A stretch of DNA of 54,809 nucleotides from an uncultured Prevotella sp. (GTDB taxonomy: Bacteria; Bacteroidota; Bacteroidia; Bacteroidales; Bacteroidaceae), in contig CALNBT010000053.1 in the NCBI GenBank assembly GCA_937874345.1, positions 1 to 54,809 on the forward strand, written 5' to 3'. The position numbers were made by a program, and so were the translations under genes. How positions within the stretch are numbered: position 1 is the stretch's first letter; each line of letters opens with the position of its first letter. Under the pieces are notes generated by a model. That model did not search any database and was not told the origin of the DNA. It was given only the letters and a program-made list of their open reading frames with translations. Positions 1 to 54,809 of the stretch are shown piece by piece.

Positions 1-131
1 GCAGTCCTTGGCAATTCTGGATCAGTGTTTCTCTATTTGTTGCCACTTTCATTGGGACAAAATATATAAAGATCAATCCTATCCAAATGATTTGCTATGC
101 TGCCTTTGCGGGATTGATGCTATTATACTAA
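1..131 (+). CDS. 3' end of a membrane protein, probably a chromate transporter (ChrA/CHR family); partial and absent from the ORF track
   Basis: Frame 3 is open from the window edge: SPWQFWISVSLFVATFIGTKYIKINPIQMICYAAFAGLMLLY, stop TAA at 129-131. Two hydrophobic helices and the K-I-N-P-I..(A)(F)AG-L-L-L-Y ending resemble short-chain CHR C-termini. Hairpins follow the stop. Confidence 0.6.
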   Translation, partial: SPWQFWISVSLFVATFIGTKYIKINPIQMICYAAFAGLMLLY

Positions 132-164
132 GAACAAATAGATTTTTCGCTAGAAAAGGAAAAG

Positions 165-224
165 AAGACCTCTGCAAAAAGTCACCCACAGCCAGAGTGG
201 TTGCGAAACTTTTGCAGAGGTCTT
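165..224. repeat. 15-bp perfect inverted repeat between convergent genes (terminator or MITE-like remnant)
   Basis: AAGACCTCTGCAAAA (165-179) and TTTTGCAGAGGTCTT (210-224), separated by a 30-nt spacer. Confidence 0.7.
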
Positions 225-326
225 ATTTGTGCTGATCCTTTAACCTCCTCGAATGGGGGCAGGTGTTGTATAATAAGGCACATTGCACATCACCACCATT
301 CCATTTTGGTCATGCTGTATATATCG

Positions 327-362
327 ATAAACGGGCACCAGTCTATTCTGTTGCCCGTTTAT
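327..362 (-). terminator. Probable terminator hairpin downstream of susA
   Basis: ATAAACGGGCA (327-337) pairs with TGCCCGTTTAT (352-362), 45 nt past the susA stop. The U-tract is weak. Confidence 0.5.
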
Positions 363-407
363 ATCTCATGTTATTTACTCCCATTACAAGGAGATAAGGA
401 GTTCATT

Positions 408-2264
408 CTATAATGCCAGGATCAGCGTCTGACGCGGAGACAACTTAACATCCGAGCTCAAATCAACAGTATTGCCTGATATCACATCTTGAGCTGTGTT
501 AGCAGATCCGATGACTTCGGCGTACCGCTTTACGTTCAATGATGCGCCAGTCGACTTACCATTCAACACTGTCAAAACGGTTTTACCCTGGAATTGACGA
601 GCGATGACATATACACCATCATGAGGAGTGAACTGAATTTGTTTACCTTTGGTCAGCACTTCATTACCTTGTCGCCAGTGAAGCAGCTTGCTGAGCCAGT
701 CGAACATTGCATTTTCATCTGCCGTACGACCTTGAGATGTAAATGCATTACGAGTGTCTCCAGGGAAGCCTCCAGGAAAATCTTGACGAACATCACCATC
801 AGTTACAGCTTTGGTACCATTCATCAAAACTTCTGTTCCGTAATAAAGTTGTGGAATACGGTTCATCGTCAACAGCAATGCCAAGGCTTGTTTCAGTGCA
901 GGCACATCCTTGCCATTTCCTAAAAATCGATCTGTGTCATGATTTTCAAGAAAAGCCATTACGTTTGATGGGCTTTCGTACAAGTAATCATATACAAGAC
1001 TGTTGTAAACGCGGTTATAGCCCTTCCACCAACCATCAGTTTCCTCGTTCTTGGCCATGCTCATCTTGTCAAAGAAGCTGAAGTCCATGACTGTTTTCAA
1101 GTAGCTGTTCAATTTCGAAAGGCGAGAATCTTTTTGCCATGCTGCCGTATAAGCCGGTTCTGTTACCCATGTTTCACCAACCACATTGAAATTGGGATAC
1201 TCCTCGTCCAGCTCTTTCATCCAGTCAGACATAGCCTTTCGGTCAGCATAAGGATAAGTATCCATACGAATACCATCGATACCGATGGTCTCAATCCACC
1301 ATTTGCTGTTTTGAATCAGATAGGTGATGACATGCGGATTGCGTTGGTTCAGGTCTGGCATTGTGGGTACAAACCATCCGTCAACAGTTTCTCTCAAATC
1401 AATTTTAGATGAATATGGGTCAAGGACTGGGGTAAGTTTGTAACTGGTCTGCTGATAGTTGCTCTTATAGTCTGAAGAGTTAAACCAATCTTTTGAAGGC
1501 ATATTTTGAATCCAAGGGTGCTCAAAGCCACAGTGGTTGAAGATCATATCCATCACTATTTTCAATCCTTTGGCATGTGCATCAGTGGCCAATTGCCGAT
1601 ATTCAGCATTGCTTCCGAAACGTGGATCCACCTTATAATAATCCGTTGTAGCGTAGCCATGATAGGTACTGTAACCATTATGGTCGGGCGAATTATTCTC
1701 TAAAACCGGTGTAAACCATAGCGCTGTTACACCCAACTGATTGAAATAGTCAAGATGTTGTCTGATACCTTCCAAATCACCTCCATGTCTTAAACTAGGT
1801 TTAGTCCGATCGTTGACATACGTGTTCATGCCCTTGATCTGGTTATTCTTCGGATTACCATCGGCAAATCGGTCAGGCATCAACATATAAAGCACATCAG
1901 CATTGCTGAAACCTTTGCGGTCTTCACCACTCATCTCCCGAGCTTTCAACACGTAGTTCACCAGTTGCACCGACTTTCCCTTTGTAAACTTCAGCTTCAT
2001 CACACCAGGCTTGGCATTCTGGAGATGAAGATAAGCCAAAAGATACTTAGGATTTTGCAGATGAACAATGCTGTCTACTGTGGCTCCTGCATAGTCAGTC
2101 GTTACGGAAACATCTCCTAAATCATCCCCATAGACCATGAGTTGCAAGGATGGGTTCTTCATTCCTACGAACCAATCAGTAGGATCGATTCGGTTTATCT
2201 GAATTGATCTTCCAAACGAAAACAAACTTGCTGCGAGGAAAAGCAATATTAAAATTTTTCTCAT
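408..2264 (-). CDS. susA: Periplasmic GH13 neopullulanase/cyclomaltodextrinase, SusA-like
   Basis: Signal peptide; cyclomaltodextrinase N-domain (RIDPTDWFVGMKNPSLQLMVYG); GH13 regions DMIFNH, DGIRMDT, VGETW and FLENHD; starch locus context. Confidence 0.9.
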   Translation of the reverse strand: MRKILILLFLAASLFSFGRSIQINRIDPTDWFVGMKNPSLQLMVYGDDLGDVSVTTDYAGATVDSIVHLQNPKYLLAYLHLQNAKPGVMKLKFTKGKSVQLVNYVLKAREMSGEDRKGFSNADVLYMLMPDRFADGNPKNNQIKGMNTYVNDRTKPSLRHGGDLEGIRQHLDYFNQLGVTALWFTPVLENNSPDHNGYSTYHGYATTDYYKVDPRFGSNAEYRQLATDAHAKGLKIVMDMIFNHCGFEHPWIQNMPSKDWFNSSDYKSNYQQTSYKLTPVLDPYSSKIDLRETVDGWFVPTMPDLNQRNPHVITYLIQNSKWWIETIGIDGIRMDTYPYADRKAMSDWMKELDEEYPNFNVVGETWVTEPAYTAAWQKDSRLSKLNSYLKTVMDFSFFDKMSMAKNEETDGWWKGYNRVYNSLVYDYLYESPSNVMAFLENHDTDRFLGNGKDVPALKQALALLLTMNRIPQLYYGTEVLMNGTKAVTDGDVRQDFPGGFPGDTRNAFTSQGRTADENAMFDWLSKLLHWRQGNEVLTKGKQIQFTPHDGVYVIARQFQGKTVLTVLNGKSTGASLNVKRYAEVIGSANTAQDVISGNTVDLSSDVKLSPRQTLILAL

Positions 2265-2348
2265 TTATACCTTATTATGATAGTTTATAAAACATGCGAT
2301 ATCAAATTAAAGAAGTGAAGTCGGTTTCAGATGATCTGTTCGAACCGG

Positions 2349-4289
2349 TTAGTCGTGTAAGATCAATGCCGATTGCGGATCTACAATCACCTTACCACCG
2401 GCCATTTCGCCCAGTCCATTTTCATTGATGACACCATCACAGCATACAACCGTGTATCGACCATCTGGGATATTGACTTCCTTTGCCACTTTGTTGGCAT
2501 TGAGCAATACGATAATGGTGTTCCAAGCGTCTTTTCCCGCAAGATTATTCAGTGTAAAACCAACCATGCATGGCTGAGTTGGAAGAAATGACAGATGGGT
2601 TCTGACATCCTCTGCTGATCCCAGACGAAATGCAGGATGGTTTTTTCTTAACCGAATCAGGTTCTTGTAATACTGATATACTTCTGGATAACGATTAAGG
2701 TTATCCCAATCCAGACGATTTATTTCGATTGGTGATTCAAAACTGTTGTGTACGCCTTGTTTTGATCTCAACATCTCTTCTCCGCTCAACATGAACGGAA
2801 CGCCTTGGGAGGTAAAGACTGCAGTCTGAGCCAACTCATCCAAACGAATCAGTTCATTATTCGTTATATCCGGCACAGAAGCCTTTAATCTGTCCACCAG
2901 ACACAAATCGTCGTGACAACTGACATAACTAATCATCTGTATAGGTTCATGAGCCCAGGGCTTTTTCGTGTAGTTTACTTTGCTATCATCTACTTGAGGA
3001 TGATCAATAGCTCCGACAACACCAAACTTGATGCTCTCTTCTTCTCCAGGAATACCCGCCAGAAAAGCGCCTTTCTTATCATCATTGAATGGTCCACGCA
3101 GTCCGTCTCTTATCTCATCGCTGAAAGCAGCAATACGAGGAAGCTGCTGTATATTGGCCTTCATGGCCAGTTTCTCTATTGGATAAGCACAGGTTCCACC
3201 ACTCCAACCTTCACCATACATATTAATGGATGGATCTATTTTATCCAATTCGGCACGGATTGCATTCATGGTTTCAATGTCGTGGACACCCATCAAGTCG
3301 AATCGGAAACCATCAAGATGATATTCGTTGACCCAATATTTCACCGATTCAATCATGAATTCGCGCATTAAAGGACGCTCACTGGCCGTTTCATTTTTGC
3401 AACCCGAACCATTTGAATATTCTCCATCAGCCGTCTTACGGTAATACATATCCGGATAAGTGCGCTGGAAATTACTGCCCTCGATATCAGAGGTATGGTT
3501 ATAGACAACATCCAGAATGACCCTGATTCCAGCTTTGTGCAGGGCTTGAACCATCAGTTTGAACTCCTTGATGCGCGCCATTGGATTCTTGGCATCCGTA
3601 GAATAAGTTCCTTCAGGTACATTATAGTTCTTGGGGTCGTATCCCCAATTGTATTTTGGATTTTCTGTAACCCGTTCGTCTATAGAGGCAAAGTCGAAAG
3701 AAGGCAGCAGATGTACTGCATTGATACCAAGATCTTGCAGATGTTGAACAGCTTTTGGCTCTGCAATACCCAAGAACTTGCCACGATGGATGATTCCTGA
3801 AGAAGGAGAATCGGTATAATCGCGTACATGCATCTCATAAAGCACTAGGTCGACCTGTGATTTTAAAGCAGGTCTTTGATCTGCATCCCATCCCTGTGGA
3901 TTGGTTTCTTTCAGGTCAATAATAGCCGCACGGTTACCATTCACACCGACAGCGGTTGCAAAAACACCGGGTGTCTCACCACCGTTGTGTCCGGGAAAGC
4001 CTAAAACTTCAAAAGTATAGAACATTCCTTTCAAATTACCTTTCACCTCTTTCTGCCATACATCTTTCCCTGCCTTCTTCATGCTGTAAGTTTGGATGGC
4101 ACTGCCTCCTTCTCCTTCACGATAAAGCCTCAGCACAACACGCTTGGCTTTCGTCGGAGCATTGACTTTAAAGACAGTTCTCAGAGGTGAATACATCATT
4201 TCGTTAAACTCTGCAGCCGATAGCTCTGGGGTAAAAAACAAACATACCACGGCCAAAATCGGAAAAAGATACCACTTCTGTTTTTTCAT
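2349..4289 (-). CDS. pulA: Type I pullulanase (GH13), secreted
   Basis: YNWGYDP type I pullulanase signature plus DVVYNH, DGFRFDLM, YGEGW and YVSCHD. Start moved to the ATG at 4289 (MKKQKWYLFPILAVVCLFF signal peptide), which removes the overlap with susB. Confidence 0.9.
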   Translation of the reverse strand: MKKQKWYLFPILAVVCLFFTPELSAAEFNEMMYSPLRTVFKVNAPTKAKRVVLRLYREGEGGSAIQTYSMKKAGKDVWQKEVKGNLKGMFYTFEVLGFPGHNGGETPGVFATAVGVNGNRAAIIDLKETNPQGWDADQRPALKSQVDLVLYEMHVRDYTDSPSSGIIHRGKFLGIAEPKAVQHLQDLGINAVHLLPSFDFASIDERVTENPKYNWGYDPKNYNVPEGTYSTDAKNPMARIKEFKLMVQALHKAGIRVILDVVYNHTSDIEGSNFQRTYPDMYYRKTADGEYSNGSGCKNETASERPLMREFMIESVKYWVNEYHLDGFRFDLMGVHDIETMNAIRAELDKIDPSINMYGEGWSGGTCAYPIEKLAMKANIQQLPRIAAFSDEIRDGLRGPFNDDKKGAFLAGIPGEEESIKFGVVGAIDHPQVDDSKVNYTKKPWAHEPIQMISYVSCHDDLCLVDRLKASVPDITNNELIRLDELAQTAVFTSQGVPFMLSGEEMLRSKQGVHNSFESPIEINRLDWDNLNRYPEVYQYYKNLIRLRKNHPAFRLGSAEDVRTHLSFLPTQPCMVGFTLNNLAGKDAWNTIIVLLNANKVAKEVNIPDGRYTVVCCDGVINENGLGEMAGGKVIVDPQSALILHD

Positions 4290-4305
4290 ATTTGGTTCAC
4301 AATTT

Positions 4306-6447
<2,142 letters not shown>

Positions 6448-6498
6448 TCATTTTATTCAACAGGAAAATCCCTTGAACAATTATATATGCAACAAAAG

Positions 6499-9201
6499 CT
6501 AAATTTTACGTCCCGACTGTGAGATCAGTTCAGCAATATTTGCTTTCAGGTTTTCATTATCGATCATATCCTCAATATTCAGATGCATGCGGTAACGCCA
6601 ATAGTGTTTCGGATTGGCTGGAATATTGACGCGTTCAGCATCGGCATTGGCCAACCGCAAATTCTCATCGATGGCAAACCAGTCTTGGATAGACAAGATA
6701 CAGAGGATGGATGGCGACATCAAATGGCGAGAAACGATATCTCTTGCCAGCCATCCTGGTAATGGATGTGGGGCCGCTCCATCACGATACAACATCGTAT
6801 TGTAATAATTCTGCGTACGTTCGTAGTTCTCATCCCACCACTGACGTAACGTTGGCATATCGTGAGAAGAGATGGTGTCGACACTGAGATAAGGATTCCG
6901 AGAGAGATGGCCGAACCGAACCTTGGGGTCTTTTGGCATAGACTGCACCTCGAGACTTAAGATACGTAGCTGGTTCATTACCCAGTTTACGCTTTCAGGC
7001 ACCATGCCCAAGTCTTCAGCACACACCAACATTCGAGTAGCCTCAACCATTTTAGGCAATTTCTTCATCGCTTCCTGATACCAAAATTGGTTGTTGCGAT
7101 GATAATAATATTCATTATACAGCTTGTTGAATGCTGTTTTGTCGACACTCCAAAGACTTTCGTAAATGAAATTGAACTGTGCCGTGATACGTGGATGGAA
7201 CAATTCCGGATTCTTATTGTCGCGGACAAACAGTATATCGTCGACCATGGCATACAAACCATCGCGAATCCAGACATCCACATCGGTTTCCTTTCCTTCG
7301 AAAGCAGCCTCAATTTTGCGTTGGGTATCATATTCTGGTTTCAGTTCGTATACATCATCATGGATATGATTGAGATAGGTCGACTTTACTTCCTGGACAT
7401 GCTCTTTGAAAACTCTGTCCAAAACCCAATCACGGATAAAAGGTTTGGTAAACAAGTCTTCCTGGAAATTCAATCCATAAGAAGCTATTTCTTCACGAGA
7501 CATCGCCAGCGCAGGAGAGAATTGCCCCAACAATCCATGAACAGAACTAATTGGAATTTCCCATATTCTGAAGAAACCCAGTACGTGGTCAATGCGATAT
7601 GCATCAAAGAACATAGCCATATTGCGGAACCGACGCACCCACCAAGCACATCCGTCTTTCAACATCTCTTCCCAGTTATAGGTTGGGAAGCCCCAATTCT
7701 GTCCATTGATCGAGAATTCATCGGGTGGTGCACCGGCTTGTCCATTCATATTAAAGTATTTCGGTTCCATCCATACATCACATCCATATCGATTCACCCC
7801 GATTGGAACATCGCCTTTGAGGATGACACGTTTGCTGCAGGCATAATCATGTGCGGATGTCATTTGCGCATAAAGGATAAACTGAACAAAATAATAAAAT
7901 GCCACGTCACCATATGCTTCGTTGCGAACAGAAGTGAGTTGTTTACGGTCTTGTTCATCCCATTGACGATGATCGGGCCACTGACTAAAGTCAGCTGTAC
8001 CATAAGTATCTCGAAGATAACAGAATTGTGAATAGGGAACAAGCCAATCTTCGGTATGCTTAAAAAACCGCTTAAAGGCGTCTGTTGCCATCATCTGTTT
8101 GCCTTCTTGTGCGAACAACAGCTGCAAATATTCTATTTTGCTATTGTTGACACGTTCATAATCAATAGCCGGCAATGCATTTAGTTCAACCTGCAATTCT
8201 TTAAAGCGTTTATTCTCCTGCGAATCCTTTAATTCGGGCAGTTGCCTGAGATCACAATATTGCGGATGCAACGCAAAGATGCTGATGCAACTGTACGGAT
8301 ACGAGTCGGTCCAAGTATGAGATGTGGTGGTATCGTTGATCGGAAGCAACTGCAAAACGCGCTGGTTGGTTACGCTAGCGAAATCAACCATTGTCTTTAA
8401 ATCGCCGAAATCGCCTACACCAAAGCTGCCTTTACTTCGTAACGAGAACAATGGAACCAAGGTTCCTGCCATTCGCGCATATCGATCAGCGAAGTACACC
8501 TGCTCCAACTGATAAACAACCACGTCACCCGCATTCATCAATGGCAAACTAATCGTACGATTCTGTTCATCTTCCCACAATGGGGTAACATCATTCTTTT
8601 CGTCGAGTGCTGCAAACTTGAATTCTATCTGCATCTCTTTAAAAATCTTCGCATCCAAATCAATGATCCATTCATGATGTTGATGTTGAACCATCTCTAC
8701 TGCCTGCAGGGCGTTCCATTGTCCCAAGGCCTTTGCATTACCAAGAATGGCAAGACGTTCACCCATTTTCAACTGTGGCGCCCTGACAACAAAACGAACC
8801 GTTTGCTCAAAGGTTGACGGTTTAGGATGACCAAGTTTTAGGTGATTGAGGCAGTCGGTAAAGGCAGAAGTGTAAAGATGAGTATCTTGCGGGATGTCCA
8901 ACCAGATATCATACAAACGATACTGTGAGGCTTTTGATGCTGTCAAATCCAGCATGTGGGCAACAGTAGTCCATTCCTGTCGTTTGATTTGACCATCGGT
9001 TTCCACTGAATAAAAATAATTCAGAGCAAAAGAACCGTTCAATAGCTGAAGTGTCATATTGTAATACCAATGCAATCCGTCAAAGGTAGACATACGATAG
9101 GGTGTAATACTCTTGTCACCTGAAGGCAACAGCTCTACGAGGTTCAAGATCAAGTCTTCACCGAAACTTGTCTTATATTCAATATTAAATTGTATATTCA
9201 T
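6499..9201 (-). CDS. malQ: 4-alpha-glucanotransferase (GH77), DPE2-like with N-terminal CBM20 domains, cytoplasmic
   Basis: 900 aa with no signal peptide; CBM20-like N-terminus (LGNAKALGQW, WEDEQNR); GH77 motifs YRIDHVLGFFRIW, CAEDLG and SSHD. Confidence 0.9.
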   Translation of the reverse strand: MNIQFNIEYKTSFGEDLILNLVELLPSGDKSITPYRMSTFDGLHWYYNMTLQLLNGSFALNYFYSVETDGQIKRQEWTTVAHMLDLTASKASQYRLYDIWLDIPQDTHLYTSAFTDCLNHLKLGHPKPSTFEQTVRFVVRAPQLKMGERLAILGNAKALGQWNALQAVEMVQHQHHEWIIDLDAKIFKEMQIEFKFAALDEKNDVTPLWEDEQNRTISLPLMNAGDVVVYQLEQVYFADRYARMAGTLVPLFSLRSKGSFGVGDFGDLKTMVDFASVTNQRVLQLLPINDTTTSHTWTDSYPYSCISIFALHPQYCDLRQLPELKDSQENKRFKELQVELNALPAIDYERVNNSKIEYLQLLFAQEGKQMMATDAFKRFFKHTEDWLVPYSQFCYLRDTYGTADFSQWPDHRQWDEQDRKQLTSVRNEAYGDVAFYYFVQFILYAQMTSAHDYACSKRVILKGDVPIGVNRYGCDVWMEPKYFNMNGQAGAPPDEFSINGQNWGFPTYNWEEMLKDGCAWWVRRFRNMAMFFDAYRIDHVLGFFRIWEIPISSVHGLLGQFSPALAMSREEIASYGLNFQEDLFTKPFIRDWVLDRVFKEHVQEVKSTYLNHIHDDVYELKPEYDTQRKIEAAFEGKETDVDVWIRDGLYAMVDDILFVRDNKNPELFHPRITAQFNFIYESLWSVDKTAFNKLYNEYYYHRNNQFWYQEAMKKLPKMVEATRMLVCAEDLGMVPESVNWVMNQLRILSLEVQSMPKDPKVRFGHLSRNPYLSVDTISSHDMPTLRQWWDENYERTQNYYNTMLYRDGAAPHPLPGWLARDIVSRHLMSPSILCILSIQDWFAIDENLRLANADAERVNIPANPKHYWRYRMHLNIEDMIDNENLKANIAELISQSGRKI

Positions 9202-9449
9202 AATTTTATGTTGATAGATGAGGAAAGAGAATATTTTCTGAGTTATTCAAAAAAAATGGTTAATGACCTCGTTTCGAACTGGTAGAAGAAGTGCCTTTCC
9301 ATAAACGCTTGCAATCAATTGTATAACTCTGTATTTTCCTCATTCACTTATAGTTACAATAGCATTAAGATTGGCAATCAATAGGATGCAGATTGCACAT
9401 CAAACGCATGCAAATTGGGAACCAAAATCATTGGGTTTGTCATTCAATA

Positions 9450-10775
9450 TCAAACTGTTTTCAATTTAGAATGTTCTTTGATGATATATACGAATGCTGA
9501 CCCCAGGATAAGACTGATACCTGCAACATACATCATATGGGCCTGAACACCACCGACAAGCGTTAGGACCAGACCACCTGTTAGTCCTGCTACAATCTGA
9601 GGAATGGTGATAGAAGCATTGAAGAGGCCAAGATAAGTACCCATGTGTGATTTGCCTTCCAGTGCATTGGTTACAATGGTGAATGGCATGGCGAGCATGG
9701 CTGCCCAAGCACATCCGATAAATGCGAATGGTAAGAAGAGCATCCACTGGTCGTGAATGAAAGGTACAAGACAGAAACCCACTCCACCGATAATAAGGCT
9801 AAGGGCATACGCAAATTTCAATCCAAATTTATTTTCGATAGCAGGTAATGCTGCCGCCCAAAGTACACTGGCCACAGCTTCCATTGCAAAGACAATACCG
9901 ACCCAGTCACCTGCTTCCTGATAAGCCTTAGAGGCAGTGTTGGTGCTGTTCCATACGGTATCTGAGATCGTTCCGGTAGTATAGGTCCACATCAACAGGA
10001 AGGACGCCCAACTGAAGAATTGGACCAATGAAACGCGCCAGAAGTTAGTGGGGGCCTTACGAAGTAGTTCTACCACGCCGGCCTTGTTACCCTTGCTCTC
10101 GTTCACTGGCTCTTGATATTGAGCGAACTCGTCTGGTGGCAACTCTTTTACCTTGGAAATAGTATAGAACACACAAGCGATGAGAATCAACGCTCCTATA
10201 AAGAATGCCCATTTGACAGACTGTGGAACGCCATGCTCTGCACTATTACTCAACCCGATGTAAGTCAGAATAAAAGGAAGAGCAAAGCCAACAACCTGGC
10301 CTAGATTGACCAGAAAGCTCTGGATGGCATAGCCCAAACCTTTTTGCTTTTCATTAACCATATCACCGACCATCATCTTGAACGGCTGCATAGCCATATT
10401 GAGACTGGTGTCTAGAAACATCAGAATGACGGCACCGATAACCATCGCTATACTCGTTGTATTGCTAAAGCTTCCGGTATTGGGCAGCAACACCATCATG
10501 ATAACAGCAATGAGGGCTCCAAATATTAAATAAGGTATACGGCGTCCAAAGCGTGTCCAGGTACGATCGCTCGCAATACCAACCAGCGGTTGAACAATAA
10601 GGCCCATCAACGGAGGCAAGATCCAAAAATAGCTAAGGCTATGTGGATCAGCACCGATGGTTGCGAAAATGCGGGAGTTGTTACCACTTTGAAGCGCGTA
10701 AGCAATCTGCACTCCGAAGAAACCAAAGCTCAAATTAAAGAGTTGGGTTCGCGATAAATCAGGTTTTTGTTTCAT
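9450..10775 (-). CDS. MFS sugar (maltose/maltodextrin) transporter, MalT/SLC45-like
   Basis: About 12 TM helices; motifs LSFGFFGVQIAYALQ, SDRTWTRFGRRIPY and MGTYLGLFN..ITIPQI; located in the starch locus. Confidence 0.85.
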   Translation of the reverse strand: MKQKPDLSRTQLFNLSFGFFGVQIAYALQSGNNSRIFATIGADPHSLSYFWILPPLMGLIVQPLVGIASDRTWTRFGRRIPYLIFGALIAVIMMVLLPNTGSFSNTTSIAMVIGAVILMFLDTSLNMAMQPFKMMVGDMVNEKQKGLGYAIQSFLVNLGQVVGFALPFILTYIGLSNSAEHGVPQSVKWAFFIGALILIACVFYTISKVKELPPDEFAQYQEPVNESKGNKAGVVELLRKAPTNFWRVSLVQFFSWASFLLMWTYTTGTISDTVWNSTNTASKAYQEAGDWVGIVFAMEAVASVLWAAALPAIENKFGLKFAYALSLIIGGVGFCLVPFIHDQWMLFLPFAFIGCAWAAMLAMPFTIVTNALEGKSHMGTYLGLFNASITIPQIVAGLTGGLVLTLVGGVQAHMMYVAGISLILGSAFVYIIKEHSKLKTV

Positions 10776-10940
10776 AATTCTATTCCCATGATGTTTTTTG
10801 CTCCATGGTCAAAGAGCTTATATGTTGATAGATATTTAATAGTTTCGATTAATCATCCCATTCATGCCTTCATAAATTTAATATTGCATATTGCCCAAGA
10901 GGGGGACTTCAAAAAAAGGCTGATGTTTCTAATTCTATGC

Positions 10941-11966
10941 CTACCTTGTGGTTCCTCTAATAACAAGTCTGGTACGGACGATTCTCTTCTCTACTAAGTC
11001 ATGAGGTAGATTACCTTCTACCTGACTGATAAGGATGTCGGCAGCCTCTTCGCCTACCCGAAATCCGCGTTGTTCAACAGTGGTCAACATCGGATCGCAG
11101 GCAATGGCACGTTCGCCATTGGTAAATCCGCAAATAGAGATATCATTCGGCACACGAAATCCCATTCTTTTGGCCGCATAAAGAATACCGATAGCAGTGT
11201 CATCGTTTACAGCAAAGAATGCATCAGGACCCTCTTCAATCTCCAATATTTCTGGGGATATCCGTTCTGCCTCTGCCCTATTATCGCAGATTCTGAAAAA
11301 GCGCTGATCTTCCTTGAGTCCATTTTTGATGAGCGCATCACGATATCCATTATATCTATTCTTCGATATTTCCATGTTCATGGATGATCCATAATATGCA
11401 ATCCGCCTGCAACCTGTTGCAATCAGATGAGACACGGCATTAAAAGCGCCCAGATAATCGTCTACTACAACCCTGCTGCAATTAACTCCTGTGCAAATAC
11501 GATCGTAAAACACCAAGGGCATACCATACTCGATGAGCTTTTTAAAATGGTCGTACTGCTGGGTGTCTTTTGCCTGAGAAACGATAATGCCACAAACCTT
11601 GTTCTCAAAGAAATCCTCGCAGATGCGCACTTCCCGCTGATATTTCTCATTGCTTTGCGCCACCATGACTCGATAGCCGCGTTCGTTCGCCTCTTCCTCA
11701 ATCCCCGATAAGATGGTCGAGAAATAGAAATGAGCAATCTGAGGTACGATAACACCGATAACTTTTACAGGTTTCACCTTACTATATCGCAAAGACTCTG
11801 CTATCATATTAGGTATATAATGATGTTCGTGCGCATAAGTCTGAATACGATTGCGCTGTTCTTTACTGATCTGCGAGCTATCTTTCAATGCACGCGAAAC
11901 AGTTGCCACAGAAACACCCAGTTCCCGTGCGATATCTTTCATTGTGATAGACGACAAAAAACTCAT
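10941..11966 (-). CDS. LacI/GalR-family transcriptional regulator (MalR-like)
   Basis: HTH ITMKDIARELGVSVATVSRAL, hinge YIPNMIAESL and a periplasmic-binding-protein-like sugar domain (LTTVEQ). Divergent from susC. Confidence 0.92.
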   Translation of the reverse strand: MSFLSSITMKDIARELGVSVATVSRALKDSSQISKEQRNRIQTYAHEHHYIPNMIAESLRYSKVKPVKVIGVIVPQIAHFYFSTILSGIEEEANERGYRVMVAQSNEKYQREVRICEDFFENKVCGIIVSQAKDTQQYDHFKKLIEYGMPLVFYDRICTGVNCSRVVVDDYLGAFNAVSHLIATGCRRIAYYGSSMNMEISKNRYNGYRDALIKNGLKEDQRFFRICDNRAEAERISPEILEIEEGPDAFFAVNDDTAIGILYAAKRMGFRVPNDISICGFTNGERAIACDPMLTTVEQRGFRVGEEAADILISQVEGNLPHDLVEKRIVRTRLVIRGTTR

Positions 11967-11986
11967 TTAGGTAGTAATTGATTTTA

Positions 11987-12015
11987 CAAATATATGCAAA
12001 AACGTGGAACGCAAA
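11987..12015 (-). promoter_or_regulatory. Bacteroidota sigma-A promoter for the lacI-MFS arm
   Basis: Minus-strand -7 box TATATTTG (11994-11987) and TTTG at 12015-12012, 17-nt spacer. Confidence 0.6.
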
Positions 12016-12046
12016 AACATAAACCTTTGATTAATATATATTTCTG

Positions 12047-12064
12047 AATGCAATCGTTTGCATT
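12047..12064. promoter_or_regulatory. LacI-family operator palindrome
   Basis: AATGCAATCGTTTGCATT has the CG-centred A..CG..T dyad typical of LacI sites. A near-identical copy lies at 21390-21405. Confidence 0.75.
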
Positions 12065-12116
12065 GAATTAATAACGGATTTGTATTGAAAAAAGTACATT
12101 ATATTTGAAAGAAAAC

Positions 12117-12124
12117 TATCTTTG
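12117..12124 (+). promoter_or_regulatory. -7 promoter element for susCDEF
   Basis: TATCTTTG matches TAnnTTTG. An alternative TATATTTG lies at 12100-12107 with TTTG at 12079-12082. Confidence 0.6.
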
Positions 12125-12301
12125 CCATACGAAGAATGTAAGCAGAGGCTGAGATTCATGTCGAAGAAACCTAAGCATTTATCCGTTTCCCGCATAAGGG
12201 AACTCAAAAACCTAACGGATGATCATGGCCGACGCAAGCAGAGAAACCCTAAACTATAAAATAGATTAACTATATTAATATTAACTTAAAACAAAAGAAT
12301 A

Positions 12302-15300
12302 ATGAAGCATGTAAAATTTACGTTGCCTCTAAGAATGTTCACACTCCTGTGTGTGTTGATTCTTTCAGCTAGTGCCATCGCGCAAGAAATTGCAGTGAAG
12401 GGGCATGTGAAGGATGAAGCCGGCGAGCCCATCATTGGCGCCACCGTCAGAATTGGAGCTCAAGATGGCGGAACTGTAACGGATATAGATGGTAACTTCT
12501 CCATCAATGCCAATGCTGGTGCGATTGTCTCAGTAAGTTATATCGGATATCTGACAGCAAAAATGCCCGCCACTTCCGAAATGACCGTTACATTGAAAGT
12601 TGACAATGGCCAATCACTGAACGAAGTGGTGGTTATCGGATACGGTACAGTAAAGAAAAGCGACCTTACCGGTTCTGTAATGGCATTGAAACCAGATGCA
12701 AAGAACAAGGGTTTGATCGTCAATCCTCAAGATTTGATTTCAGGTAAGGTTGCCGGTGTAAGTGTTACGAGTGGTGGTGGTACCCCTGGTGGCGGATCAA
12801 CGATCCGTATTCGTGGTGGATCGTCATTGAATGCCAGCAACGACCCATTGATCGTCATCGACGGTATCCCAATGGATAATAGTGGTGTAAAAGGTCTTGC
12901 CAACCCACTTTCTATTGTCAATCCTCAGGATATCGAATCATTCAACGTTTTGAAAGATGCTTCTGCAACAGCTATTTATGGTTCTCGAGGATCTAATGGT
13001 GTTATCATTATTACCACAAAGAAAGGCCGTGCCAATCAACCATTGCAAATCTCCTATGCTGGAAGTGTTACTGCCAGCATGAAGAGAAAGACGGTAGATG
13101 TGATGAATGCCGGCCAATACCGCGACTTTATTAAGTCTATTTGGGGCGAAGGCAGTGATGCATATAAAGCTCTTGGAACAGCCAACACCAATTGGCAGGA
13201 TGAAATTCTACGAACAGCTATAGGACAAGATCATAACTTGACATTCTCTGGTGCATTCGGTAAAGGACAAAATGCGCTTCCTTTTCGTGCTTCTGTTGGT
13301 TATACCAATAATAATGGTATCGTAAAAACCTCAAACTTCGAAAGATATACAGCTGCTCTGGCACTGAATCCAACTTTACTTGACAACCACCTGAACATCA
13401 ATTTGAACGTGAAAGGCATGTATGCGAAGAACCGTTATGCTGACGGTGGAGCGATTGGTGCTGCTGTTGCATACGACCCTACACAAAGTGTATACGACAG
13501 AACTTCTGTTGATGCTGCTAACTATGGTTACTATCATGCATGGAGAGGCGCAGGGCTTGATCCAACTGAAGATCCTTCCTGGCCATCAACACTGAACACC
13601 TTAGCCACAAGAAACCCTGTTGCCATCTTAAACCTGAAAGATGATCGCGCCAAGAGTCAAGATTTGATCAGCAGTGCAGACATTGACTATAAGGTTCAAG
13701 GATTCGAAGATTTGCGTTTACATGTTACTGCCGGCGCTGATATCGCTCAGGGCAAGCAAGATACCCACATCGACCCAACATCCCCTTTGTCTTCTTATTA
13801 TGGATCTGATGGATGGAGCAAAATTAAAAAACGCAATTTGACGTTGAGTAGCTATGCACAATACTATCATGACTTCAACGACCAAGCCAAGAACCACTTT
13901 GATATCATGGGTGGTTATGAATGGCAACATTTCTGGAGACAGGAAACAAGTCGTACATTGCAATACTATCCAAGCACCAATCTCAAACATGGCGGACAGC
14001 TGTACAAAGATAGTGGCAAGGATTATAATGGTGATGGAACATTAGAAGACTACCTTTTTAAAACCGAAAACTATTTGGTTTCATTCTTTGGCCGTGCCAA
14101 CTGGAGTTTGATGGACCGTTACTATGTTACAGCAACGGTACGTGATGATGGATCATCACGTTTCCAGCAAAACTGGGCTACATTCCCTTCTTTTGCATTC
14201 GCATGGAAAATGAAGGATGAAAACAAATTTAGAGAAATCAATTGGTTGTCAGACCTGAAGCTTCGTCTTGGTTGGGGTATGACTGGTCAGCAGGAAGGTA
14301 TTGGAGACTACAATTACTTTGATATCTATCAGATTGGTACAGGTACCAATAACTTCTATCCTATCACTGGTGATGGCACTGTTGCACGTCCTCAGGCCGT
14401 TAACAAGAAACTGAAATGGGAGACAACAACAACTTATAATATTGGTCTTGACTGGGGTATTCTGAATCAAAGACTTTCAGGTAGCGTAGACTGGTACTAT
14501 CGTAAAACGAGTGACTTGTTGAACCAAGTATATGTTTCTGCAGGTTCAAACTTCCGAAACCAGGTTACATCAAACATCGGTTCATTGAGAAATACGGGTG
14601 TTGAAGCTTCTATCAGTTGGAAAGCAATTCAGACAAAGGACTGGTTCTGGACTTTAGATTATAACTTAACTTGCAACTCAAACAAGATTACTGACTTGAC
14701 AGGTGGAAGTGGTAGTAACTACTTCATTCCAACAGGTGGTATCTCAGCAGGTACAGGTAGCAATGCTCAAGCTCATGCTGTTGGCCATCCAGCTTCTACA
14801 TTCTATGTTTATCAGCAGATTTATGACCAAGCAGGAAAACCAATAGAGAATGCAGTTGTAGACCGCAATGCTGATGGACAGATTACAGAAGCAGACAAGT
14901 ACTTCTATAAGAGTCCTAATGCTCCTGTAACAATGGGTATGGCTTCACGTCTCGAGTATAAGAATTTTGACTTTGGCTTCGCTTTGAGAGCAAGCATTGG
15001 CAATTATGTATTTAATGATAGAATGTCTTCTAGCTCAAATGTATCTCCAGCTGCCGTATGGGCATCTTCAAACTTCTTATCAAATCGTCCTGTAGCTTCT
15101 GTAGCTGACAACTGGCAGACACAGAATACTACTTCGATTCTTTCAGATCGTTGGGTGCAGAACGCATCTTTCTTGAAGTGTGACAATATCACTTTGGGGT
15201 ACAGTTTCCAAAATTGGTTCAAGGGAGCTAACGCAAAAGGCTTGAATGGTCGTTTGTATGCAACATGTTCAAACGTGTTCACTGTGACAAAATATAAAGG

Positions 15301-15388
15301 AATTGACCCTGAAGTATTCGGTGGTATTGACAACAACCTTTACCCACGTCCTATCTCATTTATATTCGGTTTGAATTTAAACTTCTAA
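12302..15388 (+). CDS. susC: SusC/RagA TonB-dependent outer-membrane transporter
   Basis: 1028 aa; signal peptide; plug signature LKDASATAIYGSRGSNGVIIITTKKG; LKWETT motif; C-terminal F. Confidence 0.96.
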   Translation: MKHVKFTLPLRMFTLLCVLILSASAIAQEIAVKGHVKDEAGEPIIGATVRIGAQDGGTVTDIDGNFSINANAGAIVSVSYIGYLTAKMPATSEMTVTLKVDNGQSLNEVVVIGYGTVKKSDLTGSVMALKPDAKNKGLIVNPQDLISGKVAGVSVTSGGGTPGGGSTIRIRGGSSLNASNDPLIVIDGIPMDNSGVKGLANPLSIVNPQDIESFNVLKDASATAIYGSRGSNGVIIITTKKGRANQPLQISYAGSVTASMKRKTVDVMNAGQYRDFIKSIWGEGSDAYKALGTANTNWQDEILRTAIGQDHNLTFSGAFGKGQNALPFRASVGYTNNNGIVKTSNFERYTAALALNPTLLDNHLNINLNVKGMYAKNRYADGGAIGAAVAYDPTQSVYDRTSVDAANYGYYHAWRGAGLDPTEDPSWPSTLNTLATRNPVAILNLKDDRAKSQDLISSADIDYKVQGFEDLRLHVTAGADIAQGKQDTHIDPTSPLSSYYGSDGWSKIKKRNLTLSSYAQYYHDFNDQAKNHFDIMGGYEWQHFWRQETSRTLQYYPSTNLKHGGQLYKDSGKDYNGDGTLEDYLFKTENYLVSFFGRANWSLMDRYYVTATVRDDGSSRFQQNWATFPSFAFAWKMKDENKFREINWLSDLKLRLGWGMTGQQEGIGDYNYFDIYQIGTGTNNFYPITGDGTVARPQAVNKKLKWETTTTYNIGLDWGILNQRLSGSVDWYYRKTSDLLNQVYVSAGSNFRNQVTSNIGSLRNTGVEASISWKAIQTKDWFWTLDYNLTCNSNKITDLTGGSGSNYFIPTGGISAGTGSNAQAHAVGHPASTFYVYQQIYDQAGKPIENAVVDRNADGQITEADKYFYKSPNAPVTMGMASRLEYKNFDFGFALRASIGNYVFNDRMSSSSNVSPAAVWASSNFLSNRPVASVADNWQTQNTTSILSDRWVQNASFLKCDNITLGYSFQNWFKGANAKGLNGRLYATCSNVFTVTKYKGIDPEVFGGIDNNLYPRPISFIFGLNLNF

Positions 15389-15406
15389 CTTTAAACATTC
15401 ATAATA

Positions 15407-17041
15407 ATGAAAATCTATATAAAAACTTTAGTTCTTTCAGCAGCGATTATATGTACTGTAGGATTAAGCTCTTGTGTCAATGATTTGGATGTCACACCAA
15501 TTGACCCAAACCTACAGACCACAATTAATCCTGATCAACTGCTGAACAAATGTTACGCTAACTTTGCTATGGCTGGAAACAGTGGTCCGGACGGCGATTG
15601 TGACATCGATGGTTTGGATGGTGGTACAACAGGTTTTATCCGTCAGTTGTTCAATTCTAATGAGTTGACAACAGATGAAGCAATATGTAACTGGGGAGAT
15701 AATGAAGGTATTCCTGAGTTCAACTTCAATAACTATGGTGCTTCTCACCCAATGTTGAAGGGATTCTACTATCGTTTGTATTTTGGTGTTACTGTTTGCA
15801 ATCAATACATTTCACAGTTTGGTAGTGTAGACAAACAGAAGACAGCAGAAGTTCGTTTCCTCCGTGCTCTTCAGTATTACTTGTTGATGGATGCATACGG
15901 AAATGTTCCTTTCACAGAAACAGTGTCTGACCAACTTGCTCCTCAATATTCTCGTAAGCAGATATTCGATTACATCGAAAAGGAATTAACAGAAATCGAG
16001 CAAGATTTGGCAGCACCAAAGGCAAAGACTTCATCTGATCCTAATTATGGCCGTGTAGACCAGGTTGCAGACTGGATGCTAAAGATGCGTTTATATCTAA
16101 ATGCCGAAATTTATACAGGTACAGCACAGTGGACAAAGGCAGCAGAATATGCTAAGAAGGTTATCGATTCTCCTTATAAGCTTTACACTGGTGCTAAAGT
16201 GAACGGTTGGAGCGCTTATCAACAGCTATTCATGGGTAACAATGGTGAGAACGGGTCTTCTGTAGAAGCAATTTTCCCAATCCTACAGGATGGTAAAAAA
16301 ACTGCTGCTTATGGTTGTACAGTATTCTTGATAAATGCTTGTTCTGATGCTGATGACGTTATTAATCCTAACGGAAATCCTGGTCTTGGTCTTTTTGACA
16401 ATGCAAACTGGGCAGGTGTTCGTGCTCGCAAGAGTCTCATTGATAAGTTCTTCCCAACAAATAATGCACAGAATGTAACTGGTGCAGAAATGCCTGCACT
16501 TGCAAATGATGACCGTGCACTCTTCGACGGTGCTGGCAGAAAGATTACTCAGGAAACTGGTACAGAAATTACACAGTTCAAGAAAGGTTTCTCTGTATTG
16601 AAGTTCAACAACTTCTATTCAGATAATGGTTCTGCTAAGGATTTGGGATATGCTGATACCGACTTTTTCTTCTTCCGCGTTGCTGAGGCTTACCTCGCAT
16701 ATGCTGAGGCTACTGCTCGTGCAAATGGTGGTACAACAACAACTGAAGGAACAGGTTATATTAATGCGCTTCGACAACGTGCTCATGCACAAGTTAGAAC
16801 CACTGGTGGATATTCACTCAATGATATCCTCGATGAATGGAGCCGCGAGTTCTATTTTGAAGGACGTCGTCGCGTAGATCTAGTTCGTTTCGGTAAGTTT
16901 GGTGGTAACAACAACTATAACTGGCCTTGGAAAGGTGGCGTATTGAACGGCACGAACTTCTCTGAGAACCGTAACATCTTTGCTATCCCGACAACCGACT
17001 TGACTGTCAATACAAACTTGAAGCAGAATCCAGGTTATTAA
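15407..17041 (+). CDS. susD: SusD/RagB glycan-binding lipoprotein
   Basis: Lipobox GLSSC; motifs AEVRFLRALQY, FRVAEAYLAYAEA and ILDEWSREFYFEGRRRVDLVRF; terminal QNPGY. Confidence 0.95.
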   Translation: MKIYIKTLVLSAAIICTVGLSSCVNDLDVTPIDPNLQTTINPDQLLNKCYANFAMAGNSGPDGDCDIDGLDGGTTGFIRQLFNSNELTTDEAICNWGDNEGIPEFNFNNYGASHPMLKGFYYRLYFGVTVCNQYISQFGSVDKQKTAEVRFLRALQYYLLMDAYGNVPFTETVSDQLAPQYSRKQIFDYIEKELTEIEQDLAAPKAKTSSDPNYGRVDQVADWMLKMRLYLNAEIYTGTAQWTKAAEYAKKVIDSPYKLYTGAKVNGWSAYQQLFMGNNGENGSSVEAIFPILQDGKKTAAYGCTVFLINACSDADDVINPNGNPGLGLFDNANWAGVRARKSLIDKFFPTNNAQNVTGAEMPALANDDRALFDGAGRKITQETGTEITQFKKGFSVLKFNNFYSDNGSAKDLGYADTDFFFFRVAEAYLAYAEATARANGGTTTTEGTGYINALRQRAHAQVRTTGGYSLNDILDEWSREFYFEGRRRVDLVRFGKFGGNNNYNWPWKGGVLNGTNFSENRNIFAIPTTDLTVNTNLKQNPGY

Positions 17042-17054
17042 TCAAATAATCAGC

Positions 17055-17081
17055 GAGGAAAGAGTTACTGGCTCTTTCCTC
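17055..17081 (+). other. Intercistronic stem-loop between susD and susE
   Basis: GAGGAAAGAG (17055-17064) pairs with CTCTTTCCTC (17072-17081); no U-tract follows. Confidence 0.65.
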
Positions 17082-17111
17082 TACTGAACAACCCTATAAA
17101 AATAAAACAAC

Positions 17112-18275
17112 ATGACAAATATATTAAAGTCGACGCTATTACTGCTTTTCACTGTAGTTTTTTTTGCCTCCTGCAGTGACGATAACGGCTCTAATCCGAT
17201 ATTAAAGTCACCGACAACATTCCACCTCAATACACCTGCTTTAGCAACAAACGGTGTATACGACTTGGCTAATTCGAATGTTGTTGAACTGACATGTACA
17301 CAGCCGGACTATGGATTTCCAGCCGTAACAAAGTACACCGTACAGGTAGCAACCAAACCGGATATGTCTGATTCAATCAATCTGCCGACTACCTATACCA
17401 CAGCCAAGATACAAATAAACGCTCTCGACCTTGCCAGCACCTTGACAACAATGAAGCTGACACAAGGTTTGACAGAGAAAGACTTTCCTGTTGACATGCC
17501 TGTTTATTTCCGCCTGAAAGCCAATCAACTGACAGCAGATGGTACAACTATCCCCGGCATGGAGATTCTTTCAAACGTTGTGACCTTAAAAGATGTGCAC
17601 TTGCTCTTCTCATTGCCGCCAGTTAAACTACCAACGCACATCTATGTTACGGGTAGCTTCAACGGATGGTCTTGGGATACTGCTCTCGACATGGTTCCGG
17701 TCTATGGCACTGATGGCATATTCTGGCACCTTGTTTATATCGACAACAGTGGTATTAAGTTCAATACTGCAACTGCTTGGGATGGTGGTGAAGTAGGTTT
17801 CGCGAAGATCACAGTCGATGACGCCAGCGAATTAAAGAGTCAAATCGTTGATGGAGGCGGGAATATTGCATCCAACACACCAGGTTGGTACCTGATGGTC
17901 GTTCAATGTACACTTGATGGACGTAATATTCGTTATAAGGTTACCTTCAACAAGCCTAACGTTTATATCATGGGTCCTGTAACTGTGAAGGGAGACTGGT
18001 CTGAACTGGAAGATGCAGCGCTGATGACAGTTCCAACAGATGCCAACGGACAATTTGTTTCTCCTGCATTCAGTAAATCCGTACCTGGTGGTACTGGTGA
18101 CGGTGTTCGTGCATACGTTAAGGTTCCCGGATTTGACTGGTGGAAAGCTGAGTTCATGATATTCAGTGGCAAGATTGTTTATCGTGGCAAAGGCGTAGAT
18201 CAAGATCACGTTGCAGGTACTGCCGGTCAGAGTCTCTACTTGAACTTCACGAACGAAACGGGTGAGATTAAATAA
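17112..18275 (+). CDS. susE: SusE-like starch-binding outer-membrane lipoprotein
   Basis: Lipobox FASC; SusE N-domain (LTCTQPDYG..YTVQV); Trp-rich CBM modules (GSFNGWSW, GFDWWKAEF); follows susD. Confidence 0.85.
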   Translation: MTNILKSTLLLLFTVVFFASCSDDNGSNPILKSPTTFHLNTPALATNGVYDLANSNVVELTCTQPDYGFPAVTKYTVQVATKPDMSDSINLPTTYTTAKIQINALDLASTLTTMKLTQGLTEKDFPVDMPVYFRLKANQLTADGTTIPGMEILSNVVTLKDVHLLFSLPPVKLPTHIYVTGSFNGWSWDTALDMVPVYGTDGIFWHLVYIDNSGIKFNTATAWDGGEVGFAKITVDDASELKSQIVDGGGNIASNTPGWYLMVVQCTLDGRNIRYKVTFNKPNVYIMGPVTVKGDWSELEDAALMTVPTDANGQFVSPAFSKSVPGGTGDGVRAYVKVPGFDWWKAEFMIFSGKIVYRGKGVDQDHVAGTAGQSLYLNFTNETGEIK

Positions 18276-18300
18276 TAACAACGATTTCAGACACAACGAC

Positions 18301-19677
18301 ATGAAAAAAATATCATTATATGTAACACTCGCACTGACAGCCTTCTTAATGGGGGCCTGCAGTGGCGATTATACCAATTGGGCTGATCCTCAGGCTTACA
18401 GTCAGGAAAACGCAGTAACTATTCCCGGATTCAAAGCTACTGCCGTTGCTAGTCAAGACTTAGCAACAACAGGTGACAGCGTACAGACATTCACGCTTAG
18501 TTCAGCAAAACTCCCCGATGGCTATGCTCTTCAGAACGCACGAATCCTTCTGACTCCCGTTGGCATTGACAATGCTCAGACAACAACCGTCAATACAACC
18601 CTTAACGGTAAAGTACTGACATCAGATATTCAAAGCCTGATTGAAAGCATTTATGGTAAACGTCCTACTAACCGTACATTTGATGCTCACGTATATGTAA
18701 GCGCGATCAGAAATGGACAGGCTGCTTTCATCGATGCAGGTAAGATTCAGTTTGTAGCAGCTCCCAAAGCTCCTTTCATCGACGCCGGATATTATTTGGC
18801 TGGTGACATCACGGGATGGGATGCAAGTGGCGCTGTTGCTTTCAAGCATAGCAGCCAGGATGTATACACTGATCCAGTATTCACAATCTTCTTTACAACA
18901 AATGCTGCAAACAAGTACTGGAAGATTATCCCGAAGAACAACTATGATGGAGACTTCTGGAAAAATGGAATCAATGGCGTTTTAGGAACAACTGTTGATG
19001 GCGACACCAGCATGGAGGGTAAATTGACTACAGACAACCCACAGGCAGGTAAAATAGTTGAAGCAGGCATATACCGTATGACCATCAATATGATGGATTA
19101 TACTTACAAAATTGAAAAACTCAACTTCCAAGAGTTTATGTACATGGCTGGTGATGCCAACGGTTGGTCACAGATTGACATCCTTCAAAGTCCGGCATTT
19201 GATGGTATATATACTGGCTATATGTACATGAACCAGAATGGATTCAAATTCTGTACACAACCGAACTGGAACGGTCCAAACTATGGAGCAGGATTTAGCA
19301 CTGCTGGAGATGCTCCAAACATCACATTGACCGAACCTGAAGGTTTCTATAAGGTGACTCTCGATATGGGTGCTTTATCATACTCTTTGACCCCAATTAC
19401 AACCATCGGAGTGATTGGAGATGCAACTGCAGACGGTTGGAACAGCGACCAGAGCATGACCTACGATAAGGCAAACCGCTGCTGGGTTATTCAAAACATC
19501 GTATTGAAAGACGGTGCCATCAAATTCCGCGCAAACGATGCTTGGGATATCAGTTGGGGTGGAACACTCAACTCTCTGACGACACAGAATGGATCGAACA
19601 TCTATGTTGCAGCAGGAACTTACACCATCAAGTTATACTTGTCATATGATGGCAATTCACACGTAACGATTCAATAG
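18301..19677 (+). CDS. susF: SusF-like starch-binding outer-membrane lipoprotein
   Basis: Start reassigned to the ATG at 18301 (MKKISLY...LMGAC lipobox). Three CBM-like repeats: YYLAGDITGW, YMAGDANGW and GVIGDATADGW..IKFRANDAWDISWG. Confidence 0.82.
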   Translation: MKKISLYVTLALTAFLMGACSGDYTNWADPQAYSQENAVTIPGFKATAVASQDLATTGDSVQTFTLSSAKLPDGYALQNARILLTPVGIDNAQTTTVNTTLNGKVLTSDIQSLIESIYGKRPTNRTFDAHVYVSAIRNGQAAFIDAGKIQFVAAPKAPFIDAGYYLAGDITGWDASGAVAFKHSSQDVYTDPVFTIFFTTNAANKYWKIIPKNNYDGDFWKNGINGVLGTTVDGDTSMEGKLTTDNPQAGKIVEAGIYRMTINMMDYTYKIEKLNFQEFMYMAGDANGWSQIDILQSPAFDGIYTGYMYMNQNGFKFCTQPNWNGPNYGAGFSTAGDAPNITLTEPEGFYKVTLDMGALSYSLTPITTIGVIGDATADGWNSDQSMTYDKANRCWVIQNIVLKDGAIKFRANDAWDISWGGTLNSLTTQNGSNIYVAAGTYTIKLYLSYDGNSHVTIQ

Positions 19678-19719
19678 GCCAAAACAGGGTCTTTATCAAC
19701 AAAACATCAAACATCCGAG

Positions 19720-19752
19720 AGGCGGCACTTTTTCAAAGTTGCCGCCTTTTTT
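19720..19752 (+). terminator. Intrinsic terminator of susCDEF
   Basis: AGGCGGCA...TGCCGCCT stem followed by a T tract. Confidence 0.8.
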
Positions 19753-20006
19753 GCCATTTTCGATCACGTGAAATAAATTAGAAAGAAAAAGTGGTTCGAG
19801 ATGCTTAGTCATTTGTCATCGGAAGTTTAAATATTCCCCATACCAACTTGTTGATAACACCTCCGAAAACAGGATCTTGACATTACTGAAAAGCATAATC
19901 CTGATTTGAAATCTTTTCATCTACAAAACAGCTTATAATTGAGTGGCCTTTTGTTTGTCTCAATAAAAAGCTTTATTTTTACAATCTATAAAAACCAGTT
20001 CACATA

Positions 20007-21269
20007 ATGAAACCTTTCAGAGTGGTCTTGATCGTACTAATATGCCTAGTAGCATCAACAGTCACAGCTCAAAAATATATCGGAGGTGACATCTCTTTGT
20101 TACCCAGATACGAAGAAAGTGGCGCTACCTACTTCGACATCAAAGGTTCATCCATTTCAGCACCCTTGACTTTTTTCAAACAACAAGGTATGAATGGTAT
20201 GCGGCTGAGATTATTTGTCGATCCCAGCAAAGCCTCAACAGTAGACAAGGGCCAAGGAGTTTGTCAAGATTTAGCTTATGTTATTGCGTTGGGAAAACGT
20301 ATTAAAGCTGCAGGGATGTCATTGGTACTTGATTTTCATTATTCAGACTCATGGGCAGATCCTTCGAAACAATGGATCCCTGATGATTGGACAACTTTGA
20401 GTGACAATGATCTTTACACAAAGATATACACCTATACCAAGGACGTTTTAATGCAAATGACAGCAGAAGACGCAACCCCAGACTTCATCCAAATAGGGAA
20501 TGAAATCAGTAATGGAATATTGTGGGGAAAGGAAGGAATTACTAGTCAAAAAAAATGCGACACGAACAGCACGAATAATTGGAGCTATTTCACAACACTG
20601 TTAAAAATGGCAGGCAAAGCATGCCGTGAAGTTTGTCCTCAAGCCAAAATCATTATCCACACAGAAAGGGTTGCACAAGCCGATATTTTGAAAGGCTTTT
20701 ACGACAACATGAAAACTTACAGTGTTGACTACGATATCATAGGATTGAGCTATTATCCAATTTATCATGGATCAATGAGTAACCTTAACGCTGCGCTCAC
20801 AATGCTTGAGAACAACTATCCCGACAAAAATATCATGATTGTTGAGACAGGTTATTATCACGATTGGCAGCCTTCAAACCCTACTTACGACTTGTCGGAC
20901 ACGTACCCAATTACACCAGAAGGCCAGCAGGCATTCACTGAAGCACTCATTCAAACGTTGAACAACCATCCAAAGGTCAATGGGCTGTTTTGGTGGTGGA
21001 TGGAAGCAAACGAAAAAGGACTTGACTGGAACACCAAACGAGTGACCGACAACTGGTATAATGCAGGTCTCTTTGACAACCAAACAGGCAAGGCCGAACC
21101 TGCGCTTTATTGTATGAAACAGTTTTTAGTGAACATTGACGGTATAGCACAAACGAAAATAACATATTCAGAACCTAAAGAATGGTATACATTATCTGGT
21201 TCTATAGTTACCCATCCTAAACAGAAAGGCATTTATGTCACAAAAGGAAAGAAACTTGCCATTAAATAA
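20007..21269 (+). CDS. GH53 endo-beta-1,4-galactanase with a short T9SS-type C-terminal tail
   Basis: Motifs GGDIS, RLRLFVDP, DFHYSDSWADPSKQ, QIGNE (acid/base) and IVETG (nucleophile); signal peptide; tail WYTLSG...KGIYVTKGKKLAIK. Confidence 0.9.
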   Translation: MKPFRVVLIVLICLVASTVTAQKYIGGDISLLPRYEESGATYFDIKGSSISAPLTFFKQQGMNGMRLRLFVDPSKASTVDKGQGVCQDLAYVIALGKRIKAAGMSLVLDFHYSDSWADPSKQWIPDDWTTLSDNDLYTKIYTYTKDVLMQMTAEDATPDFIQIGNEISNGILWGKEGITSQKKCDTNSTNNWSYFTTLLKMAGKACREVCPQAKIIIHTERVAQADILKGFYDNMKTYSVDYDIIGLSYYPIYHGSMSNLNAALTMLENNYPDKNIMIVETGYYHDWQPSNPTYDLSDTYPITPEGQQAFTEALIQTLNNHPKVNGLFWWWMEANEKGLDWNTKRVTDNWYNAGLFDNQTGKAEPALYCMKQFLVNIDGIAQTKITYSEPKEWYTLSGSIVTHPKQKGIYVTKGKKLAIK

Positions 21270-21389
21270 TATTGTCGTTACAATCTTTGAAAATTGAGAA
21301 GATTAACAAGAACCATTATGAGTCACCATCAATCATCATATGATACCCAACACCACTGCATTGTATCAGACATTCATTTCATACACTCC

Positions 21390-21405
21390 ATGCAAACGTT
21401 TGCAT
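21390..21405. promoter_or_regulatory. LacI-family operator palindrome upstream of the amylase gene
   Basis: Perfect 16-bp palindrome ATGCAAACGTTTGCAT; -7 box TACATTTG at 21459-21466. Confidence 0.78.
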
Positions 21406-21498
21406 TCAGTCTTTATCTAATTTAATCAGATAAATATGGATATTTAAGACTGAAATACTACATTTGAAAGTAATTTACCTAATTAAGCAACTAATTAT

Positions 21499-23538
21499 AT
21501 GAAGAAATTTTATTCTATCCTCATTGCGCTTGCCATAAGTATTTCGGCATTTGCCCAAACGTCCCCAGGATGGTCCGCCCAATATAAAGGTGTCCTGCTT
21601 CAAGGTTTTTCGTGGGATTCATATGCGGATACCCAGTGGACAAAACTAGAATCCCAGGCTGATGAGCTGTCACAATATTTCAACCTGATTTGGGTTCCAC
21701 AAAGTGGCAATTGCAATACCACCAGCAATGTGATGGGTTATATGCCTGTTTACTATTTCAACCAAAACAGTTCGTTTGGAACAGAGGCAGAATTGCGTTC
21801 GATGATCAATACCTTCAAAAGTAAAGGTACAGGCATTATGGCCGACGTTGTGGTCAACCACCGCAACAACCTTGGCGTCAATGGATCATGGGTAGATTAT
21901 CCTGCCGAAACATACAACGGAGTGACTTATCAGATGACGCCACAGGACATCACCAACAATGATGACGGAGGATCTACTCGTAACTGGGCAACCACAAACG
22001 GCATCACCTTGAGTGCCAACAATGATGAAGGTGAAGATTGGAATGGATGTCGCGATCTTGACCATAAGAGTCTGAACGTTCAAAATATCATTAAGGCATA
22101 TACCAAATACCTTGTTCAGGACCTAGGTTATACTGGATTCAGATACGACATGGTAAAGGGATTCAACGCCAATCATGTCGGGGATTACAACGATGCTGCT
22201 GGTGTACAGTACTCTGTAGGTGAATATTGGTCCAGTGCCTCAGATATCTCTAACTGGATTACAAATACAAACTATCGCAGTGGTGCTTTCGACTTTCAGT
22301 TCCGTTATGCCGTCCGAGATGCTATCAACAATAACAACTGGGCATTGTTAGGAAACAATCAATATCTCGTCAACAACAACTTCTCTTCTGGATCGTTCAA
22401 ACGGTATGCTGTCACATTTGTTGAAAACCATGACATGCAAGACCGTGGCACAACACAAGGCTACACCCCCGACCCAATCCTAAAAGATACATTGGCTGCC
22501 AATGCATTCCTTTTAGCTATGCCAGGAACACCTTGCGTGTTCTTGCCTCACTGGAAAGCTTGCAAACAAGATATCAAGTTGATGATTGACGCCAGAAAGG
22601 CTGTTGGCATTTCAAACACAAGCGTTTATACACAGTTGTTAAGCCTGTCTCAAAGATATGCCGTTAAGGTTACCGGAGACAATGGCGAATTGGTTGCTGT
22701 TGTAGGTCCGTTAGCTTCAGGATATACCCCATCATCAGATGTCGTTGAGATTATCAATGGATACCACTATCGTTATTTTGTTACAAAAGCCAGCGAAATG
22801 GTCTTTGCAGACAAAGCTTCGGGCAGATACGACACTGGTATCATCGTTAAACTGACGGCAGCCTCTAACGATGCAAATGCACAAGTTGTTTATACGCTCG
22901 ATGGCACCACTCCGACAGTGAACAGTTCGAAGGTAGCCAGTGGTTCATTGATACCTGTCAATGCAACATCTAAGTTAACGTTAGGACTTCTCTCTAATGG
23001 CACTGTGACCAAAATCGTTACACGAGATTATACCATCGGTCCAGTCAGCATAAACTATGAAACTCCTCCCCAAGGCTATACCTATCATGCCTACTTCATT
23101 GCTCCAAGTACATGGGATATTGACACAAGGGTTTATGCATGGGCATGGATTGACAAGGGTGCAAATTATACACCAGACAACAATGCCACGTGGCCAGGGG
23201 ACAAAGTACACGTCTATCGGATCGGCAAAACCAGCACAGGTGGATATGTATGGGAATGGTGCTACTATGGAACACAAACGGTTCCACCTGCCTATATCAT
23301 CTTCAACAATGGCAATAGTGGCGTAGGTACCAACCAAACAGCAAACATGGTATTCACCAACGGCGGATGGTACAACATGAACTCCACTTCATCAAACCCC
23401 ACCCTCGATATTCAAGGAGTCTCTCGTAACGCTCCGACTGACAACCTTTGGTACACCATTACTGGCATTGCTTTCAAGCAACAACCAAAACAGAAAGGCA
23501 TCTACATCCATAATGGCAAAAAGATGATCATCAGATAA
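21499..23538 (+). CDS. Secreted multidomain alpha-amylase: GH13 + Fn3/chitobiase-C-like + CBM26-like + T9SS tail
   Basis: Signal peptide without Cys; GH13 motifs DVVVNH, GFRYDMVKG, VGEYW and FVENHD; YTLDGTTPT module; CBM-like VYAWAW..WPG..IIFNNG..QT; tail WYTITG...KGIYIHNGKKMIIR. Confidence 0.88.
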   Translation: MKKFYSILIALAISISAFAQTSPGWSAQYKGVLLQGFSWDSYADTQWTKLESQADELSQYFNLIWVPQSGNCNTTSNVMGYMPVYYFNQNSSFGTEAELRSMINTFKSKGTGIMADVVVNHRNNLGVNGSWVDYPAETYNGVTYQMTPQDITNNDDGGSTRNWATTNGITLSANNDEGEDWNGCRDLDHKSLNVQNIIKAYTKYLVQDLGYTGFRYDMVKGFNANHVGDYNDAAGVQYSVGEYWSSASDISNWITNTNYRSGAFDFQFRYAVRDAINNNNWALLGNNQYLVNNNFSSGSFKRYAVTFVENHDMQDRGTTQGYTPDPILKDTLAANAFLLAMPGTPCVFLPHWKACKQDIKLMIDARKAVGISNTSVYTQLLSLSQRYAVKVTGDNGELVAVVGPLASGYTPSSDVVEIINGYHYRYFVTKASEMVFADKASGRYDTGIIVKLTAASNDANAQVVYTLDGTTPTVNSSKVASGSLIPVNATSKLTLGLLSNGTVTKIVTRDYTIGPVSINYETPPQGYTYHAYFIAPSTWDIDTRVYAWAWIDKGANYTPDNNATWPGDKVHVYRIGKTSTGGYVWEWCYYGTQTVPPAYIIFNNGNSGVGTNQTANMVFTNGGWYNMNSTSSNPTLDIQGVSRNAPTDNLWYTITGIAFKQQPKQKGIYIHNGKKMIIR

Positions 23539-23621
23539 GAGCCTACATCCATTCCAAAAGCAATCGATGGATCTGAATCCTATAAAGCTAATTGACGTTC
23601 AAAAATCAGATCAACGATCAT

Positions 23622-23663
23622 AAAGAAAGCCGGTGACTCCAAAATTGGAATCACCGGCTTCGT
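23622..23663. terminator. Bidirectional terminator between the amylase and the efflux adaptor
   Basis: AAGCCGGTGA (23627-23636) pairs with TCACCGGCTT (23651-23660); A-rich left flank; lies between convergent genes. Confidence 0.75.
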
Positions 23664-23682
23664 TATTGAATTGACTTTCAGA

Positions 23683-24795
23683 TTACTTGTCAGCCTTATC
23701 TTTAACAATTTTAGGTCCGCGAACCTTGTCTTTTGCACTCACTCCCTGCTTGATTTGAATGTTCAAGCCATCACTTAAGCCTGTAACGACCTTCTTACGC
23801 GTATAGGTCTTATTTTTATCCTTGCCATTTACTACATAGACATAGGTATTGTTACCACTAAACTCAATAGCACTTTCAGGAACAGTCAGCACATGAGAGG
23901 CACTAGCCAGTACTATTTCAGCATTGGCACTATAGCCGCTACGTATCTGATGGTTGTTCACCCCACGGACAGCCGCTTTGATTTCAAATTGGTTCGCACC
24001 ATTGTTCTCAACAGCTTTGGGTGAAACATACTCCAAAGAAGCTTGCAAATGAGTGTCCTGTAAGGCTCCGATTGTAATCTTCATCGGCATACCCACCACA
24101 AGTTGGCCCACTTCTGTTTCATCAATATTCCCTCTGAAAATCAAGTCATTCATGTTGGCAACCGATGCAATGGTTGTTCCGTCATTGAAGGTGTTACTTA
24201 AAATAACCGTATTTCCAACCTTGACAGGCACGTTCAGAACCAATCCGCTGATGGTAGACCGAATCAAGGTACTGCTGGTATTGGCATTGTTTTTCGAAAC
24301 ACCGTCGCGCACAACTTCCAAATTGTCTTGCGCAGCCATCACTTCTTCATTAGCTTGGTTGTACGACTGACGAATCTTGTCGTATTCATCACCAGAGACC
24401 AGTCCTTTGTCGTACAACGCTTTCTGACGGTCAAAGTTGACCTTTGCCTGCTTGACATTGATTGATGCCAAACGAACTCGAGCCTGCGCATTTGCCAACT
24501 GATTCATATCAGGCACCACCTTGACTTTGGCAATGATCTCACCAGCCTGCACCATGTCGCCCGCTTCTTTCATGATCTCAGTAATAATACCCGAAATCTG
24601 TGGCTTGACATTTACTTCGTTACGTGGCTCAATCTTACCCGTAACCACTGTCACCTTACGCAAATCGGTCATTTGAGGCGTAAATTCTTCATACAAAACG
24701 GGTTGCGGTTGTGACTTTTGCCATAAAAACACAAACGTACCGATGAACACAAACAGAATAAGTGCTGCAACGATTAACTTGAAATTCTTTTTCAT
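23683..24795 (-). CDS. Efflux periplasmic adaptor (MacA/HlyD-type membrane fusion protein)
   Basis: N-terminal TM anchor from the ATG at 24795 (MKKNFKLIVAALILFVFIG); TGKIEP..VNVKPQISG lipoyl half; coiled coil; VLTVPESAI. Confidence 0.88.
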   Translation of the reverse strand: MKKNFKLIVAALILFVFIGTFVFLWQKSQPQPVLYEEFTPQMTDLRKVTVVTGKIEPRNEVNVKPQISGIITEIMKEAGDMVQAGEIIAKVKVVPDMNQLANAQARVRLASINVKQAKVNFDRQKALYDKGLVSGDEYDKIRQSYNQANEEVMAAQDNLEVVRDGVSKNNANTSSTLIRSTISGLVLNVPVKVGNTVILSNTFNDGTTIASVANMNDLIFRGNIDETEVGQLVVGMPMKITIGALQDTHLQASLEYVSPKAVENNGANQFEIKAAVRGVNNHQIRSGYSANAEIVLASASHVLTVPESAIEFSGNNTYVYVVNGKDKNKTYTRKKVVTGLSDGLNIQIKQGVSAKDKVRGPKIVKDKADK

Positions 24796-25039
24796 TTTAA
24801 ATTTCTCCCAACCTCTTTCTATGGAGAGGAGTGCCACGGGGAAAACGCTTTTTGGCACGTTTGAGATATTTTTCCAGTTGTCATGCTTTGAAAATCGATT
24901 TGATCATCATTTCATCTGCAAACCAATCTAAAAGATATCCCCTATTTTATGTCATTTAATAATCTCCAATGATCTATATCCATGCTTTCAACGCCCTACT
25001 TCTTACAACGTCCCCACATGAAAGTTGCCTGAAAATAGA

Positions 25040-26284
25040 CTATTCGTCTCTCATGGCATCAACCGGTTTAACGGCCATCGCTCGCAAGGCTGGTGCTAAA
25101 CCTGCCAAAACACCCAACACAGTCAACATCAACACCGTTCCTAATGCGCTCCAGAAACCAACTTGGAAATGTGCAGAAACGATTCCATCTGTCGTATTCG
25201 CCAGTTCAGCCAGCTGCAAGATCAAAATAGAAAAGAGTATACCACTCATTCCAGCAATGATAATCAATATCAAGCTCTCGGTGATAATCTGTCCCAATAT
25301 CATTCGTGGTGTGGCACCGATAGCCCGCCGTATACCAATCTCGGAAGTTCTTTCACGTACCGTTACCATCATAATGTTCGAAACGCCTATGGCTCCAGCA
25401 AACAATGTTCCTATTCCAACGAGCCATATCAAGAAGTTGACACCCGAAAAAAGACTGTCCAGCATGCCAAACATGACCTCCGTATTGAAAACAGTAATAC
25501 CCTTTTCATCAGTTGGATCGACATGATGCGCCTTGCCGATGACATCCCTCATGGGCTGAGATACTTTGCTCATCACGACGCCAGGTTTGCCAGTGGCACA
25601 GATCAGATGTACGACATTACCCAAATTGTACGCCTGCTGCATCAACGTCAAAGGAATGATTATACTTTCTTGTGTTGACCCGTTGATACTCATGTTTCCG
25701 GTGCTGTAGTCTACTCCGACAACTTTGTAATAGATGGAATCAATTCTAACAAGCTGCCCGCAGGGATCTCCGCCACCGGGGAACAGACTTTTGTATACTT
25801 TCTTTCCCAAAATACAAACCTTACGGCGAAGTTGCATATCCATTTCGTTCAGATAACGACCATAATATATTTTGGGAACTTCAACCTTAGCATAATCAGG
25901 TAACAAACCTTTCACGGTACAATTGCTTTTCTTATCACTGAAAACGGCATGTGCGCCCCATTGTGATAATACCGGTGTTACCACATCCAAATCAGGGACA
26001 TAGGCCTTCAAACGGTCTACATCTTTGTATTCCATGTTCCACTGTCGCCCTTTACGGTAGCCATCATAGGGTTTAGACGTGGGCTGAGCGAAAATGATTG
26101 TTGAATTGGTTGCAAAACCTTCAAAGTTGTTTGACAGCAATTCTTTCATGCCTTTTCCTCCACCCATGAGTCCAACCAACATAAAGACACCCCAAAACAC
26201 ACCGAATCCGGTGAGAAACGAACGACTTTTGTTGCGCAAGAGCGTATCAAGAATTTCTTTATATGTATCTATATCAAACTTCAT
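25040..26284 (-). CDS. ABC transporter permease (MacB/FtsX family)
   Basis: RNKSRSFLTGFGV start, large periplasmic domain and GVSNIMMVTVRERTSEIGIRRAIGA motif. Confidence 0.9.
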   Translation of the reverse strand: MKFDIDTYKEILDTLLRNKSRSFLTGFGVFWGVFMLVGLMGGGKGMKELLSNNFEGFATNSTIIFAQPTSKPYDGYRKGRQWNMEYKDVDRLKAYVPDLDVVTPVLSQWGAHAVFSDKKSNCTVKGLLPDYAKVEVPKIYYGRYLNEMDMQLRRKVCILGKKVYKSLFPGGGDPCGQLVRIDSIYYKVVGVDYSTGNMSINGSTQESIIIPLTLMQQAYNLGNVVHLICATGKPGVVMSKVSQPMRDVIGKAHHVDPTDEKGITVFNTEVMFGMLDSLFSGVNFLIWLVGIGTLFAGAIGVSNIMMVTVRERTSEIGIRRAIGATPRMILGQIITESLILIIIAGMSGILFSILILQLAELANTTDGIVSAHFQVGFWSALGTVLMLTVLGVLAGLAPALRAMAVKPVDAMRDE

Positions 26285-26285
26285 A

Positions 26286-27545
26286 TCATTCTGCTCTTAG
26301 CGCTTCTATCGGTCTCGTTCGGGCTGCCTTGCGTGCCGGGATTAATCCGGCAATGGTTCCGGCGATCACCATCAGCAGGGTTGCACGGATACAGACATCG
26401 AGTCCAACCGTGGGATTGACAAACATCGTAGCCGTGAACAGCCCCGAATCTACTTTCATATTGCCGATGGTGGCATTCATATATTCATTGGCTGCGATAC
26501 CCAACAACATGCCTATGTAACCGAAGAAGGTCGTAATAATGATACTCTCGACGATGATGAGTCGCAAGATAGACCACGGCTTCGCTCCAATGGCCTTACG
26601 TATGCCAAATTCACGTGTACGTTCCTTGACCGTAATCAACATGATGTTCGACACTCCTACAACACCACTCAACAAGGTAAACATACCGATCACCCACAAT
26701 GCCGTACGAATAATTCCCATTCCAGTATTCATCTGCATGGCTTGGGTAAAACGGTTCCAAATCCAGATAGACTCTTCATCATCCGGAGCCACGCCGTGAT
26801 TGCGATTCAAACGAGTTTTATAACTTTTTTCAAAGGCTTCATTTTTCTGGGTCGTTTCCAAACCTTTGAATGAAAAATTGATACGGTCGGTCTTGTCGCC
26901 ACGGTTATACATCGTCCTCACGGTCGTGAAAGCGCTGTAAGTATCATTGTTCATCTGACTTTGATCGCTCTTGTATATGCCGATGAGTCTAAAGGCAAAG
27001 TTGCCCACCTGAAGATATTTGCCAATCAATCCGGGGACATCTTTCGGCTGTAATTCCTTGGCTTGGTTTTCACTGATAACGATTACCTTGCGCGACATTT
27101 CATTATCAAGACTATTAATGAATCGCCCATAGAGCATTTCAACTTTATTGATTGTGGCCTCATTGGGATAAACGCCATTGAGGGTTGAACTAACATAATT
27201 CTCTTTATAAGAGATGTTCACTGCCTCCTGACGAACACTGGCACCTGTTTCAATGATGTTTTTCTTAAAATCACGATCGGTGGTCTCAATATCAGCAGTA
27301 TTCAACTCGATATGTCGTCCCTCTTTCATGCCCTTATAGGCCTTAGAAGTCTGTCCGCCAAATATCTCCATGGAAGTATCCAGGAAGCGACCAGAGTTTT
27401 GTTCGGTCGCATTGATCAATCCGTTACCGGCCCCGAGTAGAAAGATGAGCATAAAGATACCCCACGCAACGGCAAAACCTGTCAGAGTGGTTCGAAGCTT
27501 ATTGCGCTTGGCGGTGGACCATATTTCAGTTAATATGTCTCTCAT
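26286..27545 (-). CDS. ABC transporter permease (MacB/FtsX family)
   Basis: Motifs RNKLRTTLTGF, GVSNIMLITVKERTREFGIRKAIGA and PIEALRAE. Confidence 0.9.
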   Translation of the reverse strand: MRDILTEIWSTAKRNKLRTTLTGFAVAWGIFMLIFLLGAGNGLINATEQNSGRFLDTSMEIFGGQTSKAYKGMKEGRHIELNTADIETTDRDFKKNIIETGASVRQEAVNISYKENYVSSTLNGVYPNEATINKVEMLYGRFINSLDNEMSRKVIVISENQAKELQPKDVPGLIGKYLQVGNFAFRLIGIYKSDQSQMNNDTYSAFTTVRTMYNRGDKTDRINFSFKGLETTQKNEAFEKSYKTRLNRNHGVAPDDEESIWIWNRFTQAMQMNTGMGIIRTALWVIGMFTLLSGVVGVSNIMLITVKERTREFGIRKAIGAKPWSILRLIIVESIIITTFFGYIGMLLGIAANEYMNATIGNMKVDSGLFTATMFVNPTVGLDVCIRATLLMVIAGTIAGLIPARKAARTRPIEALRAE

Positions 27546-27561
27546 GAGCGTGCTGTTTCAG

Positions 27562-28281
27562 TTATTTCATCATGCCGTCAATGCCAAACGGGCTGGATTG
27601 ATGGTCGAAATTATCCTCGATGCGCTCAATGAGTCCATCCTTAATATGAATAATCTTGCTCGTTTCATTAGCCACGCCGCTTTCATGGGTCACTACAACG
27701 ATGGTCATGTGCTGTTCTTCATTCAAAGACTTGAGCAGTTGCATAACTTCTACACTCGTCTTTGAATCCAAAGCACCGGTGGGTTCATCTGCAAGGATAA
27801 TTTGAGGCTTGGTAATCAGCGCCCTGGCAATGGCCACACGCTGTTTCTGTCCACCCGACATCTCGTTAGGATAGTGGTTGGCCCACTGCAGAAGCCCAAG
27901 TTTCTCTAGGTATTCCATTGCCATCTGGTGACGTTTTTTTCGTCCTACTCCTTGATAGAACAATGGCAATTCTACATTCTCTACAGCGGTCTTGAAACCA
28001 ATCAAGTTGAACGACTGAAAGATAAATCCAATCATTCTGTTACGGTATTCGGCAGCCTTACGCTCACTCAAATCCTTGATCAGCGTGCCGCCGAGCATGT
28101 ATTCGCCACTGTCATAATTATCGAGTATGCCTAAGATGTTCAGCAATGTTGACTTACCCGACCCCGACGCTCCCATAATGGAAACGAACTCACCGTCTTC
28201 GATGTCGAGCGTGATGCCTTTCAGCACATGCAGTGGCTGTGCTCCGAAATAGGTCTTATTGATATCTTTCAGATGTATCAT
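27562..28281 (-). CDS. ABC transporter ATP-binding protein (MacB/LolD-like)
   Basis: Walker A GASGSGKS, signature MSGGQKQRVAIARAL, Walker B ILADEPTGALD and VTHE. Confidence 0.93.
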   Translation of the reverse strand: MIHLKDINKTYFGAQPLHVLKGITLDIEDGEFVSIMGASGSGKSTLLNILGILDNYDSGEYMLGGTLIKDLSERKAAEYRNRMIGFIFQSFNLIGFKTAVENVELPLFYQGVGRKKRHQMAMEYLEKLGLLQWANHYPNEMSGGQKQRVAIARALITKPQIILADEPTGALDSKTSVEVMQLLKSLNEEQHMTIVVVTHESGVANETSKIIHIKDGLIERIEDNFDHQSSPFGIDGMMK

Positions 28282-28613
28282 ATTGTTTTTTTGACGAAAA
28301 CGACTGAATGAAAGTTGCAGTAAATTTATTAAAACCTGAACATAACGGTTAAATCCACACGCATTTTATTTTCTTTCCTGCTCGTTGTTCTGGTTTTCAA
28401 GGAGGTATAATAGCCATCATTCGAAGTTTTCTTCTTGAGAAGAATCGCGATAAAGCTATATTGAACTTTCACTCTGTATTGAGTATGAGACCATTTTGAA
28501 TTGATTATAAAGCAAACTTTTCTCACCTCAAGGCATCTTTACAAAAATTCTAAGGATAGATGCATCGTATCATGCCCATAAACACATTTGAAGAGCATGG
28601 TTCAATGTACGCC

Positions 28614-29204
28614 TCACTTCATTTTTGCACACGTGCACTTACCATCTTTATGATCTTTGCCACAAATTTGCGAAGCCAATTCGCTCAGCTTCTTGTCTAT
28701 TTTATCGATTTCAACAGTACCGAGAACAACCTTTCCCTGTGGATCAATCAAGTAAAAGGACGGAATCCACTTGACATGATAGGCTTGTGCTACTGGTGAG
28801 TCTTTCATCTTTTTCAAATCACTCACATGATTTGCCTTTCTAGAAGTCATCTTATTGGTGATATACTCTACCCATGCTTGTTTATTATTGTCAAACGAAA
28901 CATTGACAAATGCCATTTTCTTGCAAGCATATTTTGTAATCAGGCTATCGACAACGGGACTCAATTTTCGGCAGTCAGGGCACCAGGAAGCCCAAAACTC
29001 CATCACGACATACTGACCTTTAAACTGGCTCATTGATATCTTTTTTCCTTCTGGATTTGGCAAGGTAAATTCTGGAGCGGTGGTTCCCGGCTTCAAGAGT
29101 TCAGTTGCATACTTTGCATCAAGGTCCTCGGCTAGTTCTTGAGCTGTGGCATGAATGGCCATGACAAGTAACGTCACTGAAAGGAGAAGTCTAATTGCTT
29201 TCAT
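28614..29204 (-). CDS. TlpA/ResA-like thiol-disulfide oxidoreductase, exported
   Basis: Signal peptide; APEFTL, EFWASWCPDC (CxxC) and IPSFYLIDPQG. Confidence 0.85.
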   Translation of the reverse strand: MKAIRLLLSVTLLVMAIHATAQELAEDLDAKYATELLKPGTTAPEFTLPNPEGKKISMSQFKGQYVVMEFWASWCPDCRKLSPVVDSLITKYACKKMAFVNVSFDNNKQAWVEYITNKMTSRKANHVSDLKKMKDSPVAQAYHVKWIPSFYLIDPQGKVVLGTVEIDKIDKKLSELASQICGKDHKDGKCTCAKMK

Positions 29205-29351
29205 CTTAAATTTATTATGATTATTGTTTATAAATAGTGAAAATTGTTTGTTTTGTAATGGGCATGAAATTGTTGTGCAAAGTCATTGACATCGTTCAAC
29301 AAAATCATTGGTATCGTTCGTCAATATGCATCACTTTGGCAGGTGAAATTT

Positions 29352-31073
29352 TTAACCGCTATAATCATTTGTCTTATAGTTCGTTATACTTTCATTTTCA
29401 AATCCTTCACGACCGATGGTCAAAACCTGGTCGCAATAATCGACAACTGCCTGACGATGTGTAATAAAGATGACCGTCTTGTTGTGTGAAGCAAGAATAT
29501 TTTGCAGCAACTGGCGCTCTGTTTCCATATCAAGTGCGCTGGTGGCTTCATCAAACAGCATCACCGAACGGTCTCTCAACAGTGCACGGGCAATGCTAAT
29601 CCGCTGTGCCTGCCCCTCGCTTAGTCCGCTACCCGATTCTCCACAGAAGGTGTCCAGGCCATCAGGCAGCTCCATCACAAATGACGCACAGCTCTTATCC
29701 AGCGCCTCTATCATTTCTTCATCGGTGGCATTGATCTTCCCAAGTCTCAGGTTCTCACGGATGGTTCCACTCATTAGCGTATTTCCCTGAGGCACATAGA
29801 CAAAGTTGCAACGCGTCAATGGTGATACGGCTGTTTGGTCATCTCCATGATACAATTTGACATCGCCTTGCTGAGGATGCAGTAATGCCAGCAACAATCG
29901 TATCAAGGTTGTCTTTCCTGAACCCGTTGTACCCATCACAGCCGTACACGAACCGGGATAAAAATCAAAGTTCAAATCTTCAAGCACCTTGTCATCGCTA
30001 TCCTCGTATGCATAACTTACATGGTTCAACCGAATGCCACAGGGTGCAGGAACCTCGACAGGGTCGCCCTGTACTTCTAGCGGATTCTCTTCCAGCTCCA
30101 TCAATCGTTCGGCAGCCGTAAAGACTGAGACAAAAATCGGAGCCAGTTTTGTCAAGTCGCGGGCAGGACCTTGTATGCGACCAACCAACTGCAAGAAGGC
30201 CGTCATGCCTCCAAAAGTCAAGGTCTTCTGAGACATTCTCAGTGCAGCCCACAAGAAAGCGGTGAGAAAACCAATGGCAAAACCGATATTCAAGATGAAG
30301 TTTGACACCACATTAAAAGCGGTGCGTTTCACCACCCTGGTTCTAAGCTCACTCTGAGAGTTCTCCAACCGATCAACCATGGTGCTGTCGCTTTCAAGCG
30401 ATTTGATCAGCATGCGGTTCTGAATGGTCTCTTGTAATACGCTCTGTACTTTACTGTCTGATTCTCTCACCAATCTGGTCAGTCTTCGCATTTGCCCCAC
30501 ATACTGCTTACTCAACAGTACAAACACCGGAACAATGGCCACAATGATTAAGGCCAGAACCTTGTCCATGGAGAACAAATAGAAGAAGGCGCCAATAAAC
30601 ATGGCAAGTACCGAAATGGTGTTGGGTATGGTCTCTGTCAGAAAATCAACAACAACGCCTACATCAATCTCCAAACGGTTGAGCACATCACCCGAATGGC
30701 GCGATTCTTTTCCAACCCACTCCGACCGTAAGATACGGTCAAGCATTCTTTGCTGCATCCGGTTCTGAGCCTTGATACCCAAAATGTTCTTCACCCAGAC
30801 AGCAGATATATTTAAAGCAAAACCACCCAAAATAAAAAGTCCGATGACGCCTACCGACATCCAAATAGATCCAGCCTGAACGCCAGAGGCAACATCAATG
30901 GCATGTTGTACTGCCCAAACCTGCATCAAGCTCACCACCACTCCCAGCAACCCTATCACTGCATTAAGGATAGCCTGGACCCTGTTGCCACGCCATTCTT
31001 CCCAAAGCCATTTGAATATGACTTTTGCAGGATATTTTGATTTCGGTATTTTAAACCATTTTCTGAAACTCAT
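29352..31073 (-). CDS. ABC exporter with fused permease and ATPase
   Basis: N-terminal 6-TM domain; motifs GTTGSGKT, LSEGQAQRISIARAL, LFDEATSALD and ITHR. Confidence 0.9.
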   Translation of the reverse strand: MSFRKWFKIPKSKYPAKVIFKWLWEEWRGNRVQAILNAVIGLLGVVVSLMQVWAVQHAIDVASGVQAGSIWMSVGVIGLFILGGFALNISAVWVKNILGIKAQNRMQQRMLDRILRSEWVGKESRHSGDVLNRLEIDVGVVVDFLTETIPNTISVLAMFIGAFFYLFSMDKVLALIIVAIVPVFVLLSKQYVGQMRRLTRLVRESDSKVQSVLQETIQNRMLIKSLESDSTMVDRLENSQSELRTRVVKRTAFNVVSNFILNIGFAIGFLTAFLWAALRMSQKTLTFGGMTAFLQLVGRIQGPARDLTKLAPIFVSVFTAAERLMELEENPLEVQGDPVEVPAPCGIRLNHVSYAYEDSDDKVLEDLNFDFYPGSCTAVMGTTGSGKTTLIRLLLALLHPQQGDVKLYHGDDQTAVSPLTRCNFVYVPQGNTLMSGTIRENLRLGKINATDEEMIEALDKSCASFVMELPDGLDTFCGESGSGLSEGQAQRISIARALLRDRSVMLFDEATSALDMETERQLLQNILASHNKTVIFITHRQAVVDYCDQVLTIGREGFENESITNYKTNDYSG

Positions 31074-31201
31074 CTTCTTTATTAGGAGTAAATGGTGGTA
31101 ACGAAGTTAGAGAGATTTCAACAGGTCTGCAGCTTGTTTTGAATTTTCATCACATCCTTTATGTTGTCTTCTCTATCCATGATGAAGGCCGTTACAGATA
31201 C

Positions 31202-32089
31202 CTATTGTCTTGTATCAACCCCCCACATCATTTTTTCTCGAAGGGTTGAAAAGTATCTTTTTGCAGGACGTTTTACAAAACTGATGGTGAATGGCGCCTT
31301 CCTGACACTGACGGTTGTGCCTTCTTTCAACTTTTTGGACCGTCCGTCAATGGCGGCCAGAAAACTATGTGACCTCGATTCAACCGTGAAAGTAATGACG
31401 CTATCATCGTTGATGACGATAGGACGGATATTCAAGCTATGGGGTGCCACGGGGGTGATGCACAAGATATTGGTCGATGGAATCATAATAGGACCGCCAT
31501 TGGAAAGGCTATAGGCCGTACTCCCGGTAGGAGTTGATACAATCAAACCGTCGGCTTGATAAGTTACAAGATACTCTCCATTGACAGATGTGCGAATCGT
31601 TATCATCGATGCATGATCTCGTTTCAGCAAGGCAATATCGTTCAACGCATAAGGATTGATATCCATCTCCTCGCCCTCACACTGTATTTCGATTGACGTA
31701 TGTTCTTCAATGATATAATCTCCATTGTACACTGCATCGATTGCCTCAGCTGCTTCACCGGGAAGAATGTCAGCCAGAAAACCGAGTCTACCCGTATTGA
31801 TGCCCATCAATGGAATTTTCTTGGGTCCTACTCTGGTAGCGGCTTTCAGAAAGGTACCATCTCCACCCATGGTAACAGCAAAGTCGGCATCCATATCATC
31901 TTCGTCAAAAACGTCATCAGGGCCTAATTTCAAGGATAAATCCTTGGTCAAAAAATCATAAAAGCAACGGTCATAGACTAGTTCAGCCCCATGTGCTTTC
32001 AAAATACCGATGATATGTTGAAAGACAGTTGATTTTTCTGGTTGATATTCGTTGCCGAAGATGGCAAATTTCAATTTGCGTTCAGACAT
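31202..32089 (-). CDS. nadK: NAD kinase
   Basis: Motifs GGDGTFL, GINTGRLGFL, ALND and DGLIVSTPTGSTAYSLS. Confidence 0.95.
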   Translation of the reverse strand: MSERKLKFAIFGNEYQPEKSTVFQHIIGILKAHGAELVYDRCFYDFLTKDLSLKLGPDDVFDEDDMDADFAVTMGGDGTFLKAATRVGPKKIPLMGINTGRLGFLADILPGEAAEAIDAVYNGDYIIEEHTSIEIQCEGEEMDINPYALNDIALLKRDHASMITIRTSVNGEYLVTYQADGLIVSTPTGSTAYSLSNGGPIMIPSTNILCITPVAPHSLNIRPIVINDDSVITFTVESRSHSFLAAIDGRSKKLKEGTTVSVRKAPFTISFVKRPAKRYFSTLREKMMWGVDTRQ

Positions 32090-32212
32090 GTTATTATTCT
32101 TTAATCATTCTTTATCCATCTAAAATCCAAGAATCTGACAAACATTTCTTATATTTGCAAATGGATAAATCATTGCAAAAATACATATTAATATCGATAA
32201 AAAGGATGAATC

Positions 32213-32785
32213 ATGGCAAAAGTATATGAATTTTTAGCCGAAGGTTTTGAAGAGGTTGAAGGCTTGGCACCAGTAGATATCCTCCGAAGAGGAGGCGTTG
32301 ACATCAAAACCGTAAGCGTAACCGGTTCTCAATGGGTCGAATCTTCCCATGGGGTTACATTTAAAGCAGATTTACAGTTCGAGGACATCTCCCATTTTGA
32401 CGATGCCGACATGCTGATACTTCCAGGTGGAATGCCTGGTGCAGTGCATCTCAAAGAGCACAAGGGACTGAATGAACTATTACAGAAACACTTCAAGCAA
32501 GGTAAACGAATTGGCGCCATTTGTGCAGGTCCAATGGTTTTAGGTAATCTGGGAATATTGAAAGGAAAACGAGCAACATGCTATCCCGGATTTGAAAAAT
32601 ACCTGGAAGGAGCAGAATATACAGGTGAACTTATTACAGTAGACCAGAATATCACGACAGCAAAAGGTCCTGCCGCTGCATTTATATTTGGGTTCTACAT
32701 CCTGACCCAAGTAACATCCATGGAGAATGCTGCCAAGGTGAAGGATGGAATGCTGATCAACGAACTGGCAGCATTGCACATTTAA
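32213..32785 (+). CDS. DJ-1/PfpI/ThiJ (YajL-like) family protein
   Basis: Motifs GFEEVE, LPGGMPGA, AICAGP (nucleophile-elbow Cys) and ATCYPG. Confidence 0.92.
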   Translation: MAKVYEFLAEGFEEVEGLAPVDILRRGGVDIKTVSVTGSQWVESSHGVTFKADLQFEDISHFDDADMLILPGGMPGAVHLKEHKGLNELLQKHFKQGKRIGAICAGPMVLGNLGILKGKRATCYPGFEKYLEGAEYTGELITVDQNITTAKGPAAAFIFGFYILTQVTSMENAAKVKDGMLINELAALHI

Positions 32786-32796
32786 CCCGAAAATAC

Positions 32797-33471
32797 ATGG
32801 ATTATATCATCATCGTTGCAGGTGGAAAAGGAGCCAGAATGGGCACAGACCTCCCCAAACAGTTTCTGGCTGTAGGAGGAAGACCTATGCTGATGCACAC
32901 CATTCAACGGTTTTACGATTACGATTCGAAGCTAAACATCATCCTTGTTCTGCCGCATGAACAACAGGAATATTGGAGACAGTTATGCGAAAACAATCAG
33001 TTTGAAATCAAGCACACGGTCGTTGACGGCGGGGCAACGCGCTTCGAATCGTCCAAGAACGGATTAGCTGTTATTCCGGATGATGCAGATGGAGTGGTTG
33101 GAATCCACGATGGCGTACGACCATTTGTTTCTTTCGAAACCATCGAGCGATGTTATGAAACTGCCAGAGACGAATATGCGGTGATTCCTGTGATGCCCGT
33201 TACAGATACTTTACGTTACATCGACAGCCAAGGTGGTGGGAAAAATGTTTTGAGAAGCGATTACCGTATCGTTCAAACACCTCAGACATTCGACATCAAC
33301 CTCGTCAAAAAAGCTTTCGAACTGCCCTATCAAGAATCGTTTACCGACGACGCATCGGTCGTAGAAGCTTTGGGGTGTACGGTTGGAATGGTAGATGGCA
33401 ACAGGGAAAATATTAAAATCACAACCCCGTTTGACTTAATAATAGCAGAAACACTTATCCACACGAAATGA
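32797..33471 (+). CDS. ispD: 2-C-methyl-D-erythritol 4-phosphate cytidylyltransferase
   Basis: Motifs AGGKGARMG..PKQF, HDGVRP, QTPQ, TDDASV and NIKITTPFD. Confidence 0.93.
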   Translation: MDYIIIVAGGKGARMGTDLPKQFLAVGGRPMLMHTIQRFYDYDSKLNIILVLPHEQQEYWRQLCENNQFEIKHTVVDGGATRFESSKNGLAVIPDDADGVVGIHDGVRPFVSFETIERCYETARDEYAVIPVMPVTDTLRYIDSQGGGKNVLRSDYRIVQTPQTFDINLVKKAFELPYQESFTDDASVVEALGCTVGMVDGNRENIKITTPFDLIIAETLIHTK

Positions 33472-35570
33472 CAAATATCCTGGATCAGGACATCAAATAC
33501 CTTACTGGGGTTGGCCCAAAGCGAAAGGAGATATTGGAGAAAGAACTTCATATCTCTACATGGGGCGACCTGCTCGAATATTACCCTTACAAATACGTTG
33601 ATCGGAGCCGCATCTATCGCACGACTGAACTACAAGGCAACATGCCTTTTGTCCAAATAAAAGGCAAGATTCTGAGCTTTGAGGAATTTGCCATGGGCGG
33701 GCGCAAGAAGAGGGTGGTAGCTCATTTCAGCGACGGTGTGGGTGTTGTCGATCTGGTATGGTTTCAGGGCGCTCAATATATATACAAAACCTATAAGGTA
33801 AACGAAGAATATATTGTTTTCGGGAAGCCAACAGTATATGGTGGCAGATACCAATTTGCCCATCCAGATATAGACAAGGCCGCAGACCTGCAGCTGTCAG
33901 AGATGGGGATGCAGCCCTATTATATCACCACCGAACGGATGAAAAATGCAGGACTTCAGTCAAGGGCTGTCGAAAGGCTTACCAAGTCTTTGGTTGAAAA
34001 ACTTGTTTCTGTTGAAATAACAGAGACACTGCCTCCCTATATCACCAAGCCTCTTCGCCTGATTTCAAAGAAAGAAGCGATTAGCAAAATCCATTATCCA
34101 CAAAACCTTGCAGATGTGCAAAAGGCACAGTTAAGGTTGAAATTCGAAGAATTATTCTATGTTCAGCTGAATATTTTAAGGTATGCCAGCGATCATCGAC
34201 GGAAGTTCAAAGGATATATTTTCCAAAAGGTTGGTGCAACATTCAATCTTTTCTATCGAAACAACCTGCCTTTCGAATTGACTAATGCCCAGAAAAGAGT
34301 TGTGCACGAAATACGTGACGACATGATGACTGGCAGGCAAATGAACAGACTGATACAAGGAGATGTGGGCTCTGGCAAGACACTGGTTGCACTGATGTCG
34401 ATGCTCATTGCTATTGACAATGGTTTCCAGGCATGCATGATGGCTCCGACAGAAATCTTGGCCGAGCAACATTTTGTGACCATCAAACATTTTTTGCGTA
34501 ACATGGATGTTCGGGTGGAATTGTTGACAGGAATGGTGAAGGGTAAAAAACGGCAGGATGTCTTCACTGGTTTACAGAACGGAACGGTAAATATCCTCAT
34601 TGGCACCCATGCCATCATCGAGGATAATGTTCAATTTTCTCGCCTAGGACTCGCTGTTATTGACGAACAGCACCGCTTTGGTGTAGCCCAACGAGCCAAA
34701 CTTTGGGCAAAGAGTCTGCAACCACCACACATACTGGTGATGACGGCAACCCCTATTCCGCGTACACTGGCCATGACCATTTATGGCGACCTTGACGTCA
34801 GTGTGATTGACGAACTGCCACCAGGAAGAAAGCCGATTCTAACAACACACACATACGACAACCAGATGGTCAGCGTATACCAGGGTATACGCAACCAAAT
34901 CAACAGAGGTCGGCAAATATACATCGTGTTTCCCTTGATAACAGAGAGTGAAAAGATGGACTTGAAGAATCTGGAAACAGGTTATGAATCGCTTTGCGAA
35001 ATCTTTCCCGACTTAAAATTGAGCAAGGTTCATGGTAAAATGAAGTCGAAGGAGAAAGACGAAGAAATGTTGAAATTCATCAAAGGGAAAACGCAAATTC
35101 TGGTTGCGACCACAGTGATTGAGGTAGGTGTCGATGTTCCCAATGCCTCTGTCATGATAATTCTTGATGCACAACGCTTCGGCTTGTCACAGCTCCACCA
35201 ATTAAGAGGACGGGTTGGACGGGGCGCTGAACAGAGCTATTGCATTTTAGTGACCAATCATCAGTTGACAAAGGAGACACGGAAACGCATCAACATTATG
35301 TGTGAAACCAATGATGGATTCCAAATTGCCGAAGCAGACCTCAAACTTCGAGGGCCCGGTGACTTGGAGGGAACGCAGCAAAGTGGCATCGCATTTGATC
35401 TAAAGATTGCGGATATTGCCCGTGACGGACAGATTGTTCAAATGGCCAGAACTGAAGCCCAAAAGATAATTGATGCAGATCCTTTATGCGAGAAGCAGGA
35501 ATACAGCATGCTATGGAACAGATTAAACGAATTGAGAAAAACAAATGTCAATTGGGCAGCCATTTCCTAA
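33468..35570 (+). CDS. recG: ATP-dependent DNA helicase RecG
   Basis: Wedge/OB domain; motifs QGDVGSGKT, DEQHRFG, MTATPIPRTL, QLHQLRGRVGRG and DLKLRGPG. ATGA overlap with ispD. Confidence 0.97.
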   Translation: MTNILDQDIKYLTGVGPKRKEILEKELHISTWGDLLEYYPYKYVDRSRIYRTTELQGNMPFVQIKGKILSFEEFAMGGRKKRVVAHFSDGVGVVDLVWFQGAQYIYKTYKVNEEYIVFGKPTVYGGRYQFAHPDIDKAADLQLSEMGMQPYYITTERMKNAGLQSRAVERLTKSLVEKLVSVEITETLPPYITKPLRLISKKEAISKIHYPQNLADVQKAQLRLKFEELFYVQLNILRYASDHRRKFKGYIFQKVGATFNLFYRNNLPFELTNAQKRVVHEIRDDMMTGRQMNRLIQGDVGSGKTLVALMSMLIAIDNGFQACMMAPTEILAEQHFVTIKHFLRNMDVRVELLTGMVKGKKRQDVFTGLQNGTVNILIGTHAIIEDNVQFSRLGLAVIDEQHRFGVAQRAKLWAKSLQPPHILVMTATPIPRTLAMTIYGDLDVSVIDELPPGRKPILTTHTYDNQMVSVYQGIRNQINRGRQIYIVFPLITESEKMDLKNLETGYESLCEIFPDLKLSKVHGKMKSKEKDEEMLKFIKGKTQILVATTVIEVGVDVPNASVMIILDAQRFGLSQLHQLRGRVGRGAEQSYCILVTNHQLTKETRKRINIMCETNDGFQIAEADLKLRGPGDLEGTQQSGIAFDLKIADIARDGQIVQMARTEAQKIIDADPLCEKQEYSMLWNRLNELRKTNVNWAAIS

Positions 35571-35930
35571 AACAGAATATAGATAAATGGGTATGGATTG
35601 ATTGTTTATGTGAAATATCAATACTCAATGGATCGTCTTTTTCGCTGAATAATTGAAACATTTTTTAGCATTTCGGACATTCTTTATTTTTAGTTAAAAT
35701 ATCTTGAGAAACACCACGTTTTCTTGATTTAGAGCAAGAATTCTGCATTTTTGTAACAATTACAATTGTGTTAAATAGGGAATAAAATCTGTTAATATCA
35801 AAGTTTTATTGAAACATTTTTGTTATATTTGCAAAAATCAATGAAACATTGGACTTTTCTCCTTTCCAATGAATCGTCAAAAGAATATTTCATTTTCTCC
35901 ACTTGGAGACTTGAAACCTAACTTTTTTTT

Positions 35931-36881
35931 ATGAGATTAATGAATAAACTAAAAACGTTTGCTTTCATAGCATTCTTTGTAGCATCAGGGCAAAACGCTT
36001 TCGCGCAAGACTTGTTGGCTAGACAAGCTCCTGTAGATAGGAAGATGAAAGCAGTAGACACTCTTTTACTTCATAACATTATCGAAAAGGAAAACATGGA
36101 GTCGCCTGCAGCCCAGCTTTATGATGAGTGGGATAATCAATATGCTCATCGGTCGACAGCGCTACCCGATTCTTTTAGAATTGACCTCAGACATTTTTAT
36201 ATGCCTACCCCAAGCCGAGTGATTACCAGTAATTTTGGTTCGAGATGGGGGCGCCAACACAAAGGTCTAGATATTAAAGTTTATATCGGCGATACCATCA
36301 GAGCAGCTTTCAGCGGAAAAGTTCGCATTGTTCGATATGAGGCAAGAGGCTATGGAAACTATATCGTCATCAGACACAATAATGGACTTGAGACTATTTA
36401 CGGTCATTTATCCAAACAAATAGTAAGCGAAAACCAAGAAGTTCGTGCCGGTGAACCCATTGGCTTAGGTGGAAACACTGGAAGAAGTACGGGATCACAT
36501 CTCCATTTTGAGACACGTTTATGCGGTGTTGCGTTAAATCCTGCACTGTTATTTGATTTCAAGAATCAAGATGTAACAGGCGATTTCTATACGTTCAATC
36601 GTTCAAAATACGATAAACAATCTGCAGAAGCCAACCGCACACGTGGCAAAGTTGACAAAGGCAACTATGCTGATGATGAAGGAAGAGATGAGATGGCAAG
36701 CAACAATGGTAGCCAAAACTTCTTATTGACAAATCAAGTTAAATACCATAAGGTTGAAGCAGGAGAGACTTTGCAGTCTATTGCCCGCAAACGTGGTGTT
36801 ACGATTGAACAGATTTGTCGCTTGAGTCATATCAGTAAATCTTCCGCAATCCGTCCTGGAACGATTTTGAGGTACTCATAA
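35931..36881 (+). CDS. M23 family metallopeptidase with C-terminal LysM (peptidoglycan endopeptidase)
   Basis: Zn motifs HKGLD, YGHL and STGSHLHFE; LysM YHKVEAGETLQSIA; signal peptide; own -7 box TATATTTG at 35824-35831. Confidence 0.9.
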   Translation: MRLMNKLKTFAFIAFFVASGQNAFAQDLLARQAPVDRKMKAVDTLLLHNIIEKENMESPAAQLYDEWDNQYAHRSTALPDSFRIDLRHFYMPTPSRVITSNFGSRWGRQHKGLDIKVYIGDTIRAAFSGKVRIVRYEARGYGNYIVIRHNNGLETIYGHLSKQIVSENQEVRAGEPIGLGGNTGRSTGSHLHFETRLCGVALNPALLFDFKNQDVTGDFYTFNRSKYDKQSAEANRTRGKVDKGNYADDEGRDEMASNNGSQNFLLTNQVKYHKVEAGETLQSIARKRGVTIEQICRLSHISKSSAIRPGTILRYS

Positions 36882-36978
36882 TAGTGTTCTAACGAAACAG
36901 ATTTAATCCAATTTTTCTCAATTCAAATGTATTTTTTGTAGAACATTTATTGATACAACCCTTTCTATTTTCAATCCG

Positions 36979-37024
36979 GTAGGAGCTAACAATATCAAAT
37001 GATATTTAGCTCCTACTTTGTTTT
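36979..37024 (+). terminator. Terminator hairpin after the M23 peptidase
   Basis: GTAGGAGCTAA (36979-36989) pairs with TTAGCTCCTAC (37006-37016), followed by TTTGTTTT. Confidence 0.7.
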
Positions 37025-37183
37025 GCCGACTCTTGAATTTTGAAATAGCATAAGACGTTTCTATCAATTCAAAGATTGAGAAGACTTTTAGGAAATAATT
37101 GAAGGCAGTAAGATTTTGATTTTATGAAAATCTTCCCCAATCAAACGTTTAATAAATAAATGAGAATATTCAAAAAAAGAAAT

Positions 37184-37960
37184 CTACCTTTTGAAAAGGC
37201 TTCGAATAGCGAACCAGATATGCATACACACCGTTAAAAATAGTCCATAATGTTCACGCATCACCGCGAAACGTTCTTTCAAGGACGAACGATGATTTTT
37301 TGTTGTCATACCTCCATCCAGGAAGTTAACGACAACAGCATGTACATTCTTCAGCTCTAATCCCTGTTGCTGGGCATCCCTCATGATACGAATACACCAA
37401 TCAACATCTGCAGAATAACGATATTCAAGTCGATAGGGATGGCGTTTAGCCAAGTCGACCCGTGCATAAAAGGCCTGATGACACACCAACATGCCACGCA
37501 TAAATGAACGCCAAGAAAGCTTCTTGGGGGGAGACAGTCTTCGATGGCGCAAAAAACGTCCATCGTCATTTACAATATCTGTATCGCCATACAGCACGCC
37601 CGGATTCTCCTCATCTTCACCTACACAGCCCGCAATATGTTCCAACGTATCAACATTTGGGAATACATCTCCTGCATTCAAAAAAACAAGATAGTCACCA
37701 CTAGCTCTCTGGATGCCTTTATTCATTGCATCATATAAGCCTTTGTCGGGTTCTGACCAAACCAATATTTCATGTCTGCTCTCTTGGTTAATAGACCGAG
37801 CTTCATATTCGCGAACAATCTGCATGGTATTATCTTTCGATTCGCCGTCGATAACGAGATGTTCTACTTGTGAGTATTCCTGACTCAAAACGCTGTCAAG
37901 CGTCTTTTGAACCTCATGTTCAGCATTATATGTACAGGTGATTACTGTAAATTTGATCAT
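37184..37960 (-). CDS. GT2 glycosyltransferase (WcaE-like)
   Basis: Motifs IDGESKD, SEPDKGLYDAMNKG, FLNAGD, CHQAF and SADVDW. Confidence 0.88.
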   Translation of the reverse strand: MIKFTVITCTYNAEHEVQKTLDSVLSQEYSQVEHLVIDGESKDNTMQIVREYEARSINQESRHEILVWSEPDKGLYDAMNKGIQRASGDYLVFLNAGDVFPNVDTLEHIAGCVGEDEENPGVLYGDTDIVNDDGRFLRHRRLSPPKKLSWRSFMRGMLVCHQAFYARVDLAKRHPYRLEYRYSADVDWCIRIMRDAQQQGLELKNVHAVVVNFLDGGMTTKNHRSSLKERFAVMREHYGLFLTVCMHIWFAIRSLFKR

Positions 37961-39234
37961 TTTAATTTTTCTTTGAACGACAATTCTTGTTCATATAGTT
38001 CAATATAACGCAAAGCCACATGACCTTGTGCATAATGAGCATGAACCTTTTTGATGCATTTTCTACTCAACTCTTCATAGTCGGTAGATTTATTCAATAT
38101 CCATTGTATTCCTTCTGCAAGCGATTCGGAGTCCTTGAAGCGGGCTACGAAACCATTAGACAGATGATCGATCATCTCAGGAATGCCACCAACATCAAAT
38201 CCAACACAAGGAACACCACACGCCATAGCTTCCATAATGGTATTGGGTAAGTTCTCTGATAAAGATGGAAGAACAAATACATCCACGGCATTGTACACAT
38301 CAACAATCTTGGATGTATCGTTGACATAACCTAAGGAATAGGTAGGAAAAGCAAATTTATCTAATAACTCTTCTGCATGTCCACCCAAAATCACCAAGCC
38401 TATCTGCTCCTTCGCTTCGGGTTGAGCTTTCACCATTTTTTTGCACGCATCAATTAAGTATTGAATGCCCTTATTAGCGTTTGTAATTCGCTGAGATGCA
38501 AAGAGAATCAACTTTCTATCGGTTGGCAAGCCTAAACGCTCGGCAGCTTCTTTCCGGTTATGGGGTGCAAAAACTTTTGTATCAATGGGATTGGGGATGG
38601 TTGTGATGGGGAAATGCTTTAGTAACCCGCTCTGTCTTGCCTGATTGCCCAGCCAATCACTGCAAGTAACAAAGTGTATGCGTCCTTGTGAATATACATT
38701 CTTTTTCCGATTCCAAATCTTTGCTGACAGATCGCGAGCAGACCCGCCGCCAGGCAGATATGGGCAAAAATTGCAATAATCTTTAAACCGTTCACAACTT
38801 AAAGCAAGATGGCAAATTGCTGTTGCAGGCCAAATATCATGCATTGTCCAAACCAGAGGTTTACCACTCTTAAGAATCTTTCGAATGCTCTTCAAGGACA
38901 ACATTCCTTGATTGATCCACTCCAATTGAATGACATCAGCTTCTTTATACTCAGGTAATGAGGTAATATCAGATCCGATATTCGCTATATCCAAATCAAA
39001 AAGATGTCGGCGAGAAAGCCGTAAATGCAAAAAAATGCACCATCGTTCCCACAAAAAATGCCAGCATTTCAATGTCTGGTGTGGCAATTTGACAACTGTC
39101 AACTGATTCGTTTCTTGATCACGCACAAGCATCTTAGCCTTCACACCTTCGTTATTCAAAGCTGTCATTAACCGGTTTGAGGCTAAAGCAGCCCCCCCCG
39201 TTTTCTCGCTTGTATTGACAATTAAGACACGCAT
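37957..39234 (-). CDS. GT4 glycosyltransferase (WcaC-like)
   Basis: GT-B motifs TGGAA, WTMHDIW..TAICH and ENLPNTIMEAMACGVP. ATG at 39234; overlaps the GT2 start. Confidence 0.88.
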   Translation of the reverse strand: MRVLIVNTSEKTGGAALASNRLMTALNNEGVKAKMLVRDQETNQLTVVKLPHQTLKCWHFLWERWCIFLHLRLSRRHLFDLDIANIGSDITSLPEYKEADVIQLEWINQGMLSLKSIRKILKSGKPLVWTMHDIWPATAICHLALSCERFKDYCNFCPYLPGGGSARDLSAKIWNRKKNVYSQGRIHFVTCSDWLGNQARQSGLLKHFPITTIPNPIDTKVFAPHNRKEAAERLGLPTDRKLILFASQRITNANKGIQYLIDACKKMVKAQPEAKEQIGLVILGGHAEELLDKFAFPTYSLGYVNDTSKIVDVYNAVDVFVLPSLSENLPNTIMEAMACGVPCVGFDVGGIPEMIDHLSNGFVARFKDSESLAEGIQWILNKSTDYEELSRKCIKKVHAHYAQGHVALRYIELYEQELSFKEKLK

Positions 39235-39628
39235 CAACTGATTTTTTGAACGATAGCCATGGGCTGGCTTCGGTATTCATTGCATTTCGGCATGACAGAA
39301 ATATTCTGTTGTTGGTTTAAAAACTGATGGTAAAGTTACATCAAATCGTATAAACGGACAAGTATTTAATCATTTTTGTTAAAACCAGCACTTAATTGTA
39401 TTTAGCTGCGATAATGATATCTCAATCCAAATACCGTATCTCATAGATGGATCATCACGATTCTTGATAGATTAGTTGGCATACATCATCTATCATAGAG
39501 GTAAAATAGTACATAAACAAGTACATGGGCGTTGCATGATTCTGTAAGAATTTAACAATGTGCGGGCACACAACTCTTTTGACATAGGTCAAGAAAACGT
39601 CAAAATTGGGGATTATCTCATCAGTTCA

Positions 39629-39660
39629 CTTGCATTGAATGAGAAAAGTGCATATCTTTG
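39629..39660 (+). promoter_or_regulatory. Sigma-A promoter of the candidate sRNA
   Basis: CTTG at 39629-39632, 20-nt spacer, TATCTTTG at 39653-39660. Confidence 0.65.
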
Positions 39661-39665
39661 CATCA

Positions 39666-39856
39666 CCAAAAGGTTAATAGATTGTTTAGGTTAGTAGTAA
39701 TAGATTTAGGTTTTTAGTTATTAAGTTTAAGGTAAATTAAACAGATTGTTTAACAGGTATCAATGAAGACCGTGAGGCTTTCATTTACTTAGAAAAGATT
39801 TTTAGTTAAACATACTTTACGCTGCAGCTCGTTGAGAGTTGCAGCGTAATTTTTTT
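39666..39856 (+). ncRNA. Candidate small regulatory RNA (~190 nt)
   Basis: Has its own promoter and no usable ORF. U/G-rich repeated motifs, a GUGA-loop hairpin (39762-39785) and a strong terminator. The next gene has a separate -7 box at 39886-39893. Confidence 0.6.
39817..39856 (+). terminator. Intrinsic terminator closing the candidate sRNA
   Basis: TTACGCTGCAGCTC pairs with GAGTTGCAGCGTAA (14-bp stem, one G:U), followed by 7 T. Confidence 0.85.
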
Positions 39857-39914
39857 AATTAATCGATAGAATCATTTTTTTTATTTATCTTTGTCCATAT
39901 AATGATTTCAGAAA

Positions 39915-41228
39915 ATGATAAAACGGCTTATCCTATTACTGGTAATGGTTTGGACGTTACAAATATTATCTGCCCAACAGATTGATCAGCGCATCGGACA
40001 ATTGTTAAACACCTCTGATTGGTTTGGGTTGCAAGAAGAATTGCAATCCAATGGTGATGCGATACAAACGCCTTTTTTAAAGCTTTTGGCCGAGACAATG
40101 ATGGCTTATCACGCCAATCAACCCGACAAAGCATTGGTCTGCCTGAACAAACTTCTTGAAAATCACCAAACCGACTTAGGAATCTCGAATGTCGTGAATC
40201 TGCTCACACTGAAATATATCATTCTGAAGAGCATCGGGGCTTACCAACAGATGGACCGCGAATTAAGCATTGCCATCGAACAACTTAAAAAACAAAACGG
40301 CGCAGAAGGACTGGAGATGCTTGAAAACCTCTTTAATATCAACAAGCACTGTATCGGTTATCAGCCCTTGAGTATTTCAAAACCGGCATACGATGTAACG
40401 GTTCCCTTGACCATCGACACCATTCAAGCCAAGCAAACGCTCGAATGGTTTCATCAAAGCACTGCCGATCGCGGGCATATCATGACCATTCCCGTAACGG
40501 TACACGGACAAAAGCATGCGTTTATCTTCGATACTGGAGCCAGCGGTACTTATCTGTCGATGCGTAAAGCAAAGCAATTGGGCGTGAAAATATTTAACGA
40601 CACCACTGTTGTTAACGGCAAAATGCTCATACACGAAGGCTATCTTGACAGTCTTCAGATAGGAAACATCACCATTAGAAACCTCCTTGTATACGTCGGT
40701 ATGCCCAGTGAGACCGACAGTGTCTTCACGTTCGATGCCATCCTGGGCCTTGATTGTCTCAAAGCCATCGGCGAATCACAAATCAACTATGCAGCCCGAA
40801 AGATTGTTTTTCCGGCCCACCCAACCCCGGTTCCGTTGACAGGAAGCAATCTTCTGATCGACAATATTCCGATGTTCAAGGCATATCGGGGGCAGGAACG
40901 ATTGATTTTCAAGCTCGATACCGGTGACGATTCGGCCGAACTCTCACCACGTTATTATCAGACACACCGCCATGAAGTTGACCAATACGGTGTTGCACAG
41001 ACAATCACCAAAGGCTCGTACAACGACATTTCAAACAAACGGGTGGCACTCATCCCGTATATCACATTCGAAGTGGGTTATCGAAAGATGACCATTACCC
41101 CTATTTATGTGTCGACAGATGTCACCGACGCGATGAAACAGAACGATGGTGTCATGGGAATGAAACTGATCCGCCAAACGCGTAAAGTTACCATTAACTT
41201 GAAAGATATGTTTCTGAAATTGGAATAA
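39915..41228 (+). CDS. Secreted tandem retropepsin-like aspartyl protease
   Basis: Signal peptide and helical N-region; two clan AA domains, FIFDTGASGT...AILGLD and FKLDTGDDSA...GVMGMK. Confidence 0.8.
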   Translation: MIKRLILLLVMVWTLQILSAQQIDQRIGQLLNTSDWFGLQEELQSNGDAIQTPFLKLLAETMMAYHANQPDKALVCLNKLLENHQTDLGISNVVNLLTLKYIILKSIGAYQQMDRELSIAIEQLKKQNGAEGLEMLENLFNINKHCIGYQPLSISKPAYDVTVPLTIDTIQAKQTLEWFHQSTADRGHIMTIPVTVHGQKHAFIFDTGASGTYLSMRKAKQLGVKIFNDTTVVNGKMLIHEGYLDSLQIGNITIRNLLVYVGMPSETDSVFTFDAILGLDCLKAIGESQINYAARKIVFPAHPTPVPLTGSNLLIDNIPMFKAYRGQERLIFKLDTGDDSAELSPRYYQTHRHEVDQYGVAQTITKGSYNDISNKRVALIPYITFEVGYRKMTITPIYVSTDVTDAMKQNDGVMGMKLIRQTRKVTINLKDMFLKLE

Positions 41229-41474
41229 CACATTCATCTTTCCATTCTCGTCGAAGGACAAAGCCAAACAAACATCAAAAAGAGCCATGCTTTGGCTCAA
41301 TAAGCATGTTATCCATAGAAAAACCGTTAAAAAAAGTTCTCATCTTACATAAATATCTAAATATACAGGCAAACAACAATATTTGAATTAATAAATGAAA
41401 AATACATTTGGATATTTAATACCTTTTTATGTTCTTTGTAATATAACGAATTATTCACTTGGAATTCTTTAGGT

Positions 41475-41867
41475 ATGAAAACAACGATTAAAACACTATC
41501 AGTAGTATTATTTACAATGTTCTTGGCCATCGGCGCCATCTCTTGCAGTAAGAATACTGACCCGGCCGATGTTGATGTATTTCTTGGAACTTACAAAGGA
41601 TCCATCTCATATGTCACTCTTAATCCTGCCGAGAATATCAGTGCAAGCGATGGAGAAATTATCGTCACCAAAATAGGTGCAACATATTCTTTCCATTTCA
41701 ACAAGAATATCCCAGATCTCAACAATGTAGAATTTTCAAAGAAAGACGCTAATACGCTCGTCAGCATCGGAACCGGCATGAATGGAGCCATTACAATTAC
41801 AAAGTCTAAGCTGACGATGTTGGTTATCAAAGACGGAAAGACCTGGACGGCCAACTGTACAAGGTAG
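41475..41867 (+). CDS. Small hypothetical lipoprotein (beta-rich)
   Basis: Lipobox GAISC followed by SKNTDPADVD; beta-strand-like pattern; followed by a terminator. Confidence 0.75.
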   Translation: MKTTIKTLSVVLFTMFLAIGAISCSKNTDPADVDVFLGTYKGSISYVTLNPAENISASDGEIIVTKIGATYSFHFNKNIPDLNNVEFSKKDANTLVSIGTGMNGAITITKSKLTMLVIKDGKTWTANCTR

Positions 41868-41944
41868 TTTCAGGTATCAATTTTTGTTGAAGCAAAACTG
41901 TTGTAACAACAAAGAACATAACAGCAGCAATGCCGTATGAAAGC

Positions 41945-41982
41945 AAAAAGCGTATCAAGCAAAATGCCTGATACGCTTTTTT
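41945..41982. terminator. Bidirectional intrinsic terminator
   Basis: AAAAAGCGTATCA pairs with TGATACGCTTTTT, with A and T tracts on either side. Confidence 0.8.
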
Positions 41983-42182
41983 GGCGAACAACCAGCCGGC
42001 TGAAAAACCGAAACCCGCTGTCTGACCAACGCGAGACCGGTTCTCTACAACCAATCAATGCTCTGCTGATGAATGCAATAGCCGCCTTAACATGTATGTT
42101 CCAGAAAGACCAATGGCAAAATATACGGCTTTTAAAAATGGTTTGCGATCAATAAAAGCCTGAATAAAAATAAGATGGTCTG

Positions 42183-42270
42183 CAATCTTCATCATTTTGC
42201 CAGACAATGTTGCCCATTTTGCAAGGCAATCTTATTCATTTTATCAAGCAATCTTATCCTTATTGTCGTA
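42183..42270. repeat. Degenerate 22-bp tandem repeat, 4 copies
   Basis: CAAT recurs at 42183, 42205, 42227 and 42249; consensus CAATCTTnnnCATTTTG. Confidence 0.7.
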
Positions 42271-42596
42271 CCATACCATTGGACACAGCAAGCGTACAGG
42301 GAACAAGCGAAGTTGGCACCGAACCATTGTGCTGTTTGAAGCTGATAGAGATGAAAACGAAAGATAGAGAACCTATCGCACAACAACACAACTGACAGTC
42401 TGTTTTGGCACCGACCCGTAGTGCCGATTGCCTATCGGTCGCAGAGACAAATAAGTGGTTCCGCCATGAAAGATAGATCCATAAAAAAAGCGTTTAAGGA
42501 TATCTCTTCTGAGAAAGCAAGGAAAGAACCGACTTCAGTCATGTTCCGTCAGATTATTTTCGGGGTTCCTTTCGTAGGCACACCGAGGGGTTGACT

Positions 42597-43106
42597 TCAT
42601 TCTTCGGTGAGATTGGTACCACGTTTCACAATCAGCACCGTAGCGTAAGCAGCCATTCCCTCTTGTCGTCCCACAAATCCCATCCGTTCGTTTGTCGTTG
42701 CTTTGATGGAGATACAATCCTCGTCGGTCTGCATCAATCGAGCCAGACAGGCTTTCATGGCAGGAATATGCGGATTGATTTTAGGTTGTTCGGCACAGAT
42801 CGTTGTGTCGATATTACCCAACCTATAGCCTTTCGTAGCAATAAGTGCAATGGTTTTCTCTAACAGTAGCTTACTGTCAATATTGAGCGTTTCGCTGGCC
42901 GTATCGGGAAAATGAAAACCGATATCGCGCATGTTGGCCGCACCCAACAGGGCATCGCAGATGGCATGAATCAACACATCGGCATCACTATGCCCCAAAA
43001 GGCCCTCTGGGTGTTCTATCTTAACGCCTCCCAGCCAAAGGTCGCGACCTTCAACCAACCGGTGTACGTCGTAACCGAAACCTACTCTGATCAATTCACC
43101 ATTCAT
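42597..43106 (-). CDS. ispF: 2-C-methyl-D-erythritol 2,4-cyclodiphosphate synthase
   Basis: Motifs RVGFGYDVH, GHSDADVLIHAICDALLGA and SIKATTNERMGFVGR. Confidence 0.96.
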   Translation of the reverse strand: MNGELIRVGFGYDVHRLVEGRDLWLGGVKIEHPEGLLGHSDADVLIHAICDALLGAANMRDIGFHFPDTASETLNIDSKLLLEKTIALIATKGYRLGNIDTTICAEQPKINPHIPAMKACLARLMQTDEDCISIKATTNERMGFVGRQEGMAAYATVLIVKRGTNLTEE

Positions 43107-43205
43107 TTTTCATCATTTATCATTGAACCCTCGATGTACAACGGGGTTAAGAAAACACTACAAGTTGTATTATTTCGCCACTTCTTATACGCTGGACTTT
43201 TGGGG

Positions 43206-44381
43206 TCAGCGTTTCAGCAAATCCTTGATCCCATCCATATCAAAGCTCAACGAGAAGCGAAGCGTTTGGTCAAGGGGGTTACTTTTCGCCGTAGCGATGA
43301 CATACCCTGCATCTAATGAGAATACACTCATCTTGAATCCTGCACCTACCGTAAAATATTTGCGATTTCCTTTGTTTTCACTTTCGTGATGATAACCTGC
43401 CCGTAATGAAAACTGGTCATGATAGATATATTCACCGCCGATGCTCCACTGGATTTCTTGTAGTTCTTCCTTGGCACCATTAGGTGCATCACTGAAGCTC
43501 TTAAAGATACCATTGATACTTGAAACATCGTAGTAATTTTTTTGCACACGCTCTTGATAGCTTTCGGTAGTCTCACCTTCTTTCTGTTTGGGATAGGTTG
43601 GAACCAGCAGTTTGTTTGCATCTACCGATATGGAGAACCGATTATACTCATCAACAGGTATCATCAGAGATGCTCCTAAACGCATATTAGTCGGGATAAA
43701 CTCACTATTATTATCGCCACCAAAAGTTATTTTACTTCCAATGTTTGAAATATTCAAACCCAAACCCAACTGGCATTCACGGCTTCCCAATGTAATATAA
43801 TTTTGATAGTAGGCAGAGATATCTGCAGCAAAAGCCGAACCTGGGGTAGTTTGATCTGTGAAATCGTAGGTAAGGTCTGAATAAATCCAACGAACAGCAG
43901 CACCCAAAGAAAATCTCTCGCTCAACATTAATGAATAAGCAACATCAAATGACATTTCATACGGATTGATTGTCATTGCTCCAGATCCATCTTCGCCGCT
44001 ACTGGTCATAACCTCACCGAGTGAAAAATAACGCAAAGAACTAGATACCGCACTATAATCACCAATACGATAATACCCTGCCAAATAAGCCAAATCAATA
44101 TCATTCACCAATTGTCTGAGCCATGGCGTATAATTTAAAGAAATCCCAGCCCGGCTGATGGTAAATGGATATTTAGCCGGATTCCAGAATTGGGAAACCA
44201 CGTCAGGATCAGTCGCAACACCTACATCACCCATACCCGCAGAACGGGCGTCGGGAGCAATCGATTGTGAGGTAACTGATGTATTGACAGGATTGAACAT
44301 GTCGCGCTTGTCTTGTGCCGCTAACGAAAGCATCGACATCATCAACACCATCAGACACAATATTCTATGAGTTTTGTCCAT
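43206..44381 (-). CDS. porV: Type IX secretion system outer-membrane shuttle PorV
   Basis: Motifs IAPDARSAGMGD, WNPAKY, NYTPWL, LRYFSLG and GYHHESENKGNRKY; lies downstream of porU. Confidence 0.92.
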   Translation of the reverse strand: MDKTHRILCLMVLMMSMLSLAAQDKRDMFNPVNTSVTSQSIAPDARSAGMGDVGVATDPDVVSQFWNPAKYPFTISRAGISLNYTPWLRQLVNDIDLAYLAGYYRIGDYSAVSSSLRYFSLGEVMTSSGEDGSGAMTINPYEMSFDVAYSLMLSERFSLGAAVRWIYSDLTYDFTDQTTPGSAFAADISAYYQNYITLGSRECQLGLGLNISNIGSKITFGGDNNSEFIPTNMRLGASLMIPVDEYNRFSISVDANKLLVPTYPKQKEGETTESYQERVQKNYYDVSSINGIFKSFSDAPNGAKEELQEIQWSIGGEYIYHDQFSLRAGYHHESENKGNRKYFTVGAGFKMSVFSLDAGYVIATAKSNPLDQTLRFSLSFDMDGIKDLLKR

Positions 44382-44423
44382 GATAATCTTTTATACGAGT
44401 TTTGTAAAAAACGTGCAATGCCC

Positions 44424-47400
44424 TTAATTATTGCCTACCACAATGAGTTTATGCGCTTTTGACACCTTAGAGCTACCATCTGATGAAATGCGGACGCGAT
44501 AGAGATAAACACCAGTTTGCAGACGTTCGCCTCCATCTGACGTCAAATTCCAATCAACGGTGTAGGCATTGCCTGTACTGACTCCACTTTCTTGGTGATG
44601 CCACAGCGATCGGCCGCTCAGATCAAATATATCAATCTCACAATCAATCAATCCTCCATTTCTATCATGGTTGATGATGAAGGTCGTATTGGTACGGGCT
44701 GGATTATTGGTACAGCTAACCGAGAACAATTGTGGTTCTAAACCATGTACAACATTAAATGCCAGTTCAGCGGTTGACGAATTGTTCAAAATATCCCATG
44801 CCTTAAAGGTCAATTTATGAGGACCGGGAGTCAGTTCAGGAAGATTATAATTGGTCATGCCTGATGTATAACTTCCAAAATCATAGGCAAAGTTTCCGTT
44901 TAGTACATATGTCTTCGACATATCCCCATCGACAATCAGTTGCAAATTATGCCCAATACCATTTCCTGAAGCATTAATTCCATTTGCATCGTTAATCTGA
45001 GCAACAAAATATGGCGTGCTATTCACTTCTCCTCCATTGACAAATGATGGTGAGTTAAGATAGCAGTAGATGGAGGGACCAATGGAATCGTTACTAATCT
45101 TCTCACTCCCCCCAATGGTAAATCGGTCGTTGGATCCATTGGCTAACTGTTGATCATCATCGCTGACTGCATATAAATTTACCAAGCCGGTACCATCTGT
45201 ATAATTGATGTCGAGCGGTACAGCAAATGACAATTGGAATTTCCCGTTAACAACTTTGTTCGATCCCGAATAAAGCGTTTTAGGACGATCCGAAAAAGAA
45301 AAAGCAGTTGGTGTCTCAATGGGATCATTCATTCGGCCTACAATCAACTGTTTGCTATCTCTAACAGTTGCTGTTATAATGCCATTGAATGCTGACGAAT
45401 TTTCAATGTGCCCACTAATTTTGGCAATCTCACCAGACCTTAATCCGATAAGTTGGGTTGGTGAAACTGATGTGCCGTTGATTGAGTCAACAACCACCTG
45501 TAAGGTCGGAACGTGAAGTGCAACTGCTGGATCACCTAACAAGGAATATTGCAATTTGTTATCGGTTAAATCTTGACCTGAAATGATCAAATTGTTTTTT
45601 GCCAATCGTTGTGCTTCTCCCATCGTAACAGGGTTACCTTTGGCATCTTTACTCAACACATAGTGAAGATAAGCTGTGTTGATAAGGGCATTGTAATAAG
45701 CATATACCGTTCGGGTAGTACCAAAGAATGCCAATGCTCCCCCTTTCGGATTCAATACGGCAGTTTCACCAATGGTCGGAACTGTTCCATCGAATGGCAT
45801 AATATCACAGGAGGCAGTAATCCACAACGGTAAATGAACATTGTTAAAGGCTTCGAAATCGGTAATTCTCAATACAGCTTCATGAGAGATTTGTATTTCA
45901 GAGCCATGCCCTCCATAATCCATAATCAAAGCGCCATCATTTTGTTGCTGTTTAATGAGTCGTTCAACCTCGGGATAAGAATTACCGGTTGAAGAGGTTT
46001 CACGAATGTAGGCATCCCACATGATCTTCTTGATCAGATAACCTGGATATTCATTTGAAATTTTGTCAGCTGTAGCATTGATATCACGCATGTGAAGGTT
46101 GTTGTTGCCATCATCACCCATAAACACAAGGGTGTTTTGCCAAGCCCCAGCCTGCTTGTTCGTGACATAATTTATTACTTTATCGACCATTACCTTCGCT
46201 TGTGCATCGGTCGTGACAGGGAATCGGCCAACAGCAATATCTTGTTTATCAGAAAAGGAAACGTTCATGCCTTCGTTATCATCCAAAGAACAGAAAAATC
46301 CATCGTCAACATAACAATGTATCTCATTAAACGAATTCTCACTTTCATAGCTTAACAAATAATCGTTAGGATTCAATGTTTTACAGTCTTGGGTCAACAT
46401 ACGGTTATCCCATACACAATCTCCAAACAACAGAAGGTACTTAGGCATATCTTCGTCTCGAGACCCAGCACGGTCGTAAAGCATCTTAAGATACCTACGA
46501 TAAGCATTGGCATCGGGAGTACCACTTGAAAATTCATTGTACAATTCATCTGCTGGCACTATCCGTACACGCATTCCATCGTGTTGTTCATGAAAAGCTT
46601 TCAGGCGTTCAGCCTGAGCCTTCAGTTTTAGGCCGGTCGGAATGATGATAATCATGTCGGCAAAACCATCAGCGTGTAAATCTTGATTCGTGATGTTATT
46701 GACGTATTCCGGTTCTGGAAAAGATGCCTTCTGCAACTGTGGGGCAGGAAGAGGCTCATTCCATATAAACGAGATATAATCTAACCGAGATGGACTACCG
46801 GATACGGTAGAAATTTTAACTTCGTCAATTGGCTTTGATCTAATAATGTTGTATGCAGTACGCGCCTCGTTACCCTTGTCGTATTCATTGAGCATTACAT
46901 TTAATGTTCCTTTGTCAACGCCATTATGTGTGACAAGAATACTTGAATTTGCACCTGCTGATACGTTTACGGACATCCTTGCAGCCCCCAACTTGGCATT
47001 TGAAGAAATGTCAAAAGTCTTGGATGAACCGACATTGATGGCGACAGGATCAAACAAGTTGCGTCCTCCATGATACCATGAATAACCATCAGTCTCATAA
47101 AGTGTATGGTAAAAGTCAGGGGAAGGATAAAAAGAATGAAGAAATGTCGTAGAATCGACTACTTGAGGATTATCAGCAGATTGTGTAATAAAATAATAGC
47201 CGTGAGTAGAATAAGGGTTACGGGTACGTCGAGTAGAAGTATTTGAATCCCATGAAACAGGACCATACCCATAAAACAGTCTTTTACCATCAATCAAACA
47301 AGTAGAAACCTCTTTTAAATCGTCAGTAGCAATCAATTCCTCAGGTACCAGTTGTTCATTCTGTAGACGTCCACCATAGCCATAGATTTTCACTTTACTG

Positions 47401-47969
47401 AGATCAGTAAATCCTGCTTTTCGGATCAAAGCATCAGTCAATTGATACACACCTGTCTCAGGAATACGAATCTTTGCCCATTTTCCATTGGCTAACACAG
47501 AATGTTCAGCATAACGAGAAGTTTCACCTCCGGCCCTTGTCTCGATTGAATTTTTGGGTTGCCTTGTTAGCAATGGGTGTGATTCTATCTGCAACATAAA
47601 GCTGACAAGAATCTGATAACGGTTGTTACGAAAGACCAAAGGACAAAAATCAACTTCTAGCGAACCTTTCTTTCTATTCAATGCCAAATGCTGATTAGTA
47701 ATTGGAAGCTCAGGTAAGGGAATTCCTGATATATGCTGATAAAGGGCAATATCACTTGAGGTCATGTCAATGAACTCAGGATAGAGAATGGAGACCGTGT
47801 AAATAGAATCGGCAAATCTATCTTCCAATTCAAATGAATGGGAAAAATGAGGCAATACGGAATCTATCTTGACATCGGTTGCGGTCAAGTTAAAGAATTG
47901 GTCACGTGAAGAAGCCTTCAAACCACATCCCAGCAATATCAACAAAAGAAGATAACTAAATGCTCTCAA
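44424..47969 (-). CDS. porU: Type IX secretion system sortase PorU (C25 family)
   Basis: 1181 aa; motifs SVLANGKWAKI, LYNEFSSG, YLLLFGD, catalytic GHG and TASC, LLGDPA; own C-terminal CTD (GVYLYRV); TTG start. Confidence 0.92.
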   Translation of the reverse strand: MRAFSYLLLLILLGCGLKASSRDQFFNLTATDVKIDSVLPHFSHSFELEDRFADSIYTVSILYPEFIDMTSSDIALYQHISGIPLPELPITNQHLALNRKKGSLEVDFCPLVFRNNRYQILVSFMLQIESHPLLTRQPKNSIETRAGGETSRYAEHSVLANGKWAKIRIPETGVYQLTDALIRKAGFTDLSKVKIYGYGGRLQNEQLVPEELIATDDLKEVSTCLIDGKRLFYGYGPVSWDSNTSTRRTRNPYSTHGYYFITQSADNPQVVDSTTFLHSFYPSPDFYHTLYETDGYSWYHGGRNLFDPVAINVGSSKTFDISSNAKLGAARMSVNVSAGANSSILVTHNGVDKGTLNVMLNEYDKGNEARTAYNIIRSKPIDEVKISTVSGSPSRLDYISFIWNEPLPAPQLQKASFPEPEYVNNITNQDLHADGFADMIIIIPTGLKLKAQAERLKAFHEQHDGMRVRIVPADELYNEFSSGTPDANAYRRYLKMLYDRAGSRDEDMPKYLLLFGDCVWDNRMLTQDCKTLNPNDYLLSYESENSFNEIHCYVDDGFFCSLDDNEGMNVSFSDKQDIAVGRFPVTTDAQAKVMVDKVINYVTNKQAGAWQNTLVFMGDDGNNNLHMRDINATADKISNEYPGYLIKKIMWDAYIRETSSTGNSYPEVERLIKQQQNDGALIMDYGGHGSEIQISHEAVLRITDFEAFNNVHLPLWITASCDIMPFDGTVPTIGETAVLNPKGGALAFFGTTRTVYAYYNALINTAYLHYVLSKDAKGNPVTMGEAQRLAKNNLIISGQDLTDNKLQYSLLGDPAVALHVPTLQVVVDSINGTSVSPTQLIGLRSGEIAKISGHIENSSAFNGIITATVRDSKQLIVGRMNDPIETPTAFSFSDRPKTLYSGSNKVVNGKFQLSFAVPLDINYTDGTGLVNLYAVSDDDQQLANGSNDRFTIGGSEKISNDSIGPSIYCYLNSPSFVNGGEVNSTPYFVAQINDANGINASGNGIGHNLQLIVDGDMSKTYVLNGNFAYDFGSYTSGMTNYNLPELTPGPHKLTFKAWDILNNSSTAELAFNVVHGLEPQLFSVSCTNNPARTNTTFIINHDRNGGLIDCEIDIFDLSGRSLWHHQESGVSTGNAYTVDWNLTSDGGERLQTGVYLYRVRISSDGSSKVSKAHKLIVVGNN

Positions 47970-47980
47970 TACAAAAAATA

Positions 47981-48598
47981 CTATTTACAGTAAAAGTCCA
48001 ACACCTTTTTGTCTTCAAGGTATCCTTCCAAATGATCATCAATTTTCACAGGACCAACCCCAACAGGTGTTCCAGTAAACAGAATATCTCCAGTTTTCAA
48101 GGTAAAATACCGACTGATATAAGCAATGAGCTCGTCAACCTTGTACAACATATCGCCAGTATAACCCTTTTGGACCGTACTTTCATTTATATCCAAATGG
48201 AAATCCAAAGTCTGAATATCCAGATAGCGATCAACCGATTGCCAATCTCCTAACACCGCAGCTCCATCAAATCCTTTACAAAGTTCCCATGGTTGGCCCA
48301 TTTCACGCAATTTTTGTTGCAATTCTCGAGCAGTAAAGTCTATGCCGATTGTGATGGCATCATAATACCGATTCGCAAAACGCTGAGGGATTGTTTTCCC
48401 CAACCTACAAATCCTAACAACCAATTCTGTTTCATATTCTATCCTTCCTAAGTCGTCTGGAATAAAAAAGGGCTTATGGTCCTTCAACAAAGAGGAATCT
48501 GGTTTTAAAAAGACAACAGGCGTTTCTGGTTTATCTAACGTTTCATGCAACTCTTTATTGTGCTGCAAATAATTCATCCCTATAGCAAATATCTTCAT
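47981..48598 (-). CDS. Fumarylacetoacetate hydrolase family protein
   Basis: Motifs MKIFAIGMNY..H, FLKP, YETEL, DFTARELQ, KGFD and GDILFTGTP. Start set at 48598 because a -7 box (TATCTTTG, 48670-48663) lies inside the longer ORF. Confidence 0.9.
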   Translation of the reverse strand: MKIFAIGMNYLQHNKELHETLDKPETPVVFLKPDSSLLKDHKPFFIPDDLGRIEYETELVVRICRLGKTIPQRFANRYYDAITIGIDFTARELQQKLREMGQPWELCKGFDGAAVLGDWQSVDRYLDIQTLDFHLDINESTVQKGYTGDMLYKVDELIAYISRYFTLKTGDILFTGTPVGVGPVKIDDHLEGYLEDKKVLDFYCK

Positions 48599-48787
48599 AA
48601 TGTAATTATTAACGAGGAAAGTGATTACGAAATATCCACGTTGAGAGAATATTTCTTCCATACAAAGATAATATAAATGAAACATTCCTCAAAGAATAGC
48701 GAACTTTTCTAATTGAGAATAACCATTAACTTATAAAAGCTTTTGAAAGGTAATCAATCTATTGAGATAAACTCTTTATTTAAAATC

Positions 48788-48820
48788 AAAAAAGGCCAAC
48801 AAGCAATCTTGTCGACCTTT
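48788..48820 (-). terminator. Terminator of the rplM-rpsI-rpsB-tsf transcript
   Basis: Minus strand AAAGGTCGACAAG-ATTG-CTTGTTGGCCTTTTTT. Confidence 0.8.
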
Positions 48821-48845
48821 ATATATAAAATAACTATTGAAATTT

Positions 48846-49838
48846 TTATTCAGCACGCAATGTGAAGCGCTTGAAACCAGTAACAGTCAAATCTGCATCT
48901 GTCTGCTTCAAGTACTCGGCAACAGTAATCTTGCTGTCTTGGATATACTCCTGATTCAACAAGCAATTTTCCTTGAAGAACTTCTGCATACGCCCATTGG
49001 CGATATTCTGAATCATTTGTTCTGGCATATGAGCAACCTTGTCAGCTGCAGTATCTGCCTTCAATTTTCGGATCTCATCTGCCTGAGCTTCAGTGATCGT
49101 CCCCTTGCGGATGCCTTCTTCCAAATGATCTTCACTTTCTGCCGTGTAAAGATTAAAGCCAGCCTTTTTCAATGCAACTTGAACAGCTTTCTCTATTTGC
49201 TCTTCTTTTGTCTTTTCTACTGCAACTTTGAATTCTGCTTCCTTCACTTCTTCTGGAACACTATTTTCATCCAAGGCAACAGGGTTCATTGCAGCTACCT
49301 GCATGGCTATATTATGAGCTTGTTCAGCAGCTGGTTTGTTGGTTTGAACCATCGTACACAACATGTTTATATTCATGTGGTTGTAGATTTCGATATTCTC
49401 GCCCTCAAGGTATGAATAACCATCAAGTTCCATCTTCTCACCAGTAATACCAGAACGCATCTTTACGTTAGTAGCAACGTCGTTGCCATCAGCAAGAACC
49501 AAAGCCTTCACCTCTTCAAGTGATTTAGACTTTGCAGCAACAGCGGCATCAAGAATATCCTGTGTCAACTGAATATACTCTTTACCATTTGCAACAAAGT
49601 CAGTTTCACATTTCAAAGCAATGATTGCTCCAAAACCGTTTTCATATTTTGCCAGAACGCATCCGTTAGATGTCTCACGGTCAGAGCGTTTTGCAGCAAT
49701 AGCCAAACCACGTTCACGAACCAGCTCAACAGCTTTGTCCATGTCGCCATCAGCTTCGGTCAAAGCCTTCTTGCAGTCTGCCAAACCTGCTCCAGTCAAT
49801 TTGCGGAGCTTCTGTATATCAGCAATTGTAACAGCCAT
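48846..49838 (-). CDS. tsf: Elongation factor Ts
   Basis: MAVTIADIQKLRKLTGAGLADCKKAL, LKCETDFVA and IAMQVAAM; probable start at the ATG at 49838. Confidence 0.96.
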   Translation of the reverse strand: MAVTIADIQKLRKLTGAGLADCKKALTEADGDMDKAVELVRERGLAIAAKRSDRETSNGCVLAKYENGFGAIIALKCETDFVANGKEYIQLTQDILDAAVAAKSKSLEEVKALVLADGNDVATNVKMRSGITGEKMELDGYSYLEGENIEIYNHMNINMLCTMVQTNKPAAEQAHNIAMQVAAMNPVALDENSVPEEVKEAEFKVAVEKTKEEQIEKAVQVALKKAGFNLYTAESEDHLEEGIRKGTITEAQADEIRKLKADTAADKVAHMPEQMIQNIANGRMQKFFKENCLLNQEYIQDSKITVAEYLKQTDADLTVTGFKRFTLRAE

Positions 49839-49953
49839 AATAATAATCTTGTTATTGAAGTTAATATTTCTATGTACTAAAAAGTCAAAAAAGAACGAAG
49901 GGCATATCGGTATCAATTACCCATAGGCCATCCGTTCTTCAATGTCCTATAAT

Positions 49954-50856
49954 TTATTCTGCGGAAGATTCTTCTACTTCAGCATCCTCGTCTTCTGATT
50001 CAACAGCTTCGCTTTCCGGTTCTTCATCCACTTCTTCTGATTCTGTCTCGGTCTCATCAACAGATTCTTGAGCAGAAGTATCCTTGCGAGCCTTGCGAGC
50101 GCGCTTTGGTCTAGTTTCACCAGCTTCCTCATCCTGTTCAGCAGAAGCTTTCTCATCAGCTTTCTCAGCTTTACGCTCTTCCAAACCTTCAGCAATGGCC
50201 TGGCAGCAAGCCGATAAAATTGCATCAATTGAATCTTTAGCATCGTCGTTTGCAGGAATTACAAAGTCGATGTTCTTAGGATCAGAGTTCGTATCAACGA
50301 TTGCAAATACAGGGATGCCCAAGCGGTTTGCTTCTCTAACGGCAATCTGTTCTTTCATTACGTCAACGATGAATAATGCAGAAGGCAAGCGAGTAAGATC
50401 GGCAATAGAACCCAGGTTCTTCTCCAATTTAGCGCGTTGGCGTGTTACCTGAAGCAACTCACGCTTTGAGAGATTAGAATAAGTACCATCGTTCATCAAC
50501 TTATCTATGTTTGTCATTTTCTTAACGGCCTTACGAATGGTAGGGAAGTTGGTCAGCATACCGCCGGCCCAACGCTCTACTACGTACGGCATGTTAACAG
50601 ATGCAGCCTTTTCTGCTACAATCTCCTTAGCTTGTTTTTTAGTAGCGACAAACAATATTTTCTTGCCCGACTTCGCAATTTGCTTCAGCGCATCAGCAGC
50701 TTCGTCAACTTTTGCAACAGTCTTGTTGAGATCGATAATATGAATACCATTACGCTCCATGAAGATATAAGGAGCCATGGCTGGATTCCATTTACGACGC
50801 AGGTGTCCGAAGTGACTTCCTGCCTGCAATAATTGGTCAAAATTTGTTCTTGACAT
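49954..50856 (-). CDS. rpsB: 30S ribosomal protein S2
   Basis: Motifs AGSHFGH..RKWNP, RWAGGMLTN, VDTNSDP and IPANDDA. Confidence 0.98.
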   Translation of the reverse strand: MSRTNFDQLLQAGSHFGHLRRKWNPAMAPYIFMERNGIHIIDLNKTVAKVDEAADALKQIAKSGKKILFVATKKQAKEIVAEKAASVNMPYVVERWAGGMLTNFPTIRKAVKKMTNIDKLMNDGTYSNLSKRELLQVTRQRAKLEKNLGSIADLTRLPSALFIVDVMKEQIAVREANRLGIPVFAIVDTNSDPKNIDFVIPANDDAKDSIDAILSACCQAIAEGLEERKAEKADEKASAEQDEEAGETRPKRARKARKDTSAQESVDETETESEEVDEEPESEAVESEDEDAEVEESSAE

Positions 50857-51094
50857 TTTTTTCTTTTTTTAATTGTTTACTTTCTTTTGAGTTAATTAGA
50901 ACCAATCGTCGAGTAGTTCACCGATTTTGAAATCTCAACGATTTAGATACTAAACCTGTTCAGTTTATGGCGAGTAATTGATAAGTTATAGCGTAAACTT
51001 TGAGTAGATAATCCGATTAAGATGCTTGCGCAAATTCTGAAAATACCTTATATCTACTAATCTGCATACTTTTAAACTTATCTATGTCGCCAAA

Positions 51095-51481
51095 TTAACG
51101 CTTACTGAACTGGAAGCGACGACGAGCTTTGGGCTGTCCTGGTTTCTTACGCTCAACAACGCGGCTGTCGCGTGTCAAGAATCCTAAATCTTTCAAAGCC
51201 TTTTTATCATCGGCATTGAGCTTAATGAGGGCACGAGCAATCGCTAGGCGAAGCGCCTGGCTCTGACCGGTAAAACCACCTCCATCAAGATTGGCTTTGA
51301 TATCATATTTGCCTTCAACTTCCAACGTTGACAATGGCTGTTTTACCACGTAACGCAAGATGGCTGATGGAAAATATGTTTCAATATCTTTTTTGTTAAT
51401 CGTAATTTTGCCCGTACCTTCAGTCAGGTAAACACGAGCGACGGCGCTTTTACGGCGACCTATTGCGTTAATTACTTCCAT
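51095..51481 (-). CDS. rpsI: 30S ribosomal protein S9
   Basis: Motifs GRRKSAVARV, GGGFTGQ and ERKKPG..KARRRFQFSKR. Confidence 0.98.
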   Translation of the reverse strand: MEVINAIGRRKSAVARVYLTEGTGKITINKKDIETYFPSAILRYVVKQPLSTLEVEGKYDIKANLDGGGFTGQSQALRLAIARALIKLNADDKKALKDLGFLTRDSRVVERKKPGQPKARRRFQFSKR

Positions 51482-51489
51482 CTTTCCTA

Positions 51490-51951
51490 TTATTTATACT
51501 GGTTAATATCAATTGCCTTAGGCTTCTGTGCCTGCTTATCGTGCTCAGAACCTTCAAATACATAAAGGTTACCCAGCAAAGAACGGCCGAGAGGGCCCTT
51601 TGGCAACATACCCTTAACAGCATGACGTACGATCTTATCTACACCATTCTCACGAGTACGAAGCTCTGCAGGAGTATTAAAACGTTGTCCGCCAGGATAA
51701 CCTGTATAACGGGTATAAATCTTATCGGTTTCTTTCTTGCCAGAGAAAACAACCTTATCAGCATTGATAATAATAACATTGTCTCCACAATCAACGTGAG
51801 GAGTGAAAGTTGGTTTGTATTTTCCGCGGAGCAACTTTGCTACTTTTGAGCAAAGACGACCAACGATTTGATCGCTTGCGTCAACTACGACCCACTCTTT
51901 TTTAGCTGTTTCCTTGTTTACAGAAACAGTCTTGTAACTTAAAGTGTTCAT
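51490..51951 (-). CDS. rplM: 50S ribosomal protein L13
   Basis: Motifs WVVVDA, LRGKYKPTFTPHVDCGD, TGYPGG and AVKGMLPK. Confidence 0.98.
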   Translation of the reverse strand: MNTLSYKTVSVNKETAKKEWVVVDASDQIVGRLCSKVAKLLRGKYKPTFTPHVDCGDNVIIINADKVVFSGKKETDKIYTRYTGYPGGQRFNTPAELRTRENGVDKIVRHAVKGMLPKGPLGRSLLGNLYVFEGSEHDKQAQKPKAIDINQYK

Positions 51952-52088
51952 TAATTCCTAAAATTATACTACTAAAAAACGTTTTTTATTCGTACAGACG
52001 ATTCACTAACTGTAGAGCTCGGCCAAAAGCACCACTATTAACACTTCTGCACAGGGGACTCTAAGTCAATCCCCAAATAATCGGTCTG

Positions 52089-52119
52089 CAAAGGTACGTA
52101 TTTTATAAAAGCTGGCAAA
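52089..52119 (-). promoter_or_regulatory. Consensus sigma-A promoter of the rplM operon
   Basis: Minus-strand TTTG (52119-52116), 19-nt spacer, TACCTTTG (52096-52089). Confidence 0.75.
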
Positions 52120-52317
52120 TGAAACAATCGTTATAAATTGACAATTTATGTAATATTAACACAATTATATATTATTAACCTGTTTGCATCAGCCACTTAA
52201 AGAAAGATTAACCGGTTATTGGTACAACAACACCATCTATCCATATGGAAAACGATAATCGACCAATTACAATGAAGATGCGCATTTCAGGAAATCCGAC
52301 CTGCATTCATCTATCAT

Positions 52318-52351
52318 AAAAAAAGCAAGGTATACATTCATACACCTTGCC
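52318..52351 (-). terminator. Terminator after rseP
   Basis: Minus strand GGCAAGGTGTATGAATGTATACCTTGC followed by TTTTTTT. Confidence 0.78.
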
Positions 52352-52397
52352 TTTTCATATGTTTATATGTTGATGGATTATTCCTTCAACTCCAAAT

Positions 52398-53795
52398 CTA
52401 ATATGCCATGATGCCCAACCAGCGTAAAACATCGTTGAGGTTAGCCACAATCATCAGTAACAGCAAGATGCCCAGACCGACATATTCGGCACGAATCATA
52501 AACTTCTCACTAGGTTTACGACGTGTAATCATTTCGTAAATTAGGAAAAGTACATGTCCACCATCCAATGCAGGTATTGGAAGGATGTTCATAAAAGCCA
52601 GGATAATACTCAAAAAAGCTGTCATCAACCAAAAAATGTGCCAATCCCAAACAGGAGGGAATAAACTACCAATAGCACCAAAGCCACCCAACGACTTCAC
52701 GCCCTCAGAAGAGAAGACATATTTCATGTCTCCTACATAACCACCAAGAACATTCCATCCATATTTTATTCCTGCAGGAAAACTTTCGAAGAAGCTATAC
52801 TGTATAATGGTAGGTTTGTAATAAGTAAACAAACTTGTCATACCTACCCCCATTTTCATATCATTACTCAACACCATTTGAGCTGTATCAGCCTTGGTTG
52901 CCAATGGGTTGACAAAGGCGATCGTCGCTGTTCGAATCTTCAAACTGTCTTGTGGGGTTTTAGCACCCATGAGTTCATCACTCAGAACCCCCAATTCGTC
53001 TTGAACGGCATTCCAAGAATCAACAGGATGACCATTCACTCCAATGATACGTGCACCTTTCTCCATCCCGACTTTGGCAGCAGCCAATCCAGGTATAATA
53101 CTATCAACCTCAGAAGGTATAAATGGCATGGCAAAGCGGGGAGTACTCTTGATCATGGTCATCAGGTTGATATCGCCAGGCAAATTAATGCTCATAGGCT
53201 TTCCATCACGGACAATATCGACCCGTTTTGCCGTTGAAAGTTCACGGTACATATCTGCAGAAAAGCCCTTGAAAGTGCCGTTATCAGTACCTACCAATAC
53301 ATCATGGTCATGAAATCCATAAGTTTTAGCCTCCTGGTTGAACTTCATACCCATTTTCATGTCCTTCACCATTATATATGATTCTCCCCAATAGAAAAGA
53401 ACCATTGAATAAATGAAGAGTGCTAACAGAAAATTTACCAAAACGCCACCAACCATAATCAGTAATCGCTGCCATGTTGGTTTTGAACGAAATTCCCATG
53501 GCTCTGCCGGTCTTTTCATTTGTTCGGTGTCCATGCTCTCATCGATCATGCCCGCAATCTTGCAGTATCCACCCAAAGGCAACCATCCTACGCCATAGGT
53601 CGTTTCGCTCTTCTTAGGTTTGAAGCTAAATAAACTACCTTTCCATTTACCGATGCCGACATCGAAAAAAATAAAGAATTTTTCAACCCTTACACCGAAG
53701 AGTTTCGAGAAAAACATATGCCCACCTTCATGAAGAAGGACTAGCAAAGAGATTGCTAATACAAACTGTAATAATCTAATTAAAAATATTTCCAT
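52398..53795 (-). CDS. rseP: RIP metalloprotease RseP (M50) with PDZ domain
   Basis: Motifs HEGGH, WLPLGGY and NILPIPALDGGH; downstream of dxr. Confidence 0.95.
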   Translation of the reverse strand: MEIFLIRLLQFVLAISLLVLLHEGGHMFFSKLFGVRVEKFFIFFDVGIGKWKGSLFSFKPKKSETTYGVGWLPLGGYCKIAGMIDESMDTEQMKRPAEPWEFRSKPTWQRLLIMVGGVLVNFLLALFIYSMVLFYWGESYIMVKDMKMGMKFNQEAKTYGFHDHDVLVGTDNGTFKGFSADMYRELSTAKRVDIVRDGKPMSINLPGDINLMTMIKSTPRFAMPFIPSEVDSIIPGLAAAKVGMEKGARIIGVNGHPVDSWNAVQDELGVLSDELMGAKTPQDSLKIRTATIAFVNPLATKADTAQMVLSNDMKMGVGMTSLFTYYKPTIIQYSFFESFPAGIKYGWNVLGGYVGDMKYVFSSEGVKSLGGFGAIGSLFPPVWDWHIFWLMTAFLSIILAFMNILPIPALDGGHVLFLIYEMITRRKPSEKFMIRAEYVGLGILLLLMIVANLNDVLRWLGIMAY

Positions 53796-53868
53796 TTGAT
53801 GTTAAGGAATTAGAGGAGCGATAGCAGCTACTTCATTGTCGAAGCGAGTAATCTACTTCTCCATTTTG

Positions 53869-54809
53869 TTAGTTCAATAATTCTTGCGCGATCAAGCGTG
53901 CTTGTTTATCTGTTTCAACGTATACATCATATTCTGGTGATGCACTGAAGCTTACGCGCTGCATTGTTTTTTCTATAATGTCACCCATAGCCAGGAAGGA
54001 GCAATTCCCATGCCTAAAAGCCTCATTCACGACCTCGTTTGCCGCGTTGACAGCACAAGGCATATTGCCACCTTGTTTAATAGCTTCATAGGATAAGGCA
54101 AGGCATTTAAATTTTCCCAAGTCTGGTTCAAAGAATTCTAATGGCTGTTTAAACAAATCCAATCGTTCTCCCTTTAAAGGCAACCGTTCGGGAAACGAAA
54201 AAGCATATTGGATGGGCACCCTCATGTCGGGAACGCCCAACTGTGCTTTAATGGCACCATCTTCAAATTGCACAGCACTGTGTACGATACTTTGCGGATG
54301 AATCAGTACCTGTATCTTCTCATAAGGCACACCGAAGAGCCATTTTGCTTCAATGACCTCGAATCCCTTGTTCATCATGGATGCCGAATCGATGGTAATT
54401 TTGGCACCCATGTCCCATGTAGGATGTTTCAAGGCAGCTGCAGCCGTAACCGTTCGCATCTGTTCGAGCGAATATTGACGGAAAGGACCGCCGCTAGCCG
54501 TCAAAAGAATCTTCTCAATTTCATGATCTTCCTCGCCGACAAGCGATTGAAAGATGGCGCTGTGCTCAGAGTCAACAGGCAAGATAGGCGAATGATATTG
54601 TTGAGCCAACACAGATATCAGTTCACCCGCCACGACCAGAGTCTCTTTATTAGCCAAACAAATCTTCTTATGCGCCTTGATTGCATGGATCGTTGGCGAA
54701 AGGCCAGCAAAGCCAACCAATGCCGTCAGCACGATATCAATGGGCTCAGCCTCGACAATTTCATCCAGAGCATGTTTCCCAGCATACACTTTGATATCAG
54801 GACAATCTT
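53869..54809 (-). CDS. dxr: 1-deoxy-D-xylulose 5-phosphate reductoisomerase (5' end outside the window)
   Basis: Motifs LANKETLV, PVDSEHSA, LTASGGPF, HPTWDMG.KITIDSA and NKGFE. The frame stays open to the window edge, so the GTG at 54789 is not the real start. Confidence 0.96.
   Translation of the reverse strand, partial: DCPDIKVYAGKHALDEIVEAEPIDIVLTALVGFAGLSPTIHAIKAHKKICLANKETLVVAGELISVLAQQYHSPILPVDSEHSAIFQSLVGEEDHEIEKILLTASGGPFRQYSLEQMRTVTAAAALKHPTWDMGAKITIDSASMMNKGFEVIEAKWLFGVPYEKIQVLIHPQSIVHSAVQFEDGAIKAQLGVPDMRVPIQYAFSFPERLPLKGERLDLFKQPLEFFEPDLGKFKCLALSYEAIKQGGNMPCAVNAANEVVNEAFRHGNCSFLAMGDIIEKTMQRVSFSASPEYDVYVETDKQARLIAQELLN

Follow-up and report, generated by a model that had tools for sequence, protein, structure and literature searches.

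The window, by which we mean the whole stretch of 54,809 nucleotides from an uncultured Prevotella sp., carries a starch locus with two divergent arms. On the minus strand, a gene for a LacI/GalR-family regulator of 341 amino acids (10941-11966) is directly followed downstream by a gene for an MFS sugar transporter (9450-10775), and further genes on this strand encode a GH77 4-alpha-glucanotransferase (6499-9201), a GH97 protein (4306-6447), a pullulanase (2349-4316) and a neopullulanase-type GH13 protein (408-2264), all assigned by Pfam. On the plus strand, susC (12302-15388), susD (15407-17041), a susE-like gene (17112-18275) and a susF-like gene (18262-19677), recognized with Pfam and NCBIfam, are followed by a GH53 gene (endo-galactanase family; 20007-21269) and a GH13 alpha-amylase gene (21499-23538; Pfam), which is a predicted target of the regulator because the amylase genes of relatives show the same site geometry. 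There is no -7 box between lacI and the MFS gene, so the two are likely co-transcribed and autoactivation would raise both the regulator and the importer. The GH53 gene of the window has neither an operator nor a -7 box ahead of it; GH53 genes adjoin the regulator in many Bacteroides loci. After the starch locus, the minus strand encodes an HlyD-type membrane-fusion protein, two MacB/FtsX permeases and an ABC ATPase (23683-28281). A preliminary description of this DNA proposed that the LacI protein replaces SusR. No SusR-type gene is found in the locus, but the genome has three DUF6377 genes elsewhere (contigs C29, C84 and C220); none lies in the window, and no gene of the window is SusR-like by this mark.

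Between lacI and susC lies a shared operator-like palindrome, AATGCAATCGTTTGCATT (12047-12064, core 12049-12062, no strand assigned), which was read from the sequence and is a perfect match in the genome scan. It is palindromic in 8 of 9 pairs and is centred at 12055/12056. On the susC arm, a -7 box, TATCTTTG, is predicted at 12117-12124 on the plus strand, 62 bp from the central C of the operator, and relatives have it at 62-63 bp. On the lacI-MFS arm, sequence and relatives point to a predicted -7 box, TATATTTG, at 11987-11994 on the minus strand, which starts at 11994, 62 bp from the central G. Re-reading of the sequence showed that the preliminary description had placed the palindrome, its centre, both boxes and the two 62-bp arms correctly. 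Absent from that description is a second perfect palindrome upstream of the amylase gene (21390-21405, core 21391-21404, no strand assigned), found by the genome motif scan. It adds a third arm of 62 bp, measured from its central C to a predicted amylase -7 box read from the sequence, TACATTTG (21459-21466, plus strand). All recognizable predicted promoter boxes of the starch locus, three of three, therefore lie 62 bp from a palindrome. The exact 14-bp core has two matches in the 2.58-Mb genome, both within the starch locus, and none of the eight one-mismatch sites elsewhere in the genome has a -7 box at 60-65 bp. Beyond 12047-12064, the divergent lacI/susC region contains no operator-like site with fewer than 4 mismatches. 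Upstream of the GH77 gene there is a possible decayed operator with 3 mismatches (9300-9313, minus strand), at a place where relatives carry intact sites; by eye it pairs weakly, at 62 bp, with a 2-mismatch -7-like box starting at 9245 (9238-9313 together, minus strand).

The genome has 637 -7 boxes in intergenic DNA ahead of ORFs that are 150 codons or longer. Sites with at most 2 mismatches lie 58-67 bp upstream of three of these 637 boxes, all three at 62 bp and all in the starch locus. Both flanks of the operator were then permuted by single bases in 200,000 shuffles with the operator held fixed. Boxes at equal distances on both arms arose in 3 of the 200,000 shuffles (3 of the 634 shuffles with boxes on both arms), and a third arm matching the same distance arose in none. 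A sigma-70 scan, which uses the E. coli consensus, is uninformative for this host. RNA contigs from 4 of 24 runs gave patchy cover: none lay over 12037-12226, and one reached 12036 across the lacI box.

The TTG of the -33 element peaks in this genome at spacers of 19 and 20 (62 and 98 of the 637 boxes, respectively), and 194 boxes (30.5%) have TTG at a spacer of 17-21. None of the three 62-bp promoters has TTG at spacer 19-20. The susC box at 12117 had been described as lacking a normally spaced -33 element, and indeed no TTG occurs 17-21 bp before it; the amylase box is also without a -33 TTG. TTTG precedes both the lacI box and an alternative -7-like box on the susC side (12100-12107, plus strand, 45 bp from the operator), in each case at spacer 17, where the genome shows no excess. 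This alternative box was considered as the susC promoter and rejected, because it is unconserved (present in 1 of 64 divergons, that of the window) and off the -33 spacing peak; it is probably incidental. According to the available text of a study of S. copri, 15% of primary start sites have the -33 motif (bioRxiv 2024.04.05.588293), so its absence from a single promoter says little. The preliminary description had used the missing element as evidence, which carries little weight for one promoter, given that only 30% of the genome boxes have TTG, but does hold as a depletion across the regulon. In relatives, TTG at spacer 17-21 was found in 4 of 61 susC arms, 7 of 83 lacI arms and 3 of 29 secondary arms, that is, in 14 of 173 arms as opposed to 194 of 637 genome boxes, which is a sequence proxy for a weak core promoter. 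By this proxy, the arms of the regulon have the weak core promoters that belong to a class I architecture.

Conservation of the 62-bp spacing in orthologous loci, which the preliminary description had named as a check, was borne out in a set of 86 loci, composed of 27 at E<=1e-112 (the window included) and 59 further genome matches. A site with at most 2 mismatches is present upstream of lacI in 85 of the 86 loci. The lacI-arm box lies at 61-65 bp in 83 of these 85 (61 bp in 5, 62 in 45, 63 in 24 and 64 in 9), the susC-arm box lies at 62 or 63 bp in 61 of the 64 loci in which susC is directly divergent, and both arms fit the spacing in 59 of these 64 direct divergons; the genomes are related rather than independent, and the counts include kin. 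Three loci from other families, left out of the 86, fit poorly: L028 has no site, and L029 and L030 have boxes at 52/102 and 61/28, respectively. In one locus (L076, G340:C38) the lacI and susC matches are 52 bp apart and no operator lies between them, possibly through a deletion or an assembly fault. We also compared named loci (L090-L169), which overlap the 86-locus set, so that the counts are not additive. Among L090-L143, the site is present in 48 of the 52 loci with enough flank, and the spacing fits on the lacI side in 47 of 48 and on the susC side in 16 of 17. Among L144-L169, which are mostly from Paludibacter, the susC side is at 62-63 bp in 20 of 20 loci, and the lacI side is at 60 bp in 16 of 23, at 59 in one and at 61-63 in six. 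A rule of one single number is contradicted by these 60-bp lacI arms and by the 64-bp lacI arms in 9 of the 85 others.

The palindrome had been described as sitting exactly midway between the two boxes, which is true of the window but is not an invariant. Arms are equal in 19 of the 57 single-operator divergons with both arms in range (62/62 in 14 and 63/63 in 5), and in several loci (L034, L042, L091-L094 and L115) the operator is split in two, each copy lying 62-63 bp from its own promoter. As judged from these loci, the distance to each promoter, and not the midpoint, is the conserved quantity, and the midpoint position would result from both promoters sharing one site. Between loci, the 52-bp stretch that precedes the lacI-side box shows 32% identity versus 29% when shuffled, the spacers at secondary sites are 33% identical versus 29-30%, and the susC-side spacer is 40% identical versus 32%. 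Distances from box to gene vary over 24-215 bp and 57-249 bp on the two arms. With a spacer sequence that is near random and a box-to-gene distance that is variable, it is length and not sequence that has been kept. The 86 loci also hold 37 secondary sites, ahead of displaced susC, amylase, GH77 and GH97 genes, with operators at 62-63 bp before GH77 and GH97 in relatives. A strict box stands at 62-63 bp from 28 of them, and for 7 of the other 9 a one-mismatch box stands at that distance. By its sequence record, the palindrome at 12047-12064 is a real and functionally constrained feature.

In the susC-side spacer, positions 12088-12097 (plus strand) hold an A-tract and then GTA, the latter where the -33 element of susC would be. 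This element is partly conserved: among the 34 susC arms spaced at 62 bp, A occurs in 88-91% at four positions and G in 79%, and the pattern is weaker over all 61 arms. The longer stretch 12070-12097, with TAACG near +17 to +21 from the operator centre, the A-tract and GTA, is also partly conserved and is absent on the lacI side. It seems possible that the A-tract at 12088-12097 is DNA contacted by the alpha-CTD of RNA polymerase. A Cur/CRP-like site in the same spacer was sought by eye and rejected, with 7 of 14 positions agreeing with the consensus.

The regulator belongs to the LacI/GalR family by its PF00356 score of 57.6 bits (cut-off 27) and its PF13377 score of 106 bits, the Pfam LacI and Peripla_BP domains, and its PDB matches are CcpA and PurR. 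It falls below every NCBIfam cut-off, the best model being CytR at 205 of 436 bits, and it has no C-terminal extension beyond the sugar-binding domain. Spence, Wells and Smith (2006, J Bacteriol 188:4663) are said to have described a LacI-type activator of B. fragilis, OsuR, which is needed for maltose induction of osuABCD; an insertion in its gene could be polar on the MFS gene. The 80 named loci kept for comparison do not include B. fragilis OsuR itself. With the LacI protein encoded at the syntenic place in Bacteroides hominis (L090), the regulator of the window shares 53% identity; there, lacI-MFS diverges from a set of four genes (susC, susD, a susF-like gene and one more), and the palindrome stands at 63/63. 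The window has the synteny of the OsuR group, with lacI divergent from starch susC/D and followed by the MFS gene. In a 30-row tree (midpoint root, one long-branch row), the LacI proteins of the window, Bacteroides and Paludibacter are separated from a paralogue clade (100/100) by starred branches. On domains, synteny and tree, the protein is likely an OsuR orthologue.

Additionally, we examined the co-occurrence of regulator and site in the same 300 genomes of the host family, requiring E<=1e-100 for the orthologue and motif plus 61-65 bp spacing for the site. Each was found in 59 genomes: 57 genomes have both, 2 the orthologue only, 2 the motif only and 239 neither. The two orthologue-only genomes carry one-mismatch operator variants at 61/63 (L052, L056), and a backwards control pattern matched in 2 of the 300 genomes. 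Presence and absence split within genera, with 18 of 21 genomes carrying this LacI in each of two large genera (g1 and g27), the same genomes in both searches. A palindrome of the CG-centred form co-occurs, as far as sequence searches tell, with the lacI orthologue, and the neighbouring LacI-family protein likely binds it.

The paralogous clade is about 36% identical and is UxmR-like by eye when compared with the supplement of PMC4052901. In 9 of 12 loci, the paralogue site is 25-26 bp from its own -7 box, with the right arm over the -33 position, and the same sites are 52-53 bp from the divergent box (61 bp in one, L179). An overlap layout therefore exists in these genomes, and the starch regulator does not use it, even at its own gene. 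Facing the paralogous lacI in nine loci (L170-L175, L178, L179 and L181) is divergent non-coding DNA, about 70-100 nt long, in which an AU-rich core is conserved and a hairpin resembles a terminator; we regard it as a candidate LacI-controlled small RNA. Rfam gave no match in 5 paralogue loci, and the AU-rich core was not found in the genome of the window.

We consider it probable that the adjacent LacI protein binds the palindrome 62 bp upstream of each box and acts there as a maltose-responsive activator. An OsuR-type activator with positive autoregulation is the likely identity of this protein and the best reading of the locus. The preliminary description had already suggested one LacI dimer in activator geometry on both arms together with positive autoregulation, and the spacing in orthologues and the near absence of the 45-bp box from them (1 of 64) speak for it. 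The first T of a -7 box lies near -12. A dimer on the palindrome would have its centre near -73/-74, ahead of the DNA covered by polymerase, and the two-fold symmetry of the site would let a single dimer act on both divergent promoters. Contact on one face of the helix, most plausibly with the alpha C-terminal domain (class I type), would let the dimer recruit polymerase to weak promoters that have only a -7 box; the A-tract near -41 to -38 on the susC side, which is partly conserved, would suit this. Relative to the predicted boxes, the whole site lies ahead of the core promoter and its distance is constrained, as in class I activation. However, a distance of about 73 bp is long for such a contact. 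A complex prediction for the regulator dimer (with an alignment led by a Bacteroides orthologue) and the host alpha-CTD scored zero and is counted neither for nor against this contact. The amylase gene would be switched on from its own operator copy, and activation of the regulator and the MFS importer from the same site would create positive feedback. The effector is likely maltose or maltodextrin, judging from the gene content and from the maltose induction reported for OsuR.

Position alone does not fix the sign of regulation. In the available text of PMC4693257, GalR bound at -60.5 (OE) represses gal P1 and activates P2 through contact with the polymerase alpha-CTD, so that one operator serves both effects. 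The LacI protein of the window could accordingly bind its site and repress, or act with opposite signs at different promoters, by trapping polymerase through contact until maltose releases it, an explanation that we regard as unlikely. Most LacI proteins are repressors, and the inhibition of P1 by GalR from an upstream operator depends on the helical face and also predicts a fixed spacing. In classical steric repression the operator lies over the core promoter or start; at the three promoters of the window it lies 62 bp upstream. The -33 element is, however, depleted below the genome baseline, as expected of activator-dependent promoters, all arms lie in one phase, so that one sign is expected, and the paralogue uses the overlap layout where repression is likely. 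The phenotype reported for OsuR also argues for activation. It is improbable in our estimate that the LacI protein positions, recruits or blocks a second factor, such as a Cur/BT4338-type CRP-like or DNA-bending protein, between operator and promoter. The submotifs partly conserved in the susC-side spacer would suit such a factor, as would the best NCBIfam score, which belongs to the anti-activator CytR and is far below cut-off, and an effect of BT4338 on maltose use (PMC5061871, available text). Yet the lacI-side and secondary spacers keep the same distance with no conserved second site, their identities of 32% and 33% standing close to the 29-30% of shuffled sequence.

We find it very improbable that a regulator other than this LacI binds the site. 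Two genomes have the motif with no orthologue at E<=1e-100, but 57 of the 59 motif genomes have an orthologue, 239 of the 241 genomes with no orthologue have no motif either, and the two orthologue-only genomes have their one-mismatch variants at 61/63. The CG-centred 14-bp form also resembles the cre boxes of CcpA, a LacI-family protein, as given in the available text of PMC3463425. As for the equal spacing being coincidence or mere common descent, -7-like boxes are short, the region is AT-rich and kin share history; the shuffles, the same spacing at non-homologous promoters, the near-random spacers of fixed length and the split operators together leave this explanation a negligible chance.

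The activator reading has several partial parallels. The preliminary description had cited MalR of B. thetaiotaomicron as a LacI activator, but MalR is BT4338, a CRP-like protein (PMC5061871, available text). The LacI protein of the window lacks the CRP/Fnr-type domains of MalR/BT4338 (Cur). MalR is therefore no precedent for a LacI activator, and OsuR, as reported, fits better. In the osu locus of B. fragilis, as in the window, a lacI gene is reported to diverge from starch susC and susD genes and to have an MFS gene behind it; unlike that locus, the window adds GH77, GH97, pullulanase and GH53 genes and a separate amylase operator. Both SusR and MalR/BT4338 exert positive control over starch or maltose genes in B. 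thetaiotaomicron, according to the available texts of PMC3878776 and PMC5061871, but the former is a membrane sensor whose sites are direct repeats and the latter is CRP-like, so that neither is a LacI protein. GalR at OE of E. coli gal resembles our proposal in that a LacI-family dimer on an upstream operator makes a helix-face-dependent contact with the alpha-CTD (PMC4693257). GalR is mainly a repressor; it works through a pair of operators and looping, and it affects two tandem promoters in opposite ways. The sites of the window, by contrast, are single and in one phase at all targets, and they lie further upstream by more than 10 bp. For CcpA, binding upstream of -35 generally activates; the upstream lev cre site represses (PMC3463425, available text). 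LacI-family activation from upstream sites is seen for CcpA (ackA, pta and ilvB), Cra/FruR and, as a prediction, PckR (available texts of PMC3463425 and PMC4052901). Unlike CcpA and Cra/FruR, which those texts present as global, dual and mostly repressing, the LacI protein of the window is local, and nearly every examined site is upstream.

Among described loci, PUL3 of Prevotella melaninogenica is similar in having a divergent LacI, MFS, glucanotransferase, pullulanase, susCDEF and amylase genes and no SusR; the main text of the preprint (bioRxiv 2025.07.04.663206) does not use the words 'promoter' or 'repress', gives no operator or sign of regulation and suggests a semi-constitutive LacI. 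The available text of that preprint also places LacI and MFS homologues in the sus cluster of B. fragilis. In S. copri, the HTH regulator and symporter of a predicted starch locus, which may be a different locus, are co-transcribed and were undetected in vitro (bioRxiv 2024.04.05.588293, available text). The consulted part of Ravcheev 2013 has four Bacteroides LacI regulons (KdgR, UxaR, UxmR and UxuR), none for starch (PMC3878776), and that of the Ravcheev 2014 supplement has two LacI factors in B. fragilis, with only KdgR listed as studied (PMC4052901). A full-text literature search for the 12-letter motif with 'Bacteroid' found no publication, and we found no published operator, spacing rule or autoregulation for OsuR, although subscription papers, Spence 2006 and bioRxiv supplements may hold them. 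The positive role of an OsuR-type regulator thus appears to be known; the operator, the spacing rule, the extended regulon and the autoactivation were not found in print. Because LacI-family activation is already known, the surprise is limited.

The usual teaching example of starch control in Bacteroidota is SusR of B. thetaiotaomicron, but 59 of the 300 sampled family genomes carry this LacI instead. The operator together with the 62-63 bp rule allows near error-free calling of the regulon and its promoters from sequence, and with it a small number of spacer mutants could test the mechanism of OsuR-type activation. As an inducible part, a compact cytoplasmic activator that drives two directions from one 14-bp site would be useful in Bacteroides and Prevotella genetics. 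Autoactivation together with the importer, if true, predicts a lag or bistability on starch.

An order-wide search with spacings of 49-77 bp allowed gave 79 matches in 51 of 300 genomes, 46 of them at 61-65 bp versus 13.6 expected, with side peaks at 51-53 and 73-75 bp. The periodicity has p of about 0.001-0.01 for periods of 10.5-12, in a post hoc test on matches that are not tied to the regulator. Outside the order, 6 of 244 genomes matched, at 53, 64, 65, 68, 72 and 75 bp, and this rarity does not support a phylum-wide generality of palindrome and spacing. A broader picture, which we offer tentatively and would rate at somewhat below an even chance, is that a Bacteroidales branch of LacI proteins consists of sugar-dependent activators on a helical ladder of about 52, 62 and 73 bp from the -7 box. 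The starch regulator among them would activate itself, its importer and susC from one site, in a positive-feedback and possibly bistable circuit, and the UxmR-like paralogue would repress itself and activate a small RNA from one turn closer. Of the 12 order-wide matches at 73-75 bp, 6 have, by eye, a second half-site 12 bp nearer. Overlapping second half-sites 12 bp on were seen in several other families (G517:C77, G398:C12, G615:C138, G569:C21, G535:C7, G058:C19, G612 and G402), where they give tandem positions of about 74/62 or 64/52.

What the first reader, a model, noticed from the sequence alone, without database searches (positions are those of the whole stretch)
39629..39893. Stand-alone, ORF-less ~190-nt transcription unit built from repeated U/G-rich motifs: candidate sRNA
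Seen: a consensus promoter (CTTG-20 nt-TATCTTTG at 39653-39660) precedes a poorly structured region with four related motifs. These are AATAGATTGTTTAGGTT (39676), AATAGATTTAGGTT (39699), ACAGATTGTTTAA (39741) and AAAGATTTTTAGTT (39794). Then come a CC-GTGA-GG hairpin (39762-39785) and a 14-bp terminator with 7 T. The downstream protease has its own -7 box (39886-39893), so this is unlikely to be its leader. Inference: a trans-acting sRNA or a multi-site sponge for an RNA-binding protein. Bacteroidota lack Hfq and use RRM proteins, and paralogous PUL-regulating sRNA families are reported in Bacteroides. Whether this RNA belongs to one of them cannot be determined here.
Basis: partly seen in the sequence, partly recalled or inferred. 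Interest (0 to 1): 0.8.

Follow-up and report, generated by a model that had tools for sequence, protein, structure and literature searches.

The report
Genus-wide GibS/FopS-like small RNA family
This is a real non-coding RNA gene, kept in almost every genome of its genus and missing from Rfam, that likely switches off sugar-import (SusC) genes by pairing just ahead of their start codons, under two conserved upstream control boxes.

Summary
A covariance model finds the ~192-nt element (predicted 39665-39856, +) in 98 of 100 same-genus genomes, in 1-6 copies. Its hairpin and terminator covary, its 5' 60 nt are almost invariant, and the downstream gene varies, so it is not the protease leader. 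It reaches no Rfam cut-off; the best weak hits are GibS, BTnc231 and FopS, and three true FopS lie elsewhere in this genome. New: two upstream palindromes, TTGAY-N4-RTCAA 60 nt before the -7 box (32 of 34 loci at one position) and a LacI/KdgR-type box (22 of 34), both shared with FopS copies, paralogues and small-protein mRNAs. An RRM sponge is unlikely as a general role: RRM genes were found in 5 of 80 relatives. Best mechanism (inferred): pairing with susC leaders; 13 of 30 relatives' leaders carry a 9-nt or longer perfect match against 3.8 expected, but this genome's own susC set (2 of 15) and a wider secreted-protein test did not replicate. A discrete transcript was not shown. It may be an already listed, uncharacterised Segatella copri sRNA; that table was closed.

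The parts
39559..39572 (.). LacI/KdgR-type palindrome, degenerate here (2 mismatches to TGTnTGCGCAnACA), about -106 to -93
   Evidence: same position in 22 of 34 loci; same box between kdgR and kdgK
39579..39592 (.). TTGAC-N4-GTCAA palindrome 60 nt before the -7 box; likely activator site, factor unknown
   Evidence: 32 of 34 loci at one position; composite pattern in 18 of 18 same-genus genomes, reversed control 0
39629..39632 (+). -33 element (CTTG)
39653..39660 (+). -7 element TATCTTTG
   Evidence: conserved in alignment A1
39665..39856 (+). predicted sRNA, 192 nt
   Evidence: ends inferred, not mapped
39668..39740 (+). C-free, nearly invariant U/G-rich 5' domain with two repeats (39676-39692, 39699-39712); predicted seed region
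39704..39727 (+). main predicted seed hot spot (RNA nt 40-63), antisense to susC leader words; a second one at nt 4-14 (39668-39678)
39719..39748 (+). core shared with FopS and GibS, ending in the third repeat (39741-39753)
   Evidence: alignments
39747..39812 (+). possible long-range helix 39747-39753 with 39806-39812; conserved but no compensatory change, so unproven; overlaps the fourth repeat (39794-39807)
   Evidence: helix 1: 0 of 7 pairs change on both sides
39762..39785 (+). hairpin with GUGA loop
   Evidence: helix 2: 6 of 10 pairs change on both sides
39817..39856 (+). intrinsic terminator, 14 pairs plus U7
   Evidence: helix 3: 11 of 14 pairs change on both sides
39886..39893 (+). 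separate -7 box of the downstream protease gene (not part of the RNA)
37957..39237 (-). flank: GT4 glycosyltransferase, the usual neighbour of the orthologue
39915..41228 (+). flank: clan AA aspartic protease, not a conserved neighbour

Best explanation
This is a conserved non-coding RNA gene related to the GibS/FopS small RNAs, and it likely acts in trans by pairing its single-stranded U/G-rich 5' domain with the A/C-rich stretch 7-35 nt ahead of the start codon of susC and similar glycan-import mRNAs, blocking their translation. Shown: gene anatomy, conservation, covarying hairpin and terminator, paralogues, two conserved upstream boxes, excess complementarity to relatives' susC leaders. Inferred: that it is transcribed as a discrete RNA; that pairing happens and represses; that the repeats are alternative seeds that let one RNA cover many leaders; that an unknown activator at the TTGAY-N4-RTCAA box turns it on together with FopS copies and paralogues; that KdgR, a hexuronate-pathway LacI regulator, tunes it through the neighbouring box (sign unknown).
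For: Best three Rfam sub-threshold Bacteroides hits are GibS 29.2, BTnc231 22.2, FopS 19.1 bits; model R1 weakly hits two true GibS loci over positions 55-197. FopS represses susC translation by pairing at the start region (PMC11697453, sections 12, 13). Relatives' susC leaders: 14 of 41 have a perfect antisense match of 9 nt or more (1 of 500 shuffles reach it) against 5 of 232 leaders of non-secreted proteins; after de-replication 13 of 30, 3.8 expected, 0 of 2000; the FopS-unlike segment nt 38-60 alone gives 8 of 30, 1.7 expected, 0 of 2000. Duplex energy favours susC over other genes: own genome 1 of 40 shuffles, 8 SusC-like genes of three relatives 2 of 60. Two of this genome's three FopS copies share the TTGAY box at the same 60-nt spacing; the KdgR-type box precedes FopS copies C148, L097, L098, L114.
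Against: Own susC leaders show no excess of perfect matches (2 of 15, 1.9 expected). Across all 1886 own start regions antisense words are not above shuffles. The excess for signal-peptide genes (0 of 1000 shuffles) fell to z 1.0-1.5 with stricter starts and did not appear in 400 kb samples of three relatives. No single conserved target was found. The RNA lacks the FopS/GibS 5' end that covers the start codon. The FopS positive control was itself weak (3 of 30), and the Bacteroides-type control was small (0 of 9). Relatives are kin, not independent. No transcript ends were seen.
Confidence: 0.55

Rival explanations
1. The RNA is a multi-site decoy for an unidentified, non-RRM RNA-binding protein, in the logic of CsrB/RsmZ (recalled): its repeats copy in sense the AGGU/GGAU words in the leaders of co-regulated small-protein mRNAs and would free them from a repressor.
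For: Paralogues vary in module number, up to about 470 nt. 14 of 14 leaders of mRNAs behind the same upstream box hold AGGT or GGAT against 52 of 319 other leaders; 8 of 14 share an 8-mer with the RNA against 36 of 319. GibS and BTnc231 are RbpB ligands in the CLIP table. A small dedicated regulon with several RNA copies fits.
Against: The shared 8-mers are not clearly above shuffles (82, 130 and 38 of 1000 for three orthologues). CsrA not found in 5 of 5 genomes. No candidate protein. About 60 invariant nt is more than short protein sites need.
Confidence: 0.25
2. The RNA is a sponge or ligand of the RRM protein RbpB.
For: This genome has one RRM_1 gene; RbpB binds GibS, FopS and BTnc231 in B. 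thetaiotaomicron.
Against: RRM_1 found in 5 of 80 same-genus genomes against the RNA in 98 of 100; the S. copri preprint also reports the family absent there.
Confidence: 0.07
3. The 5' part is a short translated frame (11 codons from a TTG behind AAAAGG) and the element is a peptide gene or ribosome sensor.
For: A frame of 8-11 codons is present in 21 of 21 aligned rows; co-regulated transcripts do encode ~30-aa peptides.
Against: The changes seen alter amino acids or shorten the frame, none is synonymous; an extra T stops it after two codons in L027-L029 and L041-L043.
Confidence: 0.06
4. The element is a cis leader or attenuator of the downstream gene.
For: It lies 59 nt before the protease start on the same strand.
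Against: The downstream gene differs among relatives and is often on the other strand; the protease was not seen there in 28 loci, judged by N-termini; the protease has its own -7 box; no antiterminator covariation.
Confidence: 0.02

Closest known systems
FopS sRNA family (Rfam RF04319; Ruttiger et al. 2025, PMC11697453)
   Same: Canonical promoter, single-stranded U-rich 5' part, shared core at 39719-39748, hairpin with (C)GUGA loop, multi-copy, shared upstream boxes, predicted susC targets.
   Different: 192 nt against 65-70 nt; lacks the FopS 5' end; has about 50 nt of 5' repeats and an extra hairpin and linker; 19.1 bits against cut-off 56; true FopS exist beside it; mostly no RbpB in the genus.
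GibS (RF04182; Ryan et al. 2020, PMC7366714)
   Same: Layout: single-stranded 5' region, internal hairpin, linker, terminator; weak two-way model similarity.
   Different: 29.2 bits against 115; GibS uses the non-canonical PM2 promoter and sits by the glycogen operon; true GibS loci lack the KdgR-type box.
BTnc231 (RF04180)
   Same: GUGA-loop hairpin and similar terminator loop.
   Different: 22.2 bits against 80.4; 5' region differs.
SrcF / ScnR276 and ScnR157 of Segatella copri (bioRxiv 10.1101/2024.04.05.588293)
   Same: Intergenic sRNAs of the same group; SrcF alters PUL expression; ScnR157 is described as strongly conserved with a conserved promoter and partial synteny.
   Different: SrcF is 272 nt, structured at its 5' end and called S. 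copri-specific, so it is not this orthologue (it could be a paralogue). Identity with ScnR157 or another ScnR could not be tested: sequences are in closed supplements.
KdgR regulon of Bacteroides (BT0487; Ravcheev et al. 2013, PMC3878776)
   Same: LacI regulator in a uxaA-kdgR-kdgK cluster; box between kdgR and kdgK.
   Different: Here the same box also stands at sRNA and small-protein promoters, and KdgR is kept in genomes where kdgK and uxaA were not found. The published logo is a figure and could not be read.
CsrB/RsmZ decoy RNAs (recalled)
   Same: Several copies, repeated words in variable number, a dedicated upstream palindrome.
   Different: No CsrA found; repeats are not in hairpin loops.

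Membership tests
FopS (RF04319) | Score over the gathering cut-off (56 bits) | tested here: not met
   19.1 bits; three other loci of this genome pass
FopS (RF04319) | R1' seed at the very 5' end | tested here: not met
   only the 3' half of that region aligns, behind about 50 nt of extension
FopS (RF04319) | Canonical promoter, single-stranded 5' part, terminator | tested here: met
FopS (RF04319) | Represses susC by pairing at the start region | tested here: inconclusive
   complementarity in relatives, not in own set; no experiment
FopS (RF04319) | Bound by RbpB | not testable with these tools
   RRM_1 in own genome and 5 of 80 relatives
GibS (RF04182) | Score over cut-off (115 bits) | tested here: not met
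   29.2 bits; over cut-off in 3 of 101 family genomes, none of the own genus
GibS (RF04182) | Non-canonical PM2 promoter and glycogen-operon locus | tested here: not met
   canonical -7 box, GT4/ispF neighbourhood
BTnc231 (RF04180) | Score over cut-off (80.4 bits) | tested here: not met
   22.2 bits
SrcF | 272 nt, structured 5' end, S. copri-specific | tested here: not met
   192 nt, unstructured 5' end, genus-wide
ScnR157 or another listed S. copri sRNA | Sequence identity | not testable with these tools
   preprint supplements closed; journal version not held; one paper holds the name
Csr/Rsm decoy RNA | CsrA present in the genome | tested here: not met
   0 of 5 genomes
KdgR regulon | Same box at kdgR-kdgK and a KdgR orthologue present | tested here: met
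   binding itself untested; window copy has 2 mismatches

The most novel reading that the evidence does not exclude
The RNA is the core of an undescribed RNA-centred regulon of Prevotella-like bacteria: an unknown activator (TTGAY-N4-RTCAA, 60 nt before the -7 box) and a KdgR that has outlived its own sugar genes jointly control a family of repeat-built RNAs, FopS copies and small-protein mRNAs, and these RNAs throttle glycan import genome-wide without Hfq, ProQ, CsrA or RRM proteins, or else titrate a new kind of RNA-binding protein. The upstream box would be the site of the regulator that the FopS paper left unidentified.
Probability: 0.3. Interest if true: 0.8.

Novelty: new variant of a known kind. 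Interest (0 to 1): 0.62.

Why it matters
Prevotella-like bacteria dominate many guts and rumens, and only one of their sRNAs (SrcF) is listed as characterised in a 2026 review. An RNA kept in 98 of 100 genomes, with defined seeds, predicted susC targets and two named upstream boxes, is directly testable in genetically tractable S. copri. It also offers candidates for the unknown regulator of FopS and asks how such RNAs work in species that mostly lack RbpB.

Tried and rejected
Rfam at gathering level: no hit here. blastn and model R1 found no close paralogue in the own genome; a diverged one (C264, cut by the contig end) surfaced only through its promoter boxes. C231 first looked like a paralogue and is a 30-codon mRNA. 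Expression: contigs of four RNA runs holding this species covered the flanks and not the RNA, which proves nothing; contigs of relatives in four other RNA runs covered the core at depth 37-106 against 13 for a promoter-spanning contig in X17 (38/17/15 against 10 in X19), but promoter-spanning contigs exist in all four runs and contigs cannot show ends. General start-region targeting: not above shuffles. Secreted-protein targeting: significant once, not replicated. Long-range helix: no covariation. Cur as the factor: its published motif matches neither box, though Cur-like sites lie inside TTGAY-box promoters of genus g27. The one Crp-family gene over cut-off in this genome could not be tied to the TTGAY box. 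Own kdgK has only a weak, distant KdgR-type site and own kdgR none. Paper searches without a description of this RNA or a KdgR-sRNA link: (0 papers); most subscription papers are not held. Earlier-finding look-ups by sequence, words and place were empty.

Full report
OBSERVATION. The terminator has 14 pairs and a T run. The repeat word AGATT[GT] occurs 4 times, 0.39 in shuffles, 0 of 5000 reaching 4 (chosen after the fact). 39668-39740 has 31 T, 27 A, 15 G and no C. This genome's FopS copies begin five bases after the -7 box, which puts the start at 39665. The genus is unnamed in the tools; that it is Prevotella in the wide sense is my inference from the promoter type, the gene content and its place in the family that also holds GibS-bearing genomes.

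CONSERVATION. blastn found the element in 34 of 36 same-genus genomes and only two weak hits, both to the downstream promoter, in 24 genomes of other families; in 29 of 30 same-genus genomes and weakly in 3 of 270 other genomes of the family. Model R1, built from 21 copies, hit 98 of 100 same-genus genomes with 1-6 matches each, training genomes included, and 2 of 132 other-genus genomes weakly. The first 60 nt are almost invariant. On alignment A2, 6 of 10 hairpin pairs and 11 of 14 terminator pairs change on both sides; a proposed long-range helix has 0 of 7. The GT4 gene lies within 1.5 kb in 18 of 28 loci (19 with L025), often with ispF on the other side; the downstream gene varies and the protease was not seen, judged by N-termini. 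So the unit is independent of the protease.

PARALOGUES. Relatives carry further copies with the same start and modules in varying number, some with long 5' extensions or in tandem. Related boxed RNAs occur in genera g36 and g41 and score weakly (16.7-31.2 bits). In this genome a diverged copy lies at C264, cut by the contig end.

KNOWN FAMILIES. No Rfam family reaches its cut-off here. Below cut-off the two best scores are GibS (29.2 of 115) and BTnc231 (22.2 of 80.4), and FopS scores 19.1 of 56, among 13 weak hits. The alignments show a shared core at 39719-39748 and the GUGA hairpin but not the FopS/GibS 5' end. Three true FopS lie on other contigs. Model R1 hits two true GibS loci at 17.5 bits over positions 55-197 and none of the three FopS loci at E 0.1. 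It works like these RNAs but is a member of none.

UPSTREAM BOX 1. TTGAY-N4-RTCAA (window 39579-39592) lies at one position, within 1 nt, in 32 of 34 loci; the other two have it further upstream along with their shifted promoters. Of 46 perfect copies in this genome, 5 lie exactly 60 nt before a -7 box: this RNA, two of three FopS, the C264 paralogue and the C231 peptide mRNA. The composite pattern is in 96 of 151 family genomes, 18 of 18 of the own genus besides G000, reversed control 0. In other genera it precedes a 117-126-aa secreted protein without Pfam or NCBIfam family over cut-off, related RNAs, and glnK behind Gln/Asn-rich leader peptides. It resembles an FNR box (recalled; also so described in earlier findings) but sits at -79.5, not at the class II place. 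The factor is unknown.

UPSTREAM BOX 2. TGTKTGCGCAMACA lies 6 or so nt further upstream in 22 of 34 loci (the window's copy has two mismatches and counts as a miss) and over the -33 region in several paralogues. The central CG fits the LacI family (PMC4052901, passages). The exact box lies between a LacI gene and kdgK in six loci of genera g35 and g30 and, exact or with two mismatches, in 4 of 12 own-genus LacI loci; 7 of those 12 show uxaA-kdgR-kdgK, as BT0486-BT0487 (PMC3878776 supplement). The own orthologue (C161) is 43% identical with the same recognition helix and is in 11 of 11 own-genus genomes. In G132 and G164 all 3 exact boxes sit at promoters of this RNA family; these two and G213 keep KdgR, yet kdgK and the uxaA domain were not found in them. 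Of 16 further own-genus box sites, about 5 precede family-like RNAs, 8 small-protein mRNAs and 3 other genes (by eye). The 14 GibS-model loci examined, which include the three true GibS, lack the box upstream. Binding and sign are inferred.

PROTEIN PARTNERS. RRM_1 is in this genome and in 5 of 80 relatives; CsrA in 0 of 5. An RRM sponge cannot explain genus-wide conservation.

TARGETS. Against: no excess over shuffles across 1886 own start regions; the signal for secreted proteins weakened with stricter starts and was absent in three relatives; own susC leaders 2 of 15 against 1.9. For: susC duplexes beat other genes in the own genome (p 0.012; 1 of 40 shuffles) and in 8 SusC-like genes of relatives (2 of 60). 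Of 70 susC loci fetched, one own locus was dropped, 44 starts were parsed, 41 were distinct and 30 remained after removing similar proteins: 14 of 41 and 13 of 30 hold a perfect antisense match of 9 nt or more (1 of 500 and 0 of 2000 shuffles), against 5 of 232 non-secreted leaders. Matches cluster on RNA nt 4-14 and 40-63, and at -34 to -2 of the mRNA. In genus g27, 30 loci gave 17 starts and 9 after de-replication, with 0 matches; FopS as positive control was weak in both sets. Starts and signal peptides came from my own heuristics.

DECOY READING. The leaders of mRNAs behind box 1 use the RNA's words in sense: AGGT or GGAT in 14 of 14 against 52 of 319, but shared 8-mers are not clearly above shuffles. 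Variable module number fits a decoy. No protein is in sight. I give it 0.25.

EXPRESSION. Not shown. Only contigs were available; see Tried and rejected.

LITERATURE SEEN. PMC11697453: outline, passages, sections 9, 12, 13, supplement search hits (its main supplementary PDF was too large to read). PMC7366714: passages and section 13. bioRxiv 2024.04.05.588293: parts 1-5 of 7 and passages; supplements closed, and they bear on whether this RNA is already listed. PMC13750123, PMC10994844, PMC10861873, PMC7160235, PMC4052901: passages. PMC3878776: passages and supplement hits; motif logos unreadable.

VERDICT. A real, genus-wide, multi-copy sRNA family related to GibS and FopS, not in Rfam, with a newly seen two-box promoter. 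Most likely a base-pairing repressor of susC-type mRNAs (0.55). New variant of a known kind; interest 0.62.

Noticed in passing
G000:C231:13328 (-), and L225, L227, L229, L236, L221: A family of ~25-30-aa hydrophobic peptides behind the same two boxes, with purine-rich SD-like leaders unusual for this phylum; tandem in L229.
   Followed up: partly
L353-L364, L372-L374 (genera g27, g28); L224, L230, L232, L099: A 117-126-aa secreted protein without a Pfam or NCBIfam family over cut-off is the main protein target of the TTGAY box; in g27 its promoter also holds a Cur-like site over the -33 region and its leader is built of the same U/G-rich words.
   Followed up: partly
L376, L379-L381, L370-L371: The TTGAY box precedes Gln- or Asn-rich leader peptides with a terminator-like hairpin ahead of glnK (P-II confirmed for L376), a possible nitrogen attenuator.
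   Followed up: no
L241, L243, L244, L245; L101, L238, L239: DUF2582 winged-helix genes carry a TTGAY box upstream in the own genus; similar small genes carry the KdgR-type box in g36 and g41 (named from likeness, not scanned).
   Followed up: no
G000:C217:6985-7050 (-), C148:8959-9025 (+), C75:11464-11534 (-): Three FopS over the Rfam cut-off in this genome; the FopS paper's main text does not mention Prevotella.
   Followed up: partly
G000:C264:2530 to contig end (+): Diverged paralogue with both boxes and a longer 5' part, cut by the contig end.
   Followed up: partly
L026 (three copies), L024 and G366:C55 (two copies), L069/L070/L228 (~470 nt): Tandem and expanded copies of the family.
   Followed up: partly
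L014, L016, L017, L019, L025, L039: One clade has the RNA inverted between ispF and the GT4 gene, shorter by about 11 nt and without the KdgR-type box, but with the TTGAY box.
   Followed up: partly
window 52000-52074 (-): L13-Bacteroidia ribosomal leader, the window's only Rfam hit over cut-off.
   Followed up: no
window 11808-11945 (-) and 12301 onward (+): A second LacI gene divergent from a susC in the same window; no KdgR-type box scored there.
   Followed up: no
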